Made by a program: the position numbers and the translations under genes. A DNA stretch of 46,029 nucleotides, the filler included, from Jimgerdemannia flammicorona (lineage: Eukaryota), in the NCBI GenBank assembly GCA_003990765.1. It is 2 parts of 2 records of this genome, joined end to end, with 100 filler letters (N's around TTAATTAATTAA, not from the genome) between each part and the next. Parts side by side here need not be neighbours in the genome. Positions count along the whole stretch, not along the records: positions 23,068 to 46,029 come from RBNJ01001177.1; 1 more part is not named here. One strand, given 5' to 3'. Within the stretch, counting starts at the first letter, position 1; each line of letters begins with the position of its first letter. The notes under the pieces were generated by a model. That model had not been told where the DNA came from. It saw only the letters and a program-made list of their open reading frames with translations, and ran no database searches. Shown one piece after another: positions 1 through 46,029 of this stretch.

Positions 1-1170
1 TTTTTTAATAGACTCATATCCTGCAGATTTTTATTGGAAGGGAACCTAGACTATATAGGCCAAAACCCTCTCCCACCACCCACCAAGCACTGCCCCTCCA
101 TTAATCTAGACTAGCTATTGTCCAGTAACTTGACCATGCCAGGCGCAGTAGGGCCTATATTGGCCTGTACCTCATTCTGCGCACTATGCTCTCCCTACTA
201 CCAAGAGAAACCCAACCATATACCAATGACCAAAAGCACATGTCTGAGAACCCAATGTATGTACAAGGCTATGCCTGAGCTGAATAGAATAGCCTCTGCC
301 ACCTCAAAGAGAATGACAGATAAAGAAAAACCCTCATCAAAGCACAACATGGTGGATAGGGCCTGGTTCTCCCAGTTAAGGTGAGTAAAGGACTTACACA
401 TAAGGCAGGAGAAAACCCCCAATACCCCACTACTCAAGTCTGCAGGCCTTGATCACATTTCTGTATCAGCTCCTGGTTCCAGTTGAGTGCAGCTAAGATG
501 TCTGAAATGGATAGCCTCGGGCCCCCTGACTCCCCCTGATAACTGGGGCCCAATCCTGCTAACTGCCAAAAGAAGCTGAGAGTGACACCTACCACCTAAC
601 TGCACTGCACCAATCAAAAGGCCTCACTGAAGCAGTATCTGCCCCAGCCCCAATGACCACCCCCAGCCTGGTACCCTACTGGTTCACCGTAATTGTCCTT
701 TCTCCTATCTATAATGGCCATCTCTTCTCCCATTCCAACATCACCCAAAAAACAGTTACCTATGTCAGAATCACACTTACTGGGAAGCTTGCCAAAGCCA
801 GAGGGCTCTATTACAGACACTGAGGACCTGCAGGTAACCTATACTGAGCACTTGATGCCCAAGGTCAGCCAACTCTCTATATAGCCCGAGATACACTGAG
901 ACAACACCTTGTTGGCAATGGCAAAAGGAAGAAGGCGCCACACCAAAACGGGTACACCCCAGATGCAGCTGAAGGCACCAGAATCCACGAAAAAGTAAAG
1001 AAAGCACCAATTTGACACTAATAAAGAGGCAACTCATCACCATTGCCCTCCTCCCACTATGCCCATGCAGGCATAGCAAACCAACCCAAGGTAGAGGGGG
1101 TAATAATAGAGGAAAGGGGACTTGGAAGGTTGCCTACCAAACCTTGTGACTGGTAAGGTAGCAGAGAAAG
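1..1170 (-). other. Unidentified CpG-poor segment ending (minus strand) in AATAAA and an A-run; possibly a retroposed non-autonomous element
   Basis: Plus strand starts with a T-run followed by ttttatt (about 29-35, AATAAA on minus). Few CpGs, no recognisable domain. At about 1171 it abuts a LINE that lacks its own 3' end. Confidence 0.3.
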
Positions 1171-3972
1171 GAGCTGACATCAACCACTTTCACCTTATCT
1201 CTCTCATTCTAACTATCAATCTGGGGTCCTCCTCAAAGACACTCTGCTAGTATTCTATAAGTCCAACCCATATAGCTATCACTCATCCAACTATCAGCTA
1301 CTTATTATTCATATTATTTACTAAATATAATTACAGGATAGCCCACTGCCCACCTCTCTCTGATATAGAGATAGCTACTCCTAACCTCTACCCAATTCTC
1401 TTTTAGAAAATCTTTAAGCTCTTATACTCTTCTAGCCAATGTTCTAGAGTTTATATCACTCTGCTCTCCTACTTGACATTATAATATTCTTTACAATCAA
1501 AGGTACTCTCTTCTACCAAATACTCCAACTGGAAGTTCAGCATCATATTCTGCCTCAGAAACCTCTACCACATCACTCAGAACTTAGGTAGAAGCTATCT
1601 CACCACTATCTTATTCTATGACTAGATACTAGTCCAGTTCTATCCTTTACTAATACTGATCTCTTATTAGATCTCAGGCCAGAGATCTCTCTCCTGTCCT
1701 CCAAGATACTCCATTCTATTCTTAAGATTAAAGTTCTCTACCTGACTACCTCTCAAATAGAAGATGATTCTATCTTCTACATCTTAGACCCCTAGTCCTC
1801 TTCTCTCTTCTTACCCCTCTATTAGAGACTAATGTAGTGGGCTCTATCAACTACACTTCACTAAAAGCCTTTGTAGTATATCTTTCAGCTCTCCTCTAAT
1901 ATCACTAAAGAGAGCAAGTCACCAGAACCCCCTCTGGGTAACACTTGCATCTCCCAAAGATGTTATATTAGGGGTACTCATTCTCCTCCCTACAGCTCAC
2001 TAGTTCACCTCAGTCACCAAGCCCTCAAGCAATGCAAATACTTGATAAAGTCTACCAGACCAAGCCCTCTGTGGTCTACTAGAACTATCAGTACCTTCTA
2101 TCCTATTTGTCTATATCTCTCAGCCTAGAGCTATAAGCAGGCTATTTTCAGAAGCCTCTTAACCACCCACTTCAAAAAGTCAAGATAATAACCTAAGTAC
2201 TATAGCTTTGGTATTTAGTATATATTCAGCACCATCACTCTTTCTGCCAGTGATATGTATCTACCACTCTAGCTCATAAGTACCTTGTTCCATTCTACCA
2301 ACTTTCATTTCCACCACTTCTTGAGTAGTAAGAAGCTATATATCAAGAAATAGATATCTAGGTACTAGACCATCTCTCTAGTAAAGACAATTGTTCCAAT
2401 GACATCCCCCCCTACCACCTCTTTACCAAATACCATTGTCTCACACTTATATCAGTTGAGCTTTACCCCAGAGTACCTCTTATACCATTCTACTACTCTC
2501 CTTAGTACTATCACATCCTCTACCAATCTCAATCCAACTACCATATTATTTGCAAAGGCCCCCACCTTCCAATTCACCCCAAGAATATCCAAACCTCTTA
2601 CTCTGCACCTGATTCTATCCAGTAATAGTTCTAAAGTGAAGGTATAAAGAATAAGAGAGAGTGGGTCCCCCTGTAGCACTTCTCTTCTAAGAAAAAAGAA
2701 GGCTCCCCTGTAGTCATTAGTCAAAATAGCTACTCTGCTCCCCTCTAGTAGACTAATAATAGAGTAACAAATGCTCTGGGGAACTTTAATATATGTATCA
2801 CAGTACTATATCAAGCCAAACTCTCCATACTCTGTCATAGGCCTTCTCCTAATCCAAGAATATCAGGTGACTATCTACTCCTGCAGCCCTTACTTTTTCA
2901 ATAACTCCATAGACTCAAACAGTATCATCCCTAATAATACAACCCCCTACAAAGCCTCTCTGCTCCTTCCCTAACATCTGTTGTACTACTCCCTACAATC
3001 TGGCCACCAGAACCTATCACTATCTTGTAGTTTATATTAAAAAGCATAATCAATCTCTAGGTTTTCCAATCCTCTCTCCTCTCCTTGTCTTTGTATAATA
3101 AGGTTACTAGTCCCAACTGCTATCTCCTAATCTATACCTCAGAACTAATAATCTCATCACACATCTGTACTATCTCCTCCAGCACCTCTCCAACTACTGC
3201 CATCTTCTTTCAAAAATCTCATAACAATTCATCCTCTTCAGGAGCAGTGCCCAGGCTTGTTAAAGCCAAGATCTGGAGGATTTCCTCTCACTGTACTAGT
3301 GCTCTAAGTTCTCTCAGACCTATAGCTGGAACTGGATGCCACTCTTCCAGATATTGCTCAATGTTCAGCATATTCTCCTCTCTCTTCTCTTCACTTTAAA
3401 GTCCACCTCAATGGCCATTCAGTTGTTCTAATATACTCTGCACTCCTACTACCATCTCTTTATTCTTATCTAATACTTCTTCCCACCTATGCCACACTCC
3501 CTTTGCTCAAAGGAGCTTTGACAGAAACTTGGTAGGTCACTCTCTTTTCTCTAGTCTCTGCCATTATAGCTTAGCCACTAATGCTCATATCTACATCTCC
3601 TTCTCTCTTCTCAGTAAGTTCTATAGCTTAGCAACCTCCAGCTTAGCCTGCTGAACCCTCTAGTCCATCACTCCTTTCTCCTCTAACAAACCCACCCATG
3701 ATATCAGTAACTGTTCTAATCACTGAGATGTCCACCAGACACTTCTCTACCTCTGGGCACCCTGTGCCTTCTCTGCCTCTCTTTAAAAACACTGAACCTC
3801 AGACTTCAATCTATACTACTAGTCTCCAATACTCAGACCTACTCCTCTCTATATTATAATCTAAGACTTAATTCTCCTCTCTCAGAAATTCCACAGAGCA
3901 GCTTTGTTTAATAGAGAGAAGTTCAGATACCAATATCTAGGCCTCTCTTCACTCTCTCTAAACCTCTCTCTC
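1171..3972 (-). mobile_element. Degenerate L1/Tx1-like LINE ORF2 fragment (RT and C-terminal region)
   Basis: ORF 2452-2724 reads REVLQGDPLSLILY...KVGAFANNMVV...SGVKLN (RT QG-PLSP and YADD-like motifs). Colinear with the copy at about 10635-13440. Many stop codons. Confidence 0.9.
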
Positions 3973-4000
3973 TTTTTTTTTTTTTTATAGTCATTTAGAC

Positions 4001-5514
4001 TGTAAGCACACAACCTTCAAGCTACCAAAATCACATATCATCCTCAGAACCAATTTGGAAACCACATGCGAGACTATAAAACAAGTTACTGAAGAGATCA
4101 TCTGGTTATACAAAATATGCCAGCAAACATGAAAACCTATCACTAAGATATAAGAATATCAGAAGAAGTATTATAATCATAAGACTGACTCTAAACCTCT
4201 ATAACTAGTTTAGTGTACTGTACTATTACAAAAAGGAAACTGAAAGTATCAAACTCAAACTGAGACAAAAAGGACCCTATCTCATCTACCAAAGTTCATG
4301 AACTGCACTTATCAAACTCAAGACCAAGATATACCATGACTATATAAGACCTCATTACTTATCAGAAGCAAAATGCATTTGAACAACTCTGTTCACTCTA
4401 TCTGTATTACCTCTATTAGAGAATGATAGATGCTTTATCTGAACTCAAGAAAGCTGATATTATCGAAACCAATCTCAAGCCATCCACATGATAGATATTA
4501 CTACTAGAAATTGCCTCAGATTATAGAAAATATCATTTCTGAGAGGTTTAAACCCCCAGCTGCAACATTAGGAGCCCTCACCCTAGACAAGGATGACCAG
4601 TCCTCACAAATATACCAGCAGGCCAAAAAAAAAGAGAACCAAGACCTGTTATCCTTATACAACCACTACCATCAAGAATAGTCTTAATTTTGCAAGAGAT
4701 AGAAGTAATGACATCTTGAAACTAATGATGTCAGAAGTCAGAAAACTGCTCAGACTTTATCAGTAATGATGTCATCAATAGTGATGTCATCAAAGACTAA
4801 CCAGATAGCACCTAAACTTATAAATAGTTTAGCAGTCATAGTATAGTTAGATTAGCCTTATATAATATGACTGTGAACTGACTCAGCAGTCAGATGATCT
4901 CTTGATATGTCAGATCACTCTTGTACTATGTGACTGCATTCTGACTCAATAAGGCACTAAGTGCTACATCCATATTTAGCATAGTCCAGATAGCCCCTCA
5001 CTAGTATAAATATCCCCTCCCTCAGACTTCAGAATCTCAGACTTAAACAGACTTGAAACAGACCTGAACAATCCAAACACAACTTCTGAACACTTCCCCA
5101 CAATATTTCTTTATACAACTACTCCTAGTATAGCAATATTATGAATAGCAAATAAATCTATTTAATAACCCACAAACTACTCTTAAGTAAATCTGCTCCC
5201 TATTAGGTCCCACTCCTAACCCCATTATAAAATTTCCTAATTGGGTATTGTCTGCAGTGATACATCAATTCAACTAAGCTGGTCTTAGTTTTTTGAACTT
5301 CCTGAAATACAAAAAATTCTGAACATCCAGAACTAGTCCAAAAAAGGACTTTGGTTGAGATATTAACCTGAACTTGAAATCAATAAGTGTAGAGGATATA
5401 CTCTATATGAAGTTGATCTTGACCATAAGAAAATAGTCTTCCAGAATATCCAGAACTTCCAGAAAACCCTTCCAGAACTATGTAATAGTTATCCTAAAAA
5501 GCAACCCTCTTACA
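4001..5514 (+). repeat. 5' LTR (1514 bp)
   Basis: Direct repeat of 8909-10421; TG...CA ends; TATA-like gtataaata near 5004, AATAAA at 5151. Confidence 0.95.
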
Positions 5515-5517
5515 ACT

Positions 5518-5529
5518 TGGTAACAGTGG
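5518..5529 (+). promoter_or_regulatory. Primer-binding site, probably for initiator tRNA-Met
   Basis: tggtaacagtgg 3 nt after the LTR. With 29333 (tagtagcagcag) and 40534 (tggtagtggcag) it reconstructs to TGGTAGCGGCGG. TGGTA implies A73/U72, typical of eukaryotic initiator tRNA. Confidence 0.7.
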
Positions 5530-5553
5530 TTTACAATCCAATTCTACTTCAAG

Positions 5554-7540
5554 ATGCTTCCTCACCCCACTACAAAACCCCTCTGAGAATTTCTACAAGT
5601 TGGTATAAAGCCCAACCTCTGAACTAGAATTTATTCTAAACCATCTGACAATCTGGAGAGAATTGAACCTGATGTATAAGGACAATTTGACCTCCACACC
5701 TACAATAAGTGGGACAAACTTCATTTGAAGAAAGAAATACTCCAGTTAAATTAGCAAATAAGCAAAACCCTATTTACTGAACTCCTTGCTCTACACCCAG
5801 CAAGTTAAGATAAAGAAGGTCTTATTGAAGCCTTCTTTACTCTTCTCAACAAGAGTTTTGTTAGCTCTACAAATCTGAGCAACCTAGGACAACCAGCAGC
5901 AGTCTTTCTAGCCTTAGTCCCTCACAAAGCCCAAGTCTCTATAGCCAAGTAGCTCAACTCTACTAACTTTCACTGTACCAGAACCAAGACCACATTATAC
6001 TACTGATTCCAGAACAGTAAGGCCTGCCATATTCTTAAAGAAGAAGCAAGAGAAACCCTTTATCAACTACCAGACCCTGAACCAGAAGCAGGCTCTGCTA
6101 CTACTCTATCTGAATCTGAAATTAATACCGAACCAGAACTTGACTTTGAATTAAGTCTATCCAAAATCAGATATACAACTGATTCTGTTTACTTTGATGC
6201 CAAGCAAACTCAACTACATGGGGACAAAACCAAAGAGGAGGAGGAGTATCTCAGTGAATTCGATCTCAGATACACCACCAAAGAAGATGTATCTCCATCA
6301 GGACAGAACACACCTACATAGCAACAAACAGCTATCTATCAAGCCCTTACTCCAGACCCACAACTACTACTCTAGCAACTTACACAGACCCAAAGAACTC
6401 CATTACACTCTGCACCAGTACCTCAAGTAGTACCAGTAACACCACTACCAATAGTCTAACTACCTCTAGTGAACAACATGGCAAACTAACAGATTCTAGA
6501 CCTTATAGCTCAGGTAGCATTAATGGCAGCAACCATTACTGCCTTAGCTGAACAAACCTGACCTATCAAAAATCTGAGCCTACTTAACTTCAATGGTACT
6601 GCACAAGAAGTCCAAAGCTTCATAAGTGTAGTTGATACCAACTTCAAAGCCAATCAATAGACCAATGAGCGAGTTGCTGACTGTCTTCTGATAAATAATC
6701 AAGACCACACTCTGGAACAACTCTTTGCTACCACCACAGCCTATATCTGCCAAGTTGTTACATTCTTCTGAGGACCTGCTGAAGAATGATGGCAAACTCT
6801 TCCTGAAAAACCCCTCACATAGGACACCTGATCTGCAGTAGTCACTCAGAATGCAGCAAACAATGCCCCAGGATATGGAGCCCATCCTGTAGTCCCTAGA
6901 CTCAAATAACTCATGATTGCTCAATACCACAGTAAAACTATGATCACTGAATCTTGAGTAAAACTCTGCAACCTCAAATTTGATGTATATGGCAAAGAAG
7001 AATTTGAAACCTTCTATACAAAACTTAAGTCACTCCTGAACACTGTTGGTCTAGGATATATTGCCAATAATGAAGCATGAAATAGTATAAGAGCAGACTA
7101 TTTATTTGATGTCTTGCCTGAATGGCTTACTAGAAAAATCCAAGAACAAGGCCACCTAGTTGGTTATAATCATCAACAATAGTACCTAGCAAGAATCAAA
7201 ACTATGGTCAAGCAAATCCTAACAGCTGAACCAATTCTGCCCTGAAGACAATTTAACAACAAGGAAAAGACTTAGACCAAGAAAGAAGAACCCAAACATG
7301 AAGCATTCCAAGCTCCCTCCACATCTATCTCATAGACACTCAGAAATTATGAACCCATCCAGCCGAGTACCTTCAAGAAACTCACTGAAGGAAAAAGAAA
7401 TGAACTTCGAAGAAGTGGAGCATACTTCTATTGCTGAAAGACAGAATACATGGCCAGTGCCTGCCCCAATCAAAAACCCTGAACAGCAACATAAGCAACT
7501 GTTACTACTCTGCATCACCTCAATAACCTAACTATCAGAA
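5554..7540 (+). pseudogene. Degenerate gag-like region with zinc knuckle
   Basis: ATG at 5554. Near 7417-7467 it reads GAYFYC*KTEYMASACP, a degenerate CX2CX4HX4C. Confidence 0.7.
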
Positions 7541-7950
7541 CACTGGACTTTGTCAAGTTAAGACAAACTGCTAAGGCCCCAACTAAAGGAAGTCAAAAAG
7601 CAGTGAGATATGACCTGTATGTAGCTGAAGAAGCTATAGTTTCCAACCAAGAAGTCAAGCAAGTCTATACAGGAATCAGTATCCAAATCCCTGAAGGACA
7701 TATTGGAAGAATATACTGTTACAGCAGTCTAGCATTAAAAGAACTCTCAGTAGAAGAAGAAGTCATTGATGAGAATTATATAGGCAAAATTATTGTCCTC
7801 ATCTGAAACCATAGTTGGACACCCTTCAAGATCCCCATTGATTTCTGTATTGTACAGATCCTATTCAAAAAAATTGAGTTAACTCTGACAGTCAAAGAAG
7901 TCCCTGAACTACTGCCCACTATCTGAGAATCCAAAGAATTTGGCTCATCA
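7540..7950 (+). pseudogene. Retrotransposon-borne trimeric dUTPase domain (degenerate)
   Basis: FVKLRQTAKAPTKGSQKAVRYDLY...TGISIQIPEGHIGRI..SSLA...VIDENYIGKI...VQILF...ESKEFGSS matches dUTPase motifs 1-5; in frame with the knuckle and the protease. Confidence 0.85.
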
Positions 7951-8160
7951 AACAAGGCCCCAGTCCAACCTACTGTGAACAAAGAAGAACAATTCTACAA
8001 GAAAATCAAAGATGGATATGTACTAAGTAGCTGATACCCCCATAATATTGGAATGTACTCTTCCCAAATGATTGATGATTGCTTCTTTTGTGTCAATGAA
8101 CTGGCTCAAAGAAGAACCAACAGAAGGAAAGCTCCTACAACTGAAATCACCACTATTGAA

Positions 8161-8480
8161 TCAGACAAACTACTTACACTTCAAGCTTTTGTCAATTGAG
8201 CACCTGTCAAGATTATGATAAACAGTAGTACCTCAGGCAACTTCATCAATGAAGAAACAGCCAACAGACTCAAGGTCTTCACCTCCTCAGTACAACAAAC
8301 TCAAGCAGTTGCCACAGCTGATGAAATCTCACATATCATTAGCAAGGAAGTCCACAACCTATCCTTCAGAATTGGTGACTACTGAGTATATGTTATTTTT
8401 TAGATTGTACCACTTTCTGACAATAAGATCATTCTTGGAACCCCATGGTTAAAACAAGAGAACTCTATAATTGATTGGAT
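8161..8480 (+). pseudogene. Retropepsin (aspartic protease) domain, degenerate
   Basis: VKIMINSSTSGNFINEE (ancestral DSG motif) and IILGTPWL. Confidence 0.8.
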
Positions 8481-8908
8481 AAACCATTCTCTGACTATCA
8501 AGAAAGGATGCCACAACTTCAAACTGCAAGGTAAAAAGGACCCACTCAGCTCTAGTGACTCTGGACCAAAGATCACTCATATCAATAAGTTATAACTCAA
8601 GAAATTGGCCAAGAAATGCCCTCTCTTTGCTATCTCCATCTACCCATCCAAAGGAGAACCTGAGAACTCTGAAAAAGACTTTTCCAAAGTTGACAGCCAT
8701 ATCAGACCACTACTCCAGAAAGTCTGAGATATATTTCTGAACTGAACCACAGAACCACCTGCACCTATCATTATCAATGATCAAGAAGAGTATGAAGTTG
8801 AACAAATCCTTAACAAACATAGCTACAAGAACCATCTAAATGGTATAACAACACTAGAACAAATTAGAAGGCCTCGATGAGGATGTTGAAAGCTAAGAAG
8901 AGGAGAGT

Positions 8909-10421
8909 TGTAAGCATACAACCTCCAAGCCACCAAAATTGCATGTCATTCTCAGAACCAATTTGAAAACCACATGTGAGACTACAAAACAAGTTACTGA
9001 AGAGATCATCTGGTTATACAAAATATGCCAGCAAATACAAGAACCTACTGCCAAGATATAAGAATACCAGAAGAAGTACTACAACCATAAGACTGACTCT
9101 GAATCTCTATAACTAGTTTGGTGTACTGTACTATTACAAAAAGGAAACTGAAAGTACCAAACTCAAACTGAGACAAGAAGGACCTTATCTCATCCACCAA
9201 AGTTCATGAACTGCACTTATCAAACTCAAGACTAAGATACACTGCAACTATACAAGACCTCATTACTTAGCAGAAGCAAAATATATTTGAACAACTCCAT
9301 TTACTCTATCTATATCACCTCTATTAGAGAATAATGAATACTTCATCTGAACTCAAGAAAGTCAACATCATCGAAACTAATCTCAAGCCATCTATATGAC
9401 AGATATTACTATTAGAAATTGCCTTGAATTATAGAAAATATCATTTCTGAGAGGTTTGAACTCTCAGTTGCAACATTGGGAGCCCTTACCCTAGACAAGA
9501 ATGGCCAGTCCTCGCAAATATACCAGCAGGCCAAAAAAAAAGAGAACCAAGACTTATTATTCTTGTATAACTACCACCACCAAGGACAGTCTTAATCTTG
9601 CAAGAGATAGAAGTAACGATATCTTGAAACTAATGATATCAGAAGTCAGAAAACTGCTCAGACTTTACTAGCAATGATGTCATTAATAGTGATGTCATCA
9701 AAGACTAACCAGACAGCATCTAAATCTATAAATAGTTTAGAGCCATAGTATAGTTAGATTAGCCTTATATGATATGACTATGAACTGACTCAGCAGTCAG
9801 ATGATCTTTTGACATATCAGATCACTCTTATACTATATAACTATATTCTGACTCAGCAAGGTACTAAGTGCTATATCCATATTTAGCATAGTCTAGATAG
9901 CCCCTCACTAGTATAAATACCCCCTCTCCCAGACCTCAGAATCTTAGACTTAAACAGACTTAAAATAAATCTGAACAATTTGAACATAACTTCTGAACAC
10001 TTTCCCACAATATTCCTTTACACAACTACTCCTAGTATAGCAATATTATGAATAGTGAATAAATCTATTTAATAACCCACAAACCACTTTTAAGTAAATC
10101 TGCTTCCTGTTAGGTCCCACTCTTAACTCTATCATAAAATTTCCTAATTGGGTATTGTCTGCAGTGATACACCAATTCAACTAAACTGGCCTTAGTTTCT
10201 TGAACTTCCTGAAATACAGAAAATTCTGAACATCCAGAACTAATCCAAAAAAGGACTTTGGTTGAGACATTAATCCAAACTTAAAATTAATAAGTATAGA
10301 GGACATACTCTATATGAAGTTGATCTTGACTATAAGAAAATAGTCTTTCAGAATATCCAGAACTTCCAAAAAACCCTTTCAGAACTATGTAATTGTTACC
10401 CTAAAAAGCAATCCTCTTACA
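8909..10421 (+). repeat. 3' LTR (1513 bp), preceded by PPT aagaagaggagag (8895-8907)
   Basis: Direct repeat of 4001-5514 differing almost only by transitions. Confidence 0.95.
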
Positions 10422-13400
10422 TAAACTATATTTTTATTATCATCTATATCTATAATATAATATTATACAGTATCTCTCTATTCTATCCCACAAGAGACTC
10501 TTTTATTCCCATTTGTTGCCCAAGACACTCTTCTATCAGATACCTCAATCCTCCCTCTACTTCTCTCTGCAATCCTTCTCACTAGTCTCTTCTATCTCTC
10601 TTCTTTGGGCCCCCAACCAATCCACCATCCATTCAGGAGCTCCAACATCAACCACTTCTATCTCACCTCCCTCATCCTTACTGCCAACTTGGGGCCCTCC
10701 TTAAAGATACTCTACTAATGTTCTGTAAGTCCAACCCACATAGCTACTATTCATCCAACTATTAGCTACTCATTACTCACACTTCCTATCAGTCATTTCT
10801 GCAGAGCTGCCCACTGCCCACCTTTCTCTGGTATAGAGGCTACTACTCCCAACTACTGTCCAATCCTCATTCAGAAAATCTCTAAGCTCTCACACTCTTC
10901 CAATCAGTATTCTGGGGTCTATACTACCCCACTCTTCTGCCCAATATCAAAGTATTCCTTATAATCAAAAGTACCCCCTTCTACCAAGTACCCTGACTAA
11001 AAGTTCAGTATAATATTCTACCTCAGAAACCTCCACCACACCACCCAGAACTTGAATGGGAGCTATCTCACTACTGCTTTATTCTATAACCAGATGCTGG
11101 CCCAGTCCCAACCTTCACTAATACTGACCCCCTGCCAGATCTCTGACCAGAGATCTCTCCTCTGTCCTCCCAGGTACTCCATTCTATCCTTAAGACTAAA
11201 GTCCTCTACCTAACTACTCCCTAACAAAAGATAGTTCCTCCTCCACATCCAAGGCCCCCAGTCTACTTCCTTCTTCTTATCCCTCTATTAGATATTAATA
11301 TGGTGGACTCTATCAATCACTCCTTATCAAAAACCTTTATAGTATATCTTTTGGCTCCCCTCCAGTACCACCAAAGAGAGTAAGTTGCCAGAACCTCTCC
11401 TGGGTGACACCTATGCCTCCCAAATATATTACATTAGGGACACCTACTTTTCCCCCTTTAGCTCATCAGCTCATTTCAACTACTAAGCCCTTAGACAGTA
11501 TAGATGTTTAGAAAAGTCTACCAGGCCAAGCTCTCTATAGCCCACAGGAATTATCAGCACCTCCCATCTAATTTGACTATACCTCTCAGCCCAGAGCCAT
11601 GAGCAGGTTATCTTCAAAAGCCTCTTAACCACCTATTTTAGAAAGTCAAGGTGGTACCCTAGGTATCAGAGCTTTGGCATCTAGTATATATTCAGTACTA
11701 TCATCCTATCCACCAGTGAGATATGTCAACCCTCTCAGCCCTCTAGCACTCTGCCCCATTCTACCAGTTTATGCTCCCACTACTTCTTGAGTAATAAAGA
11801 GTCATATACCAAGAAGTAGATACCTAGATACTAGACTACCTCTCCTATAGGGACAATTGTTTCAACAATATCCCCTCCTACCACTTCTCCACCAAGTGCC
11901 ATTGTCTCACACTTATATCAGTTAAGTCATACTCCAGCATACCTCTTATATCATTCTACTACCTCTTTCAATTTAGCTACATTCTCTACTAATCTCAATC
12001 CAACTACTATGTCATCTATAAAGACCCCTATCTTCCAATTCACTCTTAGAATATTCAAACCTCTAACTCTATATCTAATTCTATTCAACAGTGGTTCCAG
12101 AGCAAAGGCATATAGAATAGGAGAGAGTGGGTCTCTCTGTAGCACCCCTCTTCCTAGGAAAAAGGAAGTTCCCCTGTGGCCATTTGCCAAAATTACTACC
12201 TGGCTCCCCTCTAGCAAACTGATAATAGAGTATTGAATGTCCTGAGGGACACCAATATATCATAGCACTATACCAAGCCAAACTCTCTGAACCTAGTCAT
12301 AGGTCTTCTTCTGATCCAAGAATATCAGGTAGCTATCCACTCCAGCAGTCCTTACTTCTTCAATAATACCATAGACCCAGACAGTACTATTTCTAATTAG
12401 GCAACTCCCAATAAAGCCCCTCTGCTCCTTCTCTAGTATGTACCTATTGAGCCACTCTCCACAACCTAGTCATCAGAACTTTCATCACCATCTTATGGTC
12501 TATGTCAAGAAGTATAATTAGCCTTCAGTTTTTCCAATCTTCCCTCCTCTTCTTGTCTTTATACAACAAAGTCATCAGCCCTAACTGCTGTCCTCCAATC
12601 TATGCCTCAGAGCCAATAATCTCATTACACATCTATATTATCTCCTCCAGTACCTTCTTAACTAATGTTATCTTCTTCCAAAAATCCTATGACAGTCCAT
12701 TCTCACCTGGAGCAGTACTCAGACTCATTGAAGCCAGGACCTAGATGATTTCTTCTGCTGTACTAGTGCTCTAAGTTCCCCCAGACCCATGGCCAGAGCA
12801 GAGTACTACTTTTCCAGATATTGCTCAATGTCTAGCACATTCTCCCCTTCCTCCTTCTTACTCTAAAGTCTACTCCACCAGCTACTCAGCTGCTCCAGTA
12901 TACCCTGTACCCCCATTACTATCTTGCCTTTCTCATCCAATACTCTATCCTACCTATGCAATGTTCTCCTTACCTTAAGAAGCCTTAACAGAAATTTGGT
13001 AGATTATTCATCTTCCTCTAGTCTCTGTTATCTCAGCCTAGTTACCAATGCTTACAACTTCACATTCTTCTCTCTTCTCAGTAAGTTCTGTAGCTCAGCC
13101 ACCTCTAGCTTTATCTACTGAGCCCTTCAGTCCATTTCCCCTTTCCCCTCTAACAGCTCTGCCCATCCTATCAGTAGCCTTTCCAACTGCTGAGATGCCT
13201 ACTGGATACTCCTTTATCTCTAAGTACCCTATATCTTCCCTGCCTCCCCCCAAAAACACTGAGCCTCAGACTTCAGTCTATACTATCTGTCTCCAATGAG
13301 CAGGTTGGTCTCTTTCTATGCTACAATCTGAGACTTAATTCTCCTTTTCTATGAATCCCACAGAGCTGTCTTATTCAATATAAAGGAGTTCAGACATCAA

Positions 13401-15258
13401 TGTCCAGGCTCCTCTCCACTTTCTCCAAACCTCTCTCTTCCCTGGACACCCTAGTGATCCAATCAGGGGCACTATTCTACCTCCACCCTCTCTCAGACTA
13501 TCACCCCCCAGTACTCAGCAGTCAAAATCCAATCAATCCTAAAGCTCAGTCCATCTGTCCAATATATATACATCCTATAGTCTCTATTCTATAGTCTCAC
13601 AGTATCTACTAGAGCACCAAGTTACTCAATCTCCTCCCAGTCCTCCATCTCTCCACTTTTCTCTAGTATCCCCCTTTTTTCATCTGTTCTGTCTAGTCTG
13701 AAATCCTGAATTATATTAAAGTCCCCACCCAGGCAGTCTACCCTAGTCTCTACTAGAGTACCAGAGTCCTGTAATCTCTGTATCCAATCTACCCTAGCCT
13801 CCCTCTCTGCTGAGTAGTAGCAAAAACCTACAACTACATTGCCCCAGCCCAGTCTCTGTCAAGACCCTTACACCAATCTGCTCTCTCAATGTCCAATGTT
13901 CTTAATATCTCCCTTCTCTCTTCTAACTAATATTCCCATCTTTCCCTATCATATTGCCACCCTCTCCCACTCCCTCATCTATTCTAATCTATCTACCTCA
14001 ATCTCACACCTTATATCTTAAAGTAAAAATATGTCTGTATCCAGTTTCCTCAGTCAGCCAAAGATATTGTGACATCTCTCTGCCCCTCTAAGTCTATTGA
14101 TATTAATAGAGAATATATTGATTATACTGTTCATAGTGAATAATGTTAAAGAGGTACAAATTCACTCTACAATTCCATACTCTCATTCTCTCCTATCAAA
14201 TTCAAGTTCTGCTCAGTCTTGACCTCTGTTTTCAATTCCTGCTACTCATCCAGAGCTGCCAACAACTCCACACAATCCTCCTTATCTATTATTTCAATAG
14301 ATGCATAATACTTCTCACACACCACCCAGCCCCTTTCTTAGCCCTCATAGATAAGATACTTACTCATTTGTAATACTTAGAAGAGTCATCTTTTGGACTC
14401 TATTGTACTCCTCCTTCTCTAATAGTACTACCATAATCTCATCTCTCAGCCTCCTCACTATGTCCTCACCCCTTAGCACTTCTCCCCAGAAGGCCTTACT
14501 GACTATGTGAAAATCCACCTCTCTCAACTCCTCACTATCACATTCTTCAATATCTTCCACAGTCACTTCTCTCCACCCACTGCCTCTTCCCTCTAGGCTG
14601 ACTTCTATTCTCCAGTTTCCCTGCCCTTCCCCTTCTCAGTTCTTCCAGATTCATCCTATCCATCTTTGGACACATCCTATAGCTCCTCCTCTCCAATACC
14701 AAGTACTCTATACTGAATCAAAATCCTCTCTACCATCTTTATATCTGCTGTCACCACCTCTAACTCTGATCCCAATTCTCTCTCCTGGCCTTCTCTTTAC
14801 TGCCCTGACTCAGCCCACATACTAGCCCTCACACCCTTCCCACTGGTTACCTCAGTACTCTTCAGGTCTCCTCCAGGTATAATAATAGCTCTTTCTGTAC
14901 CTTTCTCTCCTGTACCTTTTTCCAGAGAGTATGGTCTATCTGTACCTTCTTACCATTGATGACCTCAATTACTGTCCTAGCCTCATACTTCTTCCAAGCC
15001 TTCTGCTTTCTCTTGACTGCTTCCACTATATCCTCCAGTACCTCCAGCAGATCCTCTTCCTCCTCTAGTATCTCTAGTACCCTTGATATCTTATATTTCA
15101 CCAGTCTCCACCTTAGCACTATTGGCCAGTCTCTCCTCTTCTCAGTATTCTCCTTTTTTGCTAGCCTTACCCTGATATTCACATCTCCTGTCCTGAGTTC
15201 TGTCCCCTCCTAGACCCAAAATTCAATATTGACAATATTACTAAACTCCTTAACAGTA

Positions 15259-15307
<49 letters not shown>

Positions 15308-15366
15308 GTCACTTGGACTCTGTCTTTATTACCAGTCTATGAATAAGTATACAATATCACCACCTA

Positions 15367-18300
15367 CTATCCGATCCCCCTTGGGGAGCCCCTCCTCACT
15401 CCTTCATGAATAAAGATCACCCTCTCACCAATGACTCCAACTCTCCCACTGCTCTGTCCACAGATTTTCTCCACCAAGAGGTACCTCCGACCCCCCTGCA
15501 GCCCCCAACCAAGCCACCAGCCTGTCAAGGTGTCTTCCGTAAGTCTCTGCCACTGTGACAACTGGCTCCCCAAGCTCAGTCACCTCCTATCCTCAAATAC
15601 AAATAGCCAGTGACTGGCCAGCCCAATCCAAATAGTCAATGTCCAACCTAAGGTAATCTACTTCTTTTCTACCCCACCTACCAACTGATCCCTCAAGTCC
15701 TCCCACCTCTCTCATACTTCATCTCTCCTATGCCTCACTCCCAAGTGGTCCCCAATGACTCACCAAAAATCTCTCAACACCTTGCACTCTCCTAGCCAAT
15801 GTTCTGGTGTCTGTACAAAGCCCCCCTCCTGCCCTACATTATGGCACTCCTCACAGTCGAAGTAACCCCCTATGACAAGATGCTCTGAGCAGAAGTTGAG
15901 CATTACATTCCTCCTCAGCATGTGCCACCAGACCACCCAGTACTTTGGTGGCATCCATTTTCATACTATGGCACTTCAGATCCAAATACCATACCAGTCT
16001 CACTCTTCTCCAATTCCAACTTCTTGCCAACCGCTAGGCCACAGATCCTGGCCTGGTCCTCTTTGGCATTCTATTCCATCACCAATGTCGAACTCAAGTA
16101 AAGACACTCCACCCAGCAGTACACCATCTCATCTCCACATCGCCTAATCCCAGGCCTCCTTTCTCTCATTCCCCTGCCAGCAAATACTAATGTGGTGTGC
16201 CCCCTCCACTATCCCCCACCAGAAGCCTTTATATCACAATTGTGTAGTGTTCTGAAGACCAACCAATGTGAGAAGATCACCCATTGAGCCTCTTGGTGAT
16301 GACTGCCTCTCCCAGATCTTCTGCAACAAGAGAACCCAATCTCCTCCTCATAACTCCACTGCCCTCTTAAGCCACCATGCCCTCAAGCAGTATAGTTGTT
16401 TGGGAAAGTCCACCAGCCCAAGACCACCTCTTGCCACTGGTAGGGACAAGGTCTCCCAACCAATCTGGCTCTATTGGCCAGCCCAAATCCACCCCTTGGC
16501 CACCTTTACCAATCTCTTCACCACCCAGACTGGAAAGTCCAGATGATAAGCCAAATACCACAGCTTTGGCAGCCAATATACATTTAAGATCGAGACCCAT
16601 CCCATCAGAGAAAAAAGTTGTCCCCCCTAACCCTGCAGGTCCTCCTCCCAAATTCCAATTTGCTACTCCCACCAATGCCTGGGCAGAACTGATCCATAGA
16701 CTGACAAATAGATGCCTAAGTACTGCACTACCTCACCAGTGGGGACAATTGTTCCTATAACTTCTCCTCCCACCAGGCCATTGCCCAGCACCATTGTTTC
16801 ACACTTGTGCCAATTTAGCTTCACCCCAGAATTCTCCTCATACCACTCCACTGTCTTCTTGAGCTCCTCAATATCAGCAATCAATCCCAAACCAACCACT
16901 ATGTCATCCACAAAGGCCCCAACTTTCCACCCAATGCCATAGATAGAGAGCCCCACTATCCTCTGCCTAATTCTGTCCATGAGGAGTTCCAGGGAGAGAG
17001 CATACAAGATGGGGGACAGTGGGCCCCCCTGGGGCACCCCCCTACCCAGAGGGAATGCTACCCCTCTATACTTATTATACATGAGTGCAGCCCTACTCCC
17101 TACCAGTAGACTGATCATTGCTGACCAAAATTGGGTCAGAACCCCCATTTTATCCAATACTTTCTCCAGCCAGACTTGTCACACCTGATCATAAGCCTTC
17201 TCCTGGTCCAAGAAGACTAGCTGCCCATCTAATCCACAGGCTCTAGCCCCTTCAATAACTCTATGTACCCAGGCTATACCATCTTGAATGAGCCATCCAC
17301 CCACAAATCCTCTCTGCTCAACACCTACAACTTGCTGGACTACCTTCTGTAGCCTCATGACCACCACCTTAGTCACCAACTTCCTGTCCATATCTAGCAA
17401 CATTATCGGCCACCAGTTCTTCCAGTCCTCTCACCTTTCTTTGTTCTTATAAAGCAGTGTCACCAGCCCAAGATCCTGCTCTCCCATCCATCTCTCTGTC
17501 TGCAATATAGAGTCACACAATGCCATCAACTCTCCCATCATACCTGGGACTCCAACCATTTGCTTCCAGAAGTCTCAGGGTAGGCCATCCTCCCCAGGCA
17601 CTATACCTGAGATTGTTGCAGCAAGAATCTGGTGGATCTCATCTTCCTTTACAGGCATCACCAGGTCACCTAGTCCCACAGCTTGTGGTGGGTGCCAATC
17701 CTCCAATGTTCGGTCAATAGCAGTAGCATCTGCCCCACTCTCCTCCTCATCCCACAATCCACTCCATTGCTCCTTCAGTGATCCAAGAATATTCTGTATA
17801 CCATGCACCAGTACACCATCTGAATCAAGTACTCCTTCCTACCATTGCTGTACTCTTCTTGCCCTAAGGGTCCTCATGAAAAACTTAGAAGACTGCTCCT
17901 ATTCCTTCAGCCCCTGCCAATAAAGCCATGCCACCAAGCTTTGTACTCTTGCCTCTTCCTCTTCCCACAGCACCTGTTGTAGTTCCCCAACCTCCATCTT
18001 TGCCCTCATTACTCTCCAATATTCTTCTCCCTCCACCATCACCAGTCTCACCCACTCCTCTAGAAGCCTAGCCAATCTAGTAGAAGCCCAATGTACTCTC
18101 TTCCTTTACTGCTTCTCTGCCTCCTTGCCAGCCTCACTCCAGTACATTCTGGCCATCTCTTTCATCCTCATCCACCGAACCCCAATTGAGACACCTTCCT
18201 GCTGCCAGGTCTCCACCCTTAGCTGAATGTCTTTAGCCCACTCCTCCCATTGGGACCCATCATCTAACAAGGAGGAATTTAGGTGCCAATGTCCAGGCCC

Positions 18301-19023
18301 ATCCCCACTTCCCCCAAAGCACCCCTGTCCCAACAGGCCCCAGTGATCTGACCAAGGACACCATTCCACTTCCAGCGACTTCCAAACATCTTGGCCCCAA
18401 CAGTTGGCTGTCAGAATCCAGTCGATCCTTGTCCCCAGGCCTCTAGCCCAATATATATATACTCTCCTATCCCCCCAGTACTCCCTACCAGCATCTACCA
18501 GCACTCTCAATCTTTCGACTTCCTCCCACATCACCAGCCCCCCACTCCTGCTCTCAGCACCCCGTCCTCTATCAGTTCTATCCATCTATGCATCCTGAAC
18601 CATATTGAAATCTCCCCCAAGCATATCCACTCTAGCCTCTGCCAGAATCCCACTCTCCTGGAGATCCTTTACCCAATCTACCTGCTCCCCCCTTATAGCG
18701 GGGCAGTAACAGGAGCCAACTGTAACTGGCTCCCAGCCTACATGAATCCATTTACCCCAGACTAGCCTCTCCCCCCAGCTCCTTACATCTCTTATCTCCC
18801 CTCTGCCTTTCTGAACCAGAATTCCAACCTTGCCATTTCAAATTGCCATATCACCCCATTCCTTTGTCCATTCCATCCTATCAGAGTCATTCTTACACCT
18901 GACATCCTGTAAGAGAAAGAGATCGGCCTCCAATCCCTTCAGCCAAACAAAAATATTCCTACATCTAACAGCACCCTGTAGCCCATTTATATTCAAAGAA
19001 AAAATGTTGGTTGTACTATTTAT
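15367..19023 (-). pseudogene. LINE ORF2: AP endonuclease, reverse transcriptase, C-terminal CCHC motif
   Basis: IFSLNINGL, DLFLLQD, RIDWIL, SDHW, WHLNSSLL, PGEDGLP, LDQEKAYD, GVPQGGPLSPILY, AFVDDI, YLG, and CEECH...TPEHWLGEC; start codon ATG appears mutated to ATA at 19023. Confidence 0.92.
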
Positions 19024-19049
19024 AATGAAATACAATTTGTTATCAGTCA

Positions 19050-21056
19050 ATCTCTACTGCTCTATACTCATTTCCTCCTATACTATATCAAGATTATATT
19101 CTGCCATCACCTCCTTCTCTTCAGCCCTCTGAGCCTCCAATCTAGCCAATAGCTCATTCATCTCCCCATCCACCTTCTCCTCAAACTCCTCCCAGTACTC
19201 AATACAAGCCTCCTGCCAAAGCTACAATCCATGATGCTTATTCTAACAGTACTCAGCCCTCTCCCCAGTGACAACTACCATCTCTGCCTCCCGCTCCTTG
19301 TCCACCTCATACCCTTCCTCCTTCAGATACACCACAAGAATTTCTGTCTTTAGCGCCATCATCACTCTATCCCCCTGCAAAATCTGCATCCAGTGCTCAT
19401 CACCCATCACTCACAAGTCCACCTCCCCCAACTCCTCTGCCGCCAGATTATTCATCATCCTACATATCCAAAGTAGGTTCCCCACCTCCTTCCCTCTGGG
19501 GGTCGCTGGCCTCCCTCCATCCAGCATTGTGGTGTCGGCTCCAGTACTTACAACCTCATCCCATACCTCTGGGACATCCACTAGTTCCTCCTCCCTGGCC
19601 ACCATCACCTGTCCCCCATTCATCACCTCTGGAATGCCAAATTTCACCAGATGGGTCCCCAGCATTGTCATGTCCTCCACCATCTTGGTTCTGGAAGCTG
19701 GGCCTCACCTGATAAGAGGGGATGGAGTGGGGGAATTCTCCCAGACCTCATCCCAAACCTCCAAAGTGCCATCAGCATATAGATCACTAATCTTTATCTC
19801 CTTCACCTTCCCTGTCTCTTCCCTGGCATTCCCACTCCTCTCACTAGCCCAGATACTCGCTTTGGTCCCTTCCATACTGGTCATCTTGCTCACATCCTCC
19901 TGGGGTCCACTCTCCAGTTTAGCCAGCAGATCCTTCTGTCTCTTACACCCCTGAGCCCTTTCCCACTACACCTTGTCTATACAAATCCTCTTTCCATCCA
20001 CCACCTCCAGGTATATCAACTCTATGAAAGCCTTCCAAGCCTTTGCTTGCCACTCTACAGTACCATCCAATTCTTCCAGCACTTCCAATAAATCCTCTTC
20101 CTCCTCTTCACTTCCTTTCACCCTCATCACCTTACATAAGATCGCTCCCCAGACCATCACTGTAGGCCAGTCCCTTGCCTTCCCAGTAGCTTCTTTTCCA
20201 ACCAGCCAAATCCTCACATCTATGTCTCCAGTTCTGAGTGAGGTCCCTTCCCAGACCCTGAATCCAATATCTACCATCTCTCCATACTCTGCCATGACAT
20301 CCTCAACTCTCTTTCTCATCTCCATTGCCATCACTGTGGGCACTCCCTTCATCAGCAGTTGGACCACCCTCGGATCCCATTTCAGACACCTCGCCATTGG
20401 AACACACACCTCCCCAACTACCAAGCCAACTTTCAATACCTCCTCCAGTGGCTCAGCCTCCTCAAAACCCACCTCTACACCCTCTAGTCCTTTCAAAAAC
20501 TTCACTGACACGGCTCCTATCACCTGCTTAGCGATAAGCCCCAGTACCATTTTTACTGTCACTGCTAAGCCCCAGAAGCACAGTGTAACCACAAATGCCG
20601 AGATCGATTTTTTAAGTAACAGGGCCACCACCAGGCCTGTCATGCCATCTGCCAAATTCCCTTGTCTTCTAAGCCTCAGCCACTCAGCCTCGCCAATAGC
20701 CATCACATCTGGATTTTTTACCAGATTAGCAGTCCCATCGCCATCAGCAGTCACACTCCCCCCAGCTGCTACTCCCTCAGCTCCACTGCCCCCCTTTCCA
20801 AGGGCTACTCCCCTATATGCCACCACCTTCTCGGTTTCCTTGCCCCTCCTCAGCCAGCCCTCCAGCCCCAATGCCTGCTGCCTCCCCTTCACCATCTCCA
20901 CAAAGCTCGCTCTCCCAGACCCTTGTCTACTACCAATATCTCCACCTCTTCTGTATCCTCCCCCCCCAGACCTGGGCCCCTCCCCACCTGCTGTCATTTG
21001 AAAGTGCTTGGGCCACCCTGCCCAGTACACACCTCAGATTGTCTGTCAGTCACCAT
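19050..21056 (-). pseudogene. LINE ORF1 (Gly/Arg-rich N-terminus, acidic coiled-coil-like C-terminus)
   Basis: ATG at 21056 (MVTDRQSEVCTGQGGP), broken by a TGG-to-TGA change. ORF 19966-21030 is homologous to the host ORF1 pieces 14862-15182 and 21228-21419. End coordinate approximate. Confidence 0.75.
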
Positions 21057-21665
21057 GTTGCTAGTCTCTTTTCTCCAAAAACGATGTTGTAAGTGCCTTC
21101 CAAAGGTTGTATAATCTGAATGGTACCAGAGAAAGATAGTATTAACAGTATTCTTTATCAACTGCCTCACTTTCTCCTTTCTGACAGTTGACAGGTCTAT
21201 CACTATCAGTTGAACTATTCTGGGGTCCTAGTATATACATCTCACTATTAGAACTGCTATTCTCCTGATTTCCAATCCTTTCTTCAAAACCCCCAATAGT
21301 AACTCCTCCTCCTCAAAGCTGATCTCTACTGACTCAAGCTTTTTCAAAAACTTCACTGAGGCCACACCCTTTACTTTCTTAGCTAAGAGCCCCAGCACCA
21401 TCTTTGCTATTACCACCAAGTCTCAAAAGTACATCATGACTGTGAATTCAGATCTTGACTTCTTGAGTAATAGAGCTACCACTAGCTCTATCATACTATC
21501 TGCAAGATCACTAGACCTCATGCCCTTCTCACAGCTCAGTCTACTATCAGCTATTATATATAGATTTTTTCCAGATTGGCAGTCTCCTTGCCATCAGCAG
21601 TCCTGTATACTTCAGTCTTTACTCTCCTAGCTCTACTGCCCCTACTGCCAAGAGCTGCTCCCTTA

Positions 21666-21668
<3 letters not shown>

Positions 21669-21700
<32 letters not shown>

Positions 21701-22660
21701 GTCACTTGGACTCCGCCTTTATTACCAGTCTATGAATAAGTATACATCATTCTGACCCACTATCTGATCCCCACAGGGGGGTCCCTCTCTACTTCCTCAT
21801 GAATGAAAATCACCCTTTCACCTACTACCCCCACTCTCCCCCCACTTTGCCCACAGATTTTCACCACCAAGTGGCGCCTCCGACCACCCCGCATCCCCCA
21901 ACCCAGCCACCAGCCTGTTAAGGTGTCTTCTATAAGCCTATGCCATTACAGCAGCCAGTCCCCCAAGCTCTGTCTCCTCCCATTCTCAAAAACAAATAGC
22001 CAATGACTGGCCAGCCCCACTCAAATAGCCAAAGCCCAACCTAAAGTAAGCCACTCCTTCTCTATCCCCCCTACCAATCTATCCCTCAAGTCCTCCCATC
22101 ACCCCCATACTTCATCACTCCTACCCCATACCCCTAAGCGATCTCCAATTGTCTGCCAAAATTCCCCCAACACCTCACACTCTCCCAGCCAATGTTCTGG
22201 TGTCTGTACGTAGCCCCCATCCTGCCCTACATTATGGCACTCCTTACAATCGAAGCAACCCCCTACAACAAGGTGCCCTGAGCAAAAATTGAGCATAATA
22301 TTCCTCCGCAGCATGTGCCACCAGACCACTCAGTACTTTGGTGGCAGCTATGCTCACACTGCAGTACTCCAGGTCCAAACACCATACCAGTTCCACTCTT
22401 CGCCAATTCCAACTCCTTGCCAACCACTAGGCCACAGATCCTGGCCCGGTCCCCTTTGGCATTCCATTCCATCACTAAAGTCGAACTCAACTAAGGGAGC
22501 ACCACCCAGCAGTATATGGTCCCATCTCCACATCGCCGGGTCCCAATCCTCCTCACCTTTATTCCCCTACCAATGAATACCAATGTGGTGCACTCTATCT
22601 GCAATTTCCCACCAAAACCCTTTATATCGTAGTTGGGCAGTGTTCTGAAGCCCAACCAAT
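21669..22660 (-). mobile_element. LINE 3' fragment with poly(A) tail
   Basis: 29-nt poly-T at 21669-21697 plus atagtcacttggactc; CKECH...TPEHWLGEC motif; colinear with 15305-16267. Confidence 0.92.
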
Positions 22661-22669
22661 CAACAAAAC

Positions 22670-22967
22670 ATCTCTCTCCACTACAATTCATGTTACACAC
22701 ACTTTTCAACACACTTTCGAAGCATTTATTGGAGAAAGATACTAAGGCAATGTCAACCAGCAAGCAAGCCGACACGCATACTAGGTTGGGTGGACCTGGG
22801 GCCTTCAACTGGCAGACTGTTGGGAGAGGGTATAGATTGGGGATGGGGTCTTTTGGTGGCTCGAGTGGGCAGGGCGGCTCAGGTAGTGGAGGTGGCACTG
22901 GTGGGGGGGCTGGAGGGAAGCAGGGGAGGAGCTTTGCAGACACGCTGAGGGGTGGGGGCTGGCTGTT
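22670..22967 (+). mobile_element. LINE 5' end (5' UTR and ORF1 start), runs into the assembly gap
   Basis: atctctctcc...attcatgttacac resembles the 5' terminus at 21137(-) and 45771(+). ATG 22750 gives MSTSKQ...GAFNWQTVGRG...GRSFADTLRG. Confidence 0.8.
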
Positions 22968-23067
22968 NNNNNNNNNNNNNNNNNNNNNNNNNNNNNNNNN
23001 NNNNNNNNNNNTTAATTAATTAANNNNNNNNNNNNNNNNNNNNNNNNNNNNNNNNNNNNNNNNNNNN
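22968..23067. other. Assembly gap with artificial TTAATTAATTAA linker
   Basis: N-run, ttaattaattaa, N-run; 100 nt in total. Confidence 0.95.
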
Positions 23068-23217
23068 AAAAAAGACTTCAATAACGTAAAAAAAATATCT
23101 ATTAACCGCAAAACTGACCACCGACTACCATTAGCCCCTGAAAAAGGGGGGGGGGAAGGAGTTTAAGTAATAACCAATCTACACCAATGAAACAGCGGCC
23201 GGGTATCCACAACCACA

Positions 23218-25013
23218 TCAACAATAGTCGCCCTCTTCTTCGTCCTCGTCCTCCCCGCCAGCCATGCCATAGAAGAACTCGACCTCCAACTTGCCCGTGA
23301 CTACTTCGGGTTCGCTTCCTCTCCCCCCCCTAATTTTCTGCCTAACATCAATGATCCTACCATATGTCCTCCTAATCTCCTTCACAATCACATCCATTTC
23401 TCCCATAGCGCCTTCGCGTGCGTACATGCCAGCCCTAAAATCAATCTCCACGGCCATCTCGAAAAAATTGACCATGGGATCCTGGACCCATTCCTTCCAA
23501 GCGGGATCAACGGCGAGCGAGCGCAGGGTCTGCAGACGGTGGGGGTCATGTTGGGCGGTGTCGCGGAACTGGAGGCGGAAAGCTGTGGAGGAGGTCGTGT
23601 TGTACGCGTGGCGGGAGCGGAGGAAGGATAGGATAGAAGCCGAGAGAAGGAGAGGGCAGGAGGAGAGGGCTAGGGTGTGTAGGTGGGGGAGGTGAGTGAG
23701 AGGCGTGAGGGTTGTGATGGGGAGGGGTGAGACAGGGGTGACGGCGCGGTAGTCCCAGAGGATGAGTGTCGTGAGATTGGGAAGGAAATGGGGAAGGGTC
23801 GAGAAGAGGGGGTCGTTGAAAGTGGCTGGGGGAAGGCAGGGGGAGGTTAGAAATTATGGTCGAAGTTGGCGTCGCGAGTGGGTCATATATATCAATACTA
23901 ACCATGCCATTCTGTGCCTGTCGACATCCAGACCTCGAGCTCCTTCAACCCCGGACAACCTCTCAAACAAGCCTCAAATCCCTCACTTTCAAACCTCCAA
24001 CCACCCCTCCCGCCCCCGTCCTTCCTCAAAAACACCAACCTCCTCAACTTCTCCCTTTTAATCCTCCCCCACTCCACCAACGCCGCATTTGTCAACGTTT
24101 CACAGATACCAAAATGCCATGTCTCTAGTCCCGTACACACTTCACAAAACTCCCTCCACGCTCCCTCATCCTTCTCGATCTCAATCGCATGCGTCACATG
24201 CCCAAGCCTCAGTGCGGGGTACGACGCAAATTCCTTAAGCCTTGGCCCGAGAGTACGCGCGAGGACGGAGAGCAAGCGCGGTTGGTAAACACAGCACGTG
24301 TGGCCGTTCTCGGCCAGGGTGTCAGTGCCGCAGAGGCGGAGTTGAGTGAGGCGGTTGAAGCGGGGGAGGACGAGTTCCAGGAGCGGGAGAGTGGGACCCC
24401 GGACGGGAGTCGGTTGAGTGGAGGGGGCAGGAAGGAAGGTGTGGGTGAGGAATTCTGCCTGGAAGATATCATCGCCTAGGGAGAGGGATTCGAGTGCTGG
24501 ACAGGCGAGAGAGAGGAGATGGAGGAGGTGGTTGGCAGGGAGGCGGTGTTGTGAGGGGATGCGAGATGTGTTGGTGAGGGTTATGACTAAGGATGTGAGG
24601 TGCGGGAGGTGCGATAGTAAGTCCTGCCACGTCTGCGTCTCCCAGCGGAAGAGGATTGATTCCAGATGGTTCGGAAGCGGGATTTTGAAGTGGCCGCGGG
24701 AGCTGTGGTCGTGCTCTGGCTGGAGTCCATCGAGAGCATCAAAGAGGATGTGGAGGTCCGCGACGTTGAGCCCGTGAATTTTGGTGAGTTTGTGGAGAGC
24801 AGATTCGCTGCGCCGCGGGTTATTGGTGGTATCCCAGTGGATAGTGTGCCAGAGGTCGGGGGTGGAGAGCGCGACGTTTGCCCAGTGACGGCAGACCAGG
24901 GAGAGACAGATGAGGGAGTCAACGGGGGGGATCAGGTGGGAGAAGACGGAGGTGAGAATCTCGGGAGGGAGGGAGTGGACGAGTGGGGACTTTATGTTGG
25001 CTTCGGAATCCAT
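23218..25013 (-). CDS. F-box/leucine-rich-repeat protein, about 572 aa, 2 exons (25013-23903, 23825-23218)
   Basis: N-terminal F-box LPPEILTSVFSHL...LSLVCRHWANVALSTPDLWHTI; LRR-like CPALESLSL, CPGLKELEV, LPNLTTLIL. The 77-nt intron 23826-23902 (GTTAGT...CTAAC...CCCAG) joins ORF 23898-25013 in frame with ORF 23218-23475. Confidence 0.88.
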
Positions 25014-26088
25014 AACGTGTTTAAGTCCAAGATGAGATGTAGTCCTCTCACTCGAATATTTGTATATATGGGAGGAAACCCGTCACGGTTGTACAGATTT
25101 GGGCGGGTTCCAAATAGGATGGATCGCAAGTTCGATAGAACTAAATTTGTGAGGTCACTTTTCCCACAAACCGCTCGCGGACGGGGTAAACCCCGAGGAG
25201 TGCAACGATGAGGGGCGAGAGGAGGAGGGTGTGCGGATGCAATTACATTATAGAGAGGGGTGAGGTATTGACGAGTGTATGTACGGCGTGACGCTCATTT
25301 GTTAATCGTCGAGTAGGTGCGTCATGTTCGCGTTGCTAGCGACGAGTTTGTTAGACAGGAGGATAAGATCATGAATGAAGGGTACGTGTTGTCTTGACGT
25401 TCAAAGTTCGACGCAAGGTTAAATTTTAAAGGAAACCAGCGAGACATTTCGCTGATGATGTAACGTACAATTCGAATAGTGTGCATGGAATCTTGGGCAT
25501 CTAGCATTGTGTAACGAACAAAAAGCAAACAACTACAAGCAGACTTGGCGTTTTTGTTTTTTGTTTCACTTCTCGATAGAGGAATCTAAAAATAAACAAA
25601 TACGTTAACGCATCGAGGCAGAACCAAATGGAGGCATTTGTTATTTGTGTGACGGTCGATTGCTTATTGTCAAAGAGGTAGATGATAGTATTAAAGGAAG
25701 TTGATGGCGGGGGTGCTATTAGCTCAGCATTGCCCTTTGTATTCCGCCACATACGCAAAGCCAAACCCGACCGATCTGCATGATCGATCCAAAGAAGTTG
25801 TATATACTCATTGACAGGTACACAGAGCATTATGCACCGAAGTTACGCATACAGAGTCGTACTCTTTGCAGTGTTTACACACTCTCTGAATATCCCGTCA
25901 ATCACGAATTGCGTGTAATTATGATCAGGTGGTCCTTCCCGCCGGGGATCCTGTCCACACTGGTTGTGTTTACAACCCTCAGAAGGAGCAATAGCGTCAA
26001 TCAAACACAACCCCATGGCTCCGTTTGTAGAGCTAAAAAACCCTCCGAAACTACACCTTCAACCACCTTTTTCGTCAACTCTCTATGC

Positions 26089-27213
26089 ATGATGCCCATC
26101 ACCAATCCATACCACCCCTCCCTCCGTACCTTGCTCTGCCTCGCCCTTCTCTTCGTCTTCCTCCTCCCCGTATCCTATGCCCAAACCACCATCGTCCCCC
26201 ACTCCCCGGTCGTGGTTACAACCGCGGTGACGACCACGGTGTTAGTGACGCCGGCCATCATGGTGACGGTAACGCCCGCGGTCATCACAGTGACGGTAAC
26301 GCCCGCGGCCATCACGGTGACGGTGACGCCCCCGGCCATCGTGGTGACGACCACGGCCACGGTGACAGGCGAGGCGGCCACGGTGACGGCCGCGGCGGCC
26401 ACGGTGACGGCCACGGCCACGGTGATGCAGACGCTGATTTCTGGTATCATATCACCCATAGACCCACCATCCTCTACCGCCACCAACCAAAACATCAATT
26501 CCCCCTCCGGCATATCCAGCAACGGTAGCGGGGTGGGGAACGGAAACCTTAGCCTACCGTTGATCATCAGCGTCGGTGTCATCGGTGCGGTCGTCTTGGG
26601 GACTCTAGTGGCGATAGCGATCTTCCTGACGCGACGCCGGCGATCCGCCAACGAAGTCAACTTCGACCCCACCTCTGGTTCCGGCACCCCATCGCTGCCA
26701 ACAGATACCTCGTCTATGCATCGTTCTTTCCCGCCCTCTCCGGTCACCGACATGCACGGCCCAATTCGACCAGGCTCGTCCCCTGTCCCCGCTGGTGCGT
26801 TCTATGGTCCGCCCTGGCCAGCCATGCCGTCGCCGCACTTCCCGCCGTACCAACCGGGAGGCTACTTTGCATACGCCCCCAGAGGTGGCGGGCTGCGTCA
26901 AGCTGTCCCGTACCCGCCCTCATCCCCACTTGCATTCTTCACGCCGTACAACGGTCCCCCCGAGGTCGACATGGGTGAAGCCCACGGCGCGCCCAACTCC
27001 TATACGCCGACGCCGGTGCACGCCAACACAACGTCCCCTCCGCATACGTTTAGTCCCGTGCCCGTGCGTCCAAGAGTTCAGGCGGGGCATGCGCCCTTGC
27101 TACTGTCGCGTGGAGTGCCGAATGGGCTGGAGAACGTGCCCGAAGTGACGGACGGAGGGATAATAACCTCGCCCAGGCCACATTCGGTTGAAGTGGATGG
27201 GACAAGTAACTGA
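26089..27213 (+). CDS. Single-pass type I membrane protein (about 374 aa), Mid2/Wsc-like cell-surface architecture
   Basis: Signal peptide ...LLCLALLFVFLLPVSYA/Q; Thr/Val-rich repeats; Ser-rich stalk; TM LPLIISVGVIGAVVLGTLVAIAIFL followed by TRRRRS; Pro-rich tail; high GC3; no intron needed. Confidence 0.85.
   Translation: MMPITNPYHPSLRTLLCLALLFVFLLPVSYAQTTIVPHSPVVVTTAVTTTVLVTPAIMVTVTPAVITVTVTPAAITVTVTPPAIVVTTTATVTGEAATVTAAAATVTATATVMQTLISGIISPIDPPSSTATNQNINSPSGISSNGSGVGNGNLSLPLIISVGVIGAVVLGTLVAIAIFLTRRRRSANEVNFDPTSGSGTPSLPTDTSSMHRSFPPSPVTDMHGPIRPGSSPVPAGAFYGPPWPAMPSPHFPPYQPGGYFAYAPRGGGLRQAVPYPPSSPLAFFTPYNGPPEVDMGEAHGAPNSYTPTPVHANTTSPPHTFSPVPVRPRVQAGHAPLLLSRGVPNGLENVPEVTDGGIITSPRPHSVEVDGTSN
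26245..26425 (+). repeat. Coding minisatellite, 27-bp unit (VTVTPAxIT) grading into ATVTA repeats
   Basis: gtgacggtaacgcccgcggtcatcaca / gtgacggtaacgcccgcggccatcacg / gtgacggtgacgcccccggccatcgtg. Confidence 0.85.
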
Positions 27214-27559
27214 GGAGGAGTTTTTATTTATTTTATTTTTGTTTTATTGTATTTTATTTTTGAAGCAATTCGTGGGTCTTCGGTACCCGAAGCTAGAAGA
27301 ATACCTGCTGTCCTTTTTGTACATATTCATATTCACTGATTTTCCCGGCTTTTCATATCAACATTCGGATGACATTTGGTGGTTACGGGTTTTCTGAATT
27401 GGTTTGCGAACATTTGATTTCAGGGAGGCGGAGTGGAGCGATATGAGAGGCGTCATTGCAGGTTAAAGACAATATATACCATAGCGTGGTATTGATCATT
27501 CAACAGATCAGATACAGGATGATTATGAGGTCAAAACATGAGTAATGAAATAGCATATT

Positions 27560-27930
27560 ATAGTATTAAATAAATTAGTATTTTTAATGATTTGAAATAG
27601 TTTAAATTAAATTAAATTTAGATATATTTTTATTGAATAATTATATTATAAAGTTTGAATAGAAATTTTAATTTTAATTTAATATAAAAATCTTCAATTT
27701 GATTTAAATTAAATTAATTTATTTAAAAGTAGTAATTATAATAATATTATTATTATAATAACAATAAACTAAATTTATATCTAAATAATATTAAGTTTTA
27801 AATATTTATTATTTATATGAATAAAATTTTATCTATATTAAGTAAATTTATATATAGTATATTATATTTCTAACTTAATCTTTTTATTACTTCTTTTTAA
27901 TATATTTATTAAATTTAATCAAATAAAGAG
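27560..27930. repeat. Extremely AT-rich relic, partly related to the foldback MITEs
   Basis: Shares attaaatttagatatatttt with about 41419-41438 and has a MITE-like end (aatttatttaaaagtagta, about 27716-27734); boundaries unclear. Confidence 0.4.
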
Positions 27931-28921
27931 TTTTTTTTTTTTTTTTTTTATAATAAATCTTCAGAAGACTTAATAACATCAAGTAAAGTATACTGATATA
28001 TAAGAAATACTATGATATCATCTATATTATTAGTGATCAAGTTCTTTTATCTACTAAGAATTTTAAGATATATATATAATTATAAGTCAACTATTTATTG
28101 AATAAGTCCTAATTCAAGTTTATTAAACTCTTTAAGATTACAGAACAAGGCTCTACATTCTTCTATTACCTCAAGCTATCTGAAACTATATGAGTATATC
28201 TAGTCTTATATATATATATATTATATCTCAAGATCTAAAACTAGTTACTATCTTACTCTAGTCAAATTTTCAAGCCATCTGTCTTTGTAATTATTAAAAA
28301 CTATATTAAGTATAAGGTTGAGAAAATTTGTGACAAAAGAATTTACTATTACTAATCTAAATATCTGATCAAATAGATAAGCTATCTTAAATATAATATT
28401 ATCTAAGAACTGCTAGTCAATCTTAAGAATATATAAGATCTCATTTAAGACTTTAAGACAAAATATATACTACTTACTAGCTTGATATACTTTTATATAT
28501 AGATATAGTTACTATTAGTAAGCTTACTAAATCTTCAACTACTAAGTCTTTGGCTCTTATTTTATATGAAGTTAGTCAACTCTTTATAATAATATCTGAA
28601 TAAGTTTGAGAAATTTTAATTAAGTATAGCTATTCTTATATAACCTTAGAATTTAATGAAAATATTGATTCTTAAAGAAAGAGAAATACAATAATTTCTT
28701 AACTATATCTTAGTTAAGTATATTTTTATATTCTTTCTCTAATCTTTTCTTATCTTTTTCTGAATATTTTATAATATTTCAATATCTTCTAAATACTTAA
28801 AAAAAATTTCTTAATACCAAGACTTTATTAGAACCTTTTTATCTTTTCTCAATACTAAGTATCTTATCTTAGCTAGTTATAGAATCTTTTAGAATATTGT
28901 AGAATTCTATTAGTTATCTTT

Positions 28922-29330
28922 TGTAATATTTTAGCATAGTTTATTTCTTTTCTTTTCTTTGTCTTTCTTCAATATTCTACAATCTTCCAGTACTTTCTGA
29001 ATGCTTAGAAATCCTTTCTTGGTGCTGAGCATCCTCTAGTACTTATTTAGCTAGTCACTGAATGTTCTGAAAACTTGTAGAACTTTATTTGTCATTATTT
29101 ATCATCTTTGCTGAGAACTTTCCTCTTGGCATCTTCTTTTGATTTCTCAGATCCTTCCAGATTCTTCTTTCAGATCTTGTATAAATATCTCCTTTGTTCT
29201 CATAAATAAAGTCTTAGAATATTTTCTCTCAGAAATCCTTCAAGAATACTTGAATTCTTAAGTATCTCTTTAAGCTACTTAAAACTACCAGAACTAGTCA
29301 CTTCCTCATTTAGAAACTAGAACTGTTATA
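28922..29330 (+). repeat. 5' LTR (409 bp)
   Basis: Direct repeat of 34536-34944; TATA (gtataaata, about 29179) and AATAAA (about 29205). Confidence 0.95.
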
Positions 29331-29398
29331 CTTAGTAGCAGCAGTTAAGTTATACCTAGCCTTATCAAGACACCTCTCAAGATATCAGTCACAACACT

Positions 29399-32300
29399 AT
29401 GGAGGACAATGGATGGAACCCTTCATACAGTACCTACAGTCCAGGCAATACCTCATACAACTAGCAAGAAGAAGAGAAACAGCAAAACCCTACTCAGTCA
29501 AATGGAGCTATTGAGAGTCTTTTGCAGACTGCATTAGCTCAGATTGCCCAACTTCAAGAATACATAGAAAGAAAGAAAAGCAAGGCCCCTGCTCATACCT
29601 CTGTATCTCCATCAATATCAATACATCCAACAGCAGTTACTATCAAGCCTCAGAAGCCTGACACTTTTGATGGTCAAAGAGGAGAACTGTCTACTGATGC
29701 CTGGTTTTTCCAATTGGAGCAATATGGAGAACTGACCAATTTGGAAGAAGCAATACTAGTCCAATTTGCTGCCACACTCCTCTGCAATCTGGTAGTGAAA
29801 CTATGTCTAGAATACCAGATTTGCTGGCTGGATCAGGACCTGGAATGAATTCTCTGATGCTGTTCAAGGCCAATTCAAACCAGTCAATAGTACTAAGGCT
29901 ACACAAGACCATCTGGCAAATATCAAACAACTCAAGTCTATACAAGCATATAATGCACAATTCCTATCAATCCTGCTTGAATTACCACATATCACTGAAG
30001 ACGAGAAGGTTGACAAGTATATCTGAGGCCTGAAAGGTCAAACCTGAGTTCATATTGAACTAGAAGAACCCAAGGACCTAGATATAGTAATGAAGATTAC
30101 TGATAGGTTTGATGTCATCACCTATAGTCACTGCTTTAAACAGAAGAGACCGCCTTTCAACAACAACCACAAAAGGGAGGAACCTAAAGTCAGAACTATT
30201 GGACCTGCCCCCATAGATCTAGATACTATCAACAAGAGCAAGAAAGGCAAGCTTACATCTAAGGAAAAAGAGTGCCTCAAGAAGGCTAGAGCCTGCTTCT
30301 TTTGTCGTCAGCCTGGTTATATTGCAACCAAATGTCTCAAGAAAACTGCCAAATCAAAGAGGATTCTGGTCCTGTCCAAAGATACCCAAGGTCAACCAGT
30401 TGAACAAGAAGTGGTACTCAATTTTATACAAGTCAACCCCAAGATCCAGATCCCTCAAGTATAGTCAGAAGGAGCCATTGGTTTGGACCTTTAAGCAGTA
30501 CAACAAGTCACTATTCCTATACATGAAAGAAGGCTCATTCTAACTGGCCTTTCAGTCAAAATTCCCAAGGAATATTATGCAAGAATTGTATCAAGATCTG
30601 GCCTCAGTTTCAAGCACTCATTGGATATTAGTGCTGGAGTCATTGACCCTGACTTCTGAGGCAAAATGCAAGTCCTACTAGTCAACTACAAGAACCAACC
30701 ATATACTGTCAATGAAGGTAACAGAATTGCACAGCTCATTCTGGAGTGAGCCATCCTATCAGTCATCAAAGAGGTCACCAAGCTGTCTTCAACCAAGTGA
30801 GATTAGAAAGGCTTTGGCAGTACTAATAAAGTTATAAGTATAGCCAAGAACTGAGCCAATTTAATGCTCATTTTCAAAGGCCTAGTCAAGGGACAAGAGC
30901 TAGATATTCTCATAGACAGTAGAGCTGTTGGGAACTTCATCAACAAGAATCTCATTGACAAGCTCAAGATTCTCACCAAACCAGCCAGCAAGAATGGTGG
31001 AGTTATCACTACAGATGGCACCACCTTACCAATTGACTCAATTGCTGCTAAACTCCCTCTCAAGATCCAGAAGTACTGGGAATGTTTAGATTTTGAGGTA
31101 GCACCACTAGGAGACCATGACCTGATTCTAGGCAAACCCTGGTTTATATGATACAACCCTCAGATTAATTGGACTAAGAATGAAGTCACCCTGATTCAGG
31201 ATGGAACCAACATTACCATCAAGCCAGACAAGACTCAGATGAAAACCCCAATTGCTACCCTTTCAGCAATTCAGTTCAAGAAGACCCTCAAGAAAGCTAC
31301 CTGTATCTTTGTAGCACTGATCTGATCAAAGAAAGAAGATAAGAAGCTATCAATTAGTGAAAGCATCAAGTTACTGCTGAATAAGTACAAGGATGTCTTT
31401 CTGGACAAACTATCTGGTCTACCACCTTCAAGAGACCATAACCACGAAATCAAGTTGGTACCTGATGCAGCTATACCTAAGAAGAAAATGTACCACATAT
31501 CTCTACTTGAAATTGAAGCAGTCAAGAAGGAACTCAATGAACTCATTGAGCAAGGAGCCATTCAGCCAAGCAAGTCACCCTTTGGCTCCCCAGTCCTATT
31601 TGTCAAGAAAAAGGATGATACTCTGCAAATGTGTATAGACTACTGAGCACTCAACAAGATCATAGTCAAGAACCATTATCTGCTACTGCTCATAGATCAA
31701 ATCTTTGATGCTCTCAAAAATACAAAGTACTTCACCAAGATTGATCTCACCTCTGGGTATCACCAAATTCGAATCAAGTCAGAAGACATACCCAAGACTG
31801 CCTTCATGACACCCTTTGGACTCTACAAATTTCTAGTCATGGCCTTTGGTCTCACCAATGTACTAGCAATCTTTCAAGATCTCATGCAGACTGTCTTCAA
31901 GGATCAGCTCTATATCTTTATACTTATATACATTGATGATATTCTGATCTTCAGTAGTACTGAAGAAGAATACCTCAAGAATATTGAACAAGTCCTCAAG
32001 ATCCTCCATGAGAACAAGCTCTATACAAAGCTCAAGAAATATGAATTTTTCAAGAATCAAGTCAAATATCTTGGACACATTGTATCAGCCAAAGGAATTC
32101 AAGTAAATCCAAGGAAAATACAAGCCATTGAACAGTGGTCTGTACCAGCAAACCTCACTGAACTCAGGTCCTTCCTTGGTCTGGCTGGATACTACCATTG
32201 ATTTGTCAAGAACTTCTCTAGTATCATAAAATCTTTGACAAATCTCCTGTGAAAGGAACCTAACTCTGACCTCTATGTCCCCTATATCTGAAATACTTTC

Positions 32301-34220
32301 TGTAAACAAGCTTTTCAAGAACTCAAGAACTGCCTGACTCATGCATCTGTCCTTAGAAACATGGACCCAAACTTGAAGTTCATGGTCACTATAGATGTAT
32401 CTAACTTTACCATTAGTATAGTCATTTCTCAAGATAATGGTCAAGAACACTGACCTATTGCCTTTGAGTCAAGAAAATTGTCCCCAGCTAAACAAAAGCT
32501 GGCTACTCATGAAAGGAACTCCTAGCAATCATGCATGTCCTCAAGACCTAGTAATACTACTTAGAAAGAGTTGAGTTTGATGTGATCACTAATTACAGAT
32601 CTCTTTAGTACATCAACACTCAACCAATCCTTTCTCACCAACAAGCCAAGTGGAGTCAACTACTTCAGACCTTTACCCCAAACATCATCTACAAGCCTGG
32701 CAAAACTCTAGTTGTACCAGATGTACTTTCAAGAAGACCTGACCTTGCCGCAATTTTACAAATTACCATGGTACCCAAATTCCTCAATCAGATCAAGAAG
32801 ACATACAAATAAAACTCTCTGGTTCTACAAAGGAACACCAAGGAATTCAAGAAAAAGTACACCATCAAGAACAACCTTATGTACTATCAAGACAAAATAT
32901 ATATTCCTACCAACCCTGAACTACAGTATAAGATTCTTCATAAACACCATAACTCCCCACTAGCTGGCCACCTTGGAACTGAGAAGACCATCAAGAATAT
33001 CCAATGAGACTACTACTGGCCAAACATACTCAAGGAAATCAAGGAGTATGTCCAAAGCTGTGATCTTTGCCAAAGAAACAAGTCAAGCAATCAAGCACCT
33101 GCCAGTCTTCTGCAACCCCTGCCAATTCTAACCAAGAAGTTCAAACAAGTCACAATAGACTTCATTATATAACTCCCACAAATCAAAACAGGCTATGATA
33201 CTATTGTTGTATTTGTGGACTATCTCACCAAGATTACAATCACTGAGCCAACCACAACCAATGTCACTATCTCAGAAATTGCAAGAATCTTCTTCAAGAC
33301 TATCTTCTGCCATTATGGACTTCCCTGAGTAATTATCAGTGACCATGATCCCAAGTTCACAAGCCACTTCTGGCAAGTACTCTTCAAGATCCTTGGAATC
33401 CAAATTGCTATGTTCACTGTCTTCCATCCTCAAACTGATAGACAGACTGAGCAAATGAACAGAACACTCGAACAAATGCTCAGAAACTATATGTCTTATG
33501 AGCAAGATGATTGGGACCACTATCTGACCTATGCTGAGTTCATCTACAATAATGCCACCCAATCATCAACTGGCCTTTCTCTATTTCAGCTACTTTATGG
33601 TCAAAACTCCAAGACCCCTGCAAGCCTAGTCTCATTCCAGCAATCCAGTCACACACAAGTCCCCACAGCCCAGAACCTTATCAACAAAATGGATTCTCTT
33701 TTCAAGATCGCCACTACAAATCTACAAAAGGCTCAGTAATATCAAGCTAAGTATACAGATAAGAAGCGGCGAGATATCATATACAATATTGGTAATATGG
33801 TTCTACTCAAAGCCAACAATATCAAGGCTCAATCTTAAGTCAATCACCAGTCAGCCAAATTCCAGCCCAAGTACCTTGGACCCTTTGAAATCACCAAGTA
33901 AGTCTCCACCTAGTCTTACTGCCTCAACCTGCCAACAACCATACATATATACCCAGTATTTCATATGTCACAACTCAAGACCTGGAACCAGTCACCTCTT
34001 TACCCTGGCCAAATTCTGACACTATCAGCACTAGTGATAGTTGAAGACCACATCGAGTATGAAGTTGAGAAAATCTTAGACAAATGAGTCTAATACCATT
34101 GCACAGAATATCTAGTCAAGTAGATAGGTTACCCTGAATATAATGCTACCTGGGAATCTGCCACCAATCTCAAGAACTCTTAAGATCTCATCCAAGAGTT
34201 CAAGCAAAAAGAAACTCATT
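29399..34220 (+). pseudogene. Degenerate gag-pol polyprotein
   Basis: KPDTFDG; knuckle CFFCRQPGYIATKC; protease ILIDSRAVGNFI (ancestral DSG) and LILGKPW; RT SPFGSPVLFVKKKD, IYIDDILI, YLGH; integrase HNSPLAGHLG, CDLCQ, HPQTDRQTE; chromodomain EYEVEKILDK...ATWE at about 34055-34160. Confidence 0.93.
30425..30824 (+). pseudogene. dUTPase domain between zinc knuckle and protease
   Basis: GAIGLDL...TGLSVKIPKEYYARIVSRSGL...AGVIDPDF*GKMQVLLVN...GNRIAQLIL...KGFGST; same frame as the 30090, 30864, 31455 and 31806 ORF pieces. Confidence 0.93.
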
Positions 34221-34535
34221 GACTGCCCATGAGGTTCTCTCCTTAGATAGTAGATGATATATTATGCTAATCAGATATATTAAGTATCAGGGCACTCTAA
34301 AGGATACAGTATCAGAAATAAGAGATATAGGAGAACCCTATAAATCCTGCAACCAATGAGGTTCAAACCAGTTCTCATCTAATCAAGATGATACTTTGGC
34401 CCTTGCCTTATACAAGGATGGCCAATCCTTACCAATGAGCCAACATATTTTGTTTGAGATTTCTTTTAGTCTTATTGTTTATTATATGTAACTTTAAGAA
34501 TTCAATAGAGATATTGATTCTTAAGAAGGGGGAGA

Positions 34536-34944
34536 TGTAACATTTTAGTGTAGTTTATTTCTTTTCTTTTCTTTGTCTTTCTTCAATATTCTATGACCTT
34601 TCAGTACTTTCCAAATGCTTAGAAATCCTTTCTTGATACTGAGCATCCTCTAGTATTTATTTAGCTAGTTACTGAATGTTCTGGAAACTTGTAGAACTTT
34701 ATTTATCATCATTTGTCATCTTTGCTGAGAACTTTCCTCTTGGTATCTTCCTTTGATTTCTTAGATCCTTCCAGATCCTTCTTTCAGATCTTGTATAAAT
34801 ATTCCCTTTGTTCTCATAAATAAAGTTTCAGAATATTTTCTCTCAGAAATCCTTCAAGAACACTTGAATTCTTAAGTATCTCTTCAAGCTACTTAGAACT
34901 ACTAGAACTAGTCGCTTCCTCATTTAGAAACTAGAACCATTACA
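34536..34944 (+). repeat. 3' LTR (409 bp)
   Basis: TGTAAC...TTACA, direct repeat of 28922-29330. Confidence 0.95.
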
Positions 34945-35181
34945 TCTTTACTAAAAACTATTTTTTTGGCTTTTTTTTTTTTCATTTTTAAGATTCTTCC
35001 AGATTTTTCTTTCAGATCTTATATAAATATTCTCTTTCTCTGCTTAAATAAAGATCAGTTTATTTTCTCTAAAAATCTTTAAGACTACTTAAACCTATAA
35101 GTATCTCTTTAAGCTACTTTAAGACTACTAGAAAACTTTCAGATTTAGCTATTTTCTTTTAAAAAAACTAGAACCATTATA

Positions 35182-37080
35182 GATTTACTTAAACTTCTTA
35201 ATAAAAATTAGTAAAGGCTAAAGTAAACTAACTGGTACTTAGTTACTGGACTTGTTATTAGTATATATAGATCATAACTAGTAATATAGTTTTTGATTTT
35301 CTTGATCATATTATATCAGTAGTAGTAGCATTGAAAGTTTTTAATAGTTTTCTCAATTCTAAGATATATATCTAACAAATAGAGAGTCATAATATTCTTA
35401 TAATATTTTATAATAGAGTTTTATATTACTTAATAGATCAGATTGTTCTCAATAGTATATATATCCTTGAGCTTATTTAAGAAAACTCTAATAGTGATAG
35501 TGTCTTTTTTATAGACTTATTTAATTTAGTTTAGAAATTCTGATACTAAGATAACTTATATTATTATAGTAAGATCTGAATATTATAATAAGATATCTAG
35601 TATTCTAAGTATCTTATCAGACTTATATATAATTATTAAATTGAAGGTTTGAAGCTTTTGATTCTATTTAGCTTATTGATATAATTAGTACTCTCAAATA
35701 AATGATTTAAATCAATTTAAAGTAAATATATATGGTATTCAAATTGAATTAATTCAATTCAATTCAAATATTATTTTGATTTCCAAATTATTACAAACAT
35801 TTTCCTCAATAACTTTATAAGATTTTATCTGATTTTGATATAACTAATATTATTAGAAAGCTCTCTATAATGGCTTTTCAATAATATCAAGAGTACCAAA
35901 ATCAGATAAAATCTTATAGAGTTATTGATGAAAATGTTTGTAGTCTAATTTAGAAATCAAAATAATATTTAAATTGAATTAAATCAATTTGATTTGAATA
36001 TTATATATATCTACTTCAAATTGATTTAAATTATTTATTTGAGAGTACTAGATATGATAAAGTAGATTGAATATTAATATACTTGAGAGATTTATATATA
36101 ATTAATAATGATATCAAACTCAATACCTTCTAGATAGTATCTTTAGTAATATATATAAGATATATATATATGATTATTAGTAGTTTCTTCTCATAGATAG
36201 CTAACTCTTATTCAGCTAGTAACAGTTTTTATAACTCAAAGATAATGAGACTATATATATTTTTTTTCAAATTTAAATTAGAATTTTACAGAACTGGGAT
36301 ATTGGTCAGATAGTTTTGGAGTTTTTGAAATACTTATTGATAAAAGATATTCCAGATATATGTAAGATATATATATAGTATTCTGTATATAGTATCTTCT
36401 TTATTATATTTATAAGAGACTTAGCAATCTTAGAAAGTTTCTAACAAAGTAACAGTAATAGCCAGTTAGATTAAGAAAGGATCTAAGTTCTGTAATATTC
36501 ACTAGTTCAAACTATTCTTGAATTATCTCTATCTTATATGGGTCTATTTGAATTCCTTATACAGAGACAATATGGCCAAGATATTTAACTTACTTCTTAA
36601 AGAATTTATACTTCTTGAGTTTAATATATATATAACTTATATTCTCACAGAATTTTCAAAACAAAACAGATATACTTGAGATGTTCTTCTTTAGTTATAC
36701 TAAAGATCAGGATGTCATCAAGATATACCAACAGAAAAATAAAAAGTTGGTCATTGAATATCTTGTTTATGAGAGTCTGAAAAGTAGCAGATATATTGGA
36801 GACCAAATGCTAAAACCAGAAATTTGTAAAGTCAAAAAGAGATCATAAAAGTAGTCTTTGGATATTTTCTGACTTGATTCAAATTTGGTGATATTCAGAC
36901 ATGAGATCTAGTTTAGTGAAGTACTTGGCATTCTTGAGAGCATTAAAGATTTAATCAATAAGAGGTAATAGATACTGGTTCTTGACTGTAAGCTTGTTGA
37001 GTATATGGTAGTCTATATATTCACAGAGTTCTATCCTTTTTCTTGACAAAAGGACTGGTGAGCTGAAGGGTGACTTGCTG
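35182..37080 (-). mobile_element. Degenerate Gypsy pol remnant (RT, RNaseH, start of integrase) related to 28922-34944
   Basis: Reverse complement of about 36980-37080 aligns with about 31568-31680 (SKSPF-SPV, DY--LNK); about 35410-35640 aligns with about 32685-32905; interrupted by a MITE. Confidence 0.8.
35686..36050. mobile_element. Foldback MITE (365 bp), hAT-like
   Basis: tagtactctcaaataaat...atttatttgagagtacta; the arms pair along almost the whole length with a loop of about 11 nt near 35862-35872; 8-bp TSD gatataat / gatatgat. Confidence 0.88.
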
Positions 37081-37417
37081 GGGGGTTGGAGTTGGAGTAT
37101 TGTTCACGCATCCAAGAATCGGACAGCATTTGAAGGGTCTAGTTCGACCAGAGAGTCGTCGGCACGCAGAGGTCCCTTGCATTTCTGGCATACGAGCTGC
37201 TAGTGTCGTGGGTGGTCGTGGTCAAGAAAGCAGCAGTAGCTGGGATGTTACAGTCATCGGCAGGTCATGTGCGGCCAAGAGAGTTGCATGGTGTTAATTA
37301 TGTGTGGTCCCATGTTGGGACGGCAGCTTTTTATTTTGCCTTGCCAAATGCTTTCCGTGTTCGGATGCACGATTAGACACACACTATTCGACAAAACATA
37401 CTTCCAACACATCTTCG

Positions 37418-40220
37418 TCACCACTCCACCACCACCACAGTATGTATCTCCACTTTCTCTAGCTCCACATCCACATACCCCTCTTTCATCTTAAACTCCA
37501 CCTCCTCTTCCTCCGGAGCCAGATATACCCTCCTCGGCAGCCCCCACCCCTCCGCATCCAATAATCGGAATCCTACCCCGGTCACACTCCATCCCTGATC
37601 CACATGCGGCTTCGATTGCCACGTCCGGCGCGGATGGTATGCCACGATGTGCACGATCTTGCGCTTGCACGTACCCAACACCTGCACATGCAAACTGAAC
37701 TCCATCCATCCAGGCGCCCGCGGCACGATCAACCTGCGCGGCATCCAGTCCTCCAACGCCGCCAGCACGATATCGCGGTAGCACCAGTAGTCGTTCCGCA
37801 TGAAGCTTCCCAGAAGCGGTGCCGCGAAGTACAGCACGGATGGATCGCGGACCACGATCGGCGAGCCAAGCGAGTCTCCAACGGGTGCATGCGCGTGCGA
37901 GGTCAGGTGCTTCCAGGTGCGGTTGAAGAGCGCCTGGCTGAGGGTGCCAAAAGATTCGGCGGTACTAGTGGTGGGCTCGACAACGTGCGCCGTGTCGTAG
38001 AAGACGTAGTCATAGTCGCATGAGAGCTCCGAGCTCGGGAGCCGCGTCAGGAATGTGTCCAGCCGCAAGTAGCTTGGCGTCGTCGGCGCCGGCGAGACGT
38101 ACCGGACGGGGACGGCAGGGATGTCGTTCTTGACCGCTGTGCCGCTCAGGATCAGCTTGCCCCCCCGAGCGATAAACTCGGTGATCCGGTCTCTCAGGTC
38201 GTCGCTGATCAGCGACCCATCTGAAAGGACCAGCATCTTGTACTTATCCGCAATGGGAGTCGTCGCCTCGATGACGTCGAACTGTACTCCCCTCTCCAGG
38301 AACATCTGTGCCGCTCCATTCAGGTCCGAAAAATGAGCCGAATTATACTTGTCCCAGTCCTTCCCCGCCGGATCCATGTTTCCGACGGCCAACAAAGCCA
38401 CCTCCGCCTCGGTGACCGCGCCGTTCAGCCACGGTTCCAGAGACTCGATCTTACCGAAGCATTTGCCGATCAGCGTGTACACCGCTGGGTCTAGGACCCC
38501 GTGAGGGTGCAGCTGATCGCCGACGGAGATGAGGCCGCCAGCTGCCACAATCGTGCCGACCTCATATTCGAGTTGGTGGCTTGTTTTGATACCGCCGAAG
38601 TCGCCCCACGCCTGGAGGTGGTGGGTTATGAGGATGCATATTAGATCATAAAAATGAGCGATGGGTGCAAGATGCAAAGGACGAACGAGAGCCAAGAATA
38701 TTAGCCTTGGGTCTCACTTTGTGAAAGCGACCGGTCATCCCGAGAAATAGATATTTTGTGGTTCGAGCCTGGCGGGACATCACGGCTGTATGTCGAGAAA
38801 ATACGGTTAGTCGCAGATTGCATAGAGAGGGACTAAACGTGTAGATTTTGAATTGCGGATGGATCATAAAGATCGAGAGAGACAATACTCACGATACCTC
38901 ATATAACCCTACACATTCGAATATTATGATGCGCGCAACTATTAGTAAACGGTCATTGATACAAATCAAAGCAAGCAACAAAAACACATTCAATATTATT
39001 ATTGAAAAGTGAATTATCACCCAACCACCAGTTGGCAGGCTGTATAGGAAGATTAGAAACATGGGGTTAAGCATACACATCATGGCGGATCTGACGATAC
39101 GACCTCCAAACCACTTTCACACTCAAGTCATATGAAACCCTCGTTTCATTACACCTTATTATTATCATTTTTTCTGAAAACATAAAAACCGGAAACGACG
39201 GCATACCTCTCAATCTCCAAATGAGTTTGGTATGGCAGCATTAAATTCAACGTGGGCTTCACCGAGGAATTATAAAATATACTCGCATCCGGCCTCGCCT
39301 TTAACACCACATCCGACAGCCTCTTCACATACGCGTAATACTTCACACGCACATACTCCCACACCGCCCCATCGTTGTCGATCTCGACTCCCTCGGAGCG
39401 CATCCTCGCCTGGCTCATCGCCGAGTAGTTTGTCTGCGGTGCGCAGATGTCGAAGAAAAACCCGTCGACGGCGTCGCCATACATGTCCAGGATCTCGCGC
39501 ACCTGCGACACCAGGTACTCGCCGTACCCTGTGAGCACGTCCACGTGCGCCCAGCCGAACATGGCTGTAAGAGGGGGGCGGATCTTGGCGATGCCGGATT
39601 TCTCGACGACCACCCATTCGGAGTGGATTTCGCCTGACAGGCGGGGTTTAGATGTAAGGTGGGGGTTAGATGTAAGGTGGGTTTGGCGACTCTGGACGTG
39701 TTAGGGAACGAAGAAATGAATAGGCAAAACTCACCAGCATAATCATCCCAGTTCATGGTCAGATAGATTGGGGCTCTTGCTCCCACTGAGTGCAATGCCT
39801 CAATCTGAGCGCCGAGAAGATCGAAGTCGAGATAAGGGTGCATTTTGCCAAACTTTGTGGGATAGTAGCTATATATCCACGAGGATCGATGTGAACACCA
39901 TAAATGTTCAAATTCTCACAAATCGCGCTTTACAAAGCAATCTTCACACATACCTGAAGCCATGATGACTGTTAACCAGCAAACAATTGTATTACATCAC
40001 TATGTTATTGGTAGGAATAAACACGAAGCACACACATCGGCGCCCAAAATTGCCCATACCACTTTGCGAAAACTGTCATCGAGTTGATATGCGCGTTTTT
40101 GACCGTCTGGGCAAAGGTCTCCTTGTCAAAATCCCGACCAACGTTTTCGCACGTAGGCCCGGTGTGGAAATCCAGGTGGACCTGTCGACGACATTTGGCA
40201 AAGGGGATGGAAGGTCGCAT
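37418..40220 (-). CDS. GH151-like alpha-L-fucosidase (GHL6-type TIM barrel plus beta-galactosidase trimerisation-like domain), about 677 aa, 8 exons: 40220-40060, 39968-39954, 39868-39735, 39633-39207, 39039-39021, 38908-38893, 38785-38718, 38611-37418
   Basis: Spliced motifs RQVHLDFHT, FAKCHHGFSYYPT, DLLGAQIEALH, DGFFFDI, HLEIESLPTGGWGY, GMTGRFHKAWGDFGG, SVGDQLHPHG. All introns are GT-AG; exons total 2034 nt and stay in frame. Confidence 0.87.
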
Positions 40221-41226
40221 TATTCTCTGTCAAGAAAGACGCAGGGTGAGAAACTCTCGTCCGAAACGTGACTGCTCCACACACGAATTTAGGTTGTAGG
40301 TGTCATAAAGTTTAATCAATACATTTCCTGTATATACCATTGCTGTATACCGAAAGAAGCATAATGCAAATGAAAGTCAGAAGCAACCATCTTGAGTGAT
40401 ATTATTATGTCGAGGATACTCCATACGGATTGATCTAGACCAATAAGAAAAATGGTCTCCAGAATATCTAGACTCCAGAAAACGTCTTCCAGAAATATAT
40501 AACAGTACCTTAAACAAGTGTCCTCTTACAACTTGGTAGTGGCAGTCTTACTATCCAAAATACCACTTCAAGATGCTTCCTCACCCCTGCTACACTTCTG
40601 AAAACCATTCTGAAAATTTCTAACAAGTTGGTATAGAGCCCAACCACTGAAGTGGAATTTTACTAGAACTTTCTAATAACTTAAAATAAATTGTATCTGA
40701 AATCTAAGGAAGACTAGATCTCTATATCTACTGTTAGTGGAAAAAGAATAAATCCCTTGACAATATCCAGCAACTGAACAACTATATAGGAGAACTCCTA
40801 TTTACTAAACTTCTAAAACAAAATCCTAACTGTAATAATGAAGAAAGACTTATAAATTACTTCTTTAGATTTATTAGCTAAAACTTTATAAACTCTAAGA
40901 ATATAACCAACTTTGCTCTTTCATCTACTACCTTTCTGGACAAAGTTCCCTATATCTTTAAAGCTAGTATAGCTTAGTGGTTAAATTTTACTGAATTTTA
41001 CCAATCTAGAACTCAGATCTTCTTCTATATATTTCTAATTTTATAATTAAAAAGTCTACTATATATAGAATAATAAAAAAGAATTATTCAGAAATCTCAA
41101 TACTAAACTAGAGTCAGAAGTAAGCTCTATAACAATTAATTCAGAATAAGATCTAGCTACTAAATCAGAACCAGATATTGAAAAAGCTTTTAATTTAGAC
41201 TAATTTAAATTCTACTTTACAATAGA

Positions 41227-41555
41227 TAGTATTTTAAATAAATTAAATTAATTTAAATTAAATTAAATTGAGAATTTTTCAATTTAAATTGGGTCTGATT
41301 TAATTAAATTTTTATCTTAACTTCAAAATACAATAACTTAATAAAAATATATCCAAATTTAATATTCTTTATTATATTATATTTACTATAATAAGGTATA
41401 TTTAACAAACTAAAATTTATTAAATTTAGATATATTTTGATCAAGTTATTGAATTTTGAAAAATTAGATTTAAATTGAACTTTAAATGAAATTAGATCTC
41501 AATTCAAATTGAATTATAATTAAATTTGATTTGATTCAATTTATTCTAAGTACTA
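41227..41555. mobile_element. Second foldback MITE (329 bp)
   Basis: tagtattttaaataaatt...aatttattctaagtacta; flanks acaataga / gtaataga, both one transition from gcaataga. Confidence 0.75.
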
Positions 41556-41904
41556 GTAATAGATACTATTTATTTTAATATTAAAGCAACTTAGATAGAA
41601 GATTAAAACTAAGACTAAGAAGATAAAGAAAATCTTTTAGAGAATTAACTCTATATAACTATAATATTAAAATAGATAATATCTTTTCAAGATAATAAAT
41701 ATGTATCTATAAAATAAACTATAATTATATATTAGACTATCTCTCTAGACCCTTAATAGTTATTATAATAACTAGCTTAAAGAACTTCTACTCATTTAAT
41801 ATGTATCTGATCTATAAACTATACTAGTAATCTCAGTATAATTAATAGTAATACTAGTATCTAAACCACAACTACTAGTAGTTAATATAGTAATAGATAA
41901 CTAG

Positions 41905-43442
41905 TATAACGGTGACTCCGGAATGATGATATCAGCACAGAAGACAGCCTTTCCTTACAAGCCACCAGATCGAAGCACAAGAAGATCATACGGCATACGA
42001 GATGAGTAATAATGACCAACTGTGAGTCATTGTGACCACAGCACAAGCATCCTGAAGAATATAAAAGAAGGATCAAGGAACCACAGTAGCAGTAACCAAC
42101 AAGAACCACCAATCCCAAAATAGCTCAAAGACTTACCACAAATAAAATACCTACTGCCCACCAAACCTCAAGGTCAAGGAACCATTAAGGAATCTCGGTT
42201 GAAGAAAGGATGTTCCAAGACATCAGAAGAGCCATGCAGACCCGCTCAAGAAGGACTCCTAGTGTCAACCTGGGTACTGCAGACCCCTATCACTTCATCC
42301 TCTACTGCCGTGAAATGGAAACAAGGATCACCATCACCACCAAATGCCTCCAAATGTAGCAGGAGTACGAAATAGGAAACCTCCTCTGCCGGGAGTTCCC
42401 ACAGGCCAGCACCCAAGAGCTACAAGATGCCACTCCCATGGATATACGTGAAACGAGGACAGCTAAGAAGATCCATCAGATCTTCAGGCATGCACCATGG
42501 TCGATTCCCAACTTGGAGTATATTAGAGTCTCAGATTTCAGAGACCTGTCATCTCGCCGCATCAATGCACTAGAAGCCAGGGTGGCTACAGAAGCCCAGT
42601 CCACTATCACCCTCAACAGTGAAGAAGTAGAAGACTTCTGGCACCCCATCCTTCAGGACAACCCAGACCAATTCCTGCAAGGATTGATCTCAGTATTCCA
42701 AGGCCTAAACATCTGAGTTAGATTCCCCCAAGACCCCACATTTGTCCCCTATTTTGTGGAAGAGAACCTCATAGATTGGAGAGCTCCAAATCTTGTCCCC
42801 GATTTCCCCGCCGAATGTGATGACGTCATCGGCGATGACATCATCCCGCACGACATACCCGAGGTATGCGAGACGCGCGACCTGTATGATGAATTCGTGG
42901 ATCTCATCTCCTTCAGTGATGATGATGATGATGAAGCCCCCATGGTCCTGAACTTTCTGCTCTAAGTTCTTTGTTACACTGGATAATACCAGCACCGGTA
43001 TTCTCATGTAACACCAGATAATACCAGCACCGGTATTCTGAGGTGACGCGAAATTGTTCCAGCACCGGCATTTTGATGTAACACTGGATAATGCCAGCAT
43101 TCTAAACCTGTACAACCAACAATACTAGCCCTGGAACTTAGTAGTTTTAGTTATTGGAATTTATATTTAGCTTTATATCTTAGCAACCATTAAATTATAT
43201 TTTGTATAAATACCCCTCTTATTTCCTCTGAAATAAAGTCAGTCTTCTCAGTGCAATATACATACTTCCTTGCAAGCAATCTAAGAGATAACAAGACAGT
43301 TAAAGATAAGAAGTTTGAGAACTATAAGACCTTGGGAAGGCACTCCAATAAGAACTTGCTTATAACAACTTGAGTTAGTCTAAGAGATACACCTTGAAGA
43401 GAATCTGGCATATTTGAAGGACTCAGCGACCACTACGTGATA
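41905..43442 (+). mobile_element. Solo-LTR-like element (1538 bp) with an internal ORF, copy 1
   Basis: Ends tataac...gtgata (TG...CA mutated); flanked by ctag (41901-41904, 43443-43446); host sequence resumes colinearly; TATA at about 43204, AATAAA at about 43232. Confidence 0.8.
42147..42965 (+). pseudogene. Unknown LTR-internal ORF, copy 1
   Basis: ORFs 42438-42716 and 42756-42965 share one frame; its internal stops are sense codons in copy 2; start is ATA here and ATG in copy 2. Confidence 0.7.
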
Positions 43443-44330
43443 CTAGATATAGACTCTTATAGTATATATATATATCTATAATAGTTATAATAATTACTCA
43501 GCTAACTAAATAGATAAGCTAACTAAAAGCTTAAGTCTCTCAATCTTTCATAGTATCTTTCAGAAAATCATTAGTTTTATTAATATTAAAAATACTAACT
43601 TCAAAGCCAATTAATAAATAAATAAAAGAATCTCAGATTACTTTCTAATAAATAATTAAGACCATATCCTTAAATAATCTTTTATTATAACTATATCTAA
43701 TATTTACTGAGTTATATATTATATTTTTTAGAGATTTAACTAAAGAATAGTAGTAAACTCTTTTAGACAAATATCTTATATAGAATATTTATCTAGTAGT
43801 AGTTGTTTAAGTTAGACAAAATAACTAATCTAGTTATATAAGATAACTAAGAAATATTTATATTATATTTAATAAATCTTACAGAAGTTGAAAAAATATA
43901 CTGTTTATCAAATTAAAGAAATATAAGTTTACTGAAATTGAAATTTTCTATCTAGAATATATTATTAATTAGACTAAAACTCATAAACTCTATCAAAATT
44001 CAGACTATAACAGCTTATCTAAGACTTACTATAGCTATATATAAAGCCAGAGTCTTTATAGAACTTATTACTTACTATAGAAGATTTATCAAAATTCTCT
44101 AACATTGTAAGCTCTATCTATGATTAGTTCAGAAAAGATATTAAATTTAAATAAACTAATAAGTAATAATAAATATTTAATTAATCCAAATTAGATTGAT
44201 CTAGATATCTATCTTAAGAAGACCCAACTAATCTAAAGAATTTATTTTTCAGATAAATATAAGCTCAATTAGACTAGAAGTAGTTTTTATATATATAAAG
44301 AAAAATAAAGTAGAATATATGATTATATAT

Positions 44331-45770
44331 TGTAACGGTGACCCCAGAATGATGACATCAGCACAGGAGACAGCCTTTCCTTGCAAGCCACCAGATCAGA
44401 GCACAAGAAGATCATACGGTATATGAGATGAGCAATGATGACCAACTGTGAGTCATTGTGACCACAGTACAAGCATCCTGAAGAATATAAAAGAAGGATC
44501 AAGGAACCACAGTAGCAGCAACCAACAAGAATCACCAATCCCAAAATAGCTCAAAGACTTACCACAAACAAAATGCCTGCTGCCTGCCAAACCTCAAGGT
44601 CAAGGAATCACCAAGGTATCTCAGTTGAGGAAAGGATGTTCCAAGACATCAGAAGAGCTATGGGGACCCACTCAAGAAGGACTCCTAGTGTCAACCTGGA
44701 TACTGCAGACCCTTATCACTTTATTCTCTACTACTATGAAATAGAAACAAGGATCACTATTGCTACTGAATACCTCCAAATGTGGCAGAAGTATGAAATA
44801 GGAAACCTCCTCTGCCGGGAGTTCCCACAGGCCAGTACCCAAGAGCTATAAGATGCCACTCCCATGGATATATATGAAACAAGGACAGCTAAGAAGATCT
44901 ATCAGATCTTCAGGCATGTACTATGGTCAATCCCCAACTTGGAGTATGTTAGAGTCTCAGACTTCAGAGACCTATCATTCTACCGTATTAATGCACTAGA
45001 AGCCAGGGTGGCTACAGAAGCCCAGTTCACTATCACCCTCAACAGCAAAGAAGTAGAAGACTTCTGGCACCCTATCCTTCAGGACAACCCAGACCAATTC
45101 CTGCAAGGATTGATCTCAGTATTCTAAGGCCCAAGTATCCAGGTTAGACCTCCCTAAGACCCCATATTTGTCCCCTATTTTGTGGAAGAGAACTTCATAG
45201 ACTGAAGAGCTCCAGATCTTGTTCCCGATTTCTCCACCACAGCTGAATGTGATGATGTCATCAGTGATGATGTCATCCCATGCAACATACCCGAAATATG
45301 CGAAACGTGCGACCTGCATAATGAATTTGTGGATCTTATCTCCTTCAGTGATGATGATGATGATGATGATGAAGCCCCCATAATCCTGAACTTTCTGCTC
45401 TAAGTTCTTTGTTACACTAGATAATACCAGCACTGGTATTCTGAGGTGATGCAAAATTGTTCCAGTACTGGCATTTTGATGTGACACTAAATAATGCCAG
45501 CATCCTGAACCTGTACAACCATCAGTGCCAGCCCTGGAACTTAGTAGTTTTAGTTATTAGAATTTATATTTAGCTTTATATCTTAGCAACCATTGAATTA
45601 TATTTTGTATAAATACCCCTTGTATTTCCTCTAAAATAAAGTCAGTTCCTCTTAGTACAATATACACACTTCCTTATAAGCAATCTAAGAGATAACAAGA
45701 CAGTTAAAGATAAGAAGTTTGAGGACTATAAGATCTTGGGAAGGCACTCTAATAAGAACTTGCTTACAAC
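44331..45770 (+). mobile_element. LTR-like element, copy 2, cut at its 3' end by a LINE
   Basis: Starts TGTAACGGTGAC; direct repeat of 41905-43367. Confidence 0.85.
44573..45403 (+). pseudogene. Unknown LTR-internal ORF, copy 2 (276 aa reconstructed)
   Basis: ATG 44573 to TAA 45403 in one frame; the four internal stops read CAA or TGG in copy 1. Confidence 0.7.
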
Positions 45771-46029
45771 ATCTTTCTCCGGTAACATTCAGGTTACACA
45801 AGACTCAGACAACACTTTCTACAACGTTTTTGGTGTCCAGCGACTAACAACATGGACGGCAATGATCGATCTGGTGAGTGTACTGGCCAGGGAGGTGGTG
45901 GCGCCTTTGGCTGGCAGCAGGTGGGGAGGAGGGGAGATGGTTTGGGGATGCCAGGGGCCTCGATGGCTAGCCGGGGCCCCAGCGGCGGGGGAAGGGGAGG
46001 TCTGAGGCAGAGAGGAGGGGAGAGGACAA
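45771..46029 (+). mobile_element. LINE 5' end (5' UTR and Gly-rich ORF1 start), continues beyond the window
   Basis: atctttctccggtaacattcaggttacacaa matches the 5' end at 21137(-); ATG 45852 gives MDGNDRSGECTGQGGGGAFGWQQVG. Confidence 0.85.

Follow-up and report, generated by a model that had tools for sequence, protein, structure and literature searches.

The window is the whole 46,029-nucleotide stretch of DNA analysed here, including a contig join at 22969-23068, and its host was named as Jimgerdemannia flammicorona (Endogonales, Mucoromycota) via the glycosyl hydrolase gene at 37418..40218. The host is therefore not a Dikarya species with canonical RIP, the situation that the initial annotation had set against its own suggestion of RIP-like hypermutation. 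J. flammicorona is an early-diverging mycorrhizal fungus, and repeats make up 73% of a published assembly of the species. The genes and repeats of the window are as follows.

4001..10421, + strand: second LTR element, sitting within the 3' end of an L1; LTRs 4001-5514 and 8909-10421; target site duplication (TSD) TAGAC/TAAAC from TGGAC
15276..21668, - strand: younger L1-type LINE, APE and RT, poly(A) tail
23218..27213: unmutated control region, F-box/LRR gene (- strand) and membrane-protein ORF (+ strand), CpG o/e 0.93
27955..28463, + strand: old integrase relic; young C to old T at CpA 38/51, CpC 11/12, CpT 16/48
28706..28921, + strand: older LTR belonging to the gypsy element's family, left half, far more AT-rich; split by insertion of that element
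28917..28921, + strand: left TSD TCTTT
28922..29330, + strand: 5' LTR, Ty3/gypsy chromovirus-type, 409 bp; 0 CpG remain of ~9 expected
29333..29344, + strand: decayed primer-binding-site-like motif; TGG and CGG in the run X7 copy, TAG and CAG in the window
29399..34222, + strand: broken gag-dUTPase-protease-RT-RNaseH-integrase-chromodomain polyprotein (dUTPase ~30444-30824, protease 30870-31199, RT 31602-32084, integrase 32912-33421, chromodomain 34058-34210)
34523..34535, + strand: polypurine tract
34536..34944, + strand: 3' LTR, 409 bp; 33 transitions from the 5' LTR, 1 CpG remains
34945..34949, + strand: right TSD TCTTT
34945..35133, + strand: right half of the older LTR; young C to old T at 13 sites, young T to old C at 0
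36305..37082, - strand: old RT relic, GC 0.41 at the gene-facing edge falling to 0.22 inside
37418..40218, - strand: spliced, unmutated glycosyl hydrolase gene (GHL6 and beta-galactosidase trimerisation domain), CpG o/e 1.09
41902..45775, + strand: third repeat pair (copies 41902-43371 and 44328-45775), 134 transitions, 6 transversions

The element at 28922..34944 is a Ty3/gypsy chromovirus-type LTR retrotransposon, as LTRs, a 5-bp TSD, a polypurine tract, the protease-RT-RNaseH-integrase order and a chromodomain are all present. Its polyprotein changes frame near 32514, and 30 in-frame stops lie in the two pol segments counted. The L1s are non-LTR elements as annotated earlier, with APE and RT both identified. 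A shared TSD was looked for around the third repeat pair and none was found, so this pair may represent two separate insertions.

Differences between repeat copies

By eye, the initial annotation had counted about 33 differences between the LTRs of the gypsy element, all transitions and with no indels, and a global alignment of 28922-29330 with 34536-34944 gave exactly 33 transitions, 0 transversions and 0 gaps in 409 columns. Nine of these sites are CpG-linked, namely 4 CA/TG doublets (8 sites) and 1 CG/CA site, and the reported decay of CpG in opposite directions is seen as tagCAtag/tagTGtag at 28935-28936 and aacTGtta/aacCAtta at 29324-29325. The remaining 24 lie outside CpG, in line with the earlier remark that many would: 13 are CpA, 7 are CpC-type (6 CpC plus 1 preceding a C/T site) and 4 are CpT. 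Decay of the TSD of the second element was also borne out, with TAGAC at 3996-4000, TAAAC at 10422-10426 and TGGAC at that place in both intact L1 3' ends. The claim that stop codons in all elements derive from CGA, CAA, CAG or TGG was examined in the gypsy element and held for most stops there: 11 of 13 stand opposite R, Q or W of an intact relative and can be reached by C>T/G>A, 1 can be read as a CGA whose two strands decayed differently, and 1 needs a transversion. The remark is nearly tautological because any stop is one transition away from CAA, CAG, CGA or TGG.

The probability of 33 transitions in 33 differences is 1.5e-6 assuming a Ti/Tv of 2. For the 24 non-CpG sites alone it is 6e-5 at Ti/Tv 2, 0.01 at 4.75 and 0.10 at 10, so the 409-bp pair by itself is only moderately strong evidence. 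The LTRs of the second element differ by 154 transitions, 2 transversions and 1 gap, which brings the two TSD-flanked pairs to 187 transitions and 2 transversions. When the three repeat pairs were pooled, 245 of 319 classified transitions were non-CpG, against 8 transversions (P = 1.7e-12 at Ti/Tv 4.75). The background value comes from the single-copy glycosyl hydrolase gene (38:8, Ti/Tv near 4.75), a control that is coding, small and itself high in Ti/Tv. CpG decay plus background Ti/Tv, which the initial annotation had named as an alternative that would refute it, falls short: CpG decay covers 9 of the 33 differences, and the non-CpG excess outlasts this control. CpG-only methyl-decay of the basidiomycete or vertebrate type was rejected on the same proportions (24/33 and 245/319 transitions non-CpG).

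The pairs of L1 with L1 and of young elements with relics (607:88, 137:49, 140:79 and 124:56 transitions to transversions) were not pooled for Ti/Tv and served for direction only, as their transversions predate insertion. Differences fall evenly on the two LTRs of the gypsy element (18:15) and of the second element (70:84), whereas the third pair is unbalanced (47:87) and was omitted from the clock estimate for that reason. Run tests found no strand or copy tracts; none were found in 7 ascomycete-type pairs either, so the test does not discriminate.

Direction and sequence context

The excess of C:G to T:A changes in repeats is directional and spares genes. Compared with an intact family member, P0241, the gypsy element shows 91 amino-acid differences that require C>T/G>A on the window side and 3 that require the opposite change; compared with P0121 the counts are 47 and 1. 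The same polarity test gave 5:9 for the neighbouring gene against P0002 (Fisher p=1e-7 for 91:3 versus 5:9). CpG o/e is 0.055 in the gypsy element and 0.93-1.09 in the genes. In the L1 at 15276..21668 together with the adjoining L1 piece to 22960 it is 0.12 with GC still at 50%, and the L1 pair 21669/15276 has no net direction of change. The load increases with element age, CpG being lost first and CpA/CpC afterwards, and the relics end at ~22% GC.

The context ranking is CpG >> CpA >= CpC > CpT. In the two TSD-flanked pairs there are ~1.2 hits per C at CpG, 0.22 at CpA and 0.23 at CpC. The mutated fraction depends on the 3' base (CpA 139/478, 0.29; CpC 53/252, 0.21; CpT 35/492, 0.07; p=9e-18). 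No effect of the 5' base on the mutated C was detectable (p=0.28), and dependence on the 3' base without dependence on the 5' base is compatible with a methyltransferase footprint. The initial annotation had described the process as broad-context; this stands insofar as CpA and CpC are clearly affected, but the process is not context-free, as CpG is fastest and CpT is largely spared. The per-C rate at CpA/CpC is at least ~120 times the per-site transversion rate, a clock that depends on 2 events, and the lower bound on Ti/Tv is ~26. Standard indices register little of this: the composite RIP index of the gypsy element is -0.54, the index is above 0 in 20 of 91 1-kb windows, and 1 of the 91 passes strict RIP cut-offs.

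Family copies in other data

The comparison with other runs used contigs of 4 of 10 listed runs, small-share holders from which no strain or habitat is claimed, with totals by change type. Family copies in the independent DNA run X7 gave 379 transitions and 18 transversions; runs X1 (322:50) and X2 (226:19), whose cover is part TE and part gene, were excluded as controls. Near-intact family copies (P0121, P0241) occur in related samples. A metagenome scan for DNA of close family members returned 42 loci, none of them close (best-segment identity 30-57%), and two viral_contigs scans gave no match.

Discussion

The best reading of the spectrum, direction, repeat restriction and build-up with age observed here, given about an even chance of being correct, is a mutator coupled to methyltransferases (DNMT1 and a DIM-2-like enzyme) that acts repeatedly on repeats and is nearest to Zymoseptoria tritici Dim2 mutation. 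Cytosine methyltransferases would mark repeats, and conversion of a marked C to T would far outpace that in ordinary methylated DNA. The near-total CpG loss could be due to a DNMT1-type CpG enzyme and the CpA and CpC changes to a DIM-2-type enzyme, with CpT as a poor substrate; both strands and both copies would be affected repeatedly and cumulatively, at CpG and then at CpA/CpC, down to ~22% GC, with genes spared. The methylation, the enzymes, a conversion that is enzyme-coupled rather than passive, and any defensive role are all putative. The process behaves like Dim2-dependent RIP-like mutation, and to equate it with canonical RID-dependent RIP would go beyond the observations. Phycomyces has both DNMT1 and DIM-2, and RID and DNMT5 are reported lost in non-AMF Mucoromycota; a species-level table of RID/Masc1 presence was not found in the published supplements searched.

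The Z. tritici mutator, as described in the available portion of PMC8016269, is similarly repeat-restricted and almost purely C>T (>95% of mutations during mitosis). However, Dim2 mutation there is >98% at CpA and spares CpG, whereas CpG is fastest here and CpC is about equal to CpA, so two processes are needed. The same portion of PMC8016269 gives CA and then CC as the most methylated CHH contexts with Dim2, and CT as almost unmethylated; the mutation order CA, CC >> CT seen here thus parallels a methylation order and not a mutation order. In a review table DIM-2 of Neurospora prefers CpT, the opposite of the order here.

Second in probability, though unlikely, is true RIP, in which homology of duplicated DNA would be sensed ahead of meiosis (zygospore formation) and the repeats would undergo bursts of mutation by a DIM-2 or RID-like enzyme, with ordinary CpG decay in addition. 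As in canonical RIP of Neurospora crassa and other Pezizomycotina, which depends on RID and DIM-2 (PMC11969663, PMC12543289), the changes are C:G to T:A only, on both strands and in repeats only, with AT-rich relics as the endpoint and a Ti/Tv of ~40. The same measurement on LTR pairs whose host is probably a member of Pezizomycotina gave 307:8, indistinguishable in Ti/Tv from 321:8 here. Endogonales form sporocarps filled with zygospores, according to the available portion of PMC5729711, AMF are reported to keep RID, and old Neurospora repeats undergo RIP without RID via DIM-2 (PMC11969663). A weak hint in the same direction is that CpC changes are more frequent in the linked LTRs than in the internal, dispersed region (uncorrected p=0.023; p=0.23 for CpA and 0.94 for CpT). 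Against this, the top target is CpG and not CpA, the younger elements score below zero on the standard indices, the host lies outside Dikarya in a group from which RID is reported lost, and both J. flammicorona and Endogone were scored 'no_rip' in the 2025 kingdom-wide screen of Badet and Croll. The absence of strand or copy tracts also counts against true RIP, with little weight.

Passive deamination of densely methylated CG, CA and CC during a long dormancy, with inefficient T:G repair, very few background replication errors and no dedicated mutator, ranks third and is likewise improbable. It would fit a rate order that matches a methylation-level order, changes spread evenly over both LTRs, a load that rises with age from CpG onwards, a chromatin-boundary-like weakening at the gene-facing edges of two relics, and a gene control whose Ti/Tv is already near 4.75. 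However, against the lower bound of ~26 here, Ti/Tv is 1.2 in Arabidopsis TEs and no more than 2.8 in wheat TEs despite their heavy methylation (431 transitions, 156 transversions; PMC2996936), the latter significantly different from the 187:2 found here (p=5e-19). Moreover, non-CpG sites, which are usually lightly methylated, change at ~1/6 of the CpG rate. 

AID/APOBEC-like cytidine deaminases usually show a 5'-base preference. Editing of retroelement cDNA or genomic single strands by such an enzyme would yield only C>T/G>A changes, many outside CpG, but it is very improbable and was rejected, as the LTR differences arose after insertion and on both strands, the 5'-base preference is not detectable, and LINEs show the effect just as LTR elements do. 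Least probable of all, and also rejected, is an artefact of specimen DNA damage or repeat mis-assembly: the assembly is fragmented, but genes are untouched, TSDs and nesting are coherent, and the same transition excess recurs in X7.

Several other fungi offer partial parallels. TE decay in Tuber melanosporum also strikes CpG first and CpA second, in an ectomycorrhizal genome very rich in TEs, but Tuber is an ascomycete with RID and Dim2, and the available portion of PMC4352252 describes no strong CpC component. Basidiomycete CpG/TpCpG decay (Microbotryum, rusts), as far as the available portions of PMC4352252 and PMC3318451 describe it, shares the strong loss of CpG from TEs; here ~3/4 of differences are non-CpG and no TpCpG preference was seen (5/11 vs 17/29, small n). 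Zoophthora radicans (Zoopagomycota) likewise has a RIP-like signal beyond Dikarya, derived there from dinucleotide indices with the authors' own caveats (PMC11105155) and here from polarised LTR pairs that such indices mostly miss.

RIP-type mutagenesis has been regarded as a trait of ascomycetes; the outcome seen here, obtained from LTR pairs directly, is no less extreme than that of a probable ascomycete. It is possible, though doubtful, that Endogonales have a genuine repeat-recognising mutator without RID and with a CpG/CpA/CpC footprint. If so, RIP-type defence would either be older than Dikarya or have evolved on two occasions, and standard RIP screens based on CpA would miss it, since CpA/TpG are replenished by CpG decay. 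Near-intact family copies and a repeat content of 73% suggest that, if this is a defence, it is leaky, and how 73% repeats were reached despite such a mutator is a further question. For the group, neither insertion dates estimated from LTRs nor RIP calls made from indices would be dependable, and the locus offers an entry to the age of RIP and to whether DIM-2-type enzymes may act as mutators without RID.

Results

The two LTRs of the gypsy element (28922..34944, Ty3/gypsy chromovirus-type) differ by transitions only, as the initial annotation had claimed: 409 aligned columns (28922-29330 against 34536-34944) hold 33 transitions, 0 transversions and 0 gaps. LTRs of one element have the same sequence when it inserts, so these differences arose in the chromosome. 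Many were also said to lie outside CpG, and 24 of the 33 do (13 CpA, 7 CpC-type, 4 CpT), with 9 linked to CpG (4 CA/TG doublets, 1 CG/CA). The features of the window are as follows.

4001-10421, second TSD-flanked element, non-autonomous, whose LTRs are very long at 1514 bp; it carries gag, dUTPase and protease together with a chromodomain-like start, and no RT or integrase was found in it
22969-23068, N-run / TTAATTAATTAA / N-run spacer joining two contigs, adjacency across it not being assured
27543-27950, 35681-36055 and 41227-41555, mutually related AT-rich long imperfect palindromes (8-18% GC in 300-bp bins), probably decayed MITE-like elements
27955-28463, old integrase relic
28922-34944, gypsy element, TSD TCTTT/TCTTT flanking both ends, polypurine tract, broken polyprotein (gag-dUTPase-protease-RT-RNaseH-integrase-chromodomain), nested within an older LTR from its own family
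29331-29699 and 34866-35234, LTR end and leader, on which very many short contigs of two runs (X1, X2) are stacked (summed depth 400-3600); these possibly reflect family LTRs being transcribed, or copies in DNA, which contigs alone cannot distinguish
30444-30824 and about 7570-7950, dUTPase between gag and protease in both LTR elements
37418-40218 (-), spliced GHL6/beta-galactosidase-trimerisation glycosyl hydrolase, single-copy
41902-45775, third repeat pair

The LTRs of the second element show 154 transitions to 2 transversions and the third pair 134 to 6; the two TSD-flanked pairs combined give 187:2, a Ti/Tv lower bound of ~26. The proposed TSD decay was borne out: where the duplication now has TAGAC and TAAAC, both intact L1 ends read TGGAC. 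Stops had been described as derivatives of CGA, CAA, CAG or TGG, which is nearly tautological. Judged against an intact relative, 11 of the 13 stops in the gypsy element arose directly from R, Q or W codons by C>T/G>A.

When the three pairs were pooled, differing C sites made up 24/44 of CpG (with a further 50/74 at sites followed by a base that itself varies A/G), 139/478 of CpA, 53/252 of CpC and 35/492 of CpT, and the last three classes differ from each other (p=9e-18). No effect of the 5' base on mutation was detectable (p=0.28). Hits per C per copy in the two TSD-flanked pairs were ~1.2 for CpG (a rough value), 0.22 for CpA, 0.23 for CpC and 0.04 for CpT. Hits were distributed evenly across copies and strands, and no strand- or copy-biased tracts were seen in the window pairs or in ascomycete-type pairs; since the latter lack tracts too, their absence does not separate mechanisms.

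Two near-intact gypsy-family proteins from metagenome contigs gave the direction of change: P0121, 88% identical, and P0241 from the same cluster. Against P0121 (444 codons) there were 53 differences, of which 47 need C>T or G>A in the window, 1 needs the reverse, 1 is mixed and 4 require a transversion; against P0241 (771 codons), there were 91 forward, 3 reverse, 3 mixed and 10 transversion differences. When the hydrolase gene was compared with P0002 in this way, the counts were 5 forward, 9 reverse, 1 mixed and 6 transversion, which differs in polarity from the P0241 comparison (p=1e-7). Reverse-direction control sites changed in 2/476 cases.

Composition forms an age series from young L1 (GC 0.50, CpG o/e 0.12) through gypsy interior (0.40, 0.05) to relics (GC 0.22, CpA 0.67, CpC 0.58, CpT 1.72); genes stand at 0.59 and 0.96. 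The gypsy element has 12 CpG where 217 are expected, and in the gene regions on its flanks 286 were counted for 309 expected and 211 for 194. C loss is still greater in older relics, with young C read as old T at 38/51 CpA, 11/12 CpC and 16/48 CpT in 27955-28463. Borders of mutated DNA are sharp at the 300-bp scale, and two relics are less damaged on the side that faces a gene. Because 18-27-nt tandem repeats in a membrane-protein ORF (26234-26446) retain all CpG, short coding repeats escape the process.

Independent DNA runs served as controls. Run X3 (gene cover only) differed from the window by 38 transitions to 8 transversions, balanced in direction (21:17), though this control is coding and small and its Ti/Tv of 4.75 is high; run X7 (mostly element cover) gave 379:18. 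Against X3, the 24 non-CpG differences of the gypsy LTRs are borderline (p=0.044), while the pooled non-CpG count of 245:8 is clearly higher (p=9e-4, Fisher). For a positive comparison, distant metagenome gypsy loci yielded seven distinct LTR pairs, which gave 307:8, with duplicates (L012, L018, L023, L026) dropped and gapped matches in L016, L039 and L041 left out. Their host is probably an ascomycete, since the named relatives of the PKS adjoining L018 are in Pezizomycotina. Transition-only pairs occur at L005, L010, L012, L015, L018, L019, L020, L022 and L025. Their context (CpT 0.30, CpA 0.19, CpG 0.60) is unlike that of the window; CpC is essentially erased, with 4 shared-context sites left and 16/16 altered among those that precede a C/T difference.

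The suggestion of an early-diverging fungal host was correct. Hydrolase exon 37421-38626 matches two Jimgerdemannia flammicorona proteins, at 100% and 95% identity, and Endogone sp. at 82%, which places the host in Endogonales, Mucoromycota. One further match stands at 80% and all others at ~50%; the named, non-Endogonales ones among these are bacterial (Chloroflexota, Rubrobacter); by these matches the gene is likely a bacterial transfer into Endogonales.

Discussion

The window feature is real, directional and repeat-restricted. Its outcome is RIP-like, and that part of the initial annotation stood. It lacks the CpA preference of canonical RIP, CpG being hit far more often than CpA. The survey of Badet and Croll 2025 covers Endogone and J. 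flammicorona, the latter with 231 Mb and 73% repeats, scores both 'no_rip' and calls such signatures unique to ascomycetes (PMC12543289). Its supplement rows list TATA as 4.0-fold enriched in non-coding DNA and 0.76 in annotated repeats. The most decayed relics may lie outside repeat annotation, and CpG decay would refill CpA/TpG; the composite RIP index of the gypsy element is -0.54. RIP-like signals outside Dikarya have precedent, since an index-based signal is reported for Zoophthora radicans (PMC11105155). Among the Jimgerdemannia papers listed, neither the titles nor the abstract openings covered mention the pattern, though the original Endogonales genome paper may do so; the terms RIP, methyl and transpos are absent from the fine-root-endophyte genome paper (PMC12574304), and Jimgerdemannia is named in neither the PMC8298701 nor the PMC12344493 supplements.

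The 3'-base-dependent, two-strand, repeat-restricted C>T load would point to cytosine methyltransferases. We favour, at about even chances, a putative coupled mutator, DNMT1 together with a DIM-2-like enzyme, that would act on repeats again and again. Homology-triggered premeiotic RIP would share the repeat restriction but is rather unlikely given the CpG excess; Neurospora old repeats are reportedly RIPed without RID via DIM-2 (PMC11969663), and AMF are said to retain every one of the five methyltransferase types, with DNMT5 and RID lost from their sister clades (PMC8298701). Passive deamination with poor repair and low background is about as unlikely: methylated wheat TEs show 431:156 transitions to transversions (PMC2996936) against 187:2 here (p=5e-19), and Arabidopsis TEs are reported at a Ti/Tv of 1.2 (PMC4352252). 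A deaminase is very improbable, and an artefact is the most improbable reading of all.

The closest functional match to the window pattern, by analogy, is Zymoseptoria tritici Dim2, which at CHH sites is reported to methylate CA most, CC next and CT hardly at all, and to make mitotic mutations over ten times as numerous, with >95% C>T (PMC8016269). However, >98% of the new mutations there fall at CpA, with CpG spared, unlike the ~1.2 hits per C at CpG here. DNMT1 and DIM-2 are both reported in Phycomyces (PMC7862722, PMC13297926), and in Jimgerdemannia a putative pair of this kind may have mutated repeats over and over.

Follow-up and report, generated by a model that had tools for sequence, protein, structure and literature searches.

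The window analysed here, i.e. the whole stretch of Jimgerdemannia flammicorona DNA (46,029 nucleotides, two genomic parts joined by filler), contains near its right end two direct copies of a repeat of about 1.5 kb, with a mean column identity of 91% (Table 1). In their alignment 1292 columns are identical and 48 contain a gap; the substitutions are 134 transitions and only 5 transversions. Mutated C is found at 69 of 220 CpA sites and 26 of 82 CpG sites, and at 22 of 185 CpC and 17 of 196 CpT sites. The spectrum is RIP-like: nearly all changes are C:G to T:A transitions, and CpA is preferred. Both copies in the window are dead, and the flanking DNA has a GC content of 21–26%. By tblastn and blastn no further copy of the unit was found in the window, and neither of the two is joined to gag-pol.

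Table 1. Features of the two repeat copies and of their neighbours, in window coordinates.
Feature	Position	Strand	Basis
Ty3/gypsy-type PR-RT element, RVP_2 + RVT_1	28923-34945		Pfam
Left target-site duplication CTAG (4 bp) of copy 1	41901..41904	.	sequence; identical bases at 43443-43446
Copy 1, complete 1538-nt LTR-like unit, probably solo LTR	41905..43442	+	
Upstream TATAAAAG of copy 1, putative ORF promoter, about 80 nt 5' of start codon	42060..42067	+	sequence
ORF copy 1, ATA in place of the start codon, interrupted by 3 stops, 272 sense codons	42147..42965	+	
Tandem repeat, 3.4 copies of a 35-nt unit, between ORF and second TATA box	42982..43099	+	
Putative LTR promoter/terminator module GTATAAATACCCCT; TATA (TATAAATA) 43205-43212, AATAAA 43232-43237	43204..43237	+	
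Right target-site duplication CTAG of copy 1	43443..43446	.	sequence
Copy 2, repeat unit starting TGTAAC, cut by LINE at right end (end approximate)	44331..45773	+	
Upstream TATAAAAG of copy 2	44486..44493	+	sequence
ORF copy 2, ATG kept, 4 internal stops, 276 codons	44573..45403	+	
TATAAATA 45608-45615 and AATAAA 45635-45640 of copy 2	45608..45640	+	sequence
5'-truncated LINE, end of 5' UTR and start of ORF1, runs off window; outside LTR	45772..46029	+	

Copy 1 starts with TATAAC where copy 2 reads TGTAAC, and ends with GTGATA where public contigs read GTGACA; TG...CA termini are thus given by the start of copy 2 and by the GTGACA of the public contigs. Copy 1 is flanked by the 4-bp duplication CTAG, which falls in the 4–6 bp range. 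We estimate the chance origin of a 4-bp duplication in AT-rich DNA at roughly 1 in 100. The unit has no poly(A) tail, its terminal inverted repeat does not extend beyond about 6 nt, and no polypurine tract is present in the sequence directly before copy 2. The original prediction had described the two copies and the CTAG duplication, and both stand; copy 1 ends at 43442. The end that it gave for copy 2, near 45770, has to be corrected: this is the junction with a LINE (within 45771–45775) and not a natural end. Copy 2 lacks its last ~70 nt because the LINE abuts it.

The DNA to the right of copy 2 matches the minus strand at 21132–20979 (70.5% identity over 156 nt, E 4e-13), a region inside a 6.4-kb element with RVT_1 (17178–16663, minus strand) and poly(A) ends; the 993-nt LINE 3' ends have their poly(A) at 21669 and 15276. 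Relative to the full-length copy, the one at 45772 lacks about the first 530 nt. The presence of a reverse transcriptase and of a 3' poly(A), the lack of LTRs and the 5' truncation all identify this sequence as a LINE. An apparent primer-binding site beside copy 2 (TTTTTGGTGTCCAGCG) was rejected, being LINE 5'-UTR sequence that is also found at 21090–21075 on the minus strand.

Each copy carries the wreck of one long ORF. The stops are TAA14, TAG71 and TGA190 in copy 1, and TAA93, TAA185, TAA195 and TGA211 in copy 2. None is common to both, and opposite each of them the other copy reads CAA, CAG or TGG. The two length differences between the ORF copies are both of 6 nt, i.e. in frame. When the transitions between the two window copies are resolved to C/G, the frame has no internal stop in 277 codons, against 6–20 stops in each of the other five frames. 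The uninterrupted combined frame and the in-frame length differences that had been claimed therefore hold, also after transition correction. Of 2000 shuffled versions of the repeat, none had an open frame of at least 270 aa. By tblastn the ORF of copy 1 has 73% identity over residues 1–271 to P0004, an intact relative. Two antisense ORFs (139 and 145 aa) over the region of the acidic tail were rejected as chance, because they are not kept in L001, the one full-length DNA relative that was found, whose antisense ORFs reach only 84 and 88 aa.

L001 has the order TATAAAAG, ATG, ORF, GTATAAATACCCCT, AATAAA. Three stretches of its DNA can be aligned with copy 1: the ORF (669 nt, 71%), a 16-nt block around the second TATA box, which is 100% identical, and an identical 11-mer, GAATATAAAAG, at the upstream TATAAAAG; the remaining non-coding DNA is unalignable. 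This upstream TATAAAAG is a further TATA element of the unit, missed in the earlier description. The TATA box and AATAAA downstream of the ORF had been recognised, and we find them in both copies, spaced by 20 nt and lying about 230 nt before the end of the unit, an arrangement of motifs expected of a U3-R-U5 promoter and poly(A) signal. The 35-nt tandem repeat between ORF and second TATA, of which copy 2 has one unit fewer than copy 1, may be enhancer-like. None of the public sequencing runs contained half or more of the query words, and no RNA run was among those listed. In the contigs of run X12, which is only guessed to be RNA, depth is roughly 9-fold higher from 43302 on, a step that cannot reveal a transcript start because it is read from contigs. 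A bacterial promoter/terminator scan gave chance-level results and is irrelevant to the window.

Is the unit an LTR? Contigs of four public runs span copy 1 end to end and diverge from the window just after 43440, where every loose contig end starts with CA before the sequences part; the four runs give no cover over the AT-rich DNA on either side of copy 1, from which we draw no conclusion. Five contigs from two soil studies (four from run X1, one from X4) share the continuation ACTTGGTGCCCATTGG..., a look-alike of a TGG-type primer-binding site 3 nt after the CA. It reads CA-ACT-TGGTGCCCATTGG, with 17–30 nt of consensus from assembled contigs. Three contigs of X12 continue otherwise past CA, and the window continues as CTAG. 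At least three different sequences thus follow the terminus, among them the shared continuation resembling a primer-binding site. The window contains no tRNA gene. Its 11 matches to the PBS-like motif with 3 mismatches, against 8.7 expected, mean nothing.

A Pfam scan of the stop-to-stop ORFs of the window identified a neighbour for comparison, the gypsy-type element of Table 1. Its LTR starts with TGTAAC, ends with ..ACA, carries a TGTATAAATA...AAATAAAG module and is associated with a short target duplication (TCTTT), features in which it resembles the unit. It differs in its length of about 410 nt, contains no ORF and has no further sequence similarity to the unit.

The unit could instead be an independent small gene cassette, mobile or multi-copy, or else the terminal part of some longer element without LTRs; promoter and poly(A) signal would then be its own, the second TATA being incidental. 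Only isolated copies are present in the window, the order TATA, ATG, ORF, AATAAA is simply that of a gene, and the contigs of its relatives are mostly about unit-sized (540–2375 nt, the longest of these encoding P0014, and one of 4848 nt, encoding P0012). But a cassette accounts poorly for TG...CA termini and a duplication of 4 bp in a unit that lacks a poly(A) tail and has so short an inverted repeat, or for the perfect conservation in L001 of the block around a supposedly incidental TATA amid unalignable non-coding DNA. Nor does it predict that contigs of both studies should continue alike beyond the terminus, with TGG 3 nt behind the CA and other sequence in the remaining contexts, or that the TGTAAC start and the TATA–AATAAA module should be those of a true LTR nearby. 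We regard this explanation as unlikely. The LTR nature of the unit, as first proposed from its ends, its duplication and its TATA/AATAAA signals, is well supported but not proven: these features stand, neither window copy adjoins gag-pol, and that the unit flanks gag-pol would be an extrapolation to other copies of the family.

Intact relatives of the protein (28–89% identity) are present on short contigs of soil metagenomes. Six turned up in a set of 233 candidates. When 1.84 billion representative proteins were searched with a profile, 5 representatives came back at E<=1e-3, all of the ORF's own family; the family members among those listed amount to 18 proteins in 8 clusters, all 18 on contigs of 540–4848 nt and named at most "hypothetical protein". 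The search of metagenome contigs gave one relative for 380 pattern matches, and that of viral contigs none for 19. No fused or longer form of the protein occurs among 8000 candidates of 486–2000 aa, which is weak evidence. The starts (MPA/MPP) and the end (LNF) of the relatives are alignable across 28–80% identity, and the frame is open and alignable from the first to the last residue down to 28%. Conservation is patchy in the manner of folded proteins, with invariant core motifs beside a variable tail.

Between L001 and copy 1, pN is 0.273 and pS 0.649 (dN 0.34, dS 1.50, near saturation). The comparison of substitution rates that had been suggested as a check thus gives a pN well below pS, and this single DNA relative, at a dS close to saturation, supports purifying selection on the ORF. 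Taken with the open frame, the sequence comparisons support the view that the ORF is genuine coding DNA, conserved and outside any known family.

The family spans 271–342 codons. The protein combines a helical core with a very acidic tail of variable length (net charge −15 to −27 over 56–126 residues), that ends in a conserved (V/I)LNF motif. Its maximum Kyte-Doolittle 19-residue mean is 0.74, i.e. there is no membrane segment. Searches for known domains were negative: Pfam gave no family at E<=0.1 for the two window frames and, for 12 relatives at E<=1, only chance-level matches (ATG5_HBR 0.088, GAE_BBS1 0.23), so that Gag, Pol and Env domains were found neither in the window frames nor in the relatives. 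In the PDB a single-sequence query had one match, Srn2, at E 1.1, and a profile query none. The best scores in the ESM Atlas (feature score 0.83, TM 0.33 or below) are both at chance level. AlphaFold models are poor (mean pLDDT 38.9 and 46.6). In a fold search with a low-confidence model the best VIA Z, 4.9, concerns a single long helix (residues 51–98), and BFVD returned nothing at E<=1e-3 from such a model; we therefore assign no fold, and the comparison with Sag and other U3-encoded folds is weak because of the low confidence of the model. The very acidic tail and the lack of a Gag, Pol or Env domain given in the original prediction thus hold, and the homology searches that it called for revealed an orphan family but no Pfam, PDB or fold match. 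The protein is predicted to be a soluble, very acidic, probably nuclear accessory factor.

One may ask whether the ORF is rather all or part of a host gene that an LTR took up recently, conserved for its former cellular role. LTR elements do capture foreign ORFs, as the varied ORF3s of rotifer elements illustrate (PMC5408684), and the protein has no retroelement domain. Against this, the only 5 proteins from the 1.84 billion representatives are of the ORF's family, and the 18 listed members all lie on short contigs with no name beyond "hypothetical protein". Moreover the ORF of L001, whose protein is only 55% identical to P0004, is still framed by these LTR signals, and the association of ORF and LTR is therefore old. 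Recent capture seems to us quite improbable. Least of all do we favour a chance or relic open frame, never translated and picked up by gene callers on repeat contigs: the absence of a recognisable domain and of RNA runs among those listed speaks for it, as does the low confidence of the models, but the end-to-end open frame, the low pN, the invariant core motifs beside a variable tail and the shuffles make it very improbable.

We consider it fairly probable that the repeats are RIP-degraded copies of the ~1.54-kb LTR of a fungal LTR retrotransposon family whose U3 holds a self-contained gene. The repeat seems to carry an accessory gene because each copy contains a complete, wrecked gene and intact relatives exist in soil metagenomes. 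Copy 1 would be a solo LTR with its 4-bp target duplication, and copy 2 would have been hit later by the 5'-truncated LINE. The U3 gene would comprise a TATAAAAG of its own, placed some 80 nt ahead of a conserved ATG, and the ORF of 271–342 codons, probably transcribed from this first TATA box, and it would borrow the LTR's own AATAAA, about 270 nt downstream of the ORF, as poly(A) signal. Since promoter, ORF and AATAAA would all lie inside the LTR, every LTR, solo LTRs included, could be a transcription unit for the protein. The second TATA box, just before AATAAA, would drive the genomic RNA of the element.

The protein may be a trans-acting accessory factor of the element. We would guess that it acts in the nucleus as a regulator, raising LTR transcription or protecting it; a "regulatory or anti-silencing" role is speculation. 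That the LTR has become a complete gene, each LTR, also a solo LTR that outlasts its element, supplying in trans an acidic nuclear factor which activates the family's LTRs or shields them from silencing, is in our judgement unlikely.

If the LTR reading is true, solo LTRs could encode proteins, although they usually pass for inert scars or for promoters and nothing more. An entire protein family would then be lost from fungal annotations through repeat masking; all the relatives found are of metagenome origin. The unit would also offer a tractable candidate for an element-encoded regulator in RIP-defended fungi. Among the papers covered by a full-text search, none described a U3 accessory gene in a fungal LTR retrotransposon; in 10.64898/2026.05.04.722472 and PMC6673714 the matching phrases carry another sense.

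Extra ORFs of the env-like or antisense type are found in plant LTR elements, and bdelloid rotifer LTR elements carry varied ORF3 types (PMC5408684). Like the ORF described here these are neither gag nor pol, are borne by LTR elements and are conserved in their lineages. Unlike it they are, by description, internal and outside the LTR, placed ahead of gag or in the interval from pol to the 3' LTR, and most have recognisable domains whereas the present protein has none.

Accessory genes inside U3 are textbook knowledge for a few vertebrate retroviruses. The sag gene of MMTV encodes a superantigen in the U3 of the LTR, while lentiviral nef and the tas/bet genes of foamy viruses run into the 3' LTR; foamy viruses have in addition a separate internal promoter for their accessory genes. 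All of them resemble the ORF in lying inside or across U3, and are therefore duplicated with the LTR and polyadenylated at its own signal. They differ in belonging to vertebrate retroviruses and in showing no sequence or fold similarity to it, the fold comparison depending on a low-confidence model. In contrast to these genes, the unit would hold a whole gene with its own TATA in the LTR of a probably fungal retrotransposon, and the predicted product is acidic and soluble and no membrane glycoprotein. A model for the proposed role is offered by VANC, the anti-silencing proteins of the Arabidopsis VANDAL transposons, which are element-borne and act in trans for their own family. The likeness is one of analogy only, since VANDALs are plant DNA transposons and no sequence relation is expected. 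If the LTR gene does act in trans, retroviral transactivators or anti-silencing proteins of the VANC type would have in it their counterpart among retrotransposons.

The two copies of the unit carry the frame of the orphan protein with three internal stops in copy 1 and four in copy 2, each stop being read as X. No internal stop is common to both copies, the partner showing CAA, CAG or TGG at each, and the ORFs differ in length at two places, by 6 nt each. When transition differences were set to C or G, purely for counting stops, the resolved frame had no internal stop in 277 codons, and the other five frames had 6-20 each; in 2000 shuffles of the repeat, no open frame reached 270 aa. The open resolved frame and the absence of any as long among the shuffles thus confirm the single uninterrupted frame that the original prediction had obtained by combining the copies.

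Coordinates of the repeat unit and of the other features of the window
Feature	Position	Strand	Remarks
Linker joining the two records	22968-23067		N44-TTAATTAATTAA-N44; stops in all frames
Copy 1 of unit	41905-43442		direct orientation with copy 2
Unit start	41905		TGTAAC; TATAAC by mutation in copy 1
CTAG	both flanks of copy 1		4-bp duplication
Upstream TATA box	42060-42067		TATAAAAG, copy 1, read from sequence
ORF, copy 1	42147-42965		
Start codon	42147		ATA in copy 1; ATG in copy 2 and relatives
Stop codon	42963-42965		copy 1
Tandem repeat	42982-43099		3.4 copies of a 35-nt unit, copy 1
Second TATA box	43205-43212		TATAAATA, copy 1
Poly(A) signal	43232-43237		AATAAA, copy 1
Unit end	43442		...GTGA(C/T)A, copy 1
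Copy 2 of unit	44331 to ~45773 (alignable)		direct orientation with copy 1
ORF, copy 2	44573-45403		
Antisense open frames	42705-43124, 45116-45553	minus	139 and 145 aa; over acidic tail and 35-nt repeats
Ty3/gypsy-type PR-RT LTR element	28923-34945		bona fide, RIP-degraded; same record as the copies; LTRs ~410 nt, 92% identity; TCTTT flanks
RVP_2 of this element	30855-31151		
RVT_1 of this element	31647-32201		
Chromodomain-like C-terminus of this element	~34050-34200		by eye
Third, partial LTR copy of this element	34976-35122		
LINE, full-length	21668 to 15276	minus	6.4 kb; RVT_1 at 17178-16663; poly(A) 3' end; without LTRs
LINE 3' fragment	22660 to 21669	minus	993 nt; directly upstream of full-length LINE; ends in ~31 A
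More diverged relatives of LINE sequence	~1177-3971, ~10645-13438		
~1.1-kb repeats	4001-5133, 8909-10040		89-90% identity; flank retroelement remnants
dUTPase domain	7495-7806		E 7e-14; among these remnants
Host gene	23218-25082	minus	apparently intact; F-box protein with LRR (F-box-like E 6e-12)
Host gene	25723-27213	plus	apparently intact; 496-aa Thr/Val/Pro-rich ORF
Host gene	37418-39915	minus	apparently intact; weak glycosyl-hydrolase-like matches (GHL6, Glyco_hydro_42M), both under Pfam cut-offs

Over their shared columns the copies show 1292 identities, 134 transitions, 5 transversions and 48 gap columns. Mutated cytosines lie more often in CpA (69/220) and CpG (26/82) than in CpC (22/185) and CpT (17/196), and derived T/A states number 87 in copy 2 and 47 in copy 1. 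This excess of transitions and this context preference are the signature of repeat-induced point mutation (RIP) or a like process, which makes a fungus the likeliest source of the DNA. Neither copy in this genome still has a working gene. The copies lie in the second of the two joined records (23068-46029), in a repeat-rich stretch whose GC content is 21-26% between islands of 44-48%. The three host genes are located between repeats.

Elsewhere the ORF is, judging from its metagenome relatives, a real gene. A word-indexed protein search gave 6 relatives among 233 candidates (57-89% identity), one of them full-length (271 aa, MPAARQ start to ILNFLL end), and a profile search of all 1.84 billion representatives gave five proteins at E<=1e-3, all else being absent. 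Eight clusters that were looked up list 18 members, all encoded on contigs (540-4848 nt) from JGI/IMG or ENA and called at most "hypothetical protein". The 12 members aligned (28-80% identity to the first) have in common an MPA/MPP start, a (V/I)LNF end and the (near-)invariant motifs WxEYE, HQxFRHxP, WNPxLxDxPDQ, F(Q/E)GP and PY....I.W, around a variable acidic tail. L001, a metagenome DNA relative of 1345 nt, encodes an intact protein of 323 aa; compared with copy 1, its pN is 0.273 and its pS 0.649 (dN 0.34, dS 1.50, ratio ~0.23), with dS near saturation and from this single DNA relative. Outside the ORF, where 669 nt align at 71%, its DNA can be aligned with copy 1 only in two short stretches: GAATATAAAAG, which lies 5' of the ATG, and a 16-nt block that includes GTATAAATACCCCT. 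This argues that the coding sequence and the two TATA elements were kept by selection. The antisense frames of both copies are not kept in L001, so they probably arise as a side effect of a coding strand rich in GAT.

The protein resembles no known family in the collections searched: the two window frames matched no Pfam family at E<=0.1, 12 relatives gave two Pfam matches only at E<=1, both chance-level, the PDB held no relative by sequence or profile, and the ESM Atlas nothing above chance. AlphaFold models were of low confidence (mean pLDDT 38.9 and 46.6), their best part, residues ~100-160 (53-76 in ten-residue blocks), falling inside a helical region at ~54-185. Fold searches returned single-helix matches only (best Z 4.9), with no BFVD match at E<=1e-3. 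In the closest relatives the segment N-terminal to WxEYE carries a slight positive net charge (+4 to +7). The core that follows is acidic by composition, and the tail of 56-126 residues, closed by the conserved LNF motif, has a net charge of -15 to -27. In every 19-residue window the hydrophobicity is too low for a membrane segment.

The 1.5-kb unit is probably an LTR. It has TG..CA termini with a 4-bp duplication, and neither a poly(A) tail nor a long terminal inverted repeat. The second TATA box, 20 nt ahead of AATAAA, is placed as is usual at U3/R in LTRs. The LTRs of the PR-RT element likewise start with TGTAAC, carry the TGTATAAATA...AAATAAAG module and end in ACA, and that element has a 5-bp duplication (TCTTT). 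Contigs of four public sequencing runs together cover copy 1 from the first bin to the last. At its right end they leave the window sequence just past 43440, and all loose ends start with CA, then differ: the identical continuation ACTTGGTGCCCATTGG(CTGGTGATTCAA) is seen in four contigs of run X1 and in one of run X4, from two soil-metagenome studies; three contigs of X12 have another (agreement 0.6), and the window has CTAG. Thus one terminus is used in several contexts, one being a common sequence with TGG 3 bases past CA. Such contexts would be expected for a 5' LTR with its putative primer-binding site beside solo or 3' LTRs. The window itself contains no tRNA gene with which to compare this site. 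No copy within the window adjoins gag-pol, and no longer fusion of the protein was found among 8000 candidates of 486-2000 aa. The proposal of an accessory gene in an LTR is partly supported, by the gene, real in relatives, and by the LTR signals; a gag-pol neighbour is lacking in the window.

Copy 2 had been given a natural end near 45770. This is not so, as a LINE adjoins there: the sequence from 45772 on matches 21137-20979 (minus strand, 70.5% over 156 nt, E 4e-13), inside the full-length LINE. By this match, a 5'-truncated LINE interrupted copy 2 at the position corresponding to ~43369 in copy 1, and the final ~70 nt of copy 2, should they survive, lie beyond the window. TTTTTGGTGTCCAGCG, right of copy 2, was considered as a primer-binding site and rejected, being LINE sequence. 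The 6.4-kb element is a LINE, and its 993-nt 3' region occurs in two copies, both ending in poly(A). The stretch 4001-10040 is not a simple LTR pair, since the repeat similarity extends past 10040.

The gene has a TATA box of its own 5' of its ATG, and the poly(A) signal for its transcript would be the AATAAA of the LTR on its 3' side. If the element were active, an mRNA of ~1.1 kb encoding the protein would start from the first TATA box, in solo LTRs as well as in either LTR of the element, and end at this AATAAA; the second TATA box would yield the genomic RNA. Solubility, a structured helical core and a long acidic tail dotted with hydrophobic residues would fit a nuclear factor recruiting or titrating host proteins. 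We favour, as a tentative and in itself rather unlikely reading, a trans-acting regulator raising or protecting transcription of its own LTRs. The protein may instead be a virus-like-particle or RNA-handling cofactor, or the ORF a selfish passenger.

U3-borne genes occur in vertebrate retroviruses: sag of MMTV, and nef and tas/bet, which reach into U3. A full-text literature search, with most subscription journals outside its coverage, turned up no account of a fungal retrotransposon whose LTR contains a gene. LTR retrotransposons with additional ORFs in their internal regions have been described (PMC5408684).
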